A stretch of 64,000 bases of DNA from an uncultured Arachnia sp. GTDB taxonomy: Bacteria > Actinomycetota > Actinomycetes > Propionibacteriales > Propionibacteriaceae. Below the pieces are notes generated by a model. The model made no database searches, was not told where the DNA came from, and worked only from the letters and a program-made list of their open reading frames with translations. The stretch lies in the NCBI GenBank assembly GCA_947499145.1, contig CANMNB010000001.1, forward strand, positions 865 to 64,864, read 5' to 3'. The translations under genes were made by a program, and so were the position numbers. Position 1 is the first letter of the stretch; the number at the start of each line of letters is the position of its first letter. Below, piece by piece: positions 1-64,000 of this stretch.

Positions 1-663
1 CTGATGCGGATCAACGGGCTCCGCGGTGTCAGCAAGGCCAAGGCGCCTCGTACGACGATCCCGGCCGGCGCGCCGACGCCGGAGGACAAGGTGAATCGCC
101 AGTTCACCGCGCAGGCGCCGGATCGGCTGTGGGTGGCCGACATCACCTACGTGCGCACCTTCGCCGGCTGGGTGTACGCGGCGTTCATCCTCGACATGTG
201 CACCCGCATGATCGTCGGCTGGCAACTGTCGACCAGCCTGCACACGCGGTTGGCGTTGGATGCCCTCGACATGGCGATCTGGTCCAGACGACGCCAGGAT
301 CGCGACCTGTCCGCCTTGATACATCACTCCGACAAGGGCGTTCAATATCGTGCCATCCGCTACACCCAGCGTCTGGCCGACGCCGGCGTCGTGGCGTCCG
401 TCGGGTCGACCGGTGACAGTTACGACAATGCCGCAGCCGAGGCGTTCAACTCGCTGTTCAAGAGCGAACTGATCCGCAACCGCGGCCCCTGGCACGGCAT
501 CAGCGATCTCGAGTTCGCGGTCGCCGAGTACCTCGACTGGTACAACCACCGACGGCTCCACGGCGAGATCGGATACCAGCCACCCGCCGAATACGAGGCA
601 ACGTTCTACGATCAACCACAACCGGCGAGCTCACCCGAACTCGCAACAACCGGGAGCCTCTAG
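1..663 (+). CDS. IS3-family transposase OrfB, C-terminal part (DDE/rve domain)
   Basis: Motifs WVADITY, HHSDKGVQY, SYDNAAAEAFNSLFKSE and YNHRRLHGEIGY. The frame is open from the window edge. Confidence 0.95.
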   Translation: MMRINGLRGVSKAKAPRTTIPAGAPTPEDKVNRQFTAQAPDRLWVADITYVRTFAGWVYAAFILDMCTRMIVGWQLSTSLHTRLALDALDMAIWSRRRQDRDLSALIHHSDKGVQYRAIRYTQRLADAGVVASVGSTGDSYDNAAAEAFNSLFKSELIRNRGPWHGISDLEFAVAEYLDWYNHRRLHGEIGYQPPAEYEATFYDQPQPASSPELATTGSL

Positions 664-681
664 AAAACCCGGGGCGATACA
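654..681 (+). repeat. IS3 right terminal inverted repeat (IRR)
   Basis: 28-bp sequence ending in CA, overlapping the transposase stop codon. Confidence 0.85.
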
Positions 682-2031
682 TGGTTCGGTCTACGAAGAA
701 GTCCCAGATCACCAGTAGGGGTATACGTGCGGAAGTCAGGGATCACTGTGCTGCTTCCCGCCGACCGCGGCGCAGCGGCCCTCGCAGCCAGCGGCGGGAC
801 AGTGGAGCGGAAGAACTCACGACTCTGGTACCTCCGCTTCGCTGCAGGTTCCCTACAACCATCCACAGCGTTGAAAGCCGTCACACACTACGCGCTGGAG
901 GCGCTCGGACTGGCCAGCCCTGGGGACGGACCTGCTCCGCCCCCAGAGACCGATGACCCGGGGGTCATGTCAGTGTCGCCGGAGGATGCCATGCGCTCGG
1001 GACCGTCCCCAAGTACGCCGTCATCCAGAGAGACCGCCCCAACAGAAGACAGGACGGGGGGAGAACCGCATGACGGAGTCAGCCCGGTTACCCAGAACGA
1101 ACCTCTGCTGCGTTCCGAGGTGGATCGTCTAATCCGTAGCATCGTCATCCGAGGCGGGACGATCCACCGACAGGGGTCAAAGGACCGTTTCACGCTCCAC
1201 GCGGAGCGCGGTGGGCTGGTGTTTGCCTATGTCCGACCAGATCACATTACGTTCGTCATGCAACAGGCACAGGCAGAAGAAGCCATCGCGAGGGGCGCAG
1301 AACTCGAGGGAAGGAGCGCCTCCAGTTGGTACGTTCGATGCGACATCAGCGACGCCGACACGGCCTTCCGATGGTTCCTTGTCGGGTTGAAGGCCTTGAC
1401 CTGGGCGGAGGTAAGATATCTCCGTTCCAGCGGATACTCGGATCCCGAACCCGCACCGAAACCCCCACTTGAGCATGCGAAGCCGAAGGCCAAGCCCACG
1501 CCCGAAGAAGAAGCAGCAGAAGAGCGCCGGCGCAAGAAGGAAGCCTTGGATGCGCGTTACGGGCTGGGGTGGGAAGATTTCGAGTTGGGTGTGCCCGAAT
1601 ATCTCGACAGTGTGAAGGAAGAAGCCCGCCACCTGCGGGGCTATGTTGACCTCCGCAACTACTGGCACCGGCGACGCACCACCATTCAGGAGCTCCTCGG
1701 CGTCGGGCAAAGCTCACAAGGTGACCACGCAACCGATTGGGCGAACATCTCGATGATCGATGAACTCATTGAGGTACTCAGCCACACCCTCTACCCACTG
1801 GCCGGGGCACTCGAAGTCCCCCGCATCTTTGTCGAACTCACGGACACACCTCACTGGCACCAACTCACCAGAGCGAGTCGAGACCGCGACGAAGCCATCC
1901 TTGGGCTCGTCGCCCACATCATCGAACGCCACTACCCCAACGCTCGCACCGTCCGCGCGACCTGGGGGCAGATGCTCACCCATGGGATCGAGCCACACCC
2001 CCCATCTGTTCCTTGGGACGATGACTACTAA
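682..2031 (+). CDS. Hypothetical protein with two tandem ~75-aa domains, probably 5'-truncated by IS3 (first in-frame GTG at 727)
   Basis: The frame is open from the IS end at 682. The internal repeat F.L...V.(V/A)YVR...IT...A.G..E....WY(L/V)R occurs at ~682-910 and ~1186-1405, and repeat 1 starts upstream of the first start codon. Confidence 0.7.
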   Translation, partial: WFGLRRSPRSPVGVYVRKSGITVLLPADRGAAALAASGGTVERKNSRLWYLRFAAGSLQPSTALKAVTHYALEALGLASPGDGPAPPPETDDPGVMSVSPEDAMRSGPSPSTPSSRETAPTEDRTGGEPHDGVSPVTQNEPLLRSEVDRLIRSIVIRGGTIHRQGSKDRFTLHAERGGLVFAYVRPDHITFVMQQAQAEEAIARGAELEGRSASSWYVRCDISDADTAFRWFLVGLKALTWAEVRYLRSSGYSDPEPAPKPPLEHAKPKAKPTPEEEAAEERRRKKEALDARYGLGWEDFELGVPEYLDSVKEEARHLRGYVDLRNYWHRRRTTIQELLGVGQSSQGDHATDWANISMIDELIEVLSHTLYPLAGALEVPRIFVELTDTPHWHQLTRASRDRDEAILGLVAHIIERHYPNARTVRATWGQMLTHGIEPHPPSVPWDDDY

Positions 2032-2213
2032 CCCCCACACCCTTAGAACCCAACGCAGGGACCAACGCGCAGCCACCCACAGTGGTAACAACCGGCCATC
2101 GCAGCAAGACTGTCGATTGGACGGTGACGCTGCCGACGCACACCCGCGACACGCAAAGTCAGACCTCATCCCGATGCTGACCCACCCCACCCCTAATCCG
2201 CCAGGAGAAATCA

Positions 2214-2975
2214 ATGCCCACAGTCCCACCAGAGGTAGCCGCGCGGATCCGCCGGAACCCAGAAACCAAGCACCATGTTGTCGAAGGTTCCACACCGGTC
2301 CCCTTTTTTGGGAACCAGCCCGAGGCACAGCTCGCCACGGTGGGTATCAACCCGAGCCGAATCGAGTTCCAGACATCGCGATCTCGGATCGAACTCGACG
2401 GTCCGTCACGGCGATTCGAGACACTGAAGAGCTTGGGGATCAACTCGAACGCCGAGGCCGACGACGCCCAGGTGGCGGCCATCTACGCGCGCTGCATTAG
2501 GTACTTCGACGACACCGCGGTGGCTTACTGGGATTGGTTCAAGCGTCTCGAATGGATCATCCAACCACTCGCCGGTGTGAGCTACACCGACGGGTCCGCC
2601 TGCCACCTCGACCTCGTGCAGTGGGCCACGGACCCTGTTTGGTCCGGGATCAAGGACCGCGAGGTGAGGACGAGCCTGGCGGCCAAGGATCTCGAGTTCC
2701 TGTTAGGGCAACTCGCCGCCCCGCAGTTGAGGATCGCCTACCTCAATGGCGCCCAGGTTGCCACAGTTCTTGGCAGTCTCATCCCGATCGAAGACCGCAG
2801 AGCCACCTTCCGCGATGGGACGCGCTGGTCCTTCTACAAGGGACAGTACGAAGGCACTGCCATCGTCGGCTGTTCTGCCTTCATCCAGAACGCACATATC
2901 AGGACAGAAGACAAGGCGGCCTTCAACGAATGGATCGCCGCTGAGTGCCGAAAAGACCTCGACGCACTGGACTAG
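2214..2975 (+). CDS. Uracil-DNA-glycosylase-like fold protein (uncharacterised family)
   Basis: AGGAGA RBS. STPVPFFGN...ATVGINPS..EF resembles UDG superfamily motif 1 (GxNP), followed by CHLDLVQWAT. The fold call is an inference. Confidence 0.65.
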   Translation: MPTVPPEVAARIRRNPETKHHVVEGSTPVPFFGNQPEAQLATVGINPSRIEFQTSRSRIELDGPSRRFETLKSLGINSNAEADDAQVAAIYARCIRYFDDTAVAYWDWFKRLEWIIQPLAGVSYTDGSACHLDLVQWATDPVWSGIKDREVRTSLAAKDLEFLLGQLAAPQLRIAYLNGAQVATVLGSLIPIEDRRATFRDGTRWSFYKGQYEGTAIVGCSAFIQNAHIRTEDKAAFNEWIAAECRKDLDALD

Positions 2976-3118
2976 AACCCCCACTTCCGTTCGCCCGGGT
3001 TGAAGCTCCCCGAACGAAGGCCAGAATCGGCGCATTCGGAGACGGACGGGTCTGCTGCACGACCGGGTGACATCAGCGTTGGGAGCCACTCCCCTGTCGC
3101 TCATCACTGCCTCAAGCA

Positions 3119-3144
3119 TGGGCATAGGTTCGCCGTGCAGGCGG
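3119..3144 (+). repeat. Dispersed att-like repeat, copy 1
   Basis: TGGGCATAGGTTCGCCGTGCAGGCGG; 23/26 identical to copy 2 and 22/26 to copy 4. Confidence 0.85.
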
Positions 3145-3307
3145 GGACGTGAACGCTGTGCAAACCGGGGAGCTTCTCCGCCCCTTTCACCGTCGATCGC
3201 GGCATGAGCGGATGCCTCCGCCCGAGGCAGGGAGACCGGCTCCCAGTCCACGGCGCAGGGCGCAGTCCAAGTGGCCCACCGGGTGGAGCGCCCATCGGAC
3301 CGCGCTG

Positions 3308-3802
3308 TCAGTGTTGCTGGAACCCTGCTCGGGTGTAGAGCGCGAGAGCCGCTGGGGAAGTGCCCTCGCCGACGCGCAGCGAGAGGGTGTCATCCCCGGC
3401 CCGCGCGCAGGCGTGCACCGCTGTGTCGAGCAGGGCTCGGGCGACGCCCAGGCCTCGCGCGTCGGGATGGACGAAAAGGTCGATGATGAAGGGCCCCTCC
3501 AGCTGCGGGTCCCAGATCGACTTATCTACCACCAGGATCGCACCGACGGGTCGGTTCTCAATGGTGGCGACCCGGGTCAGGTCGTGGCGGAGTACGCCGA
3601 ACTCGTCGGCGAAGGTGTCGTCCATCTCCTGCTGGGCCTCGCTCAGGCTGGTGGCCGCGACACCGGGCGGGTATGCCGCGAGATAGGCGGTGGCGAGGGC
3701 GTCGCGATCAGACGTCTGGATGCATCGGAGCTCGACGGCGTCGATGCTGGCGGGAGTGGTTGTGCGACCGGTGAGGGAGAGGGTCATCAGGTCAGAGGGC
3801 AT
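3308..3802 (-). CDS. GNAT family N-acetyltransferase
   Basis: Acetyl-CoA motif LFVHPDARGLGVARALL, then ALALYTRAGF. Start set at the internal ATG 3802. Confidence 0.88.
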   Translation of the reverse strand: MPSDLMTLSLTGRTTTPASIDAVELRCIQTSDRDALATAYLAAYPPGVAATSLSEAQQEMDDTFADEFGVLRHDLTRVATIENRPVGAILVVDKSIWDPQLEGPFIIDLFVHPDARGLGVARALLDTAVHACARAGDDTLSLRVGEGTSPAALALYTRAGFQQH

Positions 3803-4056
3803 GGTTGTTCCGTTCGAGTCGATGGGCGTTGGTGGTCTGTCATCAGGAACGGAACATGGGCCCATCGTAGGCACCGGTCAGCTTTATGGAGAAGTCGAGG
3901 GGCTTTCGGCGGTTGCGGTTAGGTTGACTGCCAGACGGCGTCGGGGTCCCTTAGAGCCAGGGGATGGCTCGCCGGTCCGCGTCGCCGAGAGCGGCAAATC
4001 CGCGTGTTCCGTGTCGCCACCTCGGAGGTGTCACTGTCGCGCTCTAGCCTGACCCC

Positions 4057-4773
4057 GTGACTCCTTTTAGTTCATTGCCCGTCCGCGAGGTGGTCGGTGA
4101 CTCCGGTGAGGATGATCAGGGCTGGCCGTTCACCATGGGCGCAGTGAGGCAACTGCTGTCAGACGGGCTGGAGCTGTCCTGGTTGACGGTCCTGGTCGGG
4201 GAGAACGGGGTCGGGAAGTCCACCATCATCGAAGCAATCGCCATGGCATACGGCCTGAGCCCCGAGGGCGGCAGCACACACCTGAGGCCCTCGGAGCGTC
4301 CCACCGAGTCGCCGCTGCACGCACGGATCCGGCTGGTGCGCGGCCTTTCCCGTTCCCGCTGGGGGTACTTTCTGCGCGCCGAGACCATGCACGGACTGAT
4401 CACTTTCCTCGAGCAGAACCCTGGCGCCGACAGTCGCTACCACGAGCGCTCGCACGGCCAGGCGTTCACCGAGCTCCTCGACACCAAACTGGAACACATG
4501 TCCCGCAGGGGCGGATTCCTGGTTCTCGACGAACCGGAGGCCGGGCTCTCGATCGTGACCCAGATCAAACTGGCCAACCTCCTGACGGAACTACGCCACG
4601 ACGGCATCCAAGTGCTGATGGCCACCCACTCCCCGATCCTCACCGCCACCCCAGGCGCCCGCATCATCGAACTGGACGACGACGGACTCAACACCCGTGC
4701 CTGGAAAGACCTGATGACCGTGGCGCTGTACCGACGGTTCCTCGCCGACCCCGGCTACTTCGGCCTGGAGTGA
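4057..4773 (+). CDS. Predicted ABC-like AAA ATPase (COG3910-type)
   Basis: Walker A GENGVGKS, signature SHGQ, Walker B LVLDEPE and H-loop ATHSP. TAGCCT-N6-GTG leaderless promoter supports the start. Confidence 0.88.
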   Translation: MTPFSSLPVREVVGDSGEDDQGWPFTMGAVRQLLSDGLELSWLTVLVGENGVGKSTIIEAIAMAYGLSPEGGSTHLRPSERPTESPLHARIRLVRGLSRSRWGYFLRAETMHGLITFLEQNPGADSRYHERSHGQAFTELLDTKLEHMSRRGGFLVLDEPEAGLSIVTQIKLANLLTELRHDGIQVLMATHSPILTATPGARIIELDDDGLNTRAWKDLMTVALYRRFLADPGYFGLE

Positions 4774-4908
4774 ACACGCGCCACCGCGCAGAGCACGATC
4801 CAGACGCAGCACATCCGGATTGCTCAGTACCAGGCATTGGCGCAGCTGTTGCTCAGCCAGCACGACTGCTCACTTCGCGCCAGCACATCAGAGGTTCCGG
4901 CGTCTCCT

Positions 4909-5214
4909 TCAGCTTCCAGACGCGAATGCAAACAGTAGCGACGGAACACTCAGGAGAGCCCACGTTCCCATCAGGTAGCAGATCGCGAGGGAAACCAAAG
5001 CCAGACCCCTGCCGCGATCTCCCCGGCACTTGATCTGCTGCAACGCGACGTGCCCAGCACCCACGCCAAAGACAGCGACCGAGATAAAGCCGAACCCGAA
5101 CATCCCACCGAGCGCCAGCAGCGACAGCAGGAGCGAAGCCACAGCCAACTTGTTCACCACAGGTGACGGTACCGACTCAAGGCCGATCGATTCCGTAGTC
5201 CAAGCAGTCGCCAT
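4909..5214 (-). CDS. DUF4190-like small membrane protein
   Basis: LAVASLLLSLL...GHVALQQIK.RGDRGRGLAL pattern; TAGTCT-N6-ATG leaderless start. Confidence 0.75.
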   Translation of the reverse strand: MATAWTTESIGLESVPSPVVNKLAVASLLLSLLALGGMFGFGFISVAVFGVGAGHVALQQIKCRGDRGRGLALVSLAICYLMGTWALLSVPSLLFAFASGS

Positions 5215-5527
5215 GACTGAAGACTAGGACACCAGCGGGCGACTGAGGTGAGGCCACGGAGTTTCCGCATCGGCCGGGCCCAAGGAGCCATCGACCAAGA
5301 TCCCCCGAGGGGCCATTGGCCATTGGTCTCGACAGCAATCACCATTGCGGCTTGCGGCATGTCAGCGCAAAGACGAATACGACTTCAAGCTTCGGTCGGG
5401 CAACGCTCCCGTTCGGAAGAAGGCACAGATGTGCGGTGAAGATCAGCGCCGCCTGTCATCAGAACGACTGTCAGTCGTCGCTTCGTGAGCGAGTCTCCTG
5501 GGCTGCAGCCCGGCTTGTGTCGAATGT

Positions 5528-5582
5528 TTGACACAACGCTTCTGAGCGTCTAATCTTGGCTTGTAGCAATCCTTTGATACAA
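5528..5582 (+). promoter_or_regulatory. SigA-type promoter plus palindromic GntR/YtrA operator
   Basis: TTGACA (5528-5533), 17 bp, TAATCT (5551-5556). Followed by the inverted repeat TTGTAGCAA-tcct-TTGATACAA (5561-5582, 1 mismatch). Confidence 0.8.
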
Positions 5583-5594
5583 GATCGGGGTCCC

Positions 5595-6473
5595 ATGTCT
5601 CTTTTAATAGTCTCGGCTCTCATCGGTGGTCCGCTGCTTTTGACGGTGATCGCGCTGGGGGCGCATTCGGCGGCACGCGGTGCCCCCGACACGCGCAGCG
5701 AGTGGAAGTGGGTTCGCGCGACCTGGGTTGCGGCTGCCTTCATCGGCGGCGTGGCCGCATGGCTCGTCAACGGCAGCCTTGACCTGGGTCGGGGAACGAT
5801 GCTGGCTCCTGCCATTGTCGGCCTCTTTATGGTCACCGGAGTTGGTCTCGCTGAGACTGTGGTGCGACCGCGGCGACCGACCGGTCCGCGGACTGCTTCG
5901 CTTGCTCCCCGTCGGGTGGTCAATTACCTGCCGAGGGCACTCACCACCGCGGTCACCGGGATCACGGCGGTGCACCTCGCCACGCTAGCCTTGACCACTG
6001 CGTCCGCCTCCGCCGACGACATGGGACGCGCCGGACGGCAGATCGCGGCGCGTTGTGGCAACGTCGGCAATGGAGCCGGTCCCTACCCGGGCAGCTTCTA
6101 CTCCATCCCGCTCACACTGCTGCTCCTGGGCGTCGGGCTGGCGGCCGTGGCAGCGTTGGTGGCTGTCGTGCGTCGGCCACGCGGTTTCGCGAATGACGAA
6201 GTGAGCGACGACGTGTTGCGCTTGCGGTCGATGACACGGGTGCTGGCTGCGACAGGTGCGGCTGTGGCGGCCAGCCACGTGGGCGTCGCATTCTTCGCAG
6301 GCACGGCGCTGCTCAGGATGGACTGTCAACGCGCCTGGATGGCCCCGGCGGGTTTTGTGCTCGTGGCGACCATCCCCGCGGCCCTTCTGCTGCTCGGCTG
6401 GTTTCTCGCCCGGATCGTCGGCCCCGGAGCGCTCCCCGCTCTCTCCACTGCCTACCCGGCGGAGATGCGATGA
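5595..6473 (+). CDS. Multi-pass membrane protein co-transcribed with a YtrA-type regulator
   Basis: About 7 hydrophobic segments; ATGA overlap with the GntR gene. Confidence 0.8.
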   Translation: MSLLIVSALIGGPLLLTVIALGAHSAARGAPDTRSEWKWVRATWVAAAFIGGVAAWLVNGSLDLGRGTMLAPAIVGLFMVTGVGLAETVVRPRRPTGPRTASLAPRRVVNYLPRALTTAVTGITAVHLATLALTTASASADDMGRAGRQIAARCGNVGNGAGPYPGSFYSIPLTLLLLGVGLAAVAALVAVVRRPRGFANDEVSDDVLRLRSMTRVLAATGAAVAASHVGVAFFAGTALLRMDCQRAWMAPAGFVLVATIPAALLLLGWFLARIVGPGALPALSTAYPAEMR

Positions 6474-6844
6474 GCCTCGTCCTGACCCTCGACCCCGACG
6501 ATCCGACCCCACCGTACGAGCAACTGCGGCGGCAGCTCGGCGACCTAATCGCCGCTGGACGGCTCGGCCCCGGCGACCGACTCCCCCCGCTGCGCCAGCT
6601 CGCCGGTGACCTCGGGGTCGCCGTCGGCACGGTCGCGCGCTCTTACCGTGAACTCGAGCAGGAGGGACTGCTCACGTCCCGGCGCGGCGGCGGCACCCGC
6701 GTAGCCGAGTCCGGCCGAGCCCCTGCGGTGAACCGGCAAGAAATGCTCGAGGGCATGGCTGCGGACTTCGTCGCACGGGTCCGCGGGTTGGGCTACACCG
6801 ACGACGAGACCGTCGTGGCCCTGGAGCGGCAACTCCGCTTCTAG
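6470..6844 (+). CDS. GntR family (YtrA subfamily) transcriptional regulator
   Basis: PPYEQL...GRLGPGDRLPPLRQLAGDLGVAVGTVARSYRELEQEG; 124 aa, the short YtrA size. Confidence 0.92.
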   Translation: MSLVLTLDPDDPTPPYEQLRRQLGDLIAAGRLGPGDRLPPLRQLAGDLGVAVGTVARSYRELEQEGLLTSRRGGGTRVAESGRAPAVNRQEMLEGMAADFVARVRGLGYTDDETVVALERQLRF

Positions 6845-6999
6845 CCACCAGCTTTGCCTCCGATCAAAGCGACGCTCTCGCTAGAGAATCAGGGTCTGTA
6901 TCAGTCAATTGCACGGCATGAATCAGACAGATTGCAGGCTCGCACATCGGCATGCCAGGGCGTCGCGGGACGCGATGGGCGAAGTTTCCCGCACGACCA

Positions 7000-7042
7000 T
7001 GGGCATAGGGTCGCAATGCAGGCGGGCGCTAGACACTCCCCA
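7000..7042 (+). repeat. Dispersed att-like repeat, copy 2
   Basis: TGGGCATAGGGTCGCAATGCAGGCGG followed by GCGCTAGACACTCCCCA; TGGG...CCCA ends. Confidence 0.85.
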
Positions 7043-7085
7043 CATCGGACGAATCAAACACGGCTGCGCCGCGCCTCTTGCCGAA

Positions 7086-7127
7086 CCGGGATGGGCATAG
7101 CAGGCGGATGCACAGCACTCATCCCGG
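7086..7127 (+). repeat. Dispersed att-like repeat, copy 3 (10-bp internal deletion)
   Basis: TGGGCATAG|CAGGCGG-ATGCACAGCACTC, flanked by the perfect IR CCGGGATG/CATCCCGG. Confidence 0.65.
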
Positions 7128-7190
7128 CTTCCGTCTTGGTTCAGCACTTGGCGCATCAGGACCTGCTGGGGCAGTACAGCTCGGGCGATG

Positions 7191-7817
7191 TCAATGGAGT
7201 TTCACGATTCTGTCGGCGTACTCACGCGTCCGTGTAATCCACTCCGCGTTCACCTCGTCAATCGTGCTCACCCAGTCCCGAGCAGCTGACGGTGTCTTGC
7301 CGAACTCAATGTGACGGTGGATCAGGCGCCGTATGCGGGTCTCACTGTCTACTTCTAGGAACCACGTCTCGTCCAGTTCGGCTCTGATCTGCAACCACGG
7401 CTCGTGCTGGAGAAGGAGGTAGTTGCCTTCTGTGATGAGGATTTCCACATCATGGGGGATGCGGATCGCGCCGGCGATCGGTTGCTCCAGAGTTCGTTCG
7501 AAGGCCGGCGCGTACAGGGTGCCGCCCCGCTCACTCCTGGCCCGGCGGAGGAGGTGCAGATATCCCCAGGCGTCGAAGGTTTCCGCTGCTCCCTTCCTCT
7601 CCAACAGGTGCTGGCGATCCAGTTCTTCGTCGGCTAGGTGAAAGCCATCCATGGGAACGTGCGAGACCGTCAGTCCACGATCACGCAACCTGCAGGCCAG
7701 CTCGTGCGCTAGTGTCGATTTGCCCACCCCCGGACAGCCAACAAGGCCGAGTATGTAGGGACTGGAATTGCCCATGCGATGTCTCGCCAGCAGTTCGGTC
7801 ACCAGCTCATCAGTCAT
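7191..7817 (-). CDS. Nucleoside/pantothenate-kinase-like P-loop kinase (FrcK-like)
   Basis: GLVGCPGVGKST, MDGFHL, KGAAETFD, ITEGNYLL, RLIHRHIEFGK. Confidence 0.85.
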   Translation of the reverse strand: MTDELVTELLARHRMGNSSPYILGLVGCPGVGKSTLAHELACRLRDRGLTVSHVPMDGFHLADEELDRQHLLERKGAAETFDAWGYLHLLRRARSERGGTLYAPAFERTLEQPIAGAIRIPHDVEILITEGNYLLLQHEPWLQIRAELDETWFLEVDSETRIRRLIHRHIEFGKTPSAARDWVSTIDEVNAEWITRTREYADRIVKLH

Positions 7818-7830
7818 TGGCGTTTCTCCA

Positions 7831-7885
7831 GCCACTTCGACACGTGCTTGAGACTAGGGACTCACTAAGCACGTGGCGAAGTGGC
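7831..7885. terminator. Long intergenic stem-loop between the aldolase and kinase genes
   Basis: GCCACTTCGACACGTGCTT...AAGCACGTGGCGAAGTGGC; 19-bp stem with one mismatch. Confidence 0.55.
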
Positions 7886-8007
7886 ATCGCCATTGCGACT
7901 TCCGCCTGAGAGGAGCCTGGCGTCGTCAACTATGGGGATTCGACCCCGCTGCACGACGCTTGCTCTTAGTGCGCCATCTTGCGTCGGCCACTCTTGCTGA
8001 GGCCCGG

Positions 8008-8634
8008 TCAGCCTCTGGGTGACGTAGTTCGGAGGCTCTTGATGACGAGCTCCAGTTCACCTTCCCGGGCAACGGAGGAGCCCATTGCGACTGCCGAGGC
8101 TCCGTCACTTAGGAACGAAGCCGCGTTACTGCTGCTGATTCCCCCCGTTGCGACGAAGGCGGCATCGGGGAAGGGTCCGTGCATGTGCCTTATCCACTGC
8201 GACCCAAGGGATTCTGCTGGGAAACACTTGAGCCACGTGTGGCCAGCCTTACGCGCAAGCTGGACATCGGTTGGGCTGGACACTCCTGGGAGGTAAGGGA
8301 GACCAAGGGAAGCTGCGGTGAGGGAGATCTCAGGATCAAAGCCAGGACTTACAGCGAAGCTGGCTCCGGCGTCCGCTGCTCTCCTCATGCTGTCAGGGTC
8401 AGTGATGGTTCCTACCCCGACGCTCGTTCCGCGCGCTTCGGCAAAGCTGGCCAAGGCTTCGAGTCTTTGCAGGTCTGTCTCAGATTGGTATGGGATCTCC
8501 ATGACCTTGACCCCGAGAGACCATGCCAGCTCGGCTAGCCTCAAAGTCTCATCGAAAGGGATTCCGCGCACGATCAGCATGAGGGGCATCTCGGCGAAGC
8601 GGGAGCGGAAGAACTCATCAGTGGATTGGGTCAC
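8008..8634 (-). CDS. eda: KDPG/KHG aldolase
   Basis: VGVGTI, FAVSPG, YLPGVSSPTD, LKCFPA (Schiff-base Lys), FVATGGI. GTG start after a GGAGG RBS. Confidence 0.88.
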   Translation of the reverse strand: MTQSTDEFFRSRFAEMPLMLIVRGIPFDETLRLAELAWSLGVKVMEIPYQSETDLQRLEALASFAEARGTSVGVGTITDPDSMRRAADAGASFAVSPGFDPEISLTAASLGLPYLPGVSSPTDVQLARKAGHTWLKCFPAESLGSQWIRHMHGPFPDAAFVATGGISSSNAASFLSDGASAVAMGSSVAREGELELVIKSLRTTSPRG

Positions 8635-9532
8635 CCGAATCCTCCTCATCGTAATCGCGTGTGGTCAGTAGGACTGCGGCAGCTCGGGCGTGACCTGCTT
8701 CGAGTCTGGCGCGAGATCCCTGTCCGGCGCAAAGCTCGCTTAAGAACCCCGCCGCGAAGGCGTCGCCGGCGCCGACAGCTTCGATGACTGATACATCTCT
8801 CGCAGCGGAGAAAGTTCGACCTTCCGAGGAGAACTCCCAGGCGCCGACCTCGCCGTCTTTGACGACCACCATTTCCGGTTCCGGCAATAGTTCTCTTACG
8901 TCCTTGGGGGAATCGCTGCCCCAGAGTTCCTCTGCTTCGTCGAGTCCCACGAAGACCACGTCAGCCTTATTCGCCAGGGACAGAAGTTCCGAGGCGGCCT
9001 CACCATTTTCCCATAGAGCAGCGCGGAAGTTGACGTCAAAGCTGACCAAGAAGGGTCTGTCGCGGGTCTCCAGAAGTTGGGCCAGCATCTCACGAGCTGA
9101 TCCCGAGAGTGCGGCTGTGACCCCAGACACGTGGACTACGCAGGCATTGTCCAGCTGAGGGCTTTTAAGCAGCGCAGGACCCAGCATTGAGCCGGCAGAG
9201 CCGGATCTGTAGTAGTAGACACCTACGCCGGGCTCCTTGAACATGACCCCCGTGGGCGCGGATCGGTCGACCACTGCACCGCCGACGTCCACTCCCCTGC
9301 GAGATAACACCGAAAGGATGCGGCGTCCCAGCGGATCATCCCCGACTCTGCCTAACCAGGATGACTTGCGGCCGAGTCGGGCTAGATGGCTGGCGACATT
9401 CGCCTCTGCACCCGCCACGTCTAGGAACACTTCCTCCGCACTCGCCAGTGATTCGGCGCGGGGCGGTGTGACGGAGATCATCGTCTCGCCGATCGCCACC
9501 ACAACCTGGTTGGTCCTGATGCGAAGCGTCAT
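8618..9532 (-). CDS. PfkB family sugar kinase (2-keto-3-deoxygluconate kinase-like)
   Basis: IGETM, GAEANVA, FDVNFR, GAGDAFAAG. Confidence 0.9.
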   Translation of the reverse strand: MTLRIRTNQVVVAIGETMISVTPPRAESLASAEEVFLDVAGAEANVASHLARLGRKSSWLGRVGDDPLGRRILSVLSRRGVDVGGAVVDRSAPTGVMFKEPGVGVYYYRSGSAGSMLGPALLKSPQLDNACVVHVSGVTAALSGSAREMLAQLLETRDRPFLVSFDVNFRAALWENGEAASELLSLANKADVVFVGLDEAEELWGSDSPKDVRELLPEPEMVVVKDGEVGAWEFSSEGRTFSAARDVSVIEAVGAGDAFAAGFLSELCAGQGSRARLEAGHARAAAVLLTTRDYDEEDSGDPIH

Positions 9533-9602
9533 GGCAAATCCCGGGTGCCCGTCATGTTCACCCCATCACCCGCGAGCCTCGTGGCGAGGACTTCGCCCGG
9601 TT

Positions 9603-10805
9603 CTACCAGTCATGGACGGTTCCATCCCGGAGCTCGTTGACCGGCAAGTACGAGGCAGAATACGGATGCCGCTCGGCGAGCGCGTCGTCGTAGTCGACGC
9701 CGAGGCCGGGTCGCTCTCCCGGAGTCAAGTAGCCGTCTTTCAGTTCGAAAGCAGGGTTGAACAGTTCCATCGTGCTCTCGCGGTACCCCCCGTATTCTTG
9801 GATGCCAAAGTTGTGGATGGACACGCCTAGATGGATGGCAGCCGCCATGCCCACGGGTGACACGTCTTCCGGCCCGTGCATGCCCGACCGGATGTGGAAG
9901 GTTGCAGCGAAATCCAGAGCCTTCCGCATCGCCGTCACTCCGCCGCCATGGGTTACCGACATTCTGAGGTAGTCGATGTATTGCTTCTGCAGGATCTCCT
10001 GCGCGTCCCAAAGCGTGTTGAACACCTCACCGATGGCGAGCGGTGTGGTCGATGCTGACCGTACGAGCCTGAGCGCCTCCTGGTTCTCCGCTGGCGTGAC
10101 ATCCTCAAGCCAGAAGAGTCGGTACGGTTCGAGGTCCTTGGCCAAGCGAGCCGCTTCGATAGGCGAGAGGCGATGGTGCACGTCGTGGAGCATGGGAACT
10201 TCCGCACCAAACTCGTTCCTAGCGGCCTCAAACATCGAAGGCACAAACCGCATGTAGGCCGGCGTGTCCCAAACTTCGACCAAGGGCTTCGCAAAACCGG
10301 CAGTATGGCCTGCTGCGGTACCCACCCCGTAGATGTCTGCAAGACCAGGGATGCCCACCTGCAGACGGATAGCCTTGAAGCCTTGCTCCTGCCTCCGCCG
10401 GACAGCGTCGAACAGTTCGGGGATATCACGTCCGGTGGCATGGGTGTATGTCAGCAGGTGTCGTCTTGTTCGGCCGCCGAGGAGCTGATACAACGGCACG
10501 CCGAGCGACTTGGCCTTGATGTCCCATAGGGCCATGTCGATGGAAGCGATGGCGGCCATCGTGACAGGTCCTCGTCGCCAGTACGCGCCGCGGTAGAGGT
10601 ACTGCCAGATGCGTTCGATGTTCTCTGCCTCCACCCCCTCTAGCAGTGGGGCAAGGTGGTCCTTGACGTAGGATGCGACCGCCAACTCTCGTCCGTTGAG
10701 GGTAGCGTCGCCCAAGCCCACGACCCCATCGTCGGTGGTGATGCGGGTCGTCACGAAGTTGCGGCCCGGGCAGGCCACGAGAACCTCGACGTTGCGGATT
10801 TTCAT
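9603..10805 (-). CDS. manD: D-mannonate dehydratase family enolase-superfamily enzyme (RspA/ManD)
   Basis: CPGRNFV, GDATLNGRE, GAYWRRGPV, HDVHHR, FWLED, AIGEV, NFGIQE, RDGTVHDW. Confidence 0.9.
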   Translation of the reverse strand: MKIRNVEVLVACPGRNFVTTRITTDDGVVGLGDATLNGRELAVASYVKDHLAPLLEGVEAENIERIWQYLYRGAYWRRGPVTMAAIASIDMALWDIKAKSLGVPLYQLLGGRTRRHLLTYTHATGRDIPELFDAVRRRQEQGFKAIRLQVGIPGLADIYGVGTAAGHTAGFAKPLVEVWDTPAYMRFVPSMFEAARNEFGAEVPMLHDVHHRLSPIEAARLAKDLEPYRLFWLEDVTPAENQEALRLVRSASTTPLAIGEVFNTLWDAQEILQKQYIDYLRMSVTHGGGVTAMRKALDFAATFHIRSGMHGPEDVSPVGMAAAIHLGVSIHNFGIQEYGGYRESTMELFNPAFELKDGYLTPGERPGLGVDYDDALAERHPYSASYLPVNELRDGTVHDW

Positions 10806-10839
10806 TCGAGTCCAATCAGGTGTGTGGGTGGGAGGCTTC

Positions 10840-11709
10840 TTAGCCCTTGGTTGCCCCAGCGGTCAGTCCGCCGACGACGTACCTCTGCGTGAACAGGGAG
10901 AAGACGACGATCGGCGCGCTCATGACGGCAGCAGCCGCCATCAGTCCTCCCCAGTCGATACTGGCGTAGGCCATGAACTGGTAAAGCGCTACAGGCAGGG
11001 TCATGGTTGAACTGTCGGCGAGCACCAAGGAGAAGAGGAAGTTGTTCCAACTAAAGATGACAGCGAGGATTGCCGCAGTCGCGATGCCGGGAACCGAAAG
11101 CGGCAGCGATATACGAAGGAAACATCCAAACTCTGTGAGCCCGTCGACCTGCCCTGCCTCGTCAAGTTCCTGCGGGAGGGACCTAAAGAACCCGGTCATG
11201 ATCCATGTGACTAGGGGAAGGCCGACGAACATGTGACTGGCGATCAACACCCAGAAGGTGCCTACCATGCCCGCCCTAGAGAAGAGGTAGTACCACGGCA
11301 CGAGCAGGAGGATCGCCGGCACGACACGTGCCAGCAGAATCACGCCGTTGAGTTTACCCATGCTGAACCGTGCGATTGACCAGGCGGCCGGGACCCCAAC
11401 AACCAAGGAAGCCGCAGTTGAGGCGACGGCAACAATGATTGAGTTCCTGATGAACAGCGCATAGTTGTTTGTCTCGAACACCCGCTCGTAATTCTGCAAA
11501 GTGGGATCGAAGATGAAGGTCTTCGAAACATCGCTAATTTGCACGTTGTTCTTGAGAGACGCCAAGACCATCCACACATATGGGAACAGGAAGACAAGTG
11601 CGATGATGATCAAGAGGGTGAAGCGGATGACTCGGTAAGTCTTTGCGGAGCGACTCGTCCGAGGCCCTCGGCCTCGTCCCATCTTGGACTGTTGCTGTGT
11701 CAAAGTCAT
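10840..11709 (-). CDS. Carbohydrate ABC transporter permease (MalG-like)
   Basis: EAA loop ELDEAGQVDG, WNNFLF, 6 TM segments. Confidence 0.93.
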   Translation of the reverse strand: MTLTQQQSKMGRGRGPRTSRSAKTYRVIRFTLLIIIALVFLFPYVWMVLASLKNNVQISDVSKTFIFDPTLQNYERVFETNNYALFIRNSIIVAVASTAASLVVGVPAAWSIARFSMGKLNGVILLARVVPAILLLVPWYYLFSRAGMVGTFWVLIASHMFVGLPLVTWIMTGFFRSLPQELDEAGQVDGLTEFGCFLRISLPLSVPGIATAAILAVIFSWNNFLFSLVLADSSTMTLPVALYQFMAYASIDWGGLMAAAAVMSAPIVVFSLFTQRYVVGGLTAGATKG

Positions 11710-12599
11710 TAGAACTCCTTGGTGGAACGGCGTACCGTGATCACGGCTGCGGCTAGGACGAAGACGAAGAACAAGACAAGAATCGCCGCAGCGAGTCCGT
11801 ACTCCATGTAATCGAAGCTCAAGCCGTACACGTAGACGTTCAGAGTCTCGGCCTCATTAGAAGAGCCACCGCCGGGGCCTTTGGTCGCGTAGATGAGGTC
11901 GAAGGTCTTCAGGGCATCGATACCGCGCAGGACTGCGGCCACGATGATGGTGTTCCTCAGGAGTGGAAGTGTCACGTGACGGATTCGTTGCCAGGCGTTG
12001 GCGCCGTCAATCAGGGCCGCTTCCTCAGGATCTTCCGGAAGGCCGGCCAAGCCCGCGAGCATGATCAGGACGATCAACGGAGTCCACTGCCAGACATCAA
12101 TCGCGATCAGCGTTCCAAATGCTTGGCTTGGTGAGGTTAGCCACCCTTGTGGCTCCACGCCGAGGCGGCCGAGGGCATTGTTTACGAATCCGATGTTGGG
12201 GTCGAGCATGAGGAGCCAAACTGCTCCGACAGCCACTGGACTCGTTACTAGCGGAATCATGATCACCGTTCGGATGGCCTTGTCACCCCGGAAGGGTCGG
12301 CGGAGCAGCAGCGCAATCGAGATTCCCAGGACCAGTTCCAACGAGAGTGCTCCGAGGGTGAAGAGCGCGGTCCGCCAAACCGCTGGCCAGAATCGGTTCG
12401 TGTCGGTCAGGGCAGCAGCGTAGTTCTCAAAACCGTTGTACGGTGCCGGGCCTGCTGAAGCAGGACCTGAGGTGTCGGTGAGGCTGAGATTCAGCGTGTA
12501 GAGGATGGGGAACAGTATGAGGCCTGCGATGGTAAGCAGGGCGGGCAGGACCATGCCCCAGCTGAGGAGCCGGGATCTAGTCTTTCGGCTGAGGGTCAT
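11709..12599 (-). CDS. Carbohydrate ABC transporter permease (MalF-like)
   Basis: DVWQWTP, EAALIDGANAWQ, TLPLL. Confidence 0.93.
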   Translation of the reverse strand: MTLSRKTRSRLLSWGMVLPALLTIAGLILFPILYTLNLSLTDTSGPASAGPAPYNGFENYAAALTDTNRFWPAVWRTALFTLGALSLELVLGISIALLLRRPFRGDKAIRTVIMIPLVTSPVAVGAVWLLMLDPNIGFVNNALGRLGVEPQGWLTSPSQAFGTLIAIDVWQWTPLIVLIMLAGLAGLPEDPEEAALIDGANAWQRIRHVTLPLLRNTIIVAAVLRGIDALKTFDLIYATKGPGGGSSNEAETLNVYVYGLSFDYMEYGLAAAILVLFFVFVLAAAVITVRRSTKEF

Positions 12600-12616
12600 C
12601 TTGCGCCTATCTTGGA

Positions 12617-12652
12617 GGTGAGGCCGCCCCTTGGTCAGAGGACGGCCTCACC
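12617..12652 (-). terminator. Stem-loop after the solute-binding protein gene (mRNA stabiliser or partial terminator)
   Basis: GGTGAGGCCG...CGGCCTCACC inverted repeat between the SBP and permease genes. Confidence 0.6.
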
Positions 12653-12668
12653 CGGGATCTAGTAGGGA

Positions 12669-14009
12669 CTACGACTCTGCGCCTGTCGCGGTGGCGTCCT
12701 CCTCGAGGAACTTCTCGAGTTCAGCCTGGGCTTCATCTGCCGCCTTCTGCACGTCGCCACCCTGAATCGCCACGACGAGAGGTCCGCCGACAATGTCACG
12801 GGCGCGACCAACCTGAACCACGAGAGGACGGTCATGTCCGATTCCGTTCTCGGTCGACACACGCATTGTCTCCGCGAAGTCCTCCGGGATACCGGAGAGG
12901 CTCTCAGGGTTCTCCCAGACACTGTTCCGTGCCCCGAAGACGCCCGCCTTCTGAAGGTCTAGCACCATTTCCTCACTGACTGCCCAGTCGATGAACTCCC
13001 ACGCCATGTCCGCGTTGGGGGAGTTCTTGTTGATGCCGAGGCCCCAGGAGGGAACGCTGTACGGGTGAGAACCGGCGGGTCCTGCCGGAAGTGGGGCGAC
13101 CCCGAGGTCCTCTTCTGCGATGGTGGAGGTTCCCTCCTTGATCAGTTCGGACCAGAAGACCTCCGCGTCGATGTACATTGCGAGCTTGCCCTGCTGGAAG
13201 AGCGGATTGAGCTGCTCCGTGCTCATCGATTCTACGCCAACTGGTCCGTATTCCCGCAGCAGGCGGCCATACGTCTCGTAAGCCTGGACAGCCTCAGGCG
13301 TATTGACCGAAGCCTCTCCGTCAGTGATGAAGTCACCCCCGTGGCTGTAGAGGAAGCCAGAGAACTGAGTCACGGCGGGGGAACGCATCCCCCGCATCCC
13401 GTACCCGAAGAGCCCGGAATCGGGATCATGGAGGGCAGCTGCTGCTTCCTCTAGTTCTTCCATAGTGGCAGGGGCTTCGAGGCCCGCCTCAGCGAAGAGA
13501 TCCTTGCGGTAGAACAGGACCTCTCGTTCCGTCACGATGGGAACGCCGTACAGGCCGTCCTCGTATCGGAGCGTGTTCATCATGGACTCCTGGAAGTCAT
13601 CGATGTTGAACTCGCCCTCTGCGTAGTCAGTGAGTTCCAAGAGCCATCCGTTGCGGGAGAACTGGAGTGCTTCCTGCAGCGGCCGATACATCATGACATC
13701 GAGATCATCGGCCTGCGCGTTCAGGCGAACGTTGTACATGGTCGACAACTGGTCCGCTTGGAAGGAGCTCAAGTCGACCTTGACGCCATGCTCTTCCTCA
13801 AATTCAGGGATGCGCTCCTTGATGTAGTCAGTCCAAGGGTGGTTCGCAACAGCGACTCGCAGCACCTCAGTGGTGGCAGCATTCGTCTCTTCGGACGGCG
13901 CGGCGGCTTCTTCGGCTCCGTTGTCTCCATCGCCGCACGCGGTGAGCGCCAAGGAGACGGCGCAAGCCAAACCTGCGAGCCTCCCGATCTTACTTAGGTT
14001 TCGCGACAT
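12669..14009 (-). CDS. Sugar ABC transporter substrate-binding lipoprotein
   Basis: Signal peptide with lipobox LALTAC; CUT1 SBP motifs (LFYRKDL, PATMEEL). AAGGAAGG RBS before ATG 14009. Confidence 0.92.
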   Translation of the reverse strand: MSRNLSKIGRLAGLACAVSLALTACGDGDNGAEEAAAPSEETNAATTEVLRVAVANHPWTDYIKERIPEFEEEHGVKVDLSSFQADQLSTMYNVRLNAQADDLDVMMYRPLQEALQFSRNGWLLELTDYAEGEFNIDDFQESMMNTLRYEDGLYGVPIVTEREVLFYRKDLFAEAGLEAPATMEELEEAAAALHDPDSGLFGYGMRGMRSPAVTQFSGFLYSHGGDFITDGEASVNTPEAVQAYETYGRLLREYGPVGVESMSTEQLNPLFQQGKLAMYIDAEVFWSELIKEGTSTIAEEDLGVAPLPAGPAGSHPYSVPSWGLGINKNSPNADMAWEFIDWAVSEEMVLDLQKAGVFGARNSVWENPESLSGIPEDFAETMRVSTENGIGHDRPLVVQVGRARDIVGGPLVVAIQGGDVQKAADEAQAELEKFLEEDATATGAES

Positions 14010-14069
14010 GTCGCGGCCCTTCCTTTCTAATTGGCTCAGCTTTGAGCACATTATCTTGCGGAAAAATCA

Positions 14070-15209
14070 TCACCATTCGGCGAATGAGCCGTCCCGGTGC
14101 GCATAGTAAGGAGAATCCCACTTCCCATCGAATTCTTGGTTGCGCAAGGCGTCTTCGTCCACTTCGATCCCCAACCCCGGATTGTTCGAAACTCGAATGA
14201 ATCCGTTCTCGATCTGAAATGGAGTAGTGAGCAGACCATGTCCCAGATCTCTGCCGTCTCCCATGCCAGGATGCTCCTGAACAAGCAGATTGGGGATAAC
14301 AGCACCGAGCTGGAGGCAGGACGCCAAAGACACCGGCCCAAGCGGGTTGTGGGGCGCTACCGAAACGTAATCAGCTTCTGCCATACCCGCGATTAGCCGC
14401 GTCTCGAATATACCGCCGGCGTGGCAAAGGTCAGGCTGAACGACATCGACGGCACGTTCTCTCAGCAGCTCCGCAAACCCAAACTTGGTGAATATGCGTT
14501 CACCCGAAGCAATCGGAACTGATGTTCGGCGGCGGATCTCCCCCAAGACGCTGGGACGCTCTGGAAGGCACGGTTCCTCGACAAAGGCCGGTCGATAAGG
14601 CGCGATGGCTTCGATCAGTGAGACCGCCATCGCGGGGCCCACACGGCCGTGGAAGTCGATGGCTATGTCAACCTCTGGGCCCACCGCCTCACGCAGACTC
14701 GAGAAGCGGCGAGCCTGTTCGTCCACATAGCGCTTAGTGTCGATGATCTCTACGGGGCCAGGGAGGGCCGTCTTGACCATGGTGAAGCCCGCAGCCTTGG
14801 CAGCTATTGCTGTGGAGACCAGCTCTTCAAGGCTGTCGGAGCCCCCGCCGACGTGGGGATACATCCTGATTCGGTCCCGTACACGCCCCCCAAGCAGGTC
14901 TGCGACCGAGCAGTTCAAAGCCTTCCCGCTGATGTCGTACATCGCCTGCTCGAGACCGCTGATCGCAGACACCAGCACCGGACCGCCCCGGTAGAAGGCA
15001 GAGCGGTACATGTGTTGCCAATGCTGCTGGATGCGCCGAGGATCCTTACCGACGAGGTACTCGCTCAGCTGATCGACCATCGCAGCCACCACGCGGCTTT
15101 GGCCCTCGACCACGGGCTCCCCGTACCCGGTAACACCCTTATCGGTACGGACCTCAACAATGAGCCACCGCGGCTTCACATGGAACACTTCAACTGACGT
15201 GATCTTCAT
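14070..15209 (-). CDS. dgoD: Galactonate dehydratase
   Basis: MKIT....PRW...TD.G..G.GEP..EG, FYRGGP, DFHGR, FVEEP, SGER, QPD, HNPLGP. Confidence 0.88.
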   Translation of the reverse strand: MKITSVEVFHVKPRWLIVEVRTDKGVTGYGEPVVEGQSRVVAAMVDQLSEYLVGKDPRRIQQHWQHMYRSAFYRGGPVLVSAISGLEQAMYDISGKALNCSVADLLGGRVRDRIRMYPHVGGGSDSLEELVSTAIAAKAAGFTMVKTALPGPVEIIDTKRYVDEQARRFSSLREAVGPEVDIAIDFHGRVGPAMAVSLIEAIAPYRPAFVEEPCLPERPSVLGEIRRRTSVPIASGERIFTKFGFAELLRERAVDVVQPDLCHAGGIFETRLIAGMAEADYVSVAPHNPLGPVSLASCLQLGAVIPNLLVQEHPGMGDGRDLGHGLLTTPFQIENGFIRVSNNPGLGIEVDEDALRNQEFDGKWDSPYYAHRDGSFAEW

Positions 15210-15982
15210 CGCCGCTCCTCCGCGTGGACATTGCCATCTAGCAGCTGGCCGCCCACTCCGACACTGATCTGGGACACCGCTTCCCGTATCACGGGGAGCT
15301 CGCCTTCCAATGCGTCAAGGTCGGCGAGCGCCTTCAGCGCCGTGACGGACAACGCAGCCTGCACGCGTCCTCGGGCATCGAATATGGGAAGCGAGACACA
15401 GTTCACATAGGGCTCGTGCTCGCCGTCGTCGATGGCCCAGCCTCGCACGCGCGTCTGCTCCAACTCCGCCGCGTACTCCTCGCGGGAAGTGATGGTCGTC
15501 TCGGTGTAGCGTCGAAAATCACAGCGGGAGATCAGTCGGCTGCGCTGGGCAGGGCCTGCGTAGGCAAGGATGGCCTTGGCGACACCCGAGGTATGCAGTT
15601 CGACAGGCGTTCCGATTCGGGAGTGCATTCGAAGCGCTCCAGCCCCTTCAACCTTGTCTACATACACAACTTCGTCATCAACGAGTTGCGCCAAGTGAAT
15701 CGTGTGTCCCAGTTGACGGCTAAGCGCCAAGAGATGCTCATGGGCAACCTCTCTGAGGACAATCGAGTCAAGCGCACGGTTGGCGGCGGCTATGAGGGCG
15801 AATCCTAGACCCCATTTGGAATCCTGAGTCCTGCGCGCGTACCCACGCCCTTCCAATGATTGGAGGAGGCGGAGGGCGGTCGAGCGGTGAACCTCTAGCG
15901 CCTGTGCAATCGCGCTCAGTGCCATGGGCCTCTCGGCGATGAGGTCGAGGATGGCTAGTCCCCGTTCTAGAGATTGAGACAT
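15206..15982 (-). CDS. IclR family transcriptional regulator
   Basis: MSQSLERGLAILD..., HRSTALRLL HTH, SGVAKAILA, GWAIDDGEHE. Confidence 0.93.
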   Translation of the reverse strand: MSQSLERGLAILDLIAERPMALSAIAQALEVHRSTALRLLQSLEGRGYARRTQDSKWGLGFALIAAANRALDSIVLREVAHEHLLALSRQLGHTIHLAQLVDDEVVYVDKVEGAGALRMHSRIGTPVELHTSGVAKAILAYAGPAQRSRLISRCDFRRYTETTITSREEYAAELEQTRVRGWAIDDGEHEPYVNCVSLPIFDARGRVQAALSVTALKALADLDALEGELPVIREAVSQISVGVGGQLLDGNVHAEERR

Positions 15983-16006
15983 CGTCGCCCCCTCTGTTGC
16001 CTAATT

Positions 16007-16022
16007 TGCACATCCATGTGCA
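16007..16022. promoter_or_regulatory. Palindromic candidate IclR operator
   Basis: TGCACAT-CC-ATGTGCA, 25 bp upstream of the iclR start codon. Confidence 0.6.
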
Positions 16023-16286
16023 CTTGATGCACAGCCTAAGAGGGTCCGACGTGAGCTGTCAACCACGACACCGATCGAGGCTGGTCCACGTTGGACAGCA
16101 GCAGTGCCGTCTTGTACAACATGGGAACCCGGGGCTGGCCAGACGAACTGTCGCCGATCGCACGAGGCTCCAGCGTGCGTCCGGTCGAGACCCCATGACA
16201 TTGGTTTGGCATCGATCGCCGGCTGTAGCCTCGGCCCACTCACCCGATGACACACAACCGGAGGTTGCAGGGCGCCGGGCCGAGAG

Positions 16287-16335
16287 CTGGGCATAGATTC
16301 GCGATGCAAGCGGTGCACGAACACTCTCTACCCAG
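16287..16335 (+). repeat. Dispersed att-like repeat, copy 4 (most symmetric)
   Basis: CTGGGCATAGATTCGCGATGCAAGCGGTGCACGAACACTCTCTACCCAG. The dyads CTGGG/CCCAG and TGCA/TGCA are both centred on 16311. Confidence 0.85.
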
Positions 16336-16509
16336 TCTCATAGAGCGCCCCAAGGGAGCCCGAACCTTGAGCAGTCCGAGAGCATGACACGGGCTGTGTG
16401 ACGCAAACAGCATGCTGGCTCTACCCAGGTGTACACCTAGGCTCGCCACCCAAGTGGGGTCCGTGCCGCCGAAGGAATGGCCTGCTTGGCGGACTTTGGC
16501 TAGAAGTCT

Positions 16510-16878
16510 ATGCAGGCGGGAGCCGGCACGTTGTCGACGACGCACTCGCACTCGGCAACGTCCACCATCGACCGTCTGGCGGCGCGCGTGGCTCAATCGG
16601 GAGTGATCAGCATCGACGAGGCGATGCGCCAGATCGCGCACAACATCAACTTCATCGTGCACGTGATGCTGGTGGACGACACGTGGCGCGGTGGGACGAG
16701 GCGTCGCTTCGTGAGCGAGGTCCGGCAGCTCACGGGAAGCATCGAGGACAGTCGGCCCACCACCCACCTTGTCTACCGGGCAGCGACGGCCACAGCTCCG
16801 GAACTCTTCCACCCGGAGGCTGCGATGGCCGCCGAGCTGGCTCCGTTCGATCCGGGGGTGGCGGAATGGAGACGGTGA
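16510..16878 (+). pseudogene. tadA: 3' remnant of Tad/Flp pilus assembly ATPase TadA/CpaF
   Basis: MQAGAGTLSTTHSHSA...IDRL...RFVSEV is the post-Walker-B part of CpaF. Walker A and B are absent, there is an in-frame TAG at 16501, and a GTGA overlap with tadB. Confidence 0.85.
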
Positions 16879-17726
16879 TCGCTGCCCTTCTCGGCGCCCT
16901 CGCTGCGCTCGGTTGCGTCCTCCTGGTGGCCGGCGCGCTGCGCCGCGTGGATCCTTCCCGTCCGTCTTCCACACGTCTGTGGACACCTGTGCACAACTGG
17001 TGGGGACGCCTGCCTCCACGCCGTCGCCGGGCGCTGCTCGGATCGATCACGGTGGGCTTCGTCGTGGCACTCCTGACCGGGTGGGCGGTCGCCCTGCTCG
17101 TCGTGCCCCTGGTGGTTGTCGCCGTCCCCGCCCTCCTCACGGAGCCACCCCACCGAGAGATCCACGTCTTGGCTGCGCTGGACCGTTGGGTCCGACTCCT
17201 GATGCCTTCGATCGCCACGGGGAAGTCCATCCGCGACGCCATCATCGCCACGCGCAGCCAAGCGCCGGATGCTCTGCGGCAGCCAGTGAACGCGGCGGTG
17301 GGCCGGATGGACCATGGCTGGTCGACACGCGACGCCCTGCTCGCCATGGCCGATGACCTGTCCTCCGCGGATGCCGATGCCGTCCTGGCCGCCCTCGCGA
17401 TCGCCTCCAGTCGCGGCGGTTCAGGAACCCGGGCAACGCTCCACGCCCTCGCCGAGAACACCCAGGAGCGCCTTGCCGGCCTGCGACAGATCGCGACGGA
17501 GCGCGCGAAACCCCGCGCCGTCGTCCGACAGGTGACCGCGATCACCGTCGTGATCCTGGGGGGAGCGATCCTGCTGGGGGGACAGTTCTTCGATCCGTAC
17601 CAGTCGCCCTTGGGCCAGCTCATAGCAGCGGCACTGGCCGCAGCATGGCTGGGCTCGCTGGCCATCCTCCGTCGCAGGACCACCCCGGCGCCCGCCGCAC
17701 GGTTCCTCCGCGGGACAACGGCATGA
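16875..17726 (+). CDS. tadB: Tad type II secretion system F family protein TadB
   Basis: N-terminal TM, T2SSF-like region (GKSIRDAI...ADAVLAAL...GGSG), C-terminal TMs; position after tadA. Confidence 0.85.
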   Translation: MIAALLGALAALGCVLLVAGALRRVDPSRPSSTRLWTPVHNWWGRLPPRRRRALLGSITVGFVVALLTGWAVALLVVPLVVVAVPALLTEPPHREIHVLAALDRWVRLLMPSIATGKSIRDAIIATRSQAPDALRQPVNAAVGRMDHGWSTRDALLAMADDLSSADADAVLAALAIASSRGGSGTRATLHALAENTQERLAGLRQIATERAKPRAVVRQVTAITVVILGGAILLGGQFFDPYQSPLGQLIAAALAAAWLGSLAILRRRTTPAPAARFLRGTTA

Positions 17727-18619
17727 CCACGCTCGGACTGGTGGCCCTGGTCGGCATGGGCATGGGGCTGGGTCTGGTCCTGACGGGGGTCGGGCTCTCC
17801 CGCCCCTCCCTGCGGCTGGCAGATGCCCTCGCCTCCTTGGACGGTGTGGAGTCCTCACTGGACTACCGGGACCGGGGGTCCTCCGACACGCCGCCAGGAC
17901 TCGAGGGGCTCGGCGCCGCGCTCCAGAGACGGCTTCGGCTTCCGGTCACCGAGAACCAGCAGCGTCTCCTACTGCTCCAGTCCCGCAGCGTCGGGGACTT
18001 CTTCGCCGAGAAGTTGGTGTGGACGACCGCGGGGGTGCTGATGCCGACCCTCTGGGGAGTTCTCCAGTTCATGCTCGGCCAGCCGGTCACACTCCTGCCA
18101 CTGGGCATCAGCCTCCTCGGTGGCATCACCGGCTACTTCATCGCCGACTGGCGACTGGCCCACGACGCCGGTTCCGCCCGACAGGCCGCAACGCACTCGA
18201 TCCACACGTTCTTCGACCTCGTCGCGCTCGAGCGCCTGGCGGGTGCCTCCGCGGCGCAGGCGGTGGCGTCGGCCGCCTCCGTTTCCGAGGCACCACTGTT
18301 CCGTCGCATCGCAGCCGGTCTCGAACGTGCACGGCTGGAACAGGGACCACCCTGGGACGAACTGGCACGGATCGGTCGTGATTGGCAGCTCCCGGAACTC
18401 GTCGACTTCGCCGACGTCATGCGCCTCGAGGAACAGGGGGCAGCCCTGGCCGACGCGCTGCAGGCTCGCGTGCGGGAGCTGCGGAGCAGCCACTTGTCCC
18501 GCCAGCAGGCGGAGGCCCAGGAGGCGACTGAGGGGTTGACCATCTGGATGACCGTGCCCGCGCTCCTCCTCGGTCTGGCCTTCGTCATCCCGCCCCTGCT
18601 CCGGCTGTCCAGTGGATGA
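17723..18619 (+). CDS. tadC: Tad type II secretion system F family protein TadC
   Basis: FFDLVALERLAG...ELVDFADVMRLEEQGAALADAL; C-terminal TM; ATGA overlap. Confidence 0.85.
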   Translation: MTTLGLVALVGMGMGLGLVLTGVGLSRPSLRLADALASLDGVESSLDYRDRGSSDTPPGLEGLGAALQRRLRLPVTENQQRLLLLQSRSVGDFFAEKLVWTTAGVLMPTLWGVLQFMLGQPVTLLPLGISLLGGITGYFIADWRLAHDAGSARQAATHSIHTFFDLVALERLAGASAAQAVASAASVSEAPLFRRIAAGLERARLEQGPPWDELARIGRDWQLPELVDFADVMRLEEQGAALADALQARVRELRSSHLSRQQAEAQEATEGLTIWMTVPALLLGLAFVIPPLLRLSSG

Positions 18620-18621
18620 CC

Positions 18622-18630
18622 TGTGGACAA
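18622..18630 (-). promoter_or_regulatory. DnaA-box consensus (TTGTCCACA) upstream of the pilin gene
   Basis: TGTGGACAA on the + strand, in the 67-bp tadC-flp gap. A single box, so it could be chance. Confidence 0.35.
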
Positions 18631-18686
18631 CTGGTCAATCCACTCCACCGACTCCCACAGTGTTGAACAAGGAAGGAAACCCACCC

Positions 18687-18866
18687 ATGAACCTCATCCA
18701 CTCCCTCATCGGGACTCTCATGATCCTGAGAACTCCGCCACGGCGAGACGAACGCGGCCTGTCCCAGTCCACCGAGAACGCCATCCTGCTGGCAGGAGCA
18801 GTGGCGGTCGCCCTGCTCGTCGTGAGCGTCATCACCGCCTACGTGAGGGACCGGCTCCCCGGCTGA
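18687..18866 (+). CDS. Flp-like pilin
   Basis: 59 aa; strong RBS AAGGAAGGA; RDERG|LSQSTE leader followed by one hydrophobic helix; directly after tadC. Confidence 0.7.
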   Translation: MNLIHSLIGTLMILRTPPRRDERGLSQSTENAILLAGAVAVALLVVSVITAYVRDRLPG

Positions 18867-18868
18867 CC

Positions 18869-21502
18869 ATGCCCCGCATCCTTGCTCGCTTGCTCGCCGT
18901 TCTGGGACTCGCTCTGCTGCTGGTCGGCGTCCCGGTCCTGCTGTGGCACCTGACGGCACCGCCGGACTGGCTCCAGACTGACTGGGGCACGACGTTGACG
19001 ACGCCGGGCGATCCCAGGGGCGTCCTCATGCTCCTCGGGTTCGCAGGATGGGTCGCTTGGATCGCACTGTCCGTGTCGGTCGTGGCCGAGGGCCTGGACC
19101 TCCTGACCCACGGGTCCGTGCGGCTTCGCGTACCGGGAACGCAGTGGGCCACACCGGCCGTCCGCGCGCTGGTGGTGGCCGCGCTGGGCAGTGCGGCGAT
19201 CGCGCCCATGGCCAGCGCCGAGGAGACCCGCCCCGCGGACCACCATGCCGTGGCGCATCAGGATCCGGCCGCGGTCAACGTCAACGCCAAATCCAGAGCC
19301 CCCCGCATTCACCAGGCCGCGTACGTGGTGAAGGCGGGCGACGAGTTGTGGTCCATCGCCCAGCGTGAACTGGGTTCCGGTGAGCGGTGGCGGGACATCG
19401 TGGCCCTGAACCCGGGAGTCGGGAGCGACACCACCTTGGTACCGGGCCAGCGCCTCACCCTCCCCGGGACTCCTCCCGGCCCCGTCGTCGTTGTGGAGGG
19501 CGACACACTGTGGGGTCTTGCCGAAGCGCACCTCGGTGCCGGTGAACGCTGGGGCGAGATCCACGCCGTCAATGAGGACGTGATCTCGGATCCCGACCAC
19601 CTCGAGGTGGGTTGGCGGCTGCGACTCCCCGGCTCTCAGGGCTCCGCGGAGACGACGGCGTCCCAGTCCTCCGCAGTGGAGCCCCAAGTGACACCACCAC
19701 CGCCCCAGCCACCTGACGCGGCGTCCGGGACCGTTGCACCAGCGCCGCAGCACACCCAGGGCGACCACGATGAGACCGCGCGGACACCGGCAACGGCAAT
19801 GGAACCGGGTGATGCGACCACATCCACGGAGCGGACGCCCGACGCCGCCATCCAGGAAGCGCAACCGGAATCCGACCTCGGGCCCATCGGGGGCATGCTG
19901 GCAGCGAGCGTGGTGGCTGGAGTGGTCGCCCGACGACGCCTCCAGATGCTGGACCGCGCCGTGGGGCGCAGGATCGCGCCGCTCGCGCCCAGCCTGGAGA
20001 GGCTCCTCACCGCGCTGGTCCGGCGCGCTGAGGATGGATCCCACGCAACAGGCCTCGGCCCCACCGGCGTGGTCCTCGGCTGGATCGAGGATCGTCCCGT
20101 CATCCACGACCTCGAAAGCGCCCGCTGCACCGTCGTGGACGGGACTCCCGAGGACGTCCGGAGTATGCAGGCGGCTGCCGTCACGTCGTTGGCGTGCGCC
20201 GAGTGGTCATCTCCGGTGGAGGTGTTCCTCGTGAGCGACCACGACGGGTGGGCAGCGGCCTTGGACGACCCCCGGATCCACTCCCTCGCGTCGACCGGGG
20301 AAGCCCTCACGGAGTTGCAGGGATTGTGCGCGCGGAGGCGCATCGAGATGGCGCAGTCGGACCTGGCATCGCTGAGGGATGACCCCGACGTCGCCGAGGC
20401 CTGGCACCCCGTGGTTTTCATACTCACGGACAGGCCCACCGCCGGCGAGCTGGATCGGATCGAGGACTGCCTCTCGCTGGGGCATGTCGGAGTGAGCGTG
20501 CTCCTGAACGGCGCCGGGGTCAGTGATCGGCCCGCGTGGGAGATGATCCATATCCACTCGGGCGACGACGCCAGCCGCACCTCGAACGGTGACCGTTTCC
20601 AGCCGCAGCTGCTCACCGCCCCGGCGCGTCGCGCACTGGTGGACCTCCTCGGTGCAGCGGCCTCCCAGGAGACCGAATCAGCCCCCTGGTGGCGCGATGA
20701 GGCGCACCCACCTGTGTCAGCTACCCCGTCGTCCGACGGTGCCGTGAAGGACCCCGTGATGCCCCCGTGGTCGAATGAACCAACCCATCCGACGCTTCTG
20801 TTGCTCGGCCAGGTCCAGCTGGTGGGCTGTCGGGGGACGCAGCCCACGCGCGCACGAGGCCAGTGCATCGAATACTGCGCCTGGCTCCTGGAGCGTCCGG
20901 GTTCATCCGCCAGCACGATGACCCGAGACCTCGTGGTGGCTGAACCCACCCGTCGCTCCAACATGAGCCGCTTGCGCACCTGGCTCGGATCCACTCCCGA
21001 TGGTCAGCCGTACCTCCCGGACGCGTACTCGGGTCGCATCAGGTTGCACCCGTCCGTCACCTCGGACTGGGAGAGGTTCCAACTCCTGCTGAGCGGCGGA
21101 GTGAACGCAGCCAGCCCACAGCTGCTGCGGGAGGCGCTGTCGATCGTCCGCGGTGAACCCATGGAAGGTGTGGCCTTCCAGTGGCCGTGGGCATCGTCAC
21201 TGCTCGCGGACATGGTGGCGATGGTCACGGACGCGGCGGTCGTCCTGGCTGAGCGCAGCATGGACGCCGACGACGCAGCCATGGCCCAGTGGGCCATCGC
21301 GCAGGGACGACTCGCCTCGCCTGATGCCGAGCCGCTGCTGGCGGCGGAGATCCGGCTGCACGCACTCGTCGGCGATCACGCGGCCGTTCAGGAGAAGGCG
21401 CTGGCTCTCTCGCGCGCGGCTCGGGCCCAGGGGCGCGACCTCGAACCTGGGACGGTCCGGCGCATCCAGAGTGCCCTCCATGCCGCCCGAGTGGCGACGT
21501 GA
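18869..21502 (+). CDS. Membrane-anchored LysM-domain / BTAD-domain protein of the Tad locus
   Basis: N-terminal TMs, two LysM repeats (YVVKAGDELWSIAQRELG; VVVEGDTLWGLAEAHLG), Pro/Thr linker, TM, then C-terminal LLGQVQL...SDWERF...ALSIVRGEP (wHTH/BTAD). Confidence 0.87.
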   Translation: MPRILARLLAVLGLALLLVGVPVLLWHLTAPPDWLQTDWGTTLTTPGDPRGVLMLLGFAGWVAWIALSVSVVAEGLDLLTHGSVRLRVPGTQWATPAVRALVVAALGSAAIAPMASAEETRPADHHAVAHQDPAAVNVNAKSRAPRIHQAAYVVKAGDELWSIAQRELGSGERWRDIVALNPGVGSDTTLVPGQRLTLPGTPPGPVVVVEGDTLWGLAEAHLGAGERWGEIHAVNEDVISDPDHLEVGWRLRLPGSQGSAETTASQSSAVEPQVTPPPPQPPDAASGTVAPAPQHTQGDHDETARTPATAMEPGDATTSTERTPDAAIQEAQPESDLGPIGGMLAASVVAGVVARRRLQMLDRAVGRRIAPLAPSLERLLTALVRRAEDGSHATGLGPTGVVLGWIEDRPVIHDLESARCTVVDGTPEDVRSMQAAAVTSLACAEWSSPVEVFLVSDHDGWAAALDDPRIHSLASTGEALTELQGLCARRRIEMAQSDLASLRDDPDVAEAWHPVVFILTDRPTAGELDRIEDCLSLGHVGVSVLLNGAGVSDRPAWEMIHIHSGDDASRTSNGDRFQPQLLTAPARRALVDLLGAAASQETESAPWWRDEAHPPVSATPSSDGAVKDPVMPPWSNEPTHPTLLLLGQVQLVGCRGTQPTRARGQCIEYCAWLLERPGSSASTMTRDLVVAEPTRRSNMSRLRTWLGSTPDGQPYLPDAYSGRIRLHPSVTSDWERFQLLLSGGVNAASPQLLREALSIVRGEPMEGVAFQWPWASSLLADMVAMVTDAAVVLAERSMDADDAAMAQWAIAQGRLASPDAEPLLAAEIRLHALVGDHAAVQEKALALSRAARAQGRDLEPGTVRRIQSALHAARVAT

Positions 21503-21593
21503 CCAGGTGCCCCCGGTACCTCGAATCCCGGCGCCCTCATTCCGCCGAAGCCCGGCGATCTGGCAAGCGCGAAGCCGGCCGACAGACGTCCCG

Positions 21594-22340
21594 TCAGGCG
21601 TACGGCGCGCGGTAGCCACCGCCCGGGTCCTGTGTGGCGAACTTGCCTCCGCTGAGGTCCACCATCGTCCCCGTGATGTACCCGGCGCGCTCGCTGGCCA
21701 GGAAACACAGGGCATCGGCGATCTCCTCGGGTGTCCCCCACCGCCGGATCGTGAGCTGGTCCAATCGTCGAGCGGTCGCGTCGTCGTCGAGGTCGGCGAA
21801 GCGGTTCATGCCCGTCGGCACCATCCCCGGCGCGTAGGAGTTCACGGTGATGCCCCAAGCGCCAAGCTCCCCCGCGAGGGTGCGACTCATCTGCGCCACG
21901 GCCGCCTTGGACGCGGAGTACGCGGCCGCGCCGAGCGACGGCATGATGGCGGCGAAGGAGGCGGCGTTGAGGATCCGGCCCCACCGAGCCCGCTTCATGA
22001 CGGGGATGACCGCCTGGCACGTGTGCAGGACCCCGGTGACGTTGACGTCAAAGGTCCGCTGCCACAGCGCCGGGTCCATCGTCTCCAGAGGCCCTTCGGC
22101 CAGGATGCCGGCGTTGTTCACCAGCACGTCGATGCGCCCGAATTCGGCGTCCACGTCGGCGACCACCGATCGCACGGCTGTCGCGGACGTCACGTCGCAG
22201 GACCTGACGCCCGCGGCCTCGCCGACGTCCAAGCGCACCACCGTGGCGCCCTCCGCCTCGAAGCCGTCTGCGATCGCGGCACCGATGCCGCGGGCCGCCC
22301 CGGTGACGATGACCACACGGTCTTGAAGTCCCAGCTCCAT
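21594..22340 (-). CDS. Short-chain dehydrogenase/reductase
   Basis: TGAARGIG, NNAG, YSASK. Confidence 0.92.
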   Translation of the reverse strand: MELGLQDRVVIVTGAARGIGAAIADGFEAEGATVVRLDVGEAAGVRSCDVTSATAVRSVVADVDAEFGRIDVLVNNAGILAEGPLETMDPALWQRTFDVNVTGVLHTCQAVIPVMKRARWGRILNAASFAAIMPSLGAAAYSASKAAVAQMSRTLAGELGAWGITVNSYAPGMVPTGMNRFADLDDDATARRLDQLTIRRWGTPEEIADALCFLASERAGYITGTMVDLSGGKFATQDPGGGYRAPYA

Positions 22341-22353
22341 GATCACTCCACAA

Positions 22354-22393
22354 GTCATACGATTGAGGCTCCAGACTAGCTTGCGGTCATACG
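22354..22393. promoter_or_regulatory. Direct repeat GTCATACG x2 in the divergent SDR promoter
   Basis: Copies at 22354-22361 and 22386-22393, 32 bp apart, in a 62-bp divergent gap. Confidence 0.45.
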
Positions 22394-22402
22394 GGAGGAC
22401 AG

Positions 22403-23152
22403 ATGTCGGACGCGAAAGCCCCCGGGGTGGCGTGGGTCATCGGCGCCAGCAGCGGAGTGGGCGCGGCCACCGCCCGCGCCCTGGCCGAACGGGGTTTCAG
22501 CGTCGCGGTCAGCGGGCGCCGGGAGGACAACCTGCGGACCCTGACCACCTCGATCAGGGAGGCACTCCCCGGCGCCACTCTGGCCACCCATGCCCTCGAC
22601 ATCACCGACCCCGGGGCCGCCCTCGAGACGCATCGCCGGATCGCGGCCGAACTCGGCGACGTCACCTGCCTGATCTACGCGGCGGGCCTCAATGCCCCGA
22701 AGCGATACCTCGCCGACATGGACCACATGGAGACCGCCGCCATCTTCGCCACGAATGCCGTCGCCCCCAGCCAGGTGACGCAGTTGGTCCTGCCGGGGAT
22801 GCGCTCCACCAAGGGTGGCACCATCATCTACATCTCCTCCATCGCCGCCTGGCGCCATGCGCCGGCGGCCGGTGTCGCCTACAGCGCCAGCAAGAAGGCC
22901 ATGTCAACGCTCGCCGAGCACGTGAACTCGACGGAATCCGTGCACGGCATCCGCGCCACCAGCATCCTTCCCGGCGACATCGACACCGAGTTCCTGTCCA
23001 TGCGGCCGGAGGTTCCCGACAGCGCCGCACGGCGGAGCATGCTGACGGCTGAGGACGTCGCCGCCACCGTGGCGATGGTGGTCGACCTGCCGGCACACGT
23101 GTGCATCGACGAACTGGTTGTCACCCCGGTCAAGCGCGACCAGGCCACCTGA
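22403..23152 (+). CDS. Short-chain dehydrogenase/reductase
   Basis: IGASSGVG, SGRR (NADP-type), YSASK, PGDIDT. Confidence 0.92.
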   Translation: MSDAKAPGVAWVIGASSGVGAATARALAERGFSVAVSGRREDNLRTLTTSIREALPGATLATHALDITDPGAALETHRRIAAELGDVTCLIYAAGLNAPKRYLADMDHMETAAIFATNAVAPSQVTQLVLPGMRSTKGGTIIYISSIAAWRHAPAAGVAYSASKKAMSTLAEHVNSTESVHGIRATSILPGDIDTEFLSMRPEVPDSAARRSMLTAEDVAATVAMVVDLPAHVCIDELVVTPVKRDQAT

Positions 23153-23862
23153 TGGCCCTGCCGCCGCGGAAACCGAGCACCCGGTTCGACGACGTCGTCG
23201 ACTACCTGGGCACGCGCATCTGCTCGGGCCGACTGCAGCCCGGGGACGTCGTGGCCACCGAGCACGTCGAAGCTGCCACCGCAGTCTCTCGAAGCGTCGT
23301 GCGCGAAGCGGTCCGCGTGCTGGCGGCCCTGGGGCTTCTGGAGTCGCGTCGTCGCATCGGGGCCGTGGTGCTGCCCCGGACCTCCTGGAACCTCTTCTCA
23401 CCTCGCGTCATCCGCTGGTGCCTCGACTCGGGGATGCACCCAGGTCTGGTCGGTTCCCTGCTGGACGTCCGCCACGCCATCGAGCCGACTGCCGCTGCGC
23501 TCGCCGCCGAGCACGGATCGCCGGACACCGTCGTCGCACTCGTCGAGGCCGCTGGGTCCTTGTGGGGCTGTTCGGCGGCCGACGACATCGACGGCTTCCT
23601 CGCCGCGGACGCCCGGTTCCACGGGCTGCTCCTCGAGGGATCGGGGAACCCGCTGTTCCGGCAGCTCGCCGGGTTCATTGCTGAAGCGCTTCGGGGCCAG
23701 ACACGGCAGCAGCTGCAAACGGCTGACCTGGAGCAGGTCCACGTCCAGCTGCACGTCGACCTGGCCCGCGCCATCCAACAGCACGACGCCGTCGCCGCCG
23801 AGGCGTTGGCCCGCCGGATCGTCGCCGACGCTCGCTCGAGTCTCACCAGCCACTCGCTGTAG
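23152..23862 (+). CDS. GntR/FadR family transcriptional regulator
   Basis: HTH VSRSVVREAVRVL; FCD domain (VRHAIEP, DARFH, SGNPLF). Confidence 0.9.
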   Translation: MALPPRKPSTRFDDVVDYLGTRICSGRLQPGDVVATEHVEAATAVSRSVVREAVRVLAALGLLESRRRIGAVVLPRTSWNLFSPRVIRWCLDSGMHPGLVGSLLDVRHAIEPTAAALAAEHGSPDTVVALVEAAGSLWGCSAADDIDGFLAADARFHGLLLEGSGNPLFRQLAGFIAEALRGQTRQQLQTADLEQVHVQLHVDLARAIQQHDAVAAEALARRIVADARSSLTSHSL

Positions 23863-23994
23863 GAGGACGGAGACGCCGCTCAGGGGGCCGACACCTCGAC
23901 ACGCCGCCAATGGCGGCTACTCGGTGATCGTCGTAGCTACTCGGTGAACGTCTTGGGCCGCCGCTAGCGGCCACTCGGCGATCGCCAGACCCGG

Positions 23995-25410
23995 TCAGTC
24001 CACGGGATCCCGGCGCGGCACAGCCAGCGCCAGGACCACGCCCAGCACGCAGAAGCCAGCCAGCACGTAGAACACACGCGGCAGGTCCTCAGGGAACAGC
24101 GCGGCCAGCAGGCCGCCGAGCAGCGGCCCGGCCACGCCTCCCAGTCGACCGAAACCGGCCGCCCACGCGCCGGCCGCGGCCCGGGAGCGCACAGGGTAGT
24201 AGTTGGCCACGAATCCATAGATCAGGGTCTGCGTCCCCGAGGTGCCCATGCCCACCAGGGCGATCACGATGATCAGCAGCACCAGTGTTCGAGGGCTGGC
24301 CGCGGTGGTGGCGAGGACGATCCCGACAGCCCCGAGGCCGAAGAACGCAGCGATCACGTTCCGCACCCCGAAGCGGTCGGCGAAGAGCGATCCCGTGAGC
24401 CCACCGATCACCGCCCCGAGGTTGAGAGCCAGCAGCAGCGCCAGCGACGACTGCTCTCCCAGGGCGGGCTGCGTCAGCTGCGGCAGCCACGTGTTGAGGG
24501 AGTAGACCAGCAGCAGCCCCGTGGCGCTGAGCCCGCCGAGGAGGAAGGTGGCAACGATCTCCTGCCGGGTGAAGAGTGTGGCGAACCCGCTCTTCTCCTG
24601 TGCGACGGGCGGCCAGATCGGATCGGCCGGGACAGGCACTCCGGTGGCCTCCGAGGCGGCGAGCGCCTCATCGTGCTGCCCCCTGGCCTCGAGCCACAGG
24701 ACGGATTCGGGGAGCTTGAAGTAGGCGAGGGGAAGGAGTGTGACCAAGGGGAGGGCGCCGATCCAGAACAGGCCCCGCCAGCCGAGGTCATCGAGCCAGA
24801 GGATCGCTGCCAGCGCCGACAGCATCGAGCCGAGCGGCACGCCGCTGTAGACGATGGCGTTGGCGAGGTTCTTCCGTCCCGCCGGGGCGAACTCGGAGAT
24901 GATCGCGGCCGTGGTGGCGACGAGGGCCCCGATCCCCAGTCCGGTGATGAACCGCATGATGCCGAAGGTGACCACCGATTCCGTGGTGGCGGTGATGGCC
25001 ATGCCGATGGACAACCAGGCGATGGACCCGAGCATCGGGATGCGCCGGCCGACTCGGTCGCCGAACGTGCCCAGGGCGAGCGCACCGACGAGGACGCCGA
25101 TCAGGGCGTAGCTGCCCAGCGAGCCGCCGATCGCCGACGCTGCCGCGATCGCCTCGCGCATCGGGTCGGTCAGTGAGTCCTTGTCCAGGCCGATGGACGC
25201 CTGCAGGGCCTGCTGGTGCTCAGGGCTGAGCGCCTGGAAGATCAGCCCGCCGGGCTCCCGCATCTCCGGCATGACCGCGCCGTAGATGACCAGGTCGTAG
25301 CCGTCGAAGACCAGCGCCACCAGGGCCAGGCCCAGCACCCAGGCCAGGGTGGAGTGCCGCTTCGAGCGCATGTCGCGAGCGGGTCTCCCCGCAGGTGTGC
25401 CAGTCGTCAC
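23995..25410 (-). CDS. MFS transporter (aromatic acid:H+ symporter-like)
   Basis: FDGYDL, motif A GTFGDRVGRR, RFITGLGIG, GRLGGVAGP; GTGA overlap with the AGE gene. Confidence 0.9.
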   Translation of the reverse strand: MTTGTPAGRPARDMRSKRHSTLAWVLGLALVALVFDGYDLVIYGAVMPEMREPGGLIFQALSPEHQQALQASIGLDKDSLTDPMREAIAAASAIGGSLGSYALIGVLVGALALGTFGDRVGRRIPMLGSIAWLSIGMAITATTESVVTFGIMRFITGLGIGALVATTAAIISEFAPAGRKNLANAIVYSGVPLGSMLSALAAILWLDDLGWRGLFWIGALPLVTLLPLAYFKLPESVLWLEARGQHDEALAASEATGVPVPADPIWPPVAQEKSGFATLFTRQEIVATFLLGGLSATGLLLVYSLNTWLPQLTQPALGEQSSLALLLALNLGAVIGGLTGSLFADRFGVRNVIAAFFGLGAVGIVLATTAASPRTLVLLIIVIALVGMGTSGTQTLIYGFVANYYPVRSRAAAGAWAAGFGRLGGVAGPLLGGLLAALFPEDLPRVFYVLAGFCVLGVVLALAVPRRDPVD

Positions 25411-26639
25411 CGGCCCATCATGCCTGCGCGGACGCCCGCCGCCAACGACGTCTGCAACGGCAGCCGCGGCAGGAGCGTCGCCTGGGCCGCGTGGTAGAGG
25501 TCAGGTTTGCCCGGCCAGACACCGTCGGTCACCTCGTTGGACTCGTCCAACTGGTGGAACCAGGAACCCTGCTCCTCGTCCATGAAGTGGAGCCGCGCCA
25601 CGTCCCACCAGTCCGCGTACAGCCGGGCGAACCGCCCCTCGCCCGTGCGTCGCTGCAGGGCATCTGCGGCGGCGATCGCCTCGGTGACCACCCAGTGCAT
25701 GCGGTCGGTGACCACCGGCTGGCCGTCGAAGTCGGTGGTGTAGACGAAGCCGGGGTGGGGTCCCGCGACCCAGCCGTCGGAGACCGCCCGGTCGAACAGC
25801 GCGACGGCGGTGTCCGCCAGGCCCCCCGGCGCCCGCTCCCCCAGGGCGGCTTCGACGTGGAGCAGGAGGCGGGACCACTCGAACCCGTGTCCGATCGTGG
25901 CACCGAAGGGCTTGAACTGGTCGTCCGGCTGGTCCCGGTTCAGCTCGGGCTGCGGTGTCCAGTCGCGGTCGAAGTGCTCGGGCAGGCGGCCGTCGAATCG
26001 CGCGGCGAGATCGACGACGAACGCCGCCACTTTGCCCGCGCGCTCGCGCCACACGCCGTCGCCGGTGGCGTCGGCGACGGCCAGCATCGCCTCCACCGAG
26101 TGCATCGAGCTGTTGAGGCCGCGGTAGTCGTCGGGTCGGGTGAAGGCCGCGTCCCAGAGGTCCCGCGGACGGCCGGCCTCCTCCTCCCAGAAACGCTCCT
26201 CGTAGACGCGGCACGCCTCGGACAGCAGCTCCTCGGCCCCGTCGAGGCCAGCGAGAGTGGCAGAGGAGGCGCCCAGGAGCACGAAGGCGTGGTCGTAGCA
26301 CTGCTTCCCGGCGTCCCGCAGCGGACGGCCATCCGCGTCGATTCCGTTCCACCACCCGCCGGCGTGGGCGTCGCGGAGTCGGCCGGTGAGCCCGGCCATC
26401 GCCTGCTGGGCCACGGCCCGACAACCAGGCACACCGAGCATGGCGCCCAGCGAGTACACGTGGACCATGCGCGCGGTGATGTAGGTGAGAACGCCGAAGC
26501 TCGGGTCCCGGTCGCCCTCGTTGTCCAAGTATCCGGCCCCGCCGTCGGGGTCCGGGACGTGGATCCCGAAGTCCAGGAGGTCCCGGAGGTGCTGGTCCAG
26601 CCACGCCACATGGGTCGACTGGTGGGTCAGGTGCTGCAT
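25407..26639 (-). CDS. AGE family epimerase/isomerase (YihS/mannose-isomerase-like)
   Basis: TARMVHVY, YDHAFVLL, NSSMHSVEA, GHGFEWSRLL, HWVVTEA, KPDLYH. Confidence 0.92.
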   Translation of the reverse strand: MQHLTHQSTHVAWLDQHLRDLLDFGIHVPDPDGGAGYLDNEGDRDPSFGVLTYITARMVHVYSLGAMLGVPGCRAVAQQAMAGLTGRLRDAHAGGWWNGIDADGRPLRDAGKQCYDHAFVLLGASSATLAGLDGAEELLSEACRVYEERFWEEEAGRPRDLWDAAFTRPDDYRGLNSSMHSVEAMLAVADATGDGVWRERAGKVAAFVVDLAARFDGRLPEHFDRDWTPQPELNRDQPDDQFKPFGATIGHGFEWSRLLLHVEAALGERAPGGLADTAVALFDRAVSDGWVAGPHPGFVYTTDFDGQPVVTDRMHWVVTEAIAAADALQRRTGEGRFARLYADWWDVARLHFMDEEQGSWFHQLDESNEVTDGVWPGKPDLYHAAQATLLPRLPLQTSLAAGVRAGMMGR

Positions 26640-26683
26640 CGCGTCCGCCTCTCGTCGTCGACGACTCTACCGAGCCCCACGCG

Positions 26684-28342
26684 TCAGCGACGCACCACCA
26701 CGTCGGTGCCTGCGAGCGCCCGTGCGACGTGGCTCCTGGCATGCTCCACGGCGGCATCCATGCGCTCGAAGAGGTGATCCCGGTGCCGGAGCGATCCGAC
26801 GACGCCTCCCCGCGCGGCCAGCTTCTGGTGCCGGGGCTGGATGCCCTTGACCAGCACGGTGATGCCGCGGCGCTCGAGCACCGTCACGAGCTCCGCCAGC
26901 ACCCGAGCGCCGGAAGAATCGAGGAAGCGCAGCTGGGACATGCGGATGATCACGACGTTGACCTCGTCGGTCTGCTCCACCGCCGCGAGGATCCGGTCCC
27001 CACCGCTGAAGAACAGCGGACCGTCGAGCCGCAAAAGGGCGATGCGCTCGTCACCCGGCTGCGCGGCGACGGGCAGCGGCTCGCGGTGCACCTCCGCGAG
27101 ACGGGACAACGCCCGCAGTGAGAAGAACGCGGTGGCAGCGATTCCGATGCCCACCGCCACGATCAGGTCGAAGGAGACGGTGACCAGGGCCGTCAGACCG
27201 AAAACCGCGGCATCCGGCCGTGAGGCGCGAACGACGTTGCGGGCCGTCTCCAGGTCCACCATGCGCACGGCGGTCACCATCAGGACGCCGGCCAGCGCCA
27301 CCATGGGGATGGAGCCGACGACGTCGGCCGCCAGGTACACCACCCCCGCCAGGACGAGGGCATGCGTGGCGGCAGCGAGCCGCGTCCGGGCCCCGGAGCG
27401 GATGTTGACCGCCGTGCGGGCGATGGCGCCGGTGGCGGGCATGCCGCCGAACAGGCCGGCCGCGAGACTGGCAAGTCCCTGGCCGACCAGTTCGCGGTCG
27501 CCGTCGTAGACACCGCTGTCGCTCAATCCCGCTGCCACGCGCGCCGAGAGCAGGGACTCGATGGCGGCGAGCGCGGCGACGGCCACTGCCGGCCCGAGGA
27601 GGTCACCGACCAGTTGTGGCGACAGGGCGGGTAGCGAGGGCATCGGCAGGGAGTCTGGCAGTTCCCCGATGCGGGCGAGCGGCAGGTCGAGCCACTGCAC
27701 CAGCAGGGCGGCCAGGACGATCGCCACGATCGACCCCGGGATCCTGTCGGAGACCCGCGGGACGAGCAGCATCGTGGCGGCCACCAAGGCGACGACCGCC
27801 AGTGACCAGACCAAGGCCTTGGGCTGCACCCCGGCCACCGACTGGAGGGCGGAGACCACCGCGTTCCGCGAGGGGCCAGGCGTCGATCCGAGGGCGGACG
27901 GCACCTGCTGCAGGAAGATGATGGTGGCGATCCCGAGGGTGAAGCCCTCGATGACCGGCCACGGGATGAAGGCGACGGTCCGGCCCAACCTCAGCAGACC
28001 GGCCAGGACGACCAGGACACCGGCCATCAGCGCCACGACCGGGATCGCCCCCGCGCCGTGGAGTGCGGCGATGGGGGCGAGGACGACGACCATCGCACCG
28101 GTCGGTCCGGAGACCTGCACGTGGCTGCCGCCGAAGACGGCGGCGACGAAGCCTGCGACGACGGCGGTCACCAGGCCCGCCGCGGGCTCGACGCCGGAAC
28201 TGATGGCGAACGCCAGCGCCAGGGGTAGCGCGACGATTCCAACGGTGACCCCCGCCAGCACGTCGCGAGGCCAGCTCGACGGCAGCTCCCGGTAGTCGGA
28301 GGGTTGCGGCAGCAGCCGTGCTGACGAGCGCAGGAGACTCAC
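26684..28342 (-). CDS. SulP family inorganic anion transporter with STAS domain
   Basis: DVLAGVTVGIVALPLALAF, QVSGPTGA, PATGAIART, C-terminal STAS (GPLFF, FLDSSG). Confidence 0.95.
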   Translation of the reverse strand: MSLLRSSARLLPQPSDYRELPSSWPRDVLAGVTVGIVALPLALAFAISSGVEPAAGLVTAVVAGFVAAVFGGSHVQVSGPTGAMVVVLAPIAALHGAGAIPVVALMAGVLVVLAGLLRLGRTVAFIPWPVIEGFTLGIATIIFLQQVPSALGSTPGPSRNAVVSALQSVAGVQPKALVWSLAVVALVAATMLLVPRVSDRIPGSIVAIVLAALLVQWLDLPLARIGELPDSLPMPSLPALSPQLVGDLLGPAVAVAALAAIESLLSARVAAGLSDSGVYDGDRELVGQGLASLAAGLFGGMPATGAIARTAVNIRSGARTRLAAATHALVLAGVVYLAADVVGSIPMVALAGVLMVTAVRMVDLETARNVVRASRPDAAVFGLTALVTVSFDLIVAVGIGIAATAFFSLRALSRLAEVHREPLPVAAQPGDERIALLRLDGPLFFSGGDRILAAVEQTDEVNVVIIRMSQLRFLDSSGARVLAELVTVLERRGITVLVKGIQPRHQKLAARGGVVGSLRHRDHLFERMDAAVEHARSHVARALAGTDVVVRR

Positions 28343-28701
28343 TCGCGCACCCCCACGGGCGGCAGCTCGTCCACCAGCGAGGACTCGACCTTCGAGTCCC
28401 CGAGCATCTCCATGAGCAACTCGCGGGAGGCCCGCAACACCTCGCTCATGCGCTCGTAGCGCAGCCGGTAGAAGACCTGGCTACCACGTCGCTCCGCCGC
28501 GACGAGTTGGTCGCGCTTGAGCATCGACAAGTGCTGCGAGAGGTGGGACGCCTCGATCCCGATCTCGGCGAGCATGGTGGTCACGCTCACCTCCTGGCCG
28601 GTGCTCAAGAGCTCCAGCACCCGGATTCGCACCGGGTGGGCGAGATCCTTGAAGAAGGTGGCCTTGATTTCGTAGAGGGGGCGGCAACGGTCTTCCAGCA
28701 C
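28339..28701 (-). CDS. ArsR/SmtB family transcriptional regulator
   Basis: FFKDLAHPVRIRVLELL, SHLSQHLSML; AAGGAG RBS. Confidence 0.92.
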   Translation of the reverse strand: MLEDRCRPLYEIKATFFKDLAHPVRIRVLELLSTGQEVSVTTMLAEIGIEASHLSQHLSMLKRDQLVAAERRGSQVFYRLRYERMSEVLRASRELLMEMLGDSKVESSLVDELPPVGVRE

Positions 28702-28713
28702 GCGGTGACTCCT

Positions 28714-28745
28714 TGGTTTGATGATTCCATCAAATCATCAAACCA
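28714..28745. promoter_or_regulatory. ArsR operator
   Basis: Perfect 13-bp IR TGGTTTGATGATT-ccatca-AATCATCAAACCA just upstream of arsR. Confidence 0.8.
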
Positions 28746-28906
28746 CGCCTATCGCCAATCGGGCCTCTGTCCTCATCGCACCAGTCTTGCGCCCTCCAGC
28801 AGAGTCAACCCCGCGAACTCCACCTGCATAACGTTCCCCGTCCCGTCGCGTGGCTTTCCCGCGCCCATGGCGCGTGCCGCCACCGGCACTGTGCCAGAGT
28901 GGAGAC

Positions 28907-29893
28907 ATGCAGACCACGAAGTTCGGTAAGACCGGCCGCACGATCAGCGTCGTGGGCCAGGGCTGTTGGCAGTTCGGCGGCGACTGGGGCGACGTCAGCG
29001 ACGAGGCGGCCATGGGTGTGCTCCACGCGGCAGCCGACGAGGGCATCACCTTCTTCGACACGGCCGACGTCTACGGCGACGGCCACAGCGAGGAGCTCGT
29101 CGGCCGCTTCCTCAAGGAGCGCAAGGACGACGACATCATGGTGGCCACCAAGATGGGTCGCCGGGCAAACCCGCACGAGCCACAGGAGTTCACCGCAAAG
29201 AACTTCCGCGCGTGGAACGACCGCTCCCGCAAGCTCCTCGACGTCGAGACCCTCGACCTGGTGCAGCTGCACTGCCCTCCCACCCCGGTGTACTCCAACG
29301 ACGAGGTGTTCGACATCCTCGACGAGATGGTCGTCGAGGGCCGCATGAAGCACTATGGCGTCTCCGTCGAGACCGTCGACGAGGCCATGACTGCGCTGCA
29401 GCGCCCCAACCTGGCCAGCATCCAGATCATCTTCAACATCTTCCGCCGCAAGCCGCTCGAGCAGGTGCTGCCGGCGGCCAAGGAGAAGAACGTCGGGATC
29501 ATCGCCCGCGTGCCTCTCGCCAGCGGCCTGCTGACCGGGCGCTTCACCGAGGACACCACCTTCGCCCCGCAGGACCACCGGACCTACAACCGGCACGGGG
29601 AGGCCTTCGACCAGGGCGAGACCTTCTCCGGCGTGCCCTACGACGTCGGCGTGCAGGCAGCCCGCGAGGTGGCGGCCCTGGTGCCCGAGGGCATGACCCA
29701 GGCCCAGTTCGCGCTGCGCTGGATCATCGACCAAACCGGTGTCGACGTCGTCATCCCCGGTGCCAGCAAGCCCGAGCAGGCCCGCGCCAACGCCGCGGCA
29801 GGCTCGCTGCCGTCGCTGACCGACCAGCAGCTGGCCGAGCTGGAGCGGATCTACGACACGCACATCCGCGCCCACGTCCACGACCGCTGGTGA
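28907..29893 (+). CDS. Aldo/keto reductase
   Basis: GQGCWQFGG, FFDTADVYG, VATKMG, LVQLHCP. Confidence 0.93.
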   Translation: MQTTKFGKTGRTISVVGQGCWQFGGDWGDVSDEAAMGVLHAAADEGITFFDTADVYGDGHSEELVGRFLKERKDDDIMVATKMGRRANPHEPQEFTAKNFRAWNDRSRKLLDVETLDLVQLHCPPTPVYSNDEVFDILDEMVVEGRMKHYGVSVETVDEAMTALQRPNLASIQIIFNIFRRKPLEQVLPAAKEKNVGIIARVPLASGLLTGRFTEDTTFAPQDHRTYNRHGEAFDQGETFSGVPYDVGVQAAREVAALVPEGMTQAQFALRWIIDQTGVDVVIPGASKPEQARANAAAGSLPSLTDQQLAELERIYDTHIRAHVHDRW

Positions 29894-29924
29894 CCTGACC
29901 CCTGCCGCCCCCAAGGAGTACTCC

Positions 29925-30902
29925 ATGCTCGCTGCCCGCCTGCACGCCCCCGCCGACATCCGCGTGGCCGAGGAAGCCACCCCCCAGGCCGCCGAGGGAC
30001 GCACCCTCGTCCGCGTGGGGGCGGTGGGCCTGTGCGGCTCCGACCTGCACTGGTTCCTCGAGGGCGGCATCGGGGACGCCCGCATCACGGACCCGACGAT
30101 TCCCGGCCACGAGATCGGCGGCGTCGCGCTCGACGGGCCGCACGCCGGCAAGGTGGTGGCCGTCGACCCGGCCATCCCCTGCTTCGAGTGCGAGCGCTGC
30201 CACGAGGGCTGGACCAACCTGTGCCCCCACGTGCGGTTCGCCGGCCACGGGGACACCGAGGGCGGGATGGCGGAGGTCATCAGCTGGCCCACCGACCGAC
30301 TGGTTCCCCTCCCCGACGGCCTGGACGCGGAGGACGGCGCCATGCTGGAGCCGCTCGGCGTCGCCGTCCACTCCTGGGACCTCGGACACGTGAAGCTGGG
30401 CGACCGGGTGGCGATCGTCGGGGCGGGCCCCATCGGGCTCCTGCTCCTCCAGCTGGCGCGCCATTCGCTCGCAGCCGAGGTGACCGTGGTGGAGCCCCTG
30501 GCGCACCGCCGCGAGGCGGCCGACGCCCTGGGAGCGGACCTGGTCCTGACCCCGAACGACGAACTGGCGTCCGACTACGACGTCGTCTTCGAGGTCTGCG
30601 GCAACCCGGCGCCGGTGGAGGAGGCCTTGACACTGTGCCGTCGGGGCGGCCGGGTGGTGCTGGTCGGCATCCCGGACGAGGACGAGACGACGTTCCCCGC
30701 CTCCCTGGCACGCCGCAAGGGCCTCACGATCGCGGTGGTGCGGCGGATGCCGGAGGTGTACGAGCGGGCGGTCGGGCTGGTCGAGCAAGGCGTCGTCGAC
30801 CTCAAGGCCGTGGTGAGCCACCGGTTCGGGTTGGCCTCCAGCCAAGAGGGCTTCGGGTTCGCGGCGGAACGCCGTGGTCTGAAGGTGCTTGTCACTCCCT
30901 GA
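29925..30902 (+). CDS. Zinc-dependent polyol (sorbitol/xylitol-type) dehydrogenase
   Basis: GLCGSDLH, GHE, CxxCxxC...C, LEPLGVA, GAGPIG. Confidence 0.9.
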   Translation: MLAARLHAPADIRVAEEATPQAAEGRTLVRVGAVGLCGSDLHWFLEGGIGDARITDPTIPGHEIGGVALDGPHAGKVVAVDPAIPCFECERCHEGWTNLCPHVRFAGHGDTEGGMAEVISWPTDRLVPLPDGLDAEDGAMLEPLGVAVHSWDLGHVKLGDRVAIVGAGPIGLLLLQLARHSLAAEVTVVEPLAHRREAADALGADLVLTPNDELASDYDVVFEVCGNPAPVEEALTLCRRGGRVVLVGIPDEDETTFPASLARRKGLTIAVVRRMPEVYERAVGLVEQGVVDLKAVVSHRFGLASSQEGFGFAAERRGLKVLVTP

Positions 30903-32424
30903 CGGGAGCACCGAGCGCCTGCAGACGCGAGAACAACTCCTTCAAACGCGGGTAGAGCTCACCCTGCACCTCGCTGATCTTCGTGTACTTCGATGCGAGG
31001 TCCGGATCGGGCTCGGTTGTTCCCCCAGTGCGCGCCATCGCACGAGAGACCGCCGCCACTTCTTGCCCGGTCACCGCGCTGACGGCGATGACTGCGGCGC
31101 CGAGGGCGGATACCTCCTCCGTCGCGCACTCCTCCAGCGGCACTCCGACGCAGGCCGCCAGGATGGTGCGCCAGAGTTCGGAGCGTTGCCCGCCGCCCAT
31201 GATGCGCAGCACGGTGATGGGCGTCCCGGTGTCGGTCTCCAGCGCCCGCAGGTTCCGCGCGGCCTCGAGGCAGATCCCCTCGATGACGGAACGGTAGAGC
31301 GCCGCTCGGGAGTGCGTCCCGGAGAACCCAACCATGGCCCCACGGGCCTGTGGGTCCCAGTGGGGCGACTGCACCGCGTTCCAGTACGGGAGGGTGACCA
31401 GCCCGTCGCTGCCGGGCGGCACCGCCGAGGCAGCCTGCTCCAGCTGAGCGTCAGGGGCACCATGCAGCGCGGGGTCGCCGAGTTCGGCGCGGAACCAGCC
31501 AGCGAGGAACGCCCCGGAGTTCTGCACGACCTCCAGGACGAACTGCCCCGGGATCCCGGCGGCGTCGGTCCGATAGGAGCGCCCCCATCGGTACTCCGGC
31601 GAGTGGACACCCGCCACAACGGCCGTGCCCAGGTTGAGGTAACCCTCGTCGGGCCGGGTGACGCCCGCGCCGAGCCCCGCGGCCTGGCCGTCGCCGCAGC
31701 CCGCCACGACGGCGATGGGTCCCGGCAGGCCCCAACCCTGCGCGACGTCGGATAGCACGTCGGCGAGCACGCTGCCGACGTCGCCGAGTTCGGGGAGCTG
31801 GTCGCCTCGAACACCCGCGATCCCCAGGAGTTCCTCCGCCCAGTCCAGGCGCGCCATGTCGAACAGCCCGAGGCTGTCGGCGGTTCCTCGCGAGTCCCGC
31901 CACTGCCCGGTGAAGGCGTGGACGAGGTAGGCGTGGACGCCGGCGACGCGGTCTGCGGCGCACAGGGCGTCGGGCTCGTGCTGCGACAGCCAAGCGAGTT
32001 TGTAGAGCGAGGGCGTGACGTCGGGCACCATCCCGGAGAGCTCGTGGACACGAGCGGTTCCCAGCCGCATCACCTGCTCACTGGCACGCCCGTCCAGCCA
32101 CAAAATGGCGTTGCGCAGCGGTGTCCCGTCCTCGCGGCACAGGACGAACGTCTGCCGTTGCGGGGTGATGCAGAGCGCCGACACCCGTGCCCGGTCCGGG
32201 GCATCGAGGGAGGCGACCGCCTCGCTGATGGCCGTGTTCGCTGCGCTCACCCACTCCGTCGCGTCCTGCTCGTAGAAGTCGCGGCCGGGCGTGAGCATCT
32301 CGTAGCCGGCCCGACCCTGGGCGAGGACCTGCCCCGACGTGTCGACGACCAGCGCCTTGGTGGCTGTCGTCGACGAGTCCAGCGCCAGGACCACCGGGCC
32401 GTCGGTCGGCACGGGGGCGCTCAC
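30892..32424 (-). CDS. FGGY family carbohydrate kinase (xylulokinase-like)
   Basis: [40 protein letters not shown]. Confidence 0.92.
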
Positions 32425-32873
32425 TCGTAGGAGCAGATCGCGTCGACCTTCTCGGCAGAGGCCGAGGTCGGGTCGAACTCGTAACCGATGAACTCCTTCG
32501 CGAGGCGCAGCGCCAGTTCTCGTCCGATCACCCGCTCCCCCATGCACAGGACCTGGGCATTGTTGGACTTCACGAGGCGCTCAACGGAGTAGGAGTCGTG
32601 CGCGGTGCTCGCCCGGATGCCCGGGACCTTGTTGGCAGAGATCGCCACCCCCATGCCCGTGCCGCAGATGAAGACGCCGCGATCGGCCTCCCCGGCGGCG
32701 ATGCGGCGGGCGGCGGCGACGGCGAGGTGCGGGTAGGCCGTCGGGTCGGTGTCGGCGTTCACGCCTTGGTCGATGACCTCCGTGACGCGGTCGTCGGCCT
32801 GCAGCATCTCGATGATCGCCTGCTTGTAGGACACTCCAGCCTGGTCGGCCGCGAGGATCACTCTGAGACCCAT
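32421..32873 (-). CDS. RpiB/LacA/LacB family isomerase (DerI, D-erythrulose-4-phosphate isomerase-like)
   Basis: [35 protein letters not shown]; coupled to a DAK kinase. Confidence 0.9.
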
Positions 32874-32910
32874 GTCATTTCCTCCTCGGTTCTCGGGCTT
32901 CTCGTCTCCC

Positions 32911-34626
32911 TCATCCGGCGAGCGTCTCGCCGACGGCGGCCGCGCACCGCGCGAAGGACACGGCGCCCGGGTCGGGGTGACCCACGCTGCGTTCGGCCAG
33001 CGGCCGCGCGCGGCCCTTCTGGGGACGCAGCGCGGAGGTCTCCTCGGCCTTCGACACGGCCACGTCCGCGGCGGCGGACCAGGCCTCGGCGAGAGGCTTG
33101 CCGGCGCCCAGACCGTCGAGCAACGCGTCCCGGAACGGGATCGCCGCGTCGATGATGGTCTTGTCGCCGAGCTCCGCCTTGCCCAGACCCTGCATGGCCT
33201 CGACGTAGGACTCCACGCCGCGGCCCACGGCCTCGCCGTCCACGGCGTCCTCGTTCCCGAGCGCGCCGCCGAGGGACCGTAGGGCGACGCCCCACAGCAC
33301 GCCGGAGGTGCCGCCGGCGTTGTCAGCCCAGGCGTCACCGGCTGCGCCCAGCACGCCCGCGACGCCCCAGCCCTCGTCGAGTGCCTCGCGGGCGGCGGCG
33401 GTGGCGTAGTCGATGCCCCGGACCATGCCGCGTCCGTGGTCACCGTCGCCGGCGATCTCGTCGATCCGTCCCAGTTCGTCCTCCGAGTCGTGGAGGGTGG
33501 CTTTCATGGCCTCCAGCGCAGCGACGGCCCTGGCGGCGGCCTCACGCGACACATCCGATCCCACCGCAGGGGTTCGCTCGACCTCCTCGACCTCCGCGTC
33601 GACCTCGTCGGCGGTGGCCTCGTCGGCCGAGAGGCTGCCGCGCTTGAAGGCGGGCGTGTCGGCGGGGTCGAGCCACAAGGGCTCGAGCTCGTCGTCGAGC
33701 CAGCACAGCGTAAGGGACACCCCGCCCATGTCGAGGCTGGTCACGAGCTCGCCCACCTCGGGGCCGACGATCTCGAGGCCGTGCTCCCTCAGGCGCTTGG
33801 CGACGATTCCCCAGAGCAGGAACAGCTCCTCGTACTTCGTCGAGCCGAGGCCGTTGAGAATCGGGGCCACGCGACCGGAGGACCCCTCGGGACGCTCCTC
33901 CAAGAGCCTGGAGACCATGGTTTCGGCCAGCTCCGTGGCGGGTAGCCAGTCGACATCCTCGAGGCCGGGCTCGCCGTGGATGCCCAGTCCGAGGCCCATC
34001 TTGCCCTCCGGCACGGTGAAGTGCGGGTGGTCGGCACCGGGGAAGGTGCACCCCGAGAAGGCCAGCCCGATGGTGAAGGTGAGCTCGTTCGCGTGGTTTC
34101 CGAGCCGCTCGACCTCGTCGATGTCCATGCCGCGCTCAGCGGCGGCGCCCATCACCTTGAACACGACGAAGTCGCCCGCGATGCCGCGCCGCTTCTCCTT
34201 CTCGTGCGCCCCGGCGCTCGCGACGTCGTCGGTCACGATCACCTGCCGGGCGTCGATCCCCTCGGCCTTCAGGCGGTCACCCGCGATGCCGAAGTTCATC
34301 ACGTCGCCGGCATAGTTTCCGTAGGTGTAGATGACGCCCGCACCCGAGTTGGCGGCCCGCCCGACGGAGTACGCCTGGGCGGTGGAGGGCGACGTGAAGA
34401 TGTTGCCGATGATGGAGCCGTCGGCGAATCCGGGCCCCACGAGGCCGGCGAAGGCCGGGTAGTGACCCGAGCCTCCACCCACGAGCACGGCCACCTTCGG
34501 CTGGCGCGGGCGCTTCGCCCGCACCACGCCGCCCGTGACGCGCTTGACGCGGTCGGAGTACAGGTCGACGAATCCGGTGACGGCCTCGTCGGTGAACTCG
34601 GCGGGATCGTTGTAGATCGTTGTCAT
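32911..34626 (-). CDS. Fused DhaK/DhaL kinase (erythrulose kinase DerK/LerK-like)
   Basis: [24 protein letters not shown]...RRGIAGD, GIHGEPG, AGDGDHG, GDKT, GHPDPGA. Confidence 0.92.
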
Positions 34627-34635
34627 GTCGTCCCC

Positions 34636-36630
34636 TCAGGCTGTGGTGCTGTGCGTGGGCCACACCACCGTCGTGGTGGTTCCCGGGGCCAGGGAGGCGA
34701 TGGGCCCTGCGGCGTGCCCCCCGGTCTCCTCGATGCTGGCCCCGGTCAGGTCCGTGTCGAGGACGAGATCCGAGCCGTCGGGCGCCTCGAAGTCGGCGTC
34801 GACGAAGCGGACCCGCCCGAGCTCCGATCCTCTCACGACGCCGGTCCGAGCGCCGGAGAACTCCTGCGGAAGGTCCGTCTCCAGTGTCACCTGACCGACA
34901 TCAGCGACCACGACCCTCGCCGTGCCCCGGTCCAGACGGACGGCGCCCTCCTCACGTTCGAAGGGTTCCGCCGCGCCGAGGTAGACGTTGTCGCGGATGG
35001 TGACGCCCTGCTTGATGCCGGCGAAACGCCGGTGGTCACCCTCACGACGACCGGTGATCTCAAGGAACTCCTCAAAGCTCGCCGGGTATCCGTCATAGAC
35101 CGTCGTGCCGTAGCCAGCCGTGGCGATCTCGGGGAGTTCCACCCGGTAGGCCTCCCGTTCTGGGTCACCAGCGAACACGTTGCCGATGAACCGATCGTCC
35201 CCACTGATGATCACGGCGTAGCCGGAGACCCGGGTGCTGTGCGGCCGATGGTAGGGAGTCGCCCGATCCAGGACGGGCTCGACGCGGAGGGAACCCAGGA
35301 ACAGGTTGCCCACGTAGGCACCGCCCTGGCTCATGTTCTCGAGCGAGACGGGCGAGCCGAAGACGTTGTGGTCCACCACGTAAGGGCCGTGGCTGACCTC
35401 GACGAAGAAGTCCCGACTGTTGGAGTGCAGGACGTTGCGGGAGATCCGGGTCCCCTGGGTCTGCCAGTCCAGCCACAGGCCAAGCGAGCAGTCGTGGATG
35501 TGGTTGTTCAGGATCTGCACGTCGATCGGGGCGTGCAGTTTGATGCCTGCGATCTCGTGGCCATAGAACTGGCGTCGCAGCGCGATGCGGTGGATGTGGT
35601 TGTTTTCGATGGTGGAGAACACGCAGCCCAGGTGCCCGACGATGCCGTTCTGCCCGCAGTCGTAGATCGTGTTGCGCCGCACGACGTGGGAGCCGATCCG
35701 CTCACGCGTCCAGCCGAGGTCCTCGGCGGCGAACACGGACTCCAGCTGGTACTGGTAGCCCGGCTTGTCGCGTCGGACGGTCGCGAAGTTGTGGCCGGTG
35801 CGGACCTCCTTGCCCAGCGAGATCGCGGAGCACTTCGAGTCGTGGAGGATGTTGTCCTCGATGACCCAGCCCTTGGCCCAGTTGGGTCCCACCATTCCCG
35901 GCTGGTCAGCCGTCGGCGGCACCCACGGGGTGGCCGCGTGGCGGAACTCGAAGCCCCTGACGGTGATCCAGTCGACGTGGTTGTTCACGGGGAAGAAGAC
36001 CGAGCGCCGCACGTTGATCTCCACGAGTTCCTCGCGGGGATCCGCGTCACCGAAGTTGGCGGTGACGACGGTGTGATCGTCGGACACCTCCGCATGCCAC
36101 ACCAGGCGGCTCGGGGCCTCCGTTCCCGGCTGCGGCACCCCGGTCCAGTCGTCGACGATGGTGTCCTGCGGTCCCGGGTGGCGGACATCGTCGACCGTGG
36201 CGACCTCGAGCAGGGCCTTGCCACCCAGGTACACCTCCCCGAGGTGCAGGTCGGGCTCGTCGGCGGCGGGCCTGAGGAGCCAGTCACCCTGGATCTTCTC
36301 CGCGAACGGGTTGAAGCCCTGGAACAGCGTGTTGTCGATGTTGGCTCGCCACGTACCGTCCTCCGCCGGTTCCCAGTCCGCCACCACCTCGGAGCCGGTG
36401 ACGACGACGTGCTCCCCCTCCGCCGCGGTGAACGTGATCCGCCGGTTGTTGCTGAGTCCGCCGTGCGGAGGCGTCACCCACTCGCGGTAGATGCCCTCGT
36501 GGACGATGACGGTGTCACCTGGACGAGCACGACGGGCCGCCTCGTTGATGGTGGCGACCGGCTGGTCGGGGGTTCCGGCAGCGGCGTCAGAGCCGCCCGT
36601 GGAAACGTGGATGTCCATACTGCGTGTCAC
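34636..36630 (-). CDS. GH120-like beta-xylosidase (right-handed beta-helix)
   Basis: PGDTVIVHEGIYRE, HLGEVY, WVPPTADQPG..GPNWAKGW, HEIAGIKLH, WLDWQTQGTR; GTGA overlap with the upstream gene. Confidence 0.85.
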   Translation of the reverse strand: MTRSMDIHVSTGGSDAAAGTPDQPVATINEAARRARPGDTVIVHEGIYREWVTPPHGGLSNNRRITFTAAEGEHVVVTGSEVVADWEPAEDGTWRANIDNTLFQGFNPFAEKIQGDWLLRPAADEPDLHLGEVYLGGKALLEVATVDDVRHPGPQDTIVDDWTGVPQPGTEAPSRLVWHAEVSDDHTVVTANFGDADPREELVEINVRRSVFFPVNNHVDWITVRGFEFRHAATPWVPPTADQPGMVGPNWAKGWVIEDNILHDSKCSAISLGKEVRTGHNFATVRRDKPGYQYQLESVFAAEDLGWTRERIGSHVVRRNTIYDCGQNGIVGHLGCVFSTIENNHIHRIALRRQFYGHEIAGIKLHAPIDVQILNNHIHDCSLGLWLDWQTQGTRISRNVLHSNSRDFFVEVSHGPYVVDHNVFGSPVSLENMSQGGAYVGNLFLGSLRVEPVLDRATPYHRPHSTRVSGYAVIISGDDRFIGNVFAGDPEREAYRVELPEIATAGYGTTVYDGYPASFEEFLEITGRREGDHRRFAGIKQGVTIRDNVYLGAAEPFEREEGAVRLDRGTARVVVADVGQVTLETDLPQEFSGARTGVVRGSELGRVRFVDADFEAPDGSDLVLDTDLTGASIEETGGHAAGPIASLAPGTTTTVVWPTHSTTA

Positions 36631-37523
36631 TTCTCCTGATTGGTGGTTTGGCCCGAGAGGAACGAGGCGACGGCGGAGTCGTCCTCGGCGTCGAGCCCGG
36701 CCTTCTTGGCCATGCGGTAGAGGTTCTCGGCCGCCATCGCGACGGCAGTGGGGAGCTGGTGGCGTCGGGTGATCTCGCCGACGATGCCCATGTCCTTGGC
36801 GATCACGTCCACCCGCGAGCGCAGCTCCGGCTCCTCGCCACGCAGCTGCTGGACCATGCGCGGACCGCGGTCCTGGAGCATGAACGACGCCGCGGCGCCC
36901 TTGTTGAGGACCTCGACGCACTGGTCCAGGTCGAGCCCCATGGCATTCGCCAGCGCCAGGGCTTCGGCAGCCGCGGCAGTGTGGATGCCGCACAGCAGCT
37001 GGTTGACAGCCTTCATGTTCTGGCCGGCGCCGACCTCGCCGATGACCACCAGGGTGGAGGCCATCATCCTGAGCACGTCGTCGGAACCACGGAGGACCTC
37101 CGACGCTCCGCCGACGGTGATGAGGAGGTCCCCCGCGCGTGCCCGGACCGCACCGCCCGAGACCGGGGCGTCGATCGTGTGGACGCCCAGTTCCTGCAAC
37201 CGGGCCGAGACCTCGGTGACGGCGGCCGCGCCGACGGTGGAGGTCACGATGACCACGCTCCCGGGAGCCAGCTGACTGCCCGCTCCCTGCTCACCGAAGA
37301 GGACCGACTCCAGCTGTGCCCCGTCGCGCACGGCCACGACGACGTGGCTGGCGCCGGCCACGGCCTCGCCCACGGTGGCCGCGGGGACGACCCCGTCGGC
37401 GACCGCGAGGTCACGACGCGCGGCTGCGACGTCGAAGCCGCGGACCTCCCAGCGTTCGGCGAGCCTCGCGGCCATGGGCAACCCCATGGCTCCCAGCCCC
37501 AGTACTGCGATCACCCGGTTCAT
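36627..37523 (-). CDS. NAD(P)-dependent 3-hydroxyacid dehydrogenase (HIBADH / L-threonate dehydrogenase-like)
   Basis: GLGAMG, DAPVSGG, catalytic Lys in GQNMKAVNQ. Confidence 0.9.
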   Translation of the reverse strand: MNRVIAVLGLGAMGLPMAARLAERWEVRGFDVAAARRDLAVADGVVPAATVGEAVAGASHVVVAVRDGAQLESVLFGEQGAGSQLAPGSVVIVTSTVGAAAVTEVSARLQELGVHTIDAPVSGGAVRARAGDLLITVGGASEVLRGSDDVLRMMASTLVVIGEVGAGQNMKAVNQLLCGIHTAAAAEALALANAMGLDLDQCVEVLNKGAAASFMLQDRGPRMVQQLRGEEPELRSRVDVIAKDMGIVGEITRRHQLPTAVAMAAENLYRMAKKAGLDAEDDSAVASFLSGQTTNQEK

Positions 37524-38485
37524 CGCGACGCACCCCTGTCCAGAACACTCCGACGGGCCTCGCCGAGCGCGACGGCCAGCATGCGGCGGATGTAGTCACG
37601 GTTCCCGGCGGAGACGGTCAATCCGTCGCCACCGTAGTGCTCCACGCAGAACGGCCCGTCGAACCCGGCGTCGACCGCGATCTGGATGGCCTGTCGGTAG
37701 TTGGCGCTGCCGTAGGCCATGGGCGCCGGGAGGCTGACGACGTTGCCGGCGGCGTCCTCGCTGCGGAAGTAGTTCTTCACATGCCAGTAGTTGGCGTGCG
37801 GCATGCAGCGTTCGACGGCGACCAGGAAGTCCTCGATCGGCCGGTGGAGGCGGTAGAGGTTGCCCAGGTCCGGGTTGAGACCGACGTTGTCCATGCCGAT
37901 GTCCTGCACGAGACGCACGGCCGACTCGGACGACCCGAGCAGCGTGTCTTCGTACATCTCCAGCGACACCTCGAGACCGAGCTCCGATGCGTGGGAACCG
38001 AGTTCCCTGAGACGGGAGACGGCGAGCTGCCACGTCTCGTCGTCGGTGGAATCGACGGGACCGGGAGCGGTCCAGAACCAGAATGCTTCCTGCTGCTCCG
38101 GTGTCAGCGGACGATGCAGCCCGAAGGAGACGACCTTCGACCCAATCCTGCTGGCTGCCTCCAGCACCCTGTGCGAGTAGGCGAGGTTGTCCTCACCAGC
38201 GTCGGGATCGATGACGCTTCGGCGGATGGCCGAGACTGCAATGGGGTTGAGACCCACCTGCTTCAGAACGTCTCCCAACTCCGTGAGCCGTTCCTCGTCG
38301 AGGTCGCCGATCCGGAGCCAGTTGTCGGTGAGGTCGACCTCAGAGAATCCCTCGTTGGCGACCTGCGCCAGCTGGGAGAGCCAGACGCCGCCGTCGGCGT
38401 CCTGGGAGTTCGGGAAGGGCAGCATGGCCGCTGCGATGGGCCAGGACGCAGCCCTGCTCGTATTCGGGTCGTGGGAGTCACGCAT
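37520..38485 (-). CDS. Xylose-isomerase-like TIM-barrel enzyme (sugar phosphate isomerase/epimerase family)
   Basis: Metal ligands LEMYE, NPDLGN, WHVKN, CVEHYG. Confidence 0.87.
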   Translation of the reverse strand: MRDSHDPNTSRAASWPIAAAMLPFPNSQDADGGVWLSQLAQVANEGFSEVDLTDNWLRIGDLDEERLTELGDVLKQVGLNPIAVSAIRRSVIDPDAGEDNLAYSHRVLEAASRIGSKVVSFGLHRPLTPEQQEAFWFWTAPGPVDSTDDETWQLAVSRLRELGSHASELGLEVSLEMYEDTLLGSSESAVRLVQDIGMDNVGLNPDLGNLYRLHRPIEDFLVAVERCMPHANYWHVKNYFRSEDAAGNVVSLPAPMAYGSANYRQAIQIAVDAGFDGPFCVEHYGGDGLTVSAGNRDYIRRMLAVALGEARRSVLDRGASR

Positions 38486-38635
38486 TTCTTTGGTTTCCTT
38501 CCGGCGATGTGTCGCCACCCACGGGCCCGGCGCACATCGATGAGCCCGGCAGCCGTGTCGCGGCCCTTGTCTGGTTCAACCTTGTCACAGGAGGTGTTCT
38601 GGCTGAGTGCCTCCGGTGTGCGGGAAGCTTCGTCG

Positions 38636-39703
38636 TCATCCGGCCCGGTCACCCAGGGCGCGGAAGGACGACTCCGCGATCCGGTACCCCTCGCACAGTG
38701 TCTCCAGGACCGTCTCGGTCCCGGGGTCGGGTGCGGACCGCTCGGGGTTGGCATCCGCCCAGCGCACTGCCTCAAGCGCGCCGACGTGCAGGGACACGCT
38801 GGGGCGGTACGAGGGGACGACGGACCGGATCTTGGAGTTGTCGAAGATGGCGCTGTGGGCGATGTCGCCCACGATCCCGCCCGACCAGTACCAATCCGGT
38901 GCGGCCAGGGGGAACATCTCGGAGGCGATGTGGACCAGTCGAGGCTCAGCGCCGAGCGCCCGGCCGAACGTCTCGTAGATTGTGTCCCAGGCGTAAACGT
39001 CGTCACTGGTGATGTGGAAGACGTCTCCGATCGCCCTCGCGTTCCCCAGGAGCCCCACAAGCCCTTGTGCGAAATCACTGGCATGAGTGACTGTCCACAG
39101 CGACGTCCCGTCGCCATGGACCGGAATCTGGAGGCCGCGCTTCATCCTGTCGATGATCGTCCAGCTGCCGGGCAGAGGGGGGCTGGCCTCGTCATAGGTG
39201 TGCGACGGCCGGACGATCGTCATGGGGAAGCGGTCGCGGTGCCACAGGTCCCACAGCGCGGTCTCCGCCTCGAACTTGGCCGTGGCGTAGGGCAGTGGCG
39301 GGTTGGGCCCGACCGGGGAGGATTCGGTGATGGGGAATCGCCACGCGGGCTTCGAGTAGATGGAGGCCGAACTGATGTGAACGTACTGACCCGTGCGCCC
39401 GGAGAAAACCTCTGCCATGCTCCGTACGTTCGCTGCGTCGTAGGACAGGAAGTTGACCACCGAGTCCCAGGAGCGAGCGCGGAGCGCGGCCTCGAGCGAG
39501 GCCCTGTCCTGGACGTCGGCCACGACGGATTCGATGGCCTGCGGCAGCGACCTGCCCGCGGAGTTCCTGCCACGGTTCAGGACCGTGACTTCCATCCCGC
39601 GCTCCACCGCGAGGCGGACGCTGGAGGCGCTGATCGTGCCCGTTCCCCCGATGAACAAGACCCGGAGCCGCTCACCGGCGGCCCTCTCAGCGTGCTCCGA
39701 CAT
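38636..39703 (-). CDS. NAD-dependent epimerase/dehydratase family protein
   Basis: FIGGTGTIS, HISSASIY, YATAK, VRPSHTY. Confidence 0.85.
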   Translation of the reverse strand: MSEHAERAAGERLRVLFIGGTGTISASSVRLAVERGMEVTVLNRGRNSAGRSLPQAIESVVADVQDRASLEAALRARSWDSVVNFLSYDAANVRSMAEVFSGRTGQYVHISSASIYSKPAWRFPITESSPVGPNPPLPYATAKFEAETALWDLWHRDRFPMTIVRPSHTYDEASPPLPGSWTIIDRMKRGLQIPVHGDGTSLWTVTHASDFAQGLVGLLGNARAIGDVFHITSDDVYAWDTIYETFGRALGAEPRLVHIASEMFPLAAPDWYWSGGIVGDIAHSAIFDNSKIRSVVPSYRPSVSLHVGALEAVRWADANPERSAPDPGTETVLETLCEGYRIAESSFRALGDRAG

Positions 39704-39779
39704 TCTCGTCCTCCACTCGCATCGGATGCCCACACTACTCGGAGCACACCCCTCGCGCGGAGGTTTGTTCACCCTACGC

Positions 39780-41663
39780 TCAAATTCCCCCGAGCGACGC
39801 CTCCCACTGCCCGTGCAGCGAGGCGAAGTGCCCGTTGCCCTCGGCGATGAGGTCGGCCGGGGAGCCGTCCTCGACGATGCGTCCCCACTCCATGACGAGC
39901 ACCCGGTCGGCGATGGCCACCGTCGACAGCCGGTGGGCGATGATGATTGCCGTGCGACCCTTGAGCAGCGTCTGCAGACCGCGCTGGACCAGCCGCTCGC
40001 TCGGGAGGTCCAGCGAACTCGTGGCCTCGTCGAGGATGAGCACCTGCGGGTCTGCCAGGAACGCCCGGGCGAAGGAGACGAGCTGCCGCTGGCCAGCTGA
40101 GAGTCGGCCGCCGCGGCTGCGGACGTCGGTCTCGTAGCCGTCGGGCAGTGCCCGGATGAAGGAGTCAGCACCCACGGTCAACGCCGCACGCTCGATGTCC
40201 TCCCGCGAGGCACCGGGACGGCCCATCGCGATGTTGTCCGCCACCGTCCCGGAGAACAGGTAGGACTCCTGGGTGACGGAGACGACGACGCGGCGCAGGT
40301 CGGCGTCCGCGATGTCGCGCAGGTCGGTCCCGTCGAGCCTCACCACACCGGTGTTGGGGTCGACGACGCGGGCCAGCAGCTTCACCAGGGTGGTCTTGCC
40401 CGCCCCGGTCTCGCCGACGAGCGCCACGACCTGCCCCGCTGGGATGGTGAGGTCCATCTCCGGGATGGTCTCGGGACCGTCGCCGTAGGAGAAGGAGACG
40501 CCCTCCACGTCGAGGCGGCCCTTGGTCACCTTGAGCGGAACCGGGCTCTCGGGATCCTCGAGGGCCGGACGTTCCTCGAGCACGCCGGAGATCTTCTCCA
40601 GCGCCGAGGTGGCCCCCTGCAACTGGTTGAAGAACATCATGACCTCGGTGACCGGGTCGAAGAACTGGCGTGCGTAGAGCACGGCCGAGAGGAGGACACC
40701 CACTTGGAGCGTCCCGGACAGCACCCGGGAGCCGTCGTAGAACATCAGGAACGCCGAGACAATCGCCGACATCGCCACCACCACGGTGTTGGCGACGGCG
40801 AAGACGAAGATCACGTCCGCGTTGGTCTTGCGGTAGTCCTCCGAGCGCTCGCGGAAGTCCTCGCCGCGCGCAGCCTGGGCCCGGAAGGCCTGGACGGCAC
40901 GGATCCCCACCATCGACTCCACGAAGGACGAGATCATCGACGACGACGCGACGCGCACGCGCCGGAACCGGTTGCGCGACTCGGTGACGAACCAGACGCC
41001 GAACAGCGCCGTCGGCACCAGACCCGCCAGCAGGACCAAGCCGCTGGGGACGTCGAGCATCATGAGCGCGAAGACGACGCCGATGATGAAGAGCAGGGAG
41101 CTCACGAACTGGGAAATGCCGGCGGAGATGAACTCGCGGATCGCCTCGATGTCGCTGGTCTGCCGCGAGATCAGGCGGCCGGAGGTGTAGCTCTCGTGGA
41201 AGCCCAGATGAAGCCGCTGCGTGTGGCTGAACAGACGTCGGCGCAGGTCGAGGACCACGGCCTGCGCGAACCGCGGCGTGACCGAGCGCGCGTGTCCCTC
41301 GAAGAGTCCGGCGGACAGGGCGGCGACGACGGTGAGGGTCGCGATGAGGATGAACCGGGACCAACCCTCCCCGTCCAGGGCGGCGAACCCGGCGTCGACC
41401 CCGAGACCGACGAGGGCGGGCACGGAGACGCGTGCGGTGGTGCCGATGACCGTCGCCACGGCCGCCTCGGCGACCTTCCTGCGGACGGGGCGCAGCAGGG
41501 AGCCGAGCAGTCGCATCGAGCGCCGCTGCAGGGCTTGGTTCTCGGCGCGGGTGTGGGTCTCGTTCTCCTCGCCGGCGGTCCCGAGGACGGTGTTCGGCGC
41601 CTCGTTCGGCGCGGCGGCGAGCTTGTTGCGGGGCAGCCGGGGTTGCGGGAGCCGGGCCATCAT
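39780..41663 (-). CDS. ABC exporter, TMD+NBD half transporter
   Basis: GETGAGKT, LSAGQRQ, ILDEATS, IAHRLS; ATGA overlap at 41660-41663. Confidence 0.93.
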   Translation of the reverse strand: MMARLPQPRLPRNKLAAAPNEAPNTVLGTAGEENETHTRAENQALQRRSMRLLGSLLRPVRRKVAEAAVATVIGTTARVSVPALVGLGVDAGFAALDGEGWSRFILIATLTVVAALSAGLFEGHARSVTPRFAQAVVLDLRRRLFSHTQRLHLGFHESYTSGRLISRQTSDIEAIREFISAGISQFVSSLLFIIGVVFALMMLDVPSGLVLLAGLVPTALFGVWFVTESRNRFRRVRVASSSMISSFVESMVGIRAVQAFRAQAARGEDFRERSEDYRKTNADVIFVFAVANTVVVAMSAIVSAFLMFYDGSRVLSGTLQVGVLLSAVLYARQFFDPVTEVMMFFNQLQGATSALEKISGVLEERPALEDPESPVPLKVTKGRLDVEGVSFSYGDGPETIPEMDLTIPAGQVVALVGETGAGKTTLVKLLARVVDPNTGVVRLDGTDLRDIADADLRRVVVSVTQESYLFSGTVADNIAMGRPGASREDIERAALTVGADSFIRALPDGYETDVRSRGGRLSAGQRQLVSFARAFLADPQVLILDEATSSLDLPSERLVQRGLQTLLKGRTAIIIAHRLSTVAIADRVLVMEWGRIVEDGSPADLIAEGNGHFASLHGQWEASLGGI

Positions 41664-43474
41664 GCCACCACCTCGGTGTCCTGGGTCTCCTCGAAGGAGG
41701 AGATGACGTAGCGGTACCGCTCGCTGCTGGCGAGCAGCTCGTTGTGCGTGCCGACGGCGGCCACCTTCCCCCGGTCGACGAGGGCGACCCGGTCGGCCAG
41801 CGCCACCGTCGAGGGCCGGTGGGCGACGATGAGCGCCGTCGTGTTGCCGAGCGCCGCGTCGAGCGCTGCGGTGACCTTGGCCTCGGTGTGGACGTCGAGG
41901 GCGGACAGCGGGTCGTCGAGCAGCATGAGCCGGGGCTGCGTGGCGACGGCGCGGGCGAGGGCGACGCGCTGCCGCTGGCCGCCGGAGAGGCCTTGGCCCT
42001 CCTCGCCGATGACGGTGTCGATGCCCTTGTCCAGCTCGAAGACGAAGTCGGCGGACGCGACCCTGAGGGCGTCGGTGACCACGTCGTCGTCCGCTGCGGG
42101 GTTGCCCAGGGTGACGTTGTCGCGGATGGAGGCGGAGAACAGCATGGCGTCTTCGAAGGCGACGGAGAGCTGGGAGCGCAGGTGGTCGCGGGTGACGTCG
42201 CGGATGTCGACGCCGTCGAGGAGGATCTCCCCGCCCGTGACGTCGTAGAGGCGGGCGGCGAGGTTGATCAGGGTGGACTTGCCGGAGCCGGTGAGTCCGA
42301 CGACGGCCATCCGCTCCCCCGGCTCCACGGTGAGGCTCAGCCCCTTGAGCAGCGGCTCCTCGGCGGCGCCCTGGTCGTCGAAGCGGAAGTGGACGTTGCG
42401 GAACTCCAGCTTGGCCCCGGTGGGTGTGTCGGGGGAGGCGATCGTCGTCGGAACGGCCGGATCGCCGACGACGACCGGTGCGTCGACCACTTCCCGGTAC
42501 CGCGAGACGGCGCTCGTGGCGTCCAGCGAGAAGGAGATGAGGAACCCGACGAACGAGAGCGGCATGCGCAGGATGGTCGCGGTGCCGAAGAAGGCGACGA
42601 CGCCGCCGATGGTCACCCACCCCATGGAGGCGAACCAGATCGCCAGGATGAGGCAGATGGCGATGACGAGGTTGGGGATGAGGGTCAGCCAGCGGAAGAT
42701 CCTGGCGTCGGCGAGCCCGCGCTCCACCTCCAGGTCCCGCAGCCGCTCGGCCTCCTTGGAGAACCCCTCCAGCGCCTCCGGAGCGCGACCGAAAGCCTTG
42801 AGGATGCGAATCCCCTTGACGGACTCCTCGACGACCGTGGCGACGTCGCCCGACTTGTCCTGGGCGCGGCGGGTGAGCTTCCGGTAGAGCCGTTCGAACC
42901 GGATCACCAGGAACACCAGGGGCAGCATCCCCAGGAAGAACGCGATGGCCAGGATCCAGTTCGTGGAGGCCATGAGTGAGACGCCGACGACGATCATGGC
43001 GATGTCGGAGATCAACATGATCAGGCCGAACGCCAGCCAGCGCCGGATGAGGTTCAGGTCCTGCGTCACGCGCGTCAGGAGCTGGCCGGACGGCCAGCGA
43101 TCGTGGAAGGACGCCGAGAGGTCGGTGAGGTGGGTGAACAGGGCCGTCCGGGCGCTGAACTCGGTTCGAGTGGCCGCGCCGATCACGAGCATCCGGCGGA
43201 CGAAGACCATGGTGGCCTCGAACAGGCCAAGGCCCAGGACCAGCAGGGTGGCGGGGAGCAGGGCGTCGCGATTGCCCGACGCGATCGGGCCGTCGACGAG
43301 CCGGCCGAGCACCTGCGGCATCAGCAGCGCAGCCGCCGACCCGACCAAGGTGCACAGCAACGCCAGCACGAACCGCCAGAAATGTGGCCTGACGTGCGGC
43401 TTCAGGATTCGGATCAGGACGGGTATGGGTGGGATCTGGCCGTGCGTCGGCTCTTCGATCGGCTTCTGGCTCAT
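41660..43474 (-). CDS. ABC exporter, TMD+NBD half transporter
   Basis: GLTGSGKS, LSGGQRQR, LLDDPLS, VAHRPS. Confidence 0.93.
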   Translation of the reverse strand: MSQKPIEEPTHGQIPPIPVLIRILKPHVRPHFWRFVLALLCTLVGSAAALLMPQVLGRLVDGPIASGNRDALLPATLLVLGLGLFEATMVFVRRMLVIGAATRTEFSARTALFTHLTDLSASFHDRWPSGQLLTRVTQDLNLIRRWLAFGLIMLISDIAMIVVGVSLMASTNWILAIAFFLGMLPLVFLVIRFERLYRKLTRRAQDKSGDVATVVEESVKGIRILKAFGRAPEALEGFSKEAERLRDLEVERGLADARIFRWLTLIPNLVIAICLILAIWFASMGWVTIGGVVAFFGTATILRMPLSFVGFLISFSLDATSAVSRYREVVDAPVVVGDPAVPTTIASPDTPTGAKLEFRNVHFRFDDQGAAEEPLLKGLSLTVEPGERMAVVGLTGSGKSTLINLAARLYDVTGGEILLDGVDIRDVTRDHLRSQLSVAFEDAMLFSASIRDNVTLGNPAADDDVVTDALRVASADFVFELDKGIDTVIGEEGQGLSGGQRQRVALARAVATQPRLMLLDDPLSALDVHTEAKVTAALDAALGNTTALIVAHRPSTVALADRVALVDRGKVAAVGTHNELLASSERYRYVISSFEETQDTEVVA

Positions 43475-43637
43475 TCGCTCTCTCCTCGGCGCAACCGAGG
43501 AGGCTACACCCGTTTGGCAACCGTATTCCGTGAGAGCTCAGACCACGGCCGACATGGAGGGACTCCACCATGTGAGACGGGCAGGGCCGGGTGGGGCCAG
43601 CCCCTGCGGACCGACCCCACCCGGCGAGGTGACCTGC

Positions 43638-45110
<1,473 letters not shown>

Positions 45111-45196
45111 TTAGTTCAATAGTTGTCAGAACTATTCCCCCTCGCTGCTCCGATGTGGCAGGGTCCTAATCTCCCCCTCGTCACTACAGTGATGCC

Positions 45197-47731
45197 GTGA
45201 AGAATCTTCCCGCCTCCACGTACCGGTTGCAGCTGCACGCAGCCTTCACCTTCGACGACGCGGCGCGGCACGTGCCCTACTTGGCCGACCTGGGCGTGAC
45301 GCACGTATTCTGCTCCCCCATCCTGCAGGCAGCGCCTGACTCGATGCATGGCTACGACGTCGTGGACCACTCGCGGGTCTCGGTCGACTTGGGGGGCGAG
45401 GCCGGGTTCCGGCGCCTCGCCGAGGCCGCGCACGCCCACGGGCTCGGGCTCGTCGTCGACGTGGTGCCGAACCACATGGCAGTCCCGACGCCGCTGTGGC
45501 ACAACCGGGCGCTGTGGGAAGTCCTTCGCGAGGGCGCCGAGTCGGACTACGCACACTGGTTCGACATGGACCTGACCGGGTCGCAGGCAATCCTGATGCC
45601 GGTGCTGGGCAAGCGGATCGGCGACGAACTCGCCGACGGCAGCATCACGATCGCACGTGAGGAGATCCCCGGCTTCGACGGCCCACAACCGGTGGTGCGT
45701 TACTTCGACAACGTCTTCCCGGTGCGTCCGGGCACCGAGGACCTGCCGATCGCTGAACTGCTCGAGCAGCAGTGGTACCGACTGGCGTACTGGAAGGTGG
45801 GAAGCGAGGAACTGAACTACCGCCGCTTCTTCGACGTCGACACGCTGGCCGCCGTGCGCGTCGAGGACGACGACGTCTTCGAGTCCAGCCATGCACTGCT
45901 CGCACGCCTCCACGGGGAGGGCCTGATCGACGGCTTCCGCATCGACCACCCCGACGGTCTGGCCAACCCGCGCGAGTACCTGTCAGACCTGCAGCGCATC
46001 ACTGGCGGCGCCTGGGTGGTCATCGAGAAGATCCTCGAGGACCACGAAACCCTGCCCACCAACTTCGAGTGTGCCGGGACCACCGGATACGACGCCCTCC
46101 TGCGCGTCTCCGGGCTGTTCCAGGACGGCGCGGGCCTCCCGAAGCTGACGGATCTGTGGGAGCGGGTCAGCGGGTCGGGTGAGGGCTTCGCCGCCTCACT
46201 GCTCAAGGCCAAGCACGAGATCGTCTCCCACATGCTGTTCTCCGAGGTGAACCGGCTCACCTCCATCGCTGTCGCGATCTGCGACGGCGACATCCGGCTG
46301 CGGGACCACACGCGCCGACAACTGCAGCAGGCGATCACCGCCCTGCTGGTGCACATGGACCGCTACCGCGCCTACGTCGAGCCGGGGATGGAGAGCCCCG
46401 AGACCGAACGGGAGGTGGTCGTCGCGGCGGCCGAACGAGCGCGTGCGGACCTGGCCGAGGACGAGCTGGACACGCTGGACCTCGTCGTCGCCCTGGCGCT
46501 CGGCGACCCGGGCACCGGCGAGGAGGACCAGGGAGCCGAGACGCTGCCCGGACCCGGCCCGAAGGTGACGACCGAGCTCCCGGACTCCGAGCCGGACGTC
46601 GCGGAGCTCCGGGCCGAGTTCATGGTGCGCTTCGCGCAGACCTGCGGTCCGGTGATGGCCAAGTCCAAGGAGGACACCGCGTTCTACCGCTGGAACCGCT
46701 TCATCGGGGTCAATGAGGTGGGCAGCGAGCCCACGATCGTCGGCGTCACGCCCGACACCTTCCACGACTTCTCCGCGTTCCTGCTCGAGCACTGGGCTGG
46801 TTCCATGACCACGCTCTCCACCCATGACACCAAGCGCTCGGAGGACGTCCGGGCGCGGCTCGCGGCGCTGCTCGAGCACCCACGCGAGTGGGAGGCCTGC
46901 GTCACCGAACTCCGGGCCGCCAGCGAGGAGTGGCGCACCGACGTCGTCGACGGCGCCACCGAGTACTTCGTCTGGCAGACCCTGGCGGCCATGTGGCGCC
47001 TGCCGGGCGCCGCGGCGGCCGGGTCCCCCATCTCCGCCGAGCGGCTCGAGGCGTACCTGACCAAGGCGATGCGGGAGGCGAAGTCCTTCACGACGTGGAC
47101 CGAACCGAACGCGCCGTACGAGGAGGCGGTGCTGGGGTTGGCGACGTCCGCGCTGTCCGACGACGCCGTCGCGGCCGCCCTCGACAGCTTCGTGGAGGCG
47201 ACGGCGGAGTCAGTCCGCACGACGATCCTGGGGCAGAAGCTCGTGCAGCTGACCATGCCGGGGGTGCCGGATGTCTACCAGGGCACGGAGGTCGTGGACC
47301 TCTCGCTCGTGGACCCGGACAATCGGCGGCCGGTCGACTACGAGTTGCGTCTTCGGATGCTGGCCGAGGGCGGCGACTCGCTGGATGCCCAGAAACTGCA
47401 CGTGACGTCGACGGCCCTCCGGCTGCGGCGCGAACACCCCGACGCCTTCCGCGGCGAGCGTGCGGAGTACCGGCCGGTGCCGACCACGTCGGGGCACGCG
47501 GTCGCGTTCGCGCGCGCCGTCGCCGGGGAGGACCAGGTGACAGCGATCACCGTGGCGACGCGGCTCGGCTCCCAACTCGAGGAGCGCGGCGGCTGGGGCG
47601 ACCACCTCATCATCCTTCCGGAAGGCCGCTTCCGGTGCCTGCTGAGCGGCACGGAGGTCGACGGCGGCGAGACCCTACTGGCCGACGTGCTCCCGGAGTC
47701 GCCGGTCGCGCTGCTGGTGCCGGTCAGCTGA
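45197..47731 (+). CDS. treY: Malto-oligosyltrehalose synthase
   Basis: STYRLQ, HGYDVVD, DVVPNHM, RIDHPDGL, EKIL, LSTHDTKR; TACAGT-N6-GTG. Confidence 0.97.
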   Translation: MKNLPASTYRLQLHAAFTFDDAARHVPYLADLGVTHVFCSPILQAAPDSMHGYDVVDHSRVSVDLGGEAGFRRLAEAAHAHGLGLVVDVVPNHMAVPTPLWHNRALWEVLREGAESDYAHWFDMDLTGSQAILMPVLGKRIGDELADGSITIAREEIPGFDGPQPVVRYFDNVFPVRPGTEDLPIAELLEQQWYRLAYWKVGSEELNYRRFFDVDTLAAVRVEDDDVFESSHALLARLHGEGLIDGFRIDHPDGLANPREYLSDLQRITGGAWVVIEKILEDHETLPTNFECAGTTGYDALLRVSGLFQDGAGLPKLTDLWERVSGSGEGFAASLLKAKHEIVSHMLFSEVNRLTSIAVAICDGDIRLRDHTRRQLQQAITALLVHMDRYRAYVEPGMESPETEREVVVAAAERARADLAEDELDTLDLVVALALGDPGTGEEDQGAETLPGPGPKVTTELPDSEPDVAELRAEFMVRFAQTCGPVMAKSKEDTAFYRWNRFIGVNEVGSEPTIVGVTPDTFHDFSAFLLEHWAGSMTTLSTHDTKRSEDVRARLAALLEHPREWEACVTELRAASEEWRTDVVDGATEYFVWQTLAAMWRLPGAAAAGSPISAERLEAYLTKAMREAKSFTTWTEPNAPYEEAVLGLATSALSDDAVAAALDSFVEATAESVRTTILGQKLVQLTMPGVPDVYQGTEVVDLSLVDPDNRRPVDYELRLRMLAEGGDSLDAQKLHVTSTALRLRREHPDAFRGERAEYRPVPTTSGHAVAFARAVAGEDQVTAITVATRLGSQLEERGGWGDHLIILPEGRFRCLLSGTEVDGGETLLADVLPESPVALLVPVS

Positions 47732-47799
47732 GGCGCCCCCCCCCCCCGCGCTCCGTCACGACCTCCAGCCGGAGCACTTGGCATCGCCGTCGCCCCGGA

Positions 47800-47918
47800 G
47801 GGGAAAATCGATCAGTGGTCGATTTTCCCCCGCTGGGCCGGCGCTGCTGCCACAAGCGGGGGGTCAATGAAGCATTCTCGGAAGCGGACGGGGGAGAATC
47901 GACCACTGATCGATTTTC
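47800..47918. repeat. REP/BIME-like element: two inverted palindromic units
   Basis: 47803-47832 and 47889-47918 are 29/30 inverted copies. Unit 1 is itself a hairpin: GGGGAAAATCGA-TCAGTGG-TCGATTTTCCCC. Confidence 0.8.
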
Positions 47919-47988
47919 GGAAGGGGGAGACGGGTCCGGCGGGCGGCTATCCGGGTTCCGGGGCGGCGAGCGGCGGGGCGCCTAGGAT

Positions 47989-49734
47989 GTGGCCGTGCTG
48001 AGACGAGACCTGACCCGGCCCGACGTGTGGGCACCCAACGCCGAACAAGTCGAGGTCGTCGTCGACGGACGGGCGCGGCCGATGCGTCGCTCCAAGCGCC
48101 CCGGCTGGTGGGAGCCGGTGGAGCCACTCGCCGTCGGCGCGCGATACGCGTACTCCGTCGACGGCGGGGCACCTCTGCCCGATCCGCGGGCGCTCTCCCA
48201 GCCCGAGGGAGTGCACGGTCCCAGCGAGGTGGTCGACCCGTCGATCCTGCAGCGCGATACCACCTGGCGCGGCCTCGACGTCCGCGGCAGGGTGCTCTAC
48301 GAACTGCACGTCGGTACGTTCACCGAGGAGGGGACCCTCGACGCGGCGATCACCAAGCTCGCCCACCTGGCCGAGCTCGGCGTCGATGCCGTCGAGCTGA
48401 TGCCCGTGGCGACGTTCCCGGGCGAGCGCGGCTGGGGCTACGACGGCGTTGGCCAGTATGCGGTGCACCACGCCTACGGGGGGCCGGCAGCCCTCGCCCG
48501 CTTCGTCGACGCCGCCCACTCCCGCGGGATCGCCGTGCTCCTGGACGTTGTCTACAACCACTTCGGTCCCGAGGGCAGCTACGTCGGCCAGTTCGGCCCC
48601 TACTTCACCGACCACCACCAGACCCCGTGGGGCGACGCCGTCAACATGGACGACGACGGCAGCGACGAGGTGCGCGCCTTCCTCATTGGCGCGGTGCGGC
48701 AATGGTTGGTGGACTTCCAACTGGACGGCCTGCGCCTCGACGCCGTGCACGCCATCGCCGACGACTCCGAGCCGCACTTCCTCGCCGAGCTCGCGGACGT
48801 CGTCGATGCCATGGCCGACGAGGTCGGACGCCCCCTGACGCTCATCGCAGAGTCAGACCTGAACCAGCCCGCGATGGTCTCGCCCGTCGGATCGGTCCCG
48901 GGCGCCCGCGGCATGGACGCCCAATGGGCGGACGACGTCCACCACGCGCTCCACAGCTTCCTGACCGGCGAGACGCAGGGCTACTACGTCGACTTCGGCT
49001 CAGCGCAGACTCTCGCGAAGGCCCTGACCCGGGTCTTCGTGCACGACGGCGGACACTCCACCTTCCGCGACCGGCCGTGGGGCGCCCCGATCGACCCCCA
49101 CAGCGATCTCTACGACGGCCACTCGTTCGTCGTCTTCCTGCAGAATCACGACCAAGTGGGCAACCGCGCCGTTGGCGACCGCATCGGCCACACGATCGCA
49201 CCCGCGCTGCAGGCCGCCGGCGCAGCGCTCTACCTCCTGGGCCCGTTCACGCCGATGCTGTTCATGGGCGAGGAGTGGGCCACCGCCTCACCGTTCCCCT
49301 ACTTCTCCCATCTCGGCCCCGAACTCGGCCCGAAGGTGACCGAGGGTCGGGCGCGGGAGTTCGCGCACATGGGCTGGGACGCCGCGACGCCGGACCCGCA
49401 GGACGAGGCCACCGTCCGCAGCGCGGTGCTGGACTGGGCTGCGCGCGAGAACGGCGACCACGACCGGATGCTCGACTGGTACCGAACCCTCATCGCCCTG
49501 CGGCGCCGCGATCCTGACCTTCGCGACCCCCGACTATCAAACGCCTCCGTCGCCGTCGTCGACGACGACTCGGTGGTCATGCGTCGCGGGGGCTTCTCGG
49601 TCGCCGTGACCCGCTCCCCATCGGGCGCCCGGTTCAACCTGGCCGGCGAGATCGTCGCTGCTTGGGACGAACCGCGCGTCACCGCCAGTTCCCTGGTCCT
49701 GGACGGCCCCGGGGTCGTGGTCACGAAGGCCTGA
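47989..49734 (+). CDS. treZ: Malto-oligosyltrehalose trehalohydrolase
   Basis: VWAP, YELHVGTF, WGYDGV, DVVYNH, RLDAVHA, QNHDQVGNR. The true start may be GTG 47995 (TAGGAT-N6). Confidence 0.97.
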   Translation: MAVLRRDLTRPDVWAPNAEQVEVVVDGRARPMRRSKRPGWWEPVEPLAVGARYAYSVDGGAPLPDPRALSQPEGVHGPSEVVDPSILQRDTTWRGLDVRGRVLYELHVGTFTEEGTLDAAITKLAHLAELGVDAVELMPVATFPGERGWGYDGVGQYAVHHAYGGPAALARFVDAAHSRGIAVLLDVVYNHFGPEGSYVGQFGPYFTDHHQTPWGDAVNMDDDGSDEVRAFLIGAVRQWLVDFQLDGLRLDAVHAIADDSEPHFLAELADVVDAMADEVGRPLTLIAESDLNQPAMVSPVGSVPGARGMDAQWADDVHHALHSFLTGETQGYYVDFGSAQTLAKALTRVFVHDGGHSTFRDRPWGAPIDPHSDLYDGHSFVVFLQNHDQVGNRAVGDRIGHTIAPALQAAGAALYLLGPFTPMLFMGEEWATASPFPYFSHLGPELGPKVTEGRAREFAHMGWDAATPDPQDEATVRSAVLDWAARENGDHDRMLDWYRTLIALRRRDPDLRDPRLSNASVAVVDDDSVVMRRGGFSVAVTRSPSGARFNLAGEIVAAWDEPRVTASSLVLDGPGVVVTKA

Positions 49735-49748
49735 GTCCGGACACGACG

Positions 49749-49779
49749 GACGCCCCGGCCCTTGCGGGTCCGGGGCGTC
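49749..49779. terminator. Stem-loop between convergent treZ and GlsB-family genes
   Basis: GACGCCCCGG-CCC-TTGC-GGG-T-CCGGGGCGTC. Confidence 0.7.
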
Positions 49780-49794
49780 GACGTGGCTGGTGGA

Positions 49795-50070
49795 TCAGAC
49801 GGTGGTGCGGCCGCGCTTGGCGTAGAACGCCTCGGCCGTGCCCACCAGCGCAACCGCGACGATGATCGCGACGATGGCGCCGATGATGTTGAGCTCCCAG
49901 ATGTTGCCGGTGCCCAGCAGGCTGGCGACGAGGCCGCCGACCAGCGAGCCGACGACACCCAGCAGCAGCGTCATCCAGACGTTGAGGTGCTGCTTGCCCG
50001 GCTTGATGAGACGAGCCACAGCGCCGACGACGAGGCCGAAGGCCAGGAATCCGATGAGGTCCCAGATCAT
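49795..50070 (-). CDS. GlsB/YeaQ/YmgE family stress-response membrane protein
   Basis: GLVVGAVARLIKPG...GVVGSLVGG; AAGGAG RBS. Confidence 0.92.
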   Translation of the reverse strand: MIWDLIGFLAFGLVVGAVARLIKPGKQHLNVWMTLLLGVVGSLVGGLVASLLGTGNIWELNIIGAIVAIIVAVALVGTAEAFYAKRGRTTV

Positions 50071-50204
50071 GGCAGTTTCTCCTTGCAGTTGATGTCATGA
50101 GCGAGTCCGCCTCCACCCATCGAGCGGCGGCGGACCCGGACCAGCCTAACGGGGACACCCCCACCTGAGCACCCCCTGAAAGGGCCGTTCGCTCGTGGCG
50201 GGAC

Positions 50205-50469
50205 TTGTCCACAGGTTGTCCACAGCCCTGTGAATCAGTGTGCAGGACGCGGGGGCCCGGGGCCAGCCGCCTACCCGAGTGCCGCCCGGGGGTCGGGAAC
50301 GAGGGGGCGACCGGCGTCGGCAATCGTGTTGGCAACAGGAAACCCATAGGGCTTCTCCACTGGCCATTCCCACTCATGTGGAGAGCGTCGGTGAGCCTTT
50401 CCCCTTGTCGCAGCCAGATGGCATCAGCCTGATCAGGTTGTACACAGGTGTTCACAAGACTGTGGAGGC
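50205..50469. promoter_or_regulatory. Cluster of DnaA-box-like motifs outside oriC
   Basis: TTGTCCACA at 50205 and 50216; variants TGTGAATCA (50229, reverse), TTGTACACA (50438), GTGTTCACA (50448) and TGTGGAGGC (50461, reverse). Confidence 0.6.
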
Positions 50470-50558
50470 CGACACGCCGCTGAAGTGTGTGTTTCGAACT
50501 GGCGTGACAATCAGCCGAACTCTTGACGCCCTCGCGGGAGGGTGTGATATGGCGGGCG

Positions 50559-51458
50559 TCAGTTACCCGCGGCGCCCTCGGAGGCGTCGCCCTCCACACC
50601 CTTTTCCACAGCCGCCTGAGAGCCGTCTTCAGGCTCGGCGTCGAGGATCGCGCGTCTGCGGGACCACCACCAGAGGGCCACACCGGCCAGCACCATGGGC
50701 AAGGACAGCCACTGCCCCATGCTGAGGCCGGACAAGAAACCGAGGTGCGCGTCGGGTTCGCGCCAGAACTCTGCAATGAATCGGAAGAAGCCGTACCCCA
50801 CGAGGAAGGCAGCCGCCACCTCACCGCGGTAGTGGAGCTTGCGGGCGTACAGCCACAGCAGGATGAACAGCAGCAGACCCTCAAGCAGGGCCTGGTAGAG
50901 CTGCGACGGGTGGCGCGGTACGTCTCCGCCGGTGGGGAAGATCATCGCCCAGGGCAGGTCCGCTGGGGCCTCGCGTCCCCAGAGTTCACCGTTGATGAAG
51001 TTGCCGATCCGGCCGAACGCGAGGCCTATCGGCACCGCCGGGACGAGGAAGTCCGCCACCTGCAGAAAGGGGCGCCCCACGCGCCAGCCATAGATGGCCA
51101 TACCAAGGATGACACCAATGGCACCACCGTGGAAGCTCATACCGCCGTCCCAGATCTTGATGGCGTCAAGCGGATTCTGCAGGTAGTACAGGGGCTTGTA
51201 GAACAGCACGTAGCCGAGCCGTCCGCCGATCAGAACGCCTCCGATCGCGTAGAGCAGGACGTCCTCGATGTCCGTCGGCGTCCAGCGCTTCGGCGTGTCG
51301 ATCGACGCGAACGGCTGGTGCTTCAAGCGCCGCCGCATCAGCAGGTATCCAACGCCGAAACCCAGCAGGTACATCAAGGCGTACCAGTAGATCTTGATGC
51401 CGAAGAACTGGACGGCAACGGGGTTGATGTCGGGGAACTCCAGGACCAGCGGCGTCAT
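50559..51458 (-). CDS. lgt: Prolipoprotein diacylglyceryl transferase
   Basis: WYALMY, GGRLGYVLFY, GGMSFHGG, FGRIGNFINGELWGR, RHPSQLYQ. Confidence 0.96.
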   Translation of the reverse strand: MTPLVLEFPDINPVAVQFFGIKIYWYALMYLLGFGVGYLLMRRRLKHQPFASIDTPKRWTPTDIEDVLLYAIGGVLIGGRLGYVLFYKPLYYLQNPLDAIKIWDGGMSFHGGAIGVILGMAIYGWRVGRPFLQVADFLVPAVPIGLAFGRIGNFINGELWGREAPADLPWAMIFPTGGDVPRHPSQLYQALLEGLLLFILLWLYARKLHYRGEVAAAFLVGYGFFRFIAEFWREPDAHLGFLSGLSMGQWLSLPMVLAGVALWWWSRRRAILDAEPEDGSQAAVEKGVEGDASEGAAGN

Positions 51459-51500
51459 GCGCCCAGCTTTCCACACGCCCCCAAGACCCTCGGCCGGTGA

Positions 51501-51938
51501 TCAGGCGGTGGGGTCCCACGACGGCGAGGCGATCGTCGGCCGGTGGTCCCACGGCTCGGCGAAGGCGGGCGAGGTGATGAGCAGGTCGGCGCTGGCTGGG
51601 TTCAGGGCCATGGGCACGTTGTACACGGTGCCGATGCGCAGCAGTGCCTTGACGTCCGGGTCGTGGGGCTGGTTGGACAGCGGGTCCCAGAAGAAGATCA
51701 GGCTGTCGAGACGGCCCTCCGCGATCATGGCGCCGATCTGCTGGTCACCACCCACGGGCCCGGACAGCAGCAGCGTGACGTCCAGCTCGAGCTCGCGGGC
51801 GAGCATCTTGCCCGTGGTTCCGGTCGCGAAGAGGTGGTGGCCGTCCAGCGCCTCCTGGTTTGCCCGGACCCATTCGAGCAACTCTTGCTTCTTGTTGTCG
51901 TGCGCGACCAGCGCAATGGTATGCCTCGTTCCGTGCAT
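51501..51938 (-). CDS. mgsA: Methylglyoxal synthase
   Basis: [39 protein letters not shown]. Confidence 0.97.
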
Positions 51939-51992
51939 GCCCGGCCTCTCCCCTGTGTGATGGCTCCACGGTACGCGGCGCGCTCGACGACG

Positions 51993-52395
51993 TCAGGACA
52001 ACCCGAACCATCGGGACGACACGTCGCGGAGCGCTTGGGGCAACGTGCCACCGCCACCGCTGGTGACGACCAACCCGTACACCATCCGGACAGCGGTCAG
52101 GACGTCGTCGACGACGAGGTCAGCACGCACCTCGCCCAACCGCACGGCCTGGGCGACATGCGGCCGGAAGAGGTCGCCGAGCCTCTCATTCCCACCGAAG
52201 TCCGGCATCGTGCGTCTGGCCTCCACCGCCATTTCCACGAATGCTGAGGAGGCGACCACCTCGTCCACGAGGCACTCCCACAGCCGCCGGAAGGACCCGG
52301 GACCGACCTCCTGCGCCAGCTCTTCGAGCCGAAAGAAGTTCTCCTCAAACACCGCCAGAGCCAGGTCGAGCCTCCGCGGGAAGTGCCGGTACAAG
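51993..52395 (-). pseudogene. TetR family regulator lacking most of its N-terminal HTH
   Basis: Homology begins at LYRHFP (last HTH helix). Upstream sequence on this strand is the antisense of the kstD-like remnant. Confidence 0.8.
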
Positions 52396-53907
52396 TGGGG
52401 CGGCAGTACCGCCATGTCAGGCGGCGGCCTGTGGCTGCCCAACAACCCGCTGATGAAACGCGCCCGGGTCGCGGACTCCCGCGAGGCGGCACTGGATTAC
52501 ATGGAGGCATCGATCGGCGACGTCGGCCGCACCACCTCCCGCGCACGCAAGGAGGCCTTCGTGGACTCCGTCGACGACTTCGTCACCACGGCGGAGAAGT
52601 ACGGCGTGACGTTCGTCCGCGCCGCGGAGTACCCGGACTACTACCCCGAGCTGCCCGGCGGCCGCATCGGCCGGGCCATCGAGGTCAAGCCGTTGGACTC
52701 CAAGCTGCTGGGCGAGTGGTACAACACCCTTCGTCTGACCGCTCCCCTGCCCATCAAGACCGACGACGTCTGGCTCATCCAGCGCGCGTGGTCCACCCTC
52801 GCGGGGTTCAGGCGCGGGGCGCGGCTGGTGTTCCGGATGCTCGGGTTCGTGTTGACGGGCAAGCGCGGCGTGGGCATCGGGGCGGCCTTTGCGACCGCGA
52901 TGTTCCTGGCCACCGTCGAGAAGGGCGGGGCCAAGCTTTGGCTCGACTCGCCCGTCGAGGAGCTCCTGACGGACGGCGACCGCATCGTCGGCGTCCGCAT
53001 CACCCGCGACGGCCGCACCCAGACCATCGGCGCTCACCGTGGGGTGATGCTGGCGGGCGGCGGCTTCGACCACAACACCCAGATGCGTCTCGAGCACCAC
53101 GGCATCGAGGGCGACAGCTCCGGCAACCCCGGCAACGTGGGCGGCCCGATCCGGCTCGCCCGGGACACCGGAGCGGCCATGGAACTCCTCGACGACGCCT
53201 GGTGGGGAGCGTCGGTGGCCGGCGTCGACGGCGGGGACCCGTCGTTCATCATGGGCGAGCGCGCCCTGCCCTACTGCATCATCGTCGACCAGAAGGGGGA
53301 CCGGTTCGCCAACGAGGCCGAGTCCTACGTCGACCTCGGGCACCACATGCTCAAGCATGACAAGGACGGCGCCTACTGGATCATCGGCGAGGCCCGGCAC
53401 GCCCACCGCTACATGCGGACCTATGCCATCGACCCGCGGAAGAACAAGGCCCTGGCCGCCGCCGGGATGATAGCGAAGGCGGGCACCATCGAGGAGCTGG
53501 CCCGCAAGATCGGGATGGAGCCCGGCCGGCTGCGCGCCACCGTCGAGCACTTCAATGGCTTCGCCCGAGCGGGCGTGGACGACGATTTCGCCCGGGGCAA
53601 GTCCGCCTACGACCGGTACTACGGCGACCCGACCGTCGTGCCGAACCCCAACCTGGGCCCGTTGGAGAAGGGGCCGTTCACGGCGTACCGCGTCGTGATC
53701 GGCGACCTGGGCACCAAGGGTGGAGTGGTGACCGACGAGTTCGGCCGTGCGCTGCGCGAGGACGGTTCGGTGATCGAGGGACTCTACGCTGCGGGGAACA
53801 ACTCGGCCTCGGTCATGGGTCGCACGTACCCCGGGCCGGGCTCGACGATCGGACCCGCCGCCGTCTTCGGGATCCGCGCCGCACGGCACATGGCCAGCCT
53901 GGGCTGA
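52393..53907 (+). pseudogene. 3-ketosteroid-delta1-dehydrogenase-like FAD oxidoreductase lacking its N-terminal FAD-binding segment
   Basis: Begins at KWGGSTAMSGGGLWLP with no GxGxxG before it; intact C-terminus GTKGG...GLYAAGN...YPGPGSTIG. Confidence 0.82.
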
Positions 53908-53921
53908 TGGCCTGCTGAGGC

Positions 53922-53948
53922 GGGGTCCGCCGCACGGCGGCGGGCCCC
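53922..53948 (+). terminator. GC-rich stem-loop after the FAD oxidoreductase
   Basis: GGGGTCCGCCGC-ACG-GCGGCGGGCCCC, 12-bp stem with one G-U pair. Confidence 0.6.
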
Positions 53949-54081
53949 ATTCCCATCCTGGGTGCACGATGGACCACGCCCCGTCCGACGCGGCTGCACC
54001 TTTGTCTCCATCGCTCCCCGTTCCCCCTCCCCGACGGGCACGATCGTGCTACAACCATGGAAGAGCCCAAGGAGGGGACCC

Positions 54082-55659
54082 ATGAAGCGTCTGGACACCG
54101 ACGTCGTCGTCATTGGAGGTGGGTCGACCGGCCTGGGGGTGGTGCGGGACGCCGCCATGCGCGGGTACCGCGCGGTCCTCGTCGAGCGCGTCGACCTCGG
54201 GCAGGGCACCACCGGCCGCTTCCACGGCTTGCTGCACTCGGGCGGGCGCTACGTCGTGAGCGACCCCGGCTCGGCCACCGAGTGCGCCGAAGAGAACGCC
54301 ATCCTGCGGCGCATCCAGGCCGACGCGATCGAGGACACCGGGGGCTTCTTCGTGACCCTCGCCGACGATGACCCGGGCTACGCGGACAAGTTCCTGGCCG
54401 GCGCTGCCGCCACCGGAGTGCCTGCCACCGAGATCCCCGTCGCCGAGGCACTGCGCCGCGAGCCGCGGCTCGACCCCCGCATCCAGCGCGCCATCGAGGT
54501 GGCCGACGCCTCCGTCGATGGCTGGCAGCTCGTCTGGGGCGCCGCCCGCTCGGCGATGGCCCACGGGGCCAAGGTCCTCACGTACCACCGCGTCATGAAG
54601 ATCGAGCGCGACGGGGACCGCGTCGCCGCCGTCATCTGCCGCGACGAGAAGGGCGGCGAGGACGTCCGCATCGACTGCACCTTCGTCCTCAACTGCGCCG
54701 GTCCCTGGGCCGGGCAGATCTCGGAGATGGCGGGCGCCGAGCCGGTCGCCGTCGTCCCCGGCCGCGGCATCATGATTGCGATGAACCACCGGCTGGTGAA
54801 CACCGTCATCAACCGCTGCGTCTACCCCACCGATGGCGACATCCTCGTCCCCGTGCACACCGTCTCGGTCATCGGCACCACCGACGTCCACGAGACCGAC
54901 CCCGACCACCTGCCCATCCCGCAGGACGAGGTCCAGCAGATGCTCGACGCCGGCGAGGCCATGATCCCCGGCTTCCGCAAGGCTCGCGCCCTGCACGCCT
55001 GGTCCGGCTCCCGCCCCCTGATCAAGGACAAGCGCGTCTCCGTCGACGACACACGGCACATGAGCCGAGGCATGGCCGTCATCGACCACTCCGAGAGCGA
55101 CGGCCTCTACGGCATGCTCACCATCGGCGGCGGCAAACTCACCACCTACCGTCTGATGGCCGAGCACATCGTCGACGCGATGGACCGCCAGCTCGGCGAG
55201 GAGCGCGTCTGCACCACCGCCGACGAGGTCATCCCCGGCAGCGAGGACCGAAAGCTGTACGCCGTCACCCACCGGCTCGAGGAGCGCGAGGAGGACAGGC
55301 TCGAGGACCCGATCATCTGCGAGTGCGAGCTGATGAACCGTTCGATGTTCGTCGCGGCACTGAAGGAGCAGCCGGACGCCACCCTCGACGACCTCCGCCG
55401 CCAGCTGCGCCTCGGCATGGGTCCGTGCCAGGGCGGGTTCTGCGCGGCACGCGCCGCCGGGATCGCCTGCTCGGAGGAGGTCGTCGACGCCGAGCGCGCC
55501 TCCGGCCTGCTGCGGCTGTTCCTCAAGCATCGGTGGATCGGACTCTGGCCGATCCTCTACGGCCAGCAGGTCCGCCAGACCGCGTTGGACCACTGGATCT
55601 TCACCGGCACGCTCGACGTCGATCACCTGCCCCAGCCCGAGGAAGAGGTCGTGCGATGA
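54082..55659 (+). CDS. glpA: Anaerobic glycerol-3-phosphate dehydrogenase subunit A
   Basis: IGGGSTG, GTTGRFHGLLHSGGRY, GGKLTTYRLMAE, CECE...GMGPCQGGFC; AGGAGG RBS. Confidence 0.96.
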   Translation: MKRLDTDVVVIGGGSTGLGVVRDAAMRGYRAVLVERVDLGQGTTGRFHGLLHSGGRYVVSDPGSATECAEENAILRRIQADAIEDTGGFFVTLADDDPGYADKFLAGAAATGVPATEIPVAEALRREPRLDPRIQRAIEVADASVDGWQLVWGAARSAMAHGAKVLTYHRVMKIERDGDRVAAVICRDEKGGEDVRIDCTFVLNCAGPWAGQISEMAGAEPVAVVPGRGIMIAMNHRLVNTVINRCVYPTDGDILVPVHTVSVIGTTDVHETDPDHLPIPQDEVQQMLDAGEAMIPGFRKARALHAWSGSRPLIKDKRVSVDDTRHMSRGMAVIDHSESDGLYGMLTIGGGKLTTYRLMAEHIVDAMDRQLGEERVCTTADEVIPGSEDRKLYAVTHRLEEREEDRLEDPIICECELMNRSMFVAALKEQPDATLDDLRRQLRLGMGPCQGGFCAARAAGIACSEEVVDAERASGLLRLFLKHRWIGLWPILYGQQVRQTALDHWIFTGTLDVDHLPQPEEEVVR

Positions 55660-56900
55660 GAAGCGCCGTCGTGATCGGGGCCGGACTCGCCGGCCTCACC
55701 GCTGCCCTCCGACTGGCCCGTGCCGGGGTCGGCGTCACACTGGCCACGAAGGGGCCCGGTGGGCTCCAGCTGTCCCAGGGCACCGTCGACGTGCTGGGCT
55801 ACTCCCCCGATCGGGTGACAAAGCCGCTCGAGGCGCTGGGCTCGCTCCCGGCGGAGCACCCGTACGCCTCGGTGGGCGCCGACGTCGTCGGCTCGGCCAC
55901 GTCCTGGCTCGCCGAGCAGCTGGGTCCCGACCTGCTGGTCGGTGACCCGGAATCGAACTTCCACCTGCCAACCGCCGTCGGGGCGCTCCGCCCCACTGCG
56001 CTGGCCCAGCCGTCGATGGTGGCCGGCGACGCGGTCGGTGGCCGCAGCTACGCCGTCGTGGGCGTCCGACAGTTGAAGGACTTCCCCGCCGACCTGGTGG
56101 CCGGGAACCTGGCGCGTTCCACCGCCCCGGACGGGGGTGCCCTGAAGGCGCATTCGGCCTGGATCAGCCTCCGGGCCCGCGACGGCGAGGCCGACCCCTC
56201 CCCCGTCACCTACGCCCGGGCCATGGACGACGAGGCGTTCGCCGAGAAGTTCGCCCGCGAAGTGGCGGCGGTCGCCGGTGAGGCCGATGTCGTCGCGCTG
56301 CCCGCGGTGCTGGGGCTGCGCCGGCGCGACGCGTGGCGACAGGTCGCCGACGTGCTGGGCCGCGAGGTCTGCGAGATCCCGCTCCCGCCGCCGTCGGTGC
56401 CGGGACTGAGGCTCTACGAGGCGCTGCTCGCGCTGGTGCGCTCCGCTGGCGTCCGCTTCATCCAGGGCAGCAGGATCACGGGGTTCACGGTCGAGGGGGA
56501 CCGTGTGGTGGCCGCCACGCTGGCCGCCGCCGGCGGACCGCGCCACCTCGCGGCCGATGCCTTCGTCTTCGCCCCGGGCGGCTTCGAGAGCGGCGCCCTC
56601 GACGTCGACTCCCACGGGACGATCACCGAGCCCGTCTTCGGGCTCCCGCTCACCGCCACCGACGCCAACGCGCTCATCCCGCCGCAGTACTGGGGCCCGC
56701 ACCCACTGTTCGAGGTGGGGGTTCGCGTCGACGGCGCCGGTCGTCCTGTCCATCCCGAGCACGGTGTCGTGCACCCGAACCTGTACGCCGCGGGCGGACT
56801 GATCGCGGGCGCCGAGCGGTGGCGTGAGGAGTCCGGGGACGGCGTCGCCGTCGCCACGGCCGTCCGGGCCGCCGACCACATCACCGGAGGTGCACGATGA
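55656..56900 (+). CDS. glpB: Anaerobic glycerol-3-phosphate dehydrogenase subunit B
   Basis: IGAGLAGL, LPTAVGALRP, PPSVPGLRL; between glpA and glpC. Confidence 0.93.
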   Translation: MRSAVVIGAGLAGLTAALRLARAGVGVTLATKGPGGLQLSQGTVDVLGYSPDRVTKPLEALGSLPAEHPYASVGADVVGSATSWLAEQLGPDLLVGDPESNFHLPTAVGALRPTALAQPSMVAGDAVGGRSYAVVGVRQLKDFPADLVAGNLARSTAPDGGALKAHSAWISLRARDGEADPSPVTYARAMDDEAFAEKFAREVAAVAGEADVVALPAVLGLRRRDAWRQVADVLGREVCEIPLPPPSVPGLRLYEALLALVRSAGVRFIQGSRITGFTVEGDRVVAATLAAAGGPRHLAADAFVFAPGGFESGALDVDSHGTITEPVFGLPLTATDANALIPPQYWGPHPLFEVGVRVDGAGRPVHPEHGVVHPNLYAAGGLIAGAERWREESGDGVAVATAVRAADHITGGAR

Positions 56901-58171
56901 GCCAGAAGTCCCGCGACGAACGGGCCCAGGGCCTGCGCGACCGCCTGAACAACGAACTCCAGCGGCTCAGCCTCGACCAGTGCATCAAGTGCACGATCTG
57001 CGAGACCAGCTGCCCCGTCTCCGCCGTCACGCCGCTGTTCCCGGGGCCGAAGTTCGTCGGTCCCCAGGCGGAGCGGTTCCGCGACGACGAGTCGGTCGAC
57101 CACTCCGTCGACTACTGCTCCAGCTGCGGCACCTGTACGGTCGTGTGCCCGCAGGGCGTCAACGTCGCGGAGCTCAACTCGCTGGCGCGCGCCGTGATGA
57201 AGGCCGAGGACGGCGTGCCCGTCCGTGACCGGGTGATCACGCAGACGGTCCTGATGGGCAAGGCGATGACGCCCGTCGCGCCGATCGCCAACGCAGTGCT
57301 GGACAACAAGCTGGCCCGTTACGCGATGGAGAAGGTCGTCGGCGTGCACCGCGATGCGCCGATGCCGACGGCGCGGGGCGAGTCCCTGCACAAGTGGTTG
57401 AAGAAGCGCCCGAAGCCGACCAAGGCTCCGACGCGCGGCGCGCTGGTCTACTTCCACGGCTGCGCCGGCGGCTACTTCGAGGTCGACGCGGCGAAGAAGG
57501 CCATCGAGGTCCTGGAGCACATCGGCTACGAGGTCATCGTCCCCGACCAGGGCTGCTGCGGCCTCGCCGAGCAGAGCAACGGGCTGTTCGAGCAGGCCAG
57601 CGCGTCGGTGCGCCGCCTCGTCGACCAGCTCCGGACACCCGGCACCGACCTGACGATCATCAGCACGGCCGGCAGCTGCACGGGCATGCTCAAGCACGAG
57701 GCGCACCAGATCCTGGGCATCCACGACCCGGAGCTCCTCGACGTCGGCACCCGCATCCGCGAGATCTCCGAGTTCCTGATGGAGCTCCACGCGGCGGGCG
57801 AGCTGCCCACTGACTTCCAGCCGATCAACATGCGGCTCCCCTACCACGCCCCCTGCCAGCTGAAGAGCCAGGGCATGGGCACCCCGGCGTCGGACCTGCT
57901 CCGGCTGATCCCGGGGCTCGAGGTCATCGACAGTGGCGTCACCTGCTGCGGCATCGCCGGCACGTACGGGCTCAAGAAGGAGAAGTACGACATCGCCCAG
58001 GCCGTGGGCCAGCCGCTGTTCGACATGATCCAGGCCACCAACGACGGCCTGGCGGCCTGCGACACCGAGACCTGTCGCTGGCAAATCGAGAAGTCCAGCG
58101 GCGTCGAGACGGTCCATCCGATCGTGCTGCTGCACCGGGCGTACGGACTGGGTGAGCCGGCGAAGCGCTGA
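56897..58171 (+). CDS. glpC: Anaerobic glycerol-3-phosphate dehydrogenase subunit C
   Basis: Two 4Fe-4S motifs (CIKCTICETSCP, CSSCGTCTVVCP) and CCG domains. Confidence 0.96.
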   Translation: MSQKSRDERAQGLRDRLNNELQRLSLDQCIKCTICETSCPVSAVTPLFPGPKFVGPQAERFRDDESVDHSVDYCSSCGTCTVVCPQGVNVAELNSLARAVMKAEDGVPVRDRVITQTVLMGKAMTPVAPIANAVLDNKLARYAMEKVVGVHRDAPMPTARGESLHKWLKKRPKPTKAPTRGALVYFHGCAGGYFEVDAAKKAIEVLEHIGYEVIVPDQGCCGLAEQSNGLFEQASASVRRLVDQLRTPGTDLTIISTAGSCTGMLKHEAHQILGIHDPELLDVGTRIREISEFLMELHAAGELPTDFQPINMRLPYHAPCQLKSQGMGTPASDLLRLIPGLEVIDSGVTCCGIAGTYGLKKEKYDIAQAVGQPLFDMIQATNDGLAACDTETCRWQIEKSSGVETVHPIVLLHRAYGLGEPAKR

Positions 58172-58192
58172 ACTGGGCGGACGCCGTCGTGT

Positions 58193-58693
58193 GTGTTGCC
58201 TGAGTGGGAGAAGTGGTCGCGTGCACCCGACGAGATCTCCCACTCAAGGGCATTGACTTGCTCACTGGGCGGGCGCACCGACGTCGAGTTCGATCCCGGC
58301 GTCGTCGAGCGGGGCTGCCTGCCCCTGATGGAGCGGTTCGGTCGCGCAGTCGACGTCGACGTGTCCGTTGACCCGCGGCTCGAGGCCACCCACGCCTCCG
58401 CCGCTGTCCCGGTCCAGGTCTACGACTTCACGACCGGGACCGAGTCGCACGCGACGCTGGACGTCGAGGTGTCCTTCTCCGGCTCGGGTCCGAGCACCCG
58501 AATCGATGAGCGCACGCACTGGGTGGACCGGCACGTGATGTGGCTGGAGGGCACCCGCGGGTGGCAGCGTGCGTGCACGGCCAGTGCCGCCTTCGACGGC
58601 GTCGACGTCCCGGGTGACTTGGGTTCCTGCTCGATGTCGCGCGTACGACAGGCCGAGGTTCACGTCTACCACAACACCCCCACCGGCGAGTGA
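58193..58693 (+). CDS. Hypothetical protein
   Basis: Fills the glpC-DHFR gap with host-like codon usage. No motif recognised; start uncertain. Confidence 0.4.
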   Translation: MLPEWEKWSRAPDEISHSRALTCSLGGRTDVEFDPGVVERGCLPLMERFGRAVDVDVSVDPRLEATHASAAVPVQVYDFTTGTESHATLDVEVSFSGSGPSTRIDERTHWVDRHVMWLEGTRGWQRACTASAAFDGVDVPGDLGSCSMSRVRQAEVHVYHNTPTGE

Positions 58694-58702
58694 GGGAGGC
58701 AC

Positions 58703-59269
58703 ATGGGCCAGCTCATCTACACCGGAATCGGCTCGCTCGACGGCTTCATCGCCGACGCCGACGGCCACTTCGACTGGAGCGCCCCCGACGAGGCGGTCCA
58801 TGCGTTCATCAACGACCGGGACCGGGACGTGGTCCTCGAACTGTACGGCCGCCGGCTCTACGAGGTGATGAAGATCTGGGAGACGTATGGAGCGGGGCCC
58901 GCAGCGGCCGGCCCGGAGCGTATCTACGGAGAGCAGTGGCGCGGCCGCGACAAGGTGGTCTACTCGACGACGCTGCCGACGGTGGAGACCTCCCGAACAA
59001 GGCTGGAGAGGGACTTCGCGCCCGACACGGTGCGTCGCTTGGTCGACGAGACCGACGGGACCGTGACCATCGGCGGGGCTGACCTCGCGGCCCGAGCCGT
59101 CCGTGCGGGGATCGTGGATCGCCTCGAGTACTACGTCAACCCGGTGATCATCGGCGCCGGGACGCCGTGGTTGCCGGCGTGCCTGAAGTTGGGGCTGCGG
59201 CTGGTGGATGAGCACCGGTTCGCCAGCGGCGTGGTCTTCCTGCACTACGAAGTGGATCGGGGCTGGTGA
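58703..59269 (+). CDS. Dihydrofolate reductase / RibD C-terminal family protein
   Basis: SLDGFIAD, LYGRRLYEVM, IGGADLA, NPVIIGAG, FASGVVFLHY. Confidence 0.92.
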   Translation: MGQLIYTGIGSLDGFIADADGHFDWSAPDEAVHAFINDRDRDVVLELYGRRLYEVMKIWETYGAGPAAAGPERIYGEQWRGRDKVVYSTTLPTVETSRTRLERDFAPDTVRRLVDETDGTVTIGGADLAARAVRAGIVDRLEYYVNPVIIGAGTPWLPACLKLGLRLVDEHRFASGVVFLHYEVDRGW

Positions 59270-59396
59270 CAGACCGTCGACGATCTGTCCCCAACCCAGA
59301 TCCGCTCACAGGCACGCCGCGGCGTTTCCTGAGTACCCGCTGTTCAGGGACACGGGTCGACGAGGGCTGGGCCTCTGTGCCTGGTGGTGGTGTCAG

Positions 59397-60038
59397 CTAG
59401 GGACGGTGTCCGTGGACCGCCAGAGCCAGTTGGACTCGGCTGGAAACTCCAAGTTTGTCGAAGATGCGCGCAAGGTGGGTCTTGATTGTCGGAAGTGACA
59501 GGAAGAGGCGGCCGGCGATTTCGGCGTTGGTGAGCCCCTCAGCGACCAGGCGGGCGATCGCTGTCTCGCGGGCACTCAGTCCCTCGAGAGGGTTGGACGC
59601 CGAGGGTTGCGGGGCGCGCGTGGCATGCGCCACCAGCCGCTGCAGGACGCTCGGCGAGAACGCCATGGTCCCGGCGGCGGCCTGCTGGACCCCTGCGACC
59701 AGTTCGGCCGGCGGCGTGTGCTTGAGCAGGAAGCCTGAGGCTCCATGGTCAAGTGCGCGCAGCAGGAAGTCATCGGTGTCGAAGGCCGTCAGCATCACCA
59801 CGTTCGGCGGGTGTGGCAACGCGCGGATGATCCGAGTGGCCTCGACACCGTCACATCGCGGCATCCGGACGTCCATGAGGACCACATCGGGATCGACTCC
59901 AGCGACGCGCGCGGCGGCGTCCAGCCCATCGGCGGCCTCACCGACCACGGCAATGCCGCCGGACCCGTGGAGAATCATCCGCAGTCCAGCCCGGATCAGC
60001 GGCTCGTCGTCGACAAGCAGCACCCTCACCTGGGTCAC
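59397..60038 (-). CDS. NarL/LuxR family response regulator
   Basis: VLLVDDEP, LMDVRMP, LTAF, GFLLK, LSARE...TIKTHL; GTGA overlap with the kinase gene. Confidence 0.95.
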   Translation of the reverse strand: MTQVRVLLVDDEPLIRAGLRMILHGSGGIAVVGEAADGLDAAARVAGVDPDVVLMDVRMPRCDGVEATRIIRALPHPPNVVMLTAFDTDDFLLRALDHGASGFLLKHTPPAELVAGVQQAAAGTMAFSPSVLQRLVAHATRAPQPSASNPLEGLSARETAIARLVAEGLTNAEIAGRLFLSLPTIKTHLARIFDKLGVSSRVQLALAVHGHRP

Positions 60039-61258
60039 GCCCACGGCAACCACGCGTCCACCCGGAACGTCCCCGCCGTGGGTGCGGCGGTGAAGCGTCC
60101 TCCGATGAGGGCCATCCGTTCGGTCAGCCCGGCCAGCCCCAGACCAGACCCGGGGGCGTCCGCCGGGGTGTCCGGCAGAGGGTTGCACACCGTGACGTGG
60201 ACGCCGGTGTCCGGCCGCCCCGTGATCGTGACCGTGGCTGGCTGGTCTGGGGCGTGCTTGAGGGCGTTCGTGAGGGACTCCTGGACGACACGGTAGAGGT
60301 GTGCCAAGGCCGCCGGGACCGGTTGGCCGGGGCCGACGTCGAGGACCAAGTCAACGGCGCCAGCGGGGCCGCGGGCGGTGTCGACGAGCGTGCTCACATC
60401 AGCGAGCGTGGGTGCAGGGTCGGTGCCCCCAGGGAGCGGGCGGAGGACGGCCAGCACGGCGCCAAGTTCCTTCGCGGCGGTCTCTGAGGTAGACCTGATC
60501 AATCCGGCCGCGTCCCGGGCGGCGGCGGGGTCAAGGTCGTCGCGGTACTCCAGTGCGCCCGCGTGCAGCGAGATCAGGGCGAGATGGTGCGACAACGAAT
60601 CGTGCATCTCCCGCGCGATGCGGGTGCGTTCGGCCTCACGCGCCTGTAGCACACGGGCGGCCTGTTCACGGCGGGCCAGATCGGCCTCTTGGTGCAGCGA
60701 GCGCCACAGGGCGCGTCGACTGCCGCGGTAGAGGCCGAACAGCACCAAGCTCGCCACCAGGAGCGCGATCCCGATGGCCTCCTCGGCCGCCGTCAGCGTG
60801 TTCGCCTCTGGTGGGACGATCAACCAGCGGCCCAGCCCGTACGCGACGCCGAAGGCGGCGACGGTTACCAAGATCGGCGGCCAGCTACGGCGTCCGGCAA
60901 TCGACACCAGTGCGACGACGGCGGCCAATCCCGCCCCGTCGGAGACGCCGGCCAGCGCGATGATCACCAGGGCGTGGCCCAAGGCCCTGCGCTCGCGCGC
61001 CGGGTCCGGGCTCTCGAAGGGCGCGCTGGGGGCCAGATGCAGCACCTTCGGCAACAAGACCAGCGAAGCGACCAGCCCAGTCAGGTTCACCAGTATCGCG
61101 GCCGGGCCGAGCGACACGCCCAGAGGTGACTCCAGATAGCCGGGCAAACCGATCAGCAGAAGCAGTGCTGAGATGGCCGCGACCGCGACCAGGAGCACCA
61201 CATTCCTAGCCCGGAGCCCTCGGGGCGCGGAAGCAGCATTCGCGGGTTGAACGGTCAC
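60035..61258 (-). CDS. Sensor histidine kinase (HisKA_3)
   Basis: RIAREMHDSLSH, VQESLTNALKHA, GSGLGLAGL; TAGGGT-N6-GTG. Confidence 0.95.
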   Translation of the reverse strand: MTVQPANAASAPRGLRARNVVLLVAVAAISALLLLIGLPGYLESPLGVSLGPAAILVNLTGLVASLVLLPKVLHLAPSAPFESPDPARERRALGHALVIIALAGVSDGAGLAAVVALVSIAGRRSWPPILVTVAAFGVAYGLGRWLIVPPEANTLTAAEEAIGIALLVASLVLFGLYRGSRRALWRSLHQEADLARREQAARVLQAREAERTRIAREMHDSLSHHLALISLHAGALEYRDDLDPAAARDAAGLIRSTSETAAKELGAVLAVLRPLPGGTDPAPTLADVSTLVDTARGPAGAVDLVLDVGPGQPVPAALAHLYRVVQESLTNALKHAPDQPATVTITGRPDTGVHVTVCNPLPDTPADAPGSGLGLAGLTERMALIGGRFTAAPTAGTFRVDAWLPWA

Positions 61259-61389
61259 CGGGCCACCCTAGGCCAGCAAGCAGTGCGCCCGTGTCGTCCG
61301 ATGGGATGAAAACGGGACCATCCTGTCGGCTCCCGGAGGAATACGGTCGACCGATACCGACGTCGAGGGGGGCCAGACACGATGCTGAC

Positions 61390-62379
61390 ATGACAATCTC
61401 CCCTGCCGTCTACGCCCCGCCCACCCCAGGCCCCGTGCCCGCCTCGGCGCTGCGGCGTCGGGACTACCATCGGCTCGCCCGCGCCCAGGCGAACTATCGG
61501 TGGTGGCGGCCGCTGGTCACCCTCCTCACCGCCGCAACGGCCTACCTTGCCCTCATGCTGATAATCCTCACCGGGCTCACCGCCGCCGTGCTGATCAACC
61601 CGGAACTCGAGGCGTCCCTAGGCCTGGTGGACGAGCAGACGGACCTGTACAACCCGTACCAGTTCATGGCTCTGATGATCACACTGATCCTGCTGATCCC
61701 CGCGGTGATGATCGGTGTGGCCGGCGGACGCCGGCCGGTCGGCACACTCCTGTCCGTCGCCGGACGGCTACGCGGAGGTCTGTTGGCCCGCTCGCTGGCG
61801 ATTTGCCTGAGCGTCTACCTGACTGTCCAGCTGGCGTTCCTCACCGTGAGCTGGGTGGGAGGCGAGCCGCTTGTACCCTCGTGGCATCCCTACAGCGGGT
61901 GGCTGATCGCAGGCGCGCTGCTGATCGTGCCCCTCCAAGCCGCCGCCGAGGAATTCGCGTTCCGCGCGCTGCCTATGCAGGTGCTCGGAGCCTGGCTCCG
62001 CAACCCTTGGTGGGGCATTCTGCTGCCTCTCCCGCTGTTCGTCGTCGGACACTCCTACAACCCCGCCGGGATGATCGGCGTAGCCGGGTTCGCACTGGCA
62101 GCAGGCGTGCTGGTGTGGCGCACCGGCGGTCTCGAAGCGGCCATCGCCCTGCACGCGGTGAATAACTCCCTCGGCTTCCTGTTCAGCGCCCTCGGCTGGG
62201 GCGATCTCAACGCCACCGACGTGACCACCCTCGACACAGTCGTGTCCCTGGCCACCGTCGCCGCCTGCACAGCGCTGATCCTGTGGGCCGATCAGAAGAA
62301 CCAGTCACGTCAGCGGATACACATCTCGTCCCATCTGGGTACCCCGGATCGCGCTCAGGTCGGCCTTGCGGCAAAATGA
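61390..62379 (+). CDS. CPBP (Abi/CAAX) family intramembrane metalloprotease
   Basis: QAAAEEFAFR, FVVGH, LHAVNN motifs. Confidence 0.92.
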   Translation: MTISPAVYAPPTPGPVPASALRRRDYHRLARAQANYRWWRPLVTLLTAATAYLALMLIILTGLTAAVLINPELEASLGLVDEQTDLYNPYQFMALMITLILLIPAVMIGVAGGRRPVGTLLSVAGRLRGGLLARSLAICLSVYLTVQLAFLTVSWVGGEPLVPSWHPYSGWLIAGALLIVPLQAAAEEFAFRALPMQVLGAWLRNPWWGILLPLPLFVVGHSYNPAGMIGVAGFALAAGVLVWRTGGLEAAIALHAVNNSLGFLFSALGWGDLNATDVTTLDTVVSLATVAACTALILWADQKNQSRQRIHISSHLGTPDRAQVGLAAK

Positions 62380-62383
62380 TGGG

Positions 62384-62728
62384 ATGGGCTGGATCCTGCT
62401 GATCATGTGGGCCGCGAGTCTCCTGCTGCTTTTCATCGTGGCGGTCAAGGTCATCGGTGCCCGGGTCATGGGGTTGCGGCTCACCGACTGGCCGGGACTC
62501 GCGGCCTGCACGGCAGGCATCATCGCGATCCCATCGTCCCTCTGGGAAGAGCACCCGACGCTACTCGCGACCATCCCGCTCGCCCTCGCTGTCGGGATCT
62601 GGCAAGCCCTACGAAGCCTCTCCTCGTGGCGACGCGGTGAGACCGTCGCTGGCTACTTCGTCACCGCCGCACCGCCCGAAGGAGTCGCCAACCGCTGGCC
62701 CTTAGCCCCACAGCCACCGACGCACTAG
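62384..62728 (+). CDS. Small hypothetical membrane protein
   Basis: Three hydrophobic segments directly after the CPBP gene. Confidence 0.5.
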   Translation: MGWILLIMWAASLLLLFIVAVKVIGARVMGLRLTDWPGLAACTAGIIAIPSSLWEEHPTLLATIPLALAVGIWQALRSLSSWRRGETVAGYFVTAAPPEGVANRWPLAPQPPTH

Positions 62729-62838
62729 CAGCGCACGATCCGCGATCCGCGCTGGATGAGCCAGCGCCCGACAGCCGCGAGCGGCAGGCCGAGACAAGAC
62801 GCCCGGGACACGCGATCGAGAGGGGTATCACAACTAGC

Positions 62839-63119
62839 TGTCGACGGCGCTCGAAAACTGGACATTTTCGGCGGTCGGAGAATGGTCAGTTTCAGTCTAG
62901 GGCGCCCTGCTCGGCCTTGATGCTGGGCAGAGGGTCGACACCTCGGCCGCGGAGCCGGTAGGGCGTGCCCTTGAGCGCGATGACATCGGCGCGGTGGACG
63001 ATGTGGTCGATCATCGCAGCGGATCGAGCCTTCCCACGCGACGCGCTCGGCGAGCACGATCGCCGGCATGTCCGGGGTCTCGGTGAGCAACGCCAGCACC
63101 CGGGCCCGCTCGTGTGCAA
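62839..63119 (-). mobile_element. Internally deleted IS21-family remnant (istA fragment fused to istB tail, with right end)
   Basis: LLTETPDMPAIVLAERVAWEGSIR (IstA-like) joined to AAMIDHIVHRADVIALKGTPYRL (IstB C-terminus). Right end ...ACTGACCATT...AAAATGTCCAGTTTTCGAGCGCCGTCGACA ends in CA at 62839. Confidence 0.85.
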
Positions 63120-63178
63120 CGCTCAGGATGCGTGAGGGAGGCCGAGATGCGGCGCTCGGGTGCGGGGCTTGCGGCCCT

Positions 63179-63775
63179 CTAGTGTTGGGGATGGCGTGGC
63201 ATCGGAACCATGAAGAGCGCTAGTAGTAGTGCTGTGGCGCTCGAGAGGATGGTCAGTCCCCATGCGAGCGGTGAGGGCAAGGTTGGCGGCTGAGGACTGT
63301 GGAAGGTCAGGAATCCCAGCTGGGCGCCGATCGAGTCGCCGGCGAGGAGGAGGACAAGCGACACGAGAGCCGCAGACAGGACGCCAGTCGCTCCCCAGCG
63401 GGTGGCGGCCACCGTGCTGATGGAGATCAGGACGCCGAGCTGGAAAAGGTCGTAGAGCTGCCTTGCCGTACCTAGGCCAGTGGCCCAGGGGAGGAGCGGT
63501 ACCACCGACCCGGCGAGCACGGCGATCCGTAGCCAACGGTGCACTGCTTCGGTGCGGGGCAGAGTGGCACTGATCTCGGGAGTGGGGTCGATCAGACAGG
63601 CGCCCAGCAGCACCGGGAGCCACGCTACGGCCAGCTGGCGAACGAAGCGGGGACCATCGGCGGATGGAATGAACAACGCTCGATCGCCGGCTACCCACAC
63701 GGCCACGAACGCCACCACCACGCCCGCGGCCGCGACTGGGATACGCCATAGCCTGACAAAGCTCACAAAGGTCAT
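63179..63775 (-). CDS. Hypothetical multi-pass membrane protein
   Basis: About 6 TM segments; ATGA overlap with the upstream gene. Confidence 0.7.
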   Translation of the reverse strand: MTFVSFVRLWRIPVAAAGVVVAFVAVWVAGDRALFIPSADGPRFVRQLAVAWLPVLLGACLIDPTPEISATLPRTEAVHRWLRIAVLAGSVVPLLPWATGLGTARQLYDLFQLGVLISISTVAATRWGATGVLSAALVSLVLLLAGDSIGAQLGFLTFHSPQPPTLPSPLAWGLTILSSATALLLALFMVPMPRHPQH

Positions 63776-64000
63776 GGGATGCGTTCGTAGGTGTCCATAG
63801 CACCGCTCATGACGAAGGGCAGATAGATCGCCAGCGCAGCCACGGCGGCGAGGACACACACGACCAGGGCGATCAGGGAACGCCAAGTCTGGTTCCCGGC
63901 GACGAGCACTAGCCCGGCCCACAGCCCAATCGCGACGACAAGGTTCAGCTGGACGGTCGCGGAGTTAAGTCCCTCATAGTGGTGTAGCCCTCGGTGGCCG
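63772..64000 (-). CDS. Hypothetical membrane protein, C-terminal part (runs off window)
   Basis: Open frame ...QLNLVVAIGLWAGLVLVAGNQTWRSLIALVVCVLAAVAALAIYLPFVMSGAMDTYERIP*. Confidence 0.65.
   Translation of the reverse strand, partial: GHRGLHHYEGLNSATVQLNLVVAIGLWAGLVLVAGNQTWRSLIALVVCVLAAVAALAIYLPFVMSGAMDTYERIP

Follow-up and report, generated by a model that had tools for sequence, protein, structure and literature searches.

The window, i. e. the whole analyzed stretch of 64,000 nucleotides of contig C1, starts within a low-GC island. Inside this island lie four copies of a repeat in the orientation of the Tad ATPase gene cpaF, which separate unrelated blocks of cargo, and Tad genes follow to the right of copy 4. 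The features are as follows.

1–3047: left part of the island within the window, with an IS3-like transposase (rve domain, 4–663) and two unknown ORFs (727–2031 and 2214–2975)
3048–3204, plus strand: copy 1, a 'type A' extended unit with its core at 3119–3144, left arm CATGGGCATAGG and cpaF-like core CGTGCAGGCGG
3205–6957: cargo module between copies 1 and 2, comprising the next four genes
3308–3874, minus strand: GNAT gene (Pfam)
4057–4773, plus strand: AAA_21 ATPase gene (Pfam)
5556–6473, plus strand: 305-aa ORF
6470–6844, plus strand: GntR/YtrA-like gene
6958–7047, plus strand: copy 2, a 'type B' unit, with a 40-nt left flank (6958–6997) and the unit itself (6998–7047)
7092–7129, plus strand: copy 3, with a truncated core (7092–7107) in which a 10-bp internal deletion joins TGGGCATAG to CAGGCGG
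7130–16285, all genes on the minus strand: cargo module between copies 3 and 4, a P-loop kinase-like gene and a cluster for sugar-acid catabolism and transport
16286–16335, plus strand: copy 4, a dyad-symmetric unit with left arm CTGGGCATAGA
16488–16520, plus strand: true right junction of the whole island (attR), arm GGCGGACTTtggctagaagtct followed by core ATGCAGGCGGG (16510–16520)
16510–16878, plus strand: C-terminal 116 codons of cpaF/tadA, beginning with MQAGAGTLSTTHSHSA
Contig C22, 2427–2417: partner attL, gaggcgATGCAGGCAGGcgctagaattgtcttcAAGCCCGCC
Contig C22, 3525–2389: N-terminal 370 codons of cpaF

A pattern search with TGGGCATAGRKTCGCNRTGCARGCGG returned three full copies without mismatches on the plus strand (3119–3144, 7000–7025 and 16288–16313) and no match in 100 dinucleotide shuffles. 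Together with the copy carrying the 10-bp deletion, these form a set of four co-oriented repeats, as stated in the original prediction, which had also correctly described the 22–23/26 pairwise identity of the full copies (23/26, 22/26 and 22/26), the CACTC..CCC continuation of copies 2–4, and the dyads CTGGG/CCCAG and TGCA/TGCA centered on 16311 in copy 4. The proposed extent of 26–47 bp proved too short: a unit of ~40 bp is conserved in all nine known copies from three genomes, and it reaches up to 157 bp in type A (3048–3204), with conserved flanks of ~70 nt upstream and ~60 nt downstream in copy 1. Mean column identity amounts to 75 % over 60 nt in three species. The core of copy 2, AATGCAGGCGG, is followed by GCGCTAGA as in attL. 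In copy 3, which is flanked by an inverted repeat (GGGATG.../...CATCCC), the deletion removes 10 bp from the left half-site. In copy 4, TCTCTACCCAG is an inverted copy of the left arm, positioned +16 to +26 from the crossover codon. Throughout the 2.88-Mb genome, the motif occurs no further than 17 kb into contig C1, where all copies are those of the island; the REP-like scatter that had been named as an argument against recombination sites was not observed. A dispersed repeat of the REP/MITE type was rejected, as the island copies stand alone in 2.88 Mb and 65 of 68 genus genomes lack the repeat.

The copies separate gene blocks, as originally proposed and as borne out by Pfam assignments, which did not confirm the labels 'UDG-like' and 'DUF4190' given to two of the genes. 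On the left, orfA/orfB of the IS3-like transposase occupy C1:266–1527. The module between copies 1 and 2 is a mosaic, since positions 5357–6954 (YtrA operon) are 95.4 % identical to a genome without the unit (G003), and this homology stops at 6957, the outer edge of the unit. The module between copies 3 and 4 (GC 0.59–0.61) encodes a KDPG aldolase, PfkB, two MR_MLE proteins, an ABC transporter and IclR according to Pfam; a search of 400 family genomes yielded no homologue at block level. The island also carries a toxin–antitoxin pair.

Repeats between genes could also represent a regulatory or RNA element common to the island genes, such as an operator, promoter, terminator or small RNA, and the repeat does contain a TAnnnT-like hexamer (TAGGTT/TAGGGT/TAGATT) as well as partial dyads. 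Yet, the gene context is inconsistent, as the genes around copies 1–3 are convergent and those around copy 4 divergent; Rfam yielded no match, neither at the gathering threshold nor at E<=1; the copies fold unremarkably (z −2.0 to +1.0), with structures that vary from one to another; and the alignment folds with almost no covariation (covariation term −0.25 and −0.06 kcal/mol). The units moreover have no conserved reading frame, and such a function would leave their identity to the cpaF split point unexplained. A regulatory or RNA role is therefore very improbable and close to refuted.

This identity resides in the right half of the repeat (NRTGCARGCGG...), which corresponds to the M-Q-A-G codons of cpaF. 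It is exactly at this sequence that cpaF is split by the island of at least 20 kb, whose interior between contigs C22 and C1 is unassembled; C1 terminates 864 bp left of the window in a stretch of 77 bp that also occurs on C22, C10, C11 and C25. The sequence ATGCAGGCNGG, the right half of the repeat, occurs at both island ends, on C22 (attL) and at window position 16510 (attR), and both cpaF joints carry ATGCAGGC[A/G]GG. The identity between attL and attR spans 11–14 bp, and the ends show arm repeats, namely GCTAGAA in direct and AAGyCCGCC in inverted orientation, the latter formed by the attL and attR arms. The 3′ part of cpaF is 77 % identical to the C-terminus of CpaF from Tessaracoccus rhinocerotis (tblastn, E 3e-49), the 5′ part finishes in a short junk tail, and in four relatives an intact cpaF abuts a T2SSF gene. 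It had been considered that the copies might all be remnants of one protein-coding gene family. Their right part is indeed homologous to cpaF; the homology marks the target site and hence does not speak against recombination sites.

Among 68 genus genomes, cpaF is intact in 62 and interrupted at the same residue in three, i. e. in this genome, in G011 by a 23.6-kb island, and in G215 by a 40-kb prophage. In G011 and G215, an enzyme with Resolvase, Recombinase and Zn-ribbon domains, i. e. a large serine recombinase, is encoded at the joint with its start codon within the att arm, and the crossover comprises 2–3 bp. In these two relatives, serine recombinases use this very cpaF codon for integration. 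The catalytic domain of the Tad-pilus ATPase is thereby a recurrent integration hotspot in Tessaracoccus (3/68 genomes, three different att types), and every insertion knocks out a surface organelle for adhesion. The enzymes of G215 and G011, for which attP and attB are defined, are two new candidates for serine integrase/att pairs in genome engineering.

The units resemble these joints on their element side. CATGG and the CAG/CAA codon are 24 nt apart in the units, a spacing that recurs in attR of both G011 and G215. At fixed register, the unit left arm matches the element-side arms of G011 and G215 at 12/21 positions each (P=1.6e-3 and 7e-4; null of 151,026 genomic sites), and over its outer 12 nt the agreement is 9/12 (P=1e-4 to 4e-4). 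The similarity of the arms rests on this fixed-register comparison, as an unbiased type A unit profile did not retrieve the att regions of G011 and G215, and model R1 had no match in these two genomes. The register places CATGGGCAT at positions 16–24, and the attP half-sites of serine integrases, ~25 bp in length and of pseudo-dyad symmetry, carry a distal motif at positions 16–24 (PMC3783163). Copies 2–4 keep a dyad with the arm motif at this attP-type position, whereas the right halves of type A look cpaF-like instead. On the target side, positions 24–52 of a nine-unit profile match the intact cpaF site in three genomes (G405, G382 and G399), and rhin_b agrees with G405 cpaF at 21/27 nt, in frame. 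The island's own attR arm (16488–16509) is unlike the unit left arm (5/21). An Xer/dif-dependent element (IMEX, pdif) was also considered and rejected, as the unit matches the arms of the host dif candidate (AAGTCCGATAA-GCGACA-TTATGTCAGTT at C3:10533) at ~4/11 and 2/11 positions.

Taken together, the copies are probably att-type joints of a composite island at the cpaF hotspot, resembling an SCC array. Mobile elements would integrate site-specifically into cpaF at the A-M-Q-A-G codons, and each copy would represent one such joint. The left 24 nt of the unit (CATGGGCATAGGTTCGCNRTGCAG) may constitute the element-side, attP-type half-site, and the next 18–27 nt (GCGGGnGCnnGAACGCT) would copy or mimic cpaF immediately 3′ of the crossover. 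The composite island could have arisen by serial integration beside an element already in place, or element remnants could have fused. For serial accretion, a relaxed, Ccr-like behavior or another route would be needed, since attP is not recombined with attL or attR by canonical serine integrases (PMC3783163). The idea of recombination sites in the original prediction is thus partly supported, with site-type sequences bounding unrelated cargo in an island acquired horizontally and with island ends at the cpaF core, but the array is not integron-like.

Related units were found in only two other genomes, T. rhinocerotis (2+1 copies) and Tessaracoccus sp. OS52 (three copies), where they are likewise clustered and co-oriented in low-GC stretches around unrelated cargo. 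They are the sole DNA common to the three loci: copy 1 is 82–84 % identical to OS52 and T. rhinocerotis units over 110–163 bp, with unrelated surrounding DNA, and the 40-nt left flank of copy 2 recurs in rhin_b. The T. rhinocerotis units are adjoined by true cpaF relics. The type A copies of the three species are ~83 % alike and closer to one another than to any cpaF, which suggests descent from one ancestral site and not independent integrations.

This common origin would also suit an array of relics of one old joint, built without site-specific recombination through RecA-dependent (Campbell-type) insertion. Here, a ~160-bp patch of element end and cpaF stub would have provided the homology, duplicated around every new block, and the incoming DNA, circular or linear, would have borne the same patch. 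Besides the shared type A flanks, the unsuitability of attL and attR as targets for canonical serine integrases (PMC3783163) and the mosaic cargo argue for this route, the latter indicating other means of exchange (the YtrA operon at 95 % identity in the unit-less G003, and IS elements inside the islands). However, copies 2–4 have only ~40–80 bp in common (copy 3 even less), little for homologous recombination to work efficiently, and the clean core duplication at the target codon together with the inverted arm motifs at the island ends is a site-specific signature. Moreover, serine recombinases demonstrably use the cpaF hotspot in relatives. RecA-dependent assembly hence appears rather unlikely, and att-type joints formed by site-specific integration remain the preferred explanation.

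As to the enzyme that would have formed these joints, the expectation that the recombinase lies outside the window agrees with the Pfam search, which found no recombinase gene within it; no cognate enzyme was identified elsewhere in the three genomes. The serine recombinases of this genome (C9 and C3) have starts without a unit-like arm or cpaF-like core, and the C9 enzyme is only 42 % identical to that of G011. No cognate recombinase lies within reach of the OS52 or T. rhinocerotis arrays, and the T. rhinocerotis genome contains no Resolvase-domain gene. The PF00589 matches in the three genomes are all distant from the arrays or on other contigs. Nevertheless, non-Xer tyrosine recombinases occur in all three genomes, one of them on C11, 1.6 kb from the contig end with the junction 77-mer, and T. 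rhinocerotis has a tyrosine integrase ~12 kb from the diverged unit rhin_c. Conceivably, the attL/attR identity and the arm repeats could therefore represent the sites, of core and arm type, that a lambda-like integrase would use, all the more as the 11–14 bp shared by the ends exceed the 2–3 bp at the G011 and G215 serine joints. Yet, common cores of ~12 bp also occur with some serine integrases, the three genomes do not share any type of tyrosine recombinase, and the unit left arm matches serine-recombinase arms in register, which makes a tyrosine-recombinase element quite improbable. Most likely, a large serine recombinase acted on the att-type joints, as judged from the presence of such enzymes at both other cpaF joints and from their arms, which resemble the unit left arm.

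The missing cognate recombinase and the position of two of the three arrays (OS52 and T. rhinocerotis) outside cpaF suggest that the copies are most likely inactive relics, since relocated as parts of larger islands. Alternatively, a recombinase encoded elsewhere, be it on another replicon or in the island portion missing from the assembly, might still excise and re-insert the unit-bounded modules singly or jointly, in the way Ccr handles SCC cassettes, and would thereby toggle cpaF and the Tad pilus. The conservation of the units, the dyad retained by copies 2–4, the incompletely assembled island, the tyrosine recombinase near the end of C11, and the precedent of recombinase-less SCC cassettes that move in trans (PMC11470126) are consistent with a live system. 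In addition to the two points that suggest relics, the loss of 10 bp from the left half-site in copy 3, the junk tail of the cpaF 5′ part and the decay of its G011 counterpart oppose it. A live cassette system is consequently unlikely, and inactive att-type relics are the favored reading.

Among known systems, integrons share with this array the co-oriented, imperfectly palindromic repeats that separate unrelated cargo. This analogy, drawn in the original prediction, was not borne out: neither an IntI-type gene nor attI or an attC-type structure was found, the PF00589 matches lie far from the arrays, the units are conserved in sequence and not just in folded structure, and the repeat derives from the target gene. 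The modules are multi-gene, of mixed orientation and 0.09–9 kb in size, with 1–9 genes on both strands across the unit-bearing loci. Tandem islands at the 3′ ends of tRNA and other genes, which arise by tyrosine-integrase accretion as in SGI1 arrays (PMC2297512), are likewise delimited by direct repeats of the target core. Their elements normally keep their own integrase, whereas the modules described here are without any, and their left arm is indicative of a serine recombinase.

Integration of large serine recombinase elements into protein-coding genes is familiar from A118/comK, the skin element/sigK and SPbeta/spsM. The G215 prophage and the G011 island do so at cpaF, and this island uses the same codon. 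However, each of those is a lone element with a single attL and a single attR, whereas here four extra internal att-type units are present and the ends share 11–14 bp.

The closest parallels are found in the SCC/SCCmec islands, composites built at rlmH (orfX) by Ccr serine recombinases, in which there are cassettes that lack a recombinase, have target-derived att sites at their borders and move in trans (PMC11470126). In both systems, a conserved chromosomal gene serves as the integration target, and several co-oriented att sites derive from its sequence (here with the core at both ends and in all copies); both are also accessory-gene islands with tandem cassettes of unrelated cargo, many without their own recombinase. 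In contrast to SCC, the host belongs to the Actinomycetota (Tessaracoccus), the target consists of internal catalytic-domain codons of cpaF, and the target gene is broken instead of preserved. Furthermore, no ccr-like gene was found here, the units have long conserved flanks (up to 157 bp), and the arrays of two species are located away from the target gene. By analogy, recombinase-less modules might even be shuffled in trans in cpaF, so that array gain and loss would reversibly switch the Tad pilus. Such an actinobacterial SCC-like system is improbable, but would combine a gene switch of the 'active lysogeny' type with a cassette platform. In any case, target-derived att-type units surround recombinase-less cargo here outside the staphylococcal and enterococcal SCC world. 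If inactive, they provide a clean worked example of att relics recording island history; if active, they would extend the SCC principle of one recombinase and a train of cassettes to the Actinomycetota.

The repeat predicted for this stretch, TGGGCATAGRKTCGCNRTGCARGCGG, was recovered by pattern search at window positions 3119, 7000 and 16288, each on the + strand, together with a copy at 7092 that lacks 10 bp, and 100 shuffles gave no match to the motif. As originally described, the full copies are pairwise identical at 22-23/26 positions, copies 2-4 continue into CACTC..CCC, and copy 4 has dyads with their centre at 16311. Relaxed scans of the whole genome (2.88 Mb in 26 contigs; the window is C1:865-64864) confine the motif to the first 17 kb of contig C1, and hence it is not a dispersed repeat of the REP type. 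GC content is 0.59-0.65 to ~16 kb of the window and then ~0.70. Each copy is the core of a larger unit, of which ~40 bp can be aligned across nine copies from three genomes; type A copies have up to 157 bp in common (copy 1, 3048-3204), and type B copies have a different 40-nt left flank in common (copy 2, 6958-7047).

Copies of the repeat and neighbouring genes (window coordinates, strand, feature)
4-663, +, rve transposase (Pfam)
727-2975, +, two unknown ORFs
3119, +, copy 1
3308-3874, -, GNAT (Pfam)
4057-4773, +, AAA_21 ATPase (Pfam)
5556-6473, +, 305-aa ORF
6470-6844, +, GntR-family regulator (Pfam)
7000 and 7092, +, copies 2 and 3
7191-15982, -, P-loop kinase-like gene, KDPG aldolase, PfkB kinase, two enolase-superfamily enzymes, ABC transporter and IclR (Pfam)
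16288, +, copy 4
from 16398, +, Tad genes (T2SSF; Pfam)

Copies 1-3 are flanked by convergent genes and copy 4 by divergent ones. Since the orientation of the flanking genes differs among the copies, a simple promoter or terminator role is ruled out, and a promoter or leaderless start was rejected for the same inconsistency. A structured RNA (nothing matched in Rfam, and neither covariation nor a stable or common fold was seen) and a small ORF within the unit (reading frames differ among copies) were discarded as well, and the gene-context search found no tRNA. A dif/Xer site was also dismissed, as the unit is unlike the host dif candidate. That candidate, AAGTCCGATAAGCGACATTATGTCAGTT at C3:10533-10560, is the likely chromosomal dif; no other sequence of the genome fitted a dif-like pattern well.

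In four relatives, an intact CpaF/TadA-type ATPase (~480 aa) is encoded just upstream of the T2SSF gene. The CpaF homologue of the genome under study is located on a separate contig, C22, where it reads to ...GEVRGAEASAMFEAMQAGA and then stops, and the remaining 116 cpaF codons restart at window 16510 (77% identity, E 3e-49). As cpaF is split between C22 and window 16510, an island has inserted into this gene, leaving target-derived core at both ends. The right half of the repeat, its core, is identical to the split point.

Sequences at the cpaF split point
attL, C22: gaggcgATGCAGGCAGGcgctagaattg...
attR, window 16510: ...ggctagaagtctATGCAGGCGGGagccggc
intact gene, relatives: gaggcgATGCAGGCSGGsgcsggmacg
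internal copies: NRTGCARGCGG in the corresponding position

At a distance of 13-16 nt from the core, the arms at the two island ends contain AAGyCCGCC as an inverted repeat. The low-GC island consists of C22:1-2416, an assembly gap and C1:1-17373 and thus measures at least 20 kb, with a Phd/YefM-like antitoxin and a ParE-like toxin adjoining attL (C22:1013-2107; extracted locus L061:101-1195). Its interior between C22 and C1 is not assembled because both contigs end in the same 77-mer. This sequence is present at five contig ends (C1:1-77, C22:1-77, C10:1-77, C11:34968-35044 and C25:1782-1858) and is the edge of an unassembled multi-copy repeat that masks the island interior, possibly linking the low-GC contigs C10, C11, C9 and C26.

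Among 68 genomes of the genus, cpaF is intact in 62 and broken at the same residue in three, namely the genome under study, G011 and G215. G011 harbors a 23.6-kb island in cpaF (C1:1522491-1546123; L069, L048); a serine recombinase lies at its attR, and the orientation is opposite to that of the G215 element. The 5' part of the G011 cpaF has already decayed through frameshifts and a stop. The G215 insertion is a 40-kb prophage (C1:2968600-3008648; L087-L089), whose large serine recombinase (504 aa) is encoded at attL. In both cases, a Resolvase + Recombinase + Zn-ribbon protein starts inside an att arm, and the joints have only 2-3 bp in common. Serine-recombinase elements thus use the cpaF site recurrently in the genus. 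The G215 arms form a perfect 13-bp inverted repeat, CCATGGGTATAAC, and the reconstructed attP is ~58 bp. This prophage provides a newly defined integrase/attP/attB set; phage relatives of its recombinase reach at most 35% identity. In a limited search of the literature, cpaF/tadA was not encountered as an attB of serine integrases. A relic-like site was also seen on a small contig of a further genome (G283:C126, L076, ~1504, - strand), where an AT-rich arm is followed by GCCATGCAGGCGGGGGCATCGACCCTG (AMQAGASTL).

The left arm of the unit aligns with the G215 and G011 arms without gaps, with a spacing of 24 nt between CATGG and the CAG/CAA codon in each of them.

Left arm to crossover; right of crossover
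unit, copy 1: CATGGGCATAGGTTCGCCGTGCAG; GCGGGG
G215 attR: CATGGGTATAACCACCATGTACAG; GTGGGA
G011 attR: CATGGTCATAACTCTATCATCCAA; GCTGGA

Against all 151,026 genomic 21-mers preceding CAG or CAA, an arm match of at least 12/21 has P = 1.6e-3 (G215) and 7e-4 (G011), and an outer-motif match of at least 9/12 has P = 1e-4 to 4e-4. The left-arm motif occupies positions 16-24 from the crossover. In attP half-sites of serine integrases, the distal (zinc-ribbon-domain) motif lies at 16-24, and in attB it is found 5 bp further inward (PMC3783163). The island's own attR arm differs from the unit arm (5/21 positions matching), and an unbiased profile search gave no link of the units to the G011 or G215 att regions. 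The same search spoke against the type A left flank being the stub of a recombinase gene, a candidate suggested by a short, non-significant likeness of GATGTCACCCGG to GACGTCACCCGT of G011 and by the ATGnCCATG start context.

To the right, unit-profile positions 24-52 match the intact cpaF site in three relatives (G405, G382 and G399). Unit b of Tessaracoccus rhinocerotis, GCC CTG CAA GCG GGT GCA CGA ACG CTT, agrees in frame with G405 cpaF, GCC ATG CAG GCG GGC GCA GGA ACC CTC, at 21/27 positions. Past this stretch, the units have no significant likeness to cpaF, and plain decay of cpaF was rejected as their origin, as neither local alignment nor a DNA profile of cpaF recovered more than the core and ~13 nt. 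Right halves of type A are more like the cpaF side; copies 2-4 resemble P-O-P' joints because an inverted left-arm motif is present at about +16..+26.

An exact-pattern scan of 185,579 species, each represented by one genome, detected the repeat beyond coding-sequence coincidence only in T. rhinocerotis and Tessaracoccus sp. OS52. A third match (Steroidobacteraceae) is a chance occurrence within coding sequence, a metagenome match is of the same kind, and phage, plasmid and viral-contig collections gave no match. In both Tessaracoccus genomes, too, the units are clustered and co-oriented: T. rhinocerotis carries two copies 640 bp apart around one ~80-aa ORF and a diverged third copy elsewhere, and OS52 has three copies spaced by 2.2-2.5 kb. 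The DNA common to the three loci consists of the units only, and one adjacent ORF pair compared between loci is unrelated. Scanning relatives with a profile, as the original prediction had proposed, yielded no further full copies in the 68 genus genomes; weak matches in other genera (G214, G254) fall within ordinary genes. Unit b lies 36 bp beyond the gltD stop, and at about the same distance from the gltD stop, the genome under study has a core-like sequence, cgTGCAGCCGGac (C7:~164945), which may be a secondary site or chance. True cpaF relics of 39-110 bp adjoin the T. rhinocerotis units (C1:113727, E 7e-4; L022:7726-7836, E 0.02). These cpaF-derived fragments, MFDGVQVGAGTL... and AMFEAVQAGAGALS (L022:7726-7836, G257:C1:113727-113765), are situated in low-GC islands far from the intact cpaF of that genome.

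The search for a cognate recombinase found none, nor one common to the genome under study, T. rhinocerotis and OS52. Contig C9 (13.3 kb, GC 0.657) encodes three serine recombinases (219, 397 and 492 aa), a Mu-like transposase/ATPase pair and an ABC transporter; it probably belongs to a further mobile element. Concerning the modules, the 9-kb sugar-acid cluster lacks a block-level homologue in 400 family genomes, and only the YtrA operon has a close copy among them, in G003. There, ~1089976-1091573 of C1 (L098) is 95.4% identical to window 5357-6954 (305-aa ORF and GntR/YtrA-like gene), compared with ~67% for orthologous DNA. This identity indicates that two genes, together with their promoter and terminator (1.6 kb), were recently exchanged horizontally with G003. 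G003 lacks the unit, and the homology stops at 6957, the outer edge of the extended unit of copy 2. This boundary shows that the unit is a separate block attached to cargo that can be exchanged, but not that crossing over took place at its core.

Taken together, the units are probably joints of elements that integrated at the cpaF site, and the island would have grown by accretion or fusion, like the composite SCC islands at rlmH. Type A copies derive from one ancestral sequence and not from independent events. Given that no cognate recombinase was found, that the unit arm does not resemble the arm at attR, that canonical serine integrases do not take attL or attR as partners (PMC3783163) and that two of the three arrays lie outside cpaF, the copies are most probably relics carried about within larger islands. 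Their origin as att relics is moderately well supported, and an array that is still active appears improbable. The recombination-site array originally envisaged is, in kind, largely borne out: these are recombination-type sites in a composite island, with a core equal to the cpaF split point and with clusters around unrelated cargo in three genomes. The comparison with integrons was wrong. The closest known system to the array is the SCC composite island, in which Ccr att sites delimit cassettes that have no recombinase of their own and are mobilized in trans (PMC11470126).

What the first reader, a model, noticed from the sequence alone, without database searches (positions are those of the whole stretch)
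16495..16878. tadA/cpaF is broken exactly at the repeat core: island appears to target the Tad (possible competence) pilus ATPase
Seen: TadA homology starts abruptly at ATGCAGGCGGG (16510-16520). This is identical over 11 bp to repeat copy 2 (7016-7026) and over 10 bp to copy 1. The bases to its left (TTGGCTAGAAGTCT) loosely resemble the repeat's left arm and contain an in-frame stop. Known: Flp/Tad pili mediate natural transformation in Micrococcus luteus, and mobile elements in other phyla integrate into competence genes (comM, comK). Inference: this is attR of an element family using the AMQAG codons of tadA as attB. Integration would switch off pilus assembly, and excision would restore it.
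Basis: partly seen in the sequence, partly recalled or inferred. Interest (0 to 1): 0.85.

Follow-up and report, generated by a model that had tools for sequence, protein, structure and literature searches.

The report
Mobile island splits Tad pilus ATPase
The Tad pilus motor gene tadA is cut in two at one glycine codon by inserted mobile DNA, and three related bacteria carry serine-recombinase elements at the same spot, so this codon is a recurrent landing site whose use switches the pilus operon off.

Summary
Window 16510-16878 is the last 122 codons of tadA. The missing 5' half lies on another contig of the same genome (C22:3495-2428) and ends at the same codons (...FEA-MQAG). The 11-bp ATGCAGGC(A/G)GG is duplicated at both junctions. 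Joining the flanks gives an intact 488-aa frame with no sign of decay.

Of 68 species genomes of the genus, two more have tadA split at this codon:
- G066 holds a 40-kb prophage.
- G011 holds a 23.6-kb mobilisable element with a type I restriction system.

Each has a large serine recombinase (LSR) gene abutting the junction. Their reconstructed attP sites have inverted repeats 32 bp apart, centred on the GG of the Gly codon. An Arthrobacter genome has a 10.7-kb LSR element at the same motif of a different Tad ATPase.

In this genome the island is at least 19.8 kb, is broken by IS copies in the assembly, and has no recombinase at either assembled end. Its internal repeats are attP-like vestiges, and one keeps an LSR 5' stub. 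The nearest intact LSR is on an unlinked contig.

So site-specific integration is supported. A working on/off switch in this strain is not, and the competence role is untested.

The parts
16510..16878 (+). 3' fragment of tadA (122 codons, from the Met of the A-M-Q-A-G motif to the stop). Its stop overlaps the tadB start.
   Evidence: It is 70-81% identical to the C-termini of intact TadA in the genus. It joins in frame to the 5' half on C22.
16510..16520 (+). Common core at attR, ATGCAGGCGGG. The inferred crossover is the GG at 16519-16520, the first two bases of the Gly codon.
   Evidence: The same 11 bp, with one change (ATGCAGGCAGG), ends the 5' half at C22:2427-2417. The dyad centres of the reconstructed attP sites of G066 and G011 fall on this GG.
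16470..16509 (+). Element-side (P) arm of attR, ...GGCGGACTTTGGCTAGAAGTCT, with the in-frame TAG at 16501-16503.
   Evidence: Relatives' tadA DNA has no homology to the left of 16510. The arm is only a loose relative of the P arm of the internal copies.
16280..16340 (+). Internal attP-like copy 3 (GCTGGGCATAGATTCGCG-ATGCAAGCGGT-GCACGAAC...), 206 bp from attR.
   Evidence: the repeat finder family D2, alignment, and nhmmer E=3e-7.
6990..7050 (+). Internal attP-like copy 2 (CCATGGGCATAGGGTCGCA-ATGCAGGCGGG-CGCTAGACAC...). Its core plus right arm match attL on C22 at 17 of 18 bases.
6951..7000 (-). Vestigial 5' end (about 17 codons, M-V-V-...-S-R-D-A-L) of a large serine recombinase gene. It reads leftwards out of copy 2, and the rest of the gene is deleted.
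   Evidence: It is collinear with the first 48 nt of the G066 integrase: TATGCCCATG, then TCCCGCGACGCC-CTGGCATG at the same offset. Only 11 of 1500 shuffles reach the score.
7088..7110 (+). Truncated extra copy (GGGATGGGCATAG-CAGGCGGATGCAC), i.e. a P arm plus core with a deletion of about 10 bp.
   Evidence: Read directly from the sequence.
3110..3170 (+). Internal attP-like copy 1 (CATGGGCATAGGTTCGCC-GTGCAGGCGGG-GACGTGAAC...).
   Evidence: nhmmer E=4e-4.
1..16509 (.). Right-hand assembled part of the inserted island. With 864 bp more to the contig start it totals 17,373 bp. From left to right it holds: an IS3-family transposase, two unknown ORFs, copy 1, a GNAT / AAA-ABC-like ATPase / GntR module, copy 2, a sugar-acid catabolic operon with an IclR regulator, and copy 3.
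   Evidence: Pfam and NCBIfam results. Third-position GC is lower (0.70-0.84) than in flanking chromosomal genes (0.83-0.95). There is no synteny with relatives.
16866..18619 (+). tadB (16866-17726) and tadC (17645-18619). Both are intact but are now separated from the operon's upstream part (cpaB-like, tadZ and the tadA 5' half, all on contig C22).
   Evidence: T2SSF domains. Synteny with relatives continues from 16510 onward.

Best explanation
tadA, the ATPase of a Tad/Flp pilus operon, was interrupted by site-specific integration of mobile DNA carrying a large serine recombinase (LSR).

Site. The attachment site is the A-M-Q-(A/S)-G motif. The crossover is most likely at the GG that begins the Gly codon, which is the right edge of the 11-bp core ATGCAGGCGGG.

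State in this genome. The island has since decayed into a composite:
- at least 19.8 kb of accessory DNA carrying a toxin-antitoxin pair, unknown genes, a GNAT/ATPase/GntR module and a sugar-acid operon;
- IS insertions;
- three to four internal attP-like sites left from tandem or successive elements, one still attached to the first ~17 codons of a deleted LSR gene.

Consequences. The insertion removes the last 122 codons from TadA. It also cuts tadB, tadC and downstream genes off from the operon's promoter side, so this pilus system should be off.

Shown: the precise split, the core duplication, the undecayed halves, the recurrence of the site with LSR genes in relatives, and the LSR stub.
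Inferred: the GG crossover, the tandem-array history, the loss of pilus function, and that this copy is now probably immobile unless the unlinked LSR on contig C9 acts in trans.
For: 1. Both halves exist and abut the same 11 bp.
- The 5' half is at C22:3495-2428 and ends ...GEVRGAEASAMFEA-MQAG.
- attL reads GAGGCG|ATGCAGGCAGG|CGCTAGAATTG. attR reads GAAGTCT|ATGCAGGCGGG|AGCCGGC.
- Three intact relatives align to C22 up to base 2414 and to C1 from base 17374, with a 14-bp overlap in the query. Synteny is conserved on both sides.

2. The halves are undecayed. The joined flanks give one 488-aa frame. Only 3 of 195 genus-invariant residues differ, against 0-8 in intact orthologues.

3. The same codon is used elsewhere in the genus (68 species genomes searched).
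- G066 has a 40.07-kb prophage with terminase, portal, major head protein and endolysin. Its LSR starts about 25 bp after attL.
- G011 has a 23.6-kb element with a MobC-like gene and a type I R-M system. Its LSR start sits about 33 bp from the crossover at attR.

4. The reconstructed attP sites have LSR-type geometry. G066 reads GTCCATGGGTATAAC-32 bp-GTTATACCCATGGAC. G011 reads GTCGTCATGGTCATAAC-32 bp-GTTAGCACCATGGTGAC. In both, the dyad centre falls on the GG of the Gly codon.

5. The window's repeats look like vestiges of such sites.
- They share the P arm CCATGGG(C/T)ATA at the same offset from the core.
- Copy 2 keeps an LSR 5' stub.
- Copy 2's right arm equals the attL right arm at 17 of 18 bases.
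- The repeat family occurs only in island DNA.

6. The only LSR of this clade in the genome (C9:11963-10485, 492 aa) is the sister of the G066 integrase, with support 95/98.

7. The pattern extends beyond the genus. Arthrobacter sp. NPDC058130 has a Tad ATPase split by a ~10.7-kb LSR element at PF00437 position 236, the same profile position as here.
Against: - No recombinase gene lies at either assembled end of the island in this genome.
- The island is not contiguous in the assembly. C22 and C1 both begin with the same 77-bp IS end. At least two inverted IS copies and an unknown middle must therefore lie between them, and an IS-mediated inversion could even have moved the two halves far apart.
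- The right (P') arms of the internal copies show no convincing dyad symmetry. Unconstrained similarity of the copies to the G066 attP is modest (p about 0.02-0.05 by shuffling).
- The P arm at attR itself is only loosely like the other copies.
- LSRs do not normally integrate into attL or attR. The internal attP-like sites therefore need an extra assumption: cointegrate or tandem insertion, or later recombination.
Confidence: 0.82

Rival explanations
1. A working genetic switch. The island, or a sub-element of it, still excises through the two 11-bp cores. The recombinase would be the LSR on contig C9 acting in trans together with a directionality factor. Excision would restore tadA and pilus (possibly competence) function in a subpopulation, as in comK, sigK or spsM elements.
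For: - Precise excision would rebuild an in-frame, fully conserved tadA. The one core mismatch is silent (GCA/GCG).
- The halves show no decay.
- An intact LSR that is sister to a tadA-specific integrase exists in the genome.
- The G066 prophage and the G011 element look complete enough to excise.
Against: - There is no LSR in cis, and LSR genes inside the island are deleted down to a stub.
- No directionality factor was identified.
- The C9 LSR is only 41.5% identical overall to the G066 enzyme, and its own flank shows no such att site.
- The attR P arm is degenerate.
- IS copies have broken the island.
- Undecayed halves are explained equally well by a recent insertion.
Confidence: 0.1
2. 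An SCC-like or cassette-like accretion system. Integrase-less cargo modules, each ending in an attP-like site, are captured one after another at tadA by an LSR supplied in trans. The array would then be a functional design rather than wreckage.
For: - Three to four same-orientation sites separate functionally distinct modules: a module of unknown or defence-like genes, a GNAT/ATPase/GntR module, and a sugar-acid operon.
- A further copy follows an AbiEi-like gene on contig C25.
- Part of one module has a 96%-identical second copy in the genome (contig C16).
Against: - Copy 2 carries a truncated LSR gene, which points to deletion of once-autonomous elements.
- The repeat was not found in any of the other 67 genus genomes with a strict pattern.
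- No module was seen elsewhere flanked by such sites.
- The spacings of 206 bp and 76 bp between some copies look like debris.
Confidence: 0.06
3. A non-LSR mechanism. This would be either a DDE transposon or IS composite that made an 11-bp target duplication, or a tyrosine-recombinase island, with the resemblance to LSR att sites being coincidental.
For: - An 11-bp direct duplication at both ends is also what a transposon would leave.
- IS elements abound in and around the island.
- The middle of the island is unassembled and could hide another recombinase.
Against: - The duplication is imperfect.
- There are no terminal inverted repeats or transposase at the junctions.
- The tyrosine integrases of the genome lie elsewhere, one of them next to a tRNA gene on C11.
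- Independent LSR elements use the same GG in two other species of the genus, and an Arthrobacter element splits a different Tad ATPase at the same motif.
- The junction arms recur with an LSR stub.
Confidence: 0.02

Closest known systems
Listeria comK prophages (A118 / phi10403S; serine integrase). Recalled from my own knowledge, not tested here.
   Same: An LSR phage integrates inside a protein-coding gene of a DNA-uptake or pilus-related pathway. Both gene halves are preserved, and precise excision restores the frame.
   Different: The target here is the Tad pilus ATPase, not a regulator. In this genome the element is a decayed composite without an integrase in cis, and regulated excision is not shown.
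Bacillus subtilis skin (SpoIVCA, in sigK) and SPbeta (SprA, in spsM). Recalled from my own knowledge.
   Same: An LSR element splits a gene at a short common core, and the recombinase gene sits next to the att site, as in G066 and G011.
   Different: Those elements excise in a developmental programme using a known directionality factor. No such programme or factor was identified here.
Mycobacteriophage Bxb1 in groEL1 and other actinophage serine integrases such as R4 and phiC31. Homology to this group is shown; the target genes are recalled from my own knowledge.
   Same: The G066 integrase is 31-36% identical to the best-ranked actinophage serine integrases of this family, including R4 (phiC31 and Bxb1 were not among the listed hits). 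Integration into a host gene abolishes a surface or biofilm-related function. attP lies immediately upstream of int.
   Different: This is a different attB gene. I found no paper describing tadA/cpaF as an attB.
SCCmec composite islands (CcrAB/CcrC LSRs at rlmH). Recalled from my own knowledge.
   Same: Several units sit in tandem at one chromosomal site, separated by same-orientation copies of the attachment sequence, and some units lack a recombinase.
   Different: SCC inserts at the extreme 3' end of rlmH and leaves it intact, whereas here the target gene is cut. No ccr-like gene lies in the assembled array.

Membership tests
Large-serine-recombinase integrative element (phage-type serine integrase system) | The target is interrupted at a short core shared by both junctions, with both target halves retained. 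| tested here: met
   The 11-bp core (10 of 11 identical) is at C22:2427-2417 and window 16510-16520. Relatives' genes align across both halves.
Large-serine-recombinase integrative element (phage-type serine integrase system) | An LSR gene lies within the element, normally adjacent to the att site. | tested here: inconclusive
   Met in G066, G011 and the Arthrobacter element. In this genome there is none at either assembled end, only a 5' stub at copy 2 and an intact sister-clade LSR on the unlinked contig C9. The middle of the island is unassembled.
Large-serine-recombinase integrative element (phage-type serine integrase system) | attP has imperfect dyad symmetry around a central dinucleotide that is shared with attB. 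| tested here: inconclusive
   In G066 and G011 the inverted repeats of 15-17 bp lie 32 bp apart with GG at the centre. In this genome's copies the P arm and core are conserved but the P' half shows no clear symmetry.
Large-serine-recombinase integrative element (phage-type serine integrase system) | Catalysed attP x attB integration, and attL x attR excision with a directionality factor. | not testable with these tools
   This needs in vitro or in vivo recombination assays.
Gene-interrupting regulatory-switch elements (active lysogeny; skin/sigK type) | Precise excision restores an intact, functional reading frame. | tested here: met
   The joined flanks give a 488-aa frame, conserved end to end. 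Function of the restored protein was not tested.
Gene-interrupting regulatory-switch elements (active lysogeny; skin/sigK type) | The element keeps its own recombinase and excises under a defined signal. | tested here: not met
   There is no recombinase in the assembled island of this genome. Regulated excision is untestable here.
SCC-like composite island | Tandem units are separated by same-orientation copies of the attachment sequence. | tested here: met
   Copies lie at window 3117, 6998 (with a partial copy at 7088) and 16286, plus attR at 16510 and attL on C22. All are in one orientation.
SCC-like composite island | At least one unit carries the cognate LSR(s), and insertion leaves the target gene intact. 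| tested here: not met
   There is no LSR in the assembled units, and tadA is cut 122 codons before its end.
Integron cassette array | An IntI-type tyrosine recombinase with attI next to an array of attC hairpin sites. | tested here: not met
   No tyrosine recombinase lies on C1, C22 or C25. The repeats are homologous to LSR attP arms, not attC. There was no Rfam or tRNA match in window 1-20000.
DDE transposon with target-site duplication | Terminal inverted repeats and a transposase at the ends, with an exact duplication. | tested here: not met
   The junction arms are not inverted repeats of each other. The nearest genes are a RelE/Phd-like pair and an IclR regulator. The duplication has one mismatch.

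The most novel reading that the evidence does not exclude
Tad pilus loci of Actinomycetota are a preferred, conserved landing pad for one clade of large serine recombinases carried by phages, mobilisable defence islands and cargo arrays. By occupying the invariant A-(M/L)-(Q/N)-x-G codons of the ATPase, these elements reversibly switch off a pilus that may serve as a DNA-uptake machine or phage receptor. That would give the element superinfection or competition control. In this strain the array of integrase-less modules would still be movable in trans by the LSR on contig C9.
Probability: 0.15. Interest if true: 0.8.

Novelty: new member of a known kind. Interest (0 to 1): 0.6.

Why it matters
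- It identifies a specific, highly conserved codon of the Tad pilus ATPase as a recurrent attachment site. Very different mobile elements use it: a prophage, a mobilisable restriction-modification island and a catabolic or accessory island. This holds in several species, and an equivalent site is used in another family.
- It gives a concrete, testable set of attP/attB pairs and three related serine integrases for actinobacterial genetics.
- It predicts strain-level loss of piliation, and, if the Micrococcus luteus precedent applies, of natural transformation, caused by element carriage.
- It warns annotators that 'truncated cpaF/tadA' genes in Actinomycetota may be split genes rather than pseudogenes.

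Tried and rejected
1. Random deletion or pseudogene: rejected, because the 5' half is present and undecayed.
2. Assembly artefact: rejected. The junctions lie 17.4 kb and 2.4 kb inside their contigs, and the same break occurs in two other genomes.
3. The 11-mer being significant on its own: no. There are 7 copies genome-wide against about 4 expected.
4. A tyrosine integrase next to the island: none. The six Phage_integrase hits are elsewhere, and the one on C11 sits beside a tRNA gene.
5. A strict pattern for the repeat in all 68 genus genomes found only this genome, so the repeat as such is not genus-wide.
6. The 5' region of the C9 LSR gene being homologous to the reconstructed attP of this island (GGCTAG...TCTATG, GCGCT(A/G)GAAT): not significant, since 920 of 3000 shuffles match the score. 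Dropped.
7. LSR remnants beside copies 1 and 3 and on C25: none above noise.
8. DNA similarity between this island and the G066 prophage: none. With the G011 element there are only type I R-M genes resembling contig C26, at 45-60% amino-acid identity. That is a hint, not proof, that C26 belongs to the island.
9. Plasmid database search for window 1-7100: no useful match.
10. Exact-protein look-up of TadB in public assemblies: nothing.
12. A promoter or leaderless-ORF reading of the repeat (TAGGGT-like box followed by ATG): considered, not pursued, because the spacing is wrong and the att explanation accounts for it.
13. The organism's name could not be obtained, because handles are anonymous.

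Full report
**1. What is at the coordinates**

Window 16510-16878 is an ORF of 122 codons (MQAGAGTLSTTHSHSATSTIDRLAARVAQ...). Its stop overlaps the start of a T2SSF-domain gene, tadB (16866-17726), which is followed by tadC (17645-18619). Pfam's T2SSE model does not reach it.

It is nevertheless 70-81% identical to the C-terminal 113-122 residues of one protein in 65 other genomes of the genus. In 63 of these the match lies in an open frame of 470-800 aa; the other two are the split cases G066 and G011. Here the frame is 124 aa.

**2. The other half**

The window is C1:865-64864 of a 26-contig, 2.88-Mb assembly. I used the N-terminal ~360 residues of intact orthologues as tblastn queries against the whole genome. 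They find one strong match, C22:3495-2428 on the minus strand, at 69-73% identity. It ends at the last query residue (...FEA).

Read in the tadA direction, C22 gives ...GEVRGAEASAMFEA-MQAG and then ARIVFKPA-stop. The DNA is GAGGCG|ATGCAGGCAGG|CGCTAGAATTGTC. The window reads GAAGTCT|ATGCAGGCGGG|AGCCGGC. So 11 bp of tadA are present at both junctions, with one silent difference.

DNA of three relatives with intact tadA aligns to C22 up to base 2414 and to C1 from base 17374. The two alignments overlap by 14 bp in the query. The upstream genes (cpaB-like and tadZ on C22) and the downstream genes (tadB and tadC on C1) are syntenic.

Joining the flanks in a script gives one 488-aa frame that aligns end to end with 19 orthologues. 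Only 3 of 195 positions invariant in the others differ, and intact orthologues score 0-8 in the same leave-one-out test. The gene is therefore split, not deleted, and has not decayed.

**3. What lies between**

Next to attL on C22 are a RelE-like and a Phd-like gene and two unknown ORFs. After 2.4 kb the contig ends.

Next to attR the window holds, from right to left:
- repeat copy 3, 206 bp away;
- an IclR regulator and a sugar-acid operon (two enolase-family dehydratases, ABC transporter parts, a PfkB kinase, a KDPG aldolase and a nucleotide-kinase-family protein);
- copy 2;
- a GntR / unknown / AAA-ABC-like ATPase / GNAT module;
- copy 1;
- two unknown ORFs and an IS3-family transposase.

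Third-position GC is lower here than in the flanking chromosome.

C1 and C22 both start with the same 77-bp terminus of a five-copy IS. The island is therefore broken in the assembly. At least two inverted IS copies and an unknown middle must lie between the contigs. The assembled inserted DNA totals at least 19.8 kb.

There is no recombinase in it. The genome's tyrosine integrases are elsewhere, and its serine recombinases are on C9 and C3.

**4. The same codon in relatives**

Among 68 species genomes of the genus, two others have the C-terminal piece in a short frame.

*G066 (closed genome).* The 5' half ends at 2968573 and the 3' half starts at 3008648. The 40.07-kb insert is a prophage with a serine integrase (phrog_95), large terminase, portal, major head protein, a 1465-aa tape-measure-sized protein and an endolysin. 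The 504-aa LSR gene starts about 25 bp after the junction. It is 31-36% identical to the best-ranked actinophage serine integrases in the search, including R4.

*G011 (an indel-ridden assembly).* The 5' half ends at 1522479 and the 3' half starts at 1546123. The 23.6-kb insert has a MobC-like gene, type I restriction-modification genes, and an LSR at the right end whose start codon lies in the att arm.

*attP geometry.* Reconstructing attP as attR-left plus attL-right gives:
- G066: GTCCATGGGTATAAC-32 bp-GTTATACCCATGGAC
- G011: GTCGTCATGGTCATAAC-32 bp-GTTAGCACCATGGTGAC

In both, the centre of the 32 bp falls on the GG that begins the Gly codon of M-Q-(A/S)-G. That is the short identity block shared by attL and attR. 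In this genome the GG is the right edge of the 11-bp core. This geometry is that of LSR attP sites according to established knowledge of the family. The crossover itself is inferred.

**5. The internal repeats**

The repeat finder, an alignment and an nhmmer profile show four full copies of a ~60-bp unit in the whole genome. They are at window 3117, 6998 and 16286, and at C25:1380. All are in island DNA. A truncated copy lies at 7088.

The unit consists of a left arm CCATGGGCATAG(G/A)(T/G)TCGC, the core, and a right arm (C/T)GC(T/C)AGAC.... Three features tie it to LSR att sites:
- The left arm matches the G066 and G011 arm (CCATGG(G)TATAAC, CATGGTCATAAC) at the same offset from the core. Unconstrained shuffling gives only p about 0.02-0.05, so this alone is suggestive rather than conclusive.
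- Copy 2's core plus right arm equal attL at 17 of 18 bases.
- Read leftwards from copy 2, the sequence is collinear with the first 48 nt of the G066 integrase gene (ATG...TCCCGCGAC..GGCATG, the I-S-R-D catalytic-serine region). Only 11 of 1500 shuffles reach that score.

So copy 2 is an attP with the stub of a deleted LSR gene, arranged as in G011. Copies 1 and 3 show no stub. The copies are best read as junctions left by tandem or successive LSR elements that later lost most of their DNA. An SCC-like functional array is a less likely alternative.

**6. The remaining LSR**

The only homologue of the G066 integrase in this genome is C9:11963-10485 (492 aa). It is 41.5% identical overall and 54% identical in the catalytic domain to both the G066 and G011 enzymes. 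In a tree of 17 LSRs it is sister to G066, with support 95/98.

C9 is a 13-kb contig carrying transposon genes, two small resolvases, a merA-like gene and a cadD-like gene. It cannot be linked to the island, and no att-like site lies by its LSR. It may be the cognate enzyme, but that is unproven.

**7. Beyond the genus**

A scan of 185,579 species genomes with the G066 LSR returned 25 loci at 22-64% identity over the best-matching segment, about 31-41% for the near-full-length matches. Five of them have tad ATPase or tad membrane genes within 3 kb.

- Arthrobacter sp. NPDC058130: a different Tad ATPase is split by ~10.7 kb. The 5' part ends ...ALNSGLPG at PF00437 position 236, the same profile position at which this genome's C22 piece ends. 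The LSR starts ~40 bp later, and the 3' part resumes at NSGLPG....
- Nocardioides imazamoxiresistens: a Tad ATPase is split at profile position ~188 by ~49 kb, with the LSR beside the 3' half.
- Arthrobacter gyeryongensis: the LSR follows a truncated T2SSF gene.

tad loci thus look like a favoured target of this LSR clade.

**8. Function**

The insertion truncates TadA after its Walker motifs. It also separates tadB, tadC and later genes from the upstream part of the operon, so loss of this pilus is the expected outcome (inference).

The genome has three other T2SSE ATPases, including a second TadA-like one on C4 at 38% identity. Tad/Flp-dependent natural transformation is documented for Micrococcus luteus (PMC4322843). 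Whether this locus does the same is unknown.

Full-text searches found no paper describing tadA/cpaF as an attachment site. That is absence from the library searched, not proof of novelty.

**9. Verdict**

The recombinase family is identified as LSR, and the crossover is narrowed to one GG. The island in this strain is a decayed composite that is probably fixed.

This is a new member of a well-known kind: serine-integrase elements that interrupt host genes. The target is previously undescribed and recurrent. Interest is moderate to high.

No Rfam family or tRNA gene accounts for the repeats.

Noticed in passing
G093 (Nocardioides imazamoxiresistens) C1:143042-193128; locus L041: A Tad-family ATPase is split at a different place (PF00437 position ~188, near ...HPDWVAMQTR...) by ~49 kb. 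An LSR gene abuts the 3' half, and this LSR is sister to the Arthrobacter one that uses position 236.
   Followed up: partly
L036 (Arthrobacter gyeryongensis), bases 2900-3000: An LSR gene starts right after a T2SSF (tadB/tadC-type) gene that ends abruptly at ...GRKEIAMMVPL, while the neighbouring tadA is intact. The tad membrane gene may be another LSR target.
   Followed up: no
G000 contig ends (C1, C22, C10 starts; C11, C25 ends; C25, C5, C26 starts; C17, C7 ends): A five-copy IS with two distinct 77-bp termini breaks the assembly. A diverged sixth copy is inside C4 (~380797-382400). A second IS (contig C14) ends C1, C10, C26 and C9.
   Followed up: partly
G000 contig C25 (1858 bp): This small contig lies between two IS copies. 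It carries an AbiEi-like antitoxin gene (75% identical in DNA to one on C11), followed by a full att-like copy at 1380-1434 and a second P-arm-like piece (GGCATGGGTATGAAAATGCAG) at ~1470.
   Followed up: partly
G000 contig C26 (12.3 kb): It carries a type I restriction-modification system (hsdR, hsdS, hsdM and a large DUF protein) whose proteins are 45-60% identical to those in the tadA-inserted element of G011. C26 starts with the IS end that could follow C22, so it may be the missing middle of the island.
   Followed up: partly
G000 contig C9 (13.3 kb): This transposon-like contig carries TniA/TniB-like genes, two small resolvases, GntR + ABC ATPase + membrane protein genes, a merA-like oxidoreductase, cadD, and the 492-aa LSR.
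   Followed up: partly
window 4245-5359 and contig C16: An 1115-bp stretch of the GNAT/ATPase/GntR module has a second copy in the genome at 96% identity (contig C16). Part of it also matches C2:112379-112625 at 84%.
   Followed up: no
G000 C11:32841-34190: A tyrosine integrase lies next to a tRNA gene at the end of a 35-kb low-GC contig. This is probably a separate integrated element (AICE or prophage) unrelated to tadA.
   Followed up: no
window 727-2975: Two co-oriented ORFs (434 aa and 253 aa) have no match in Pfam, NCBIfam or PHROGs.
   Followed up: partly
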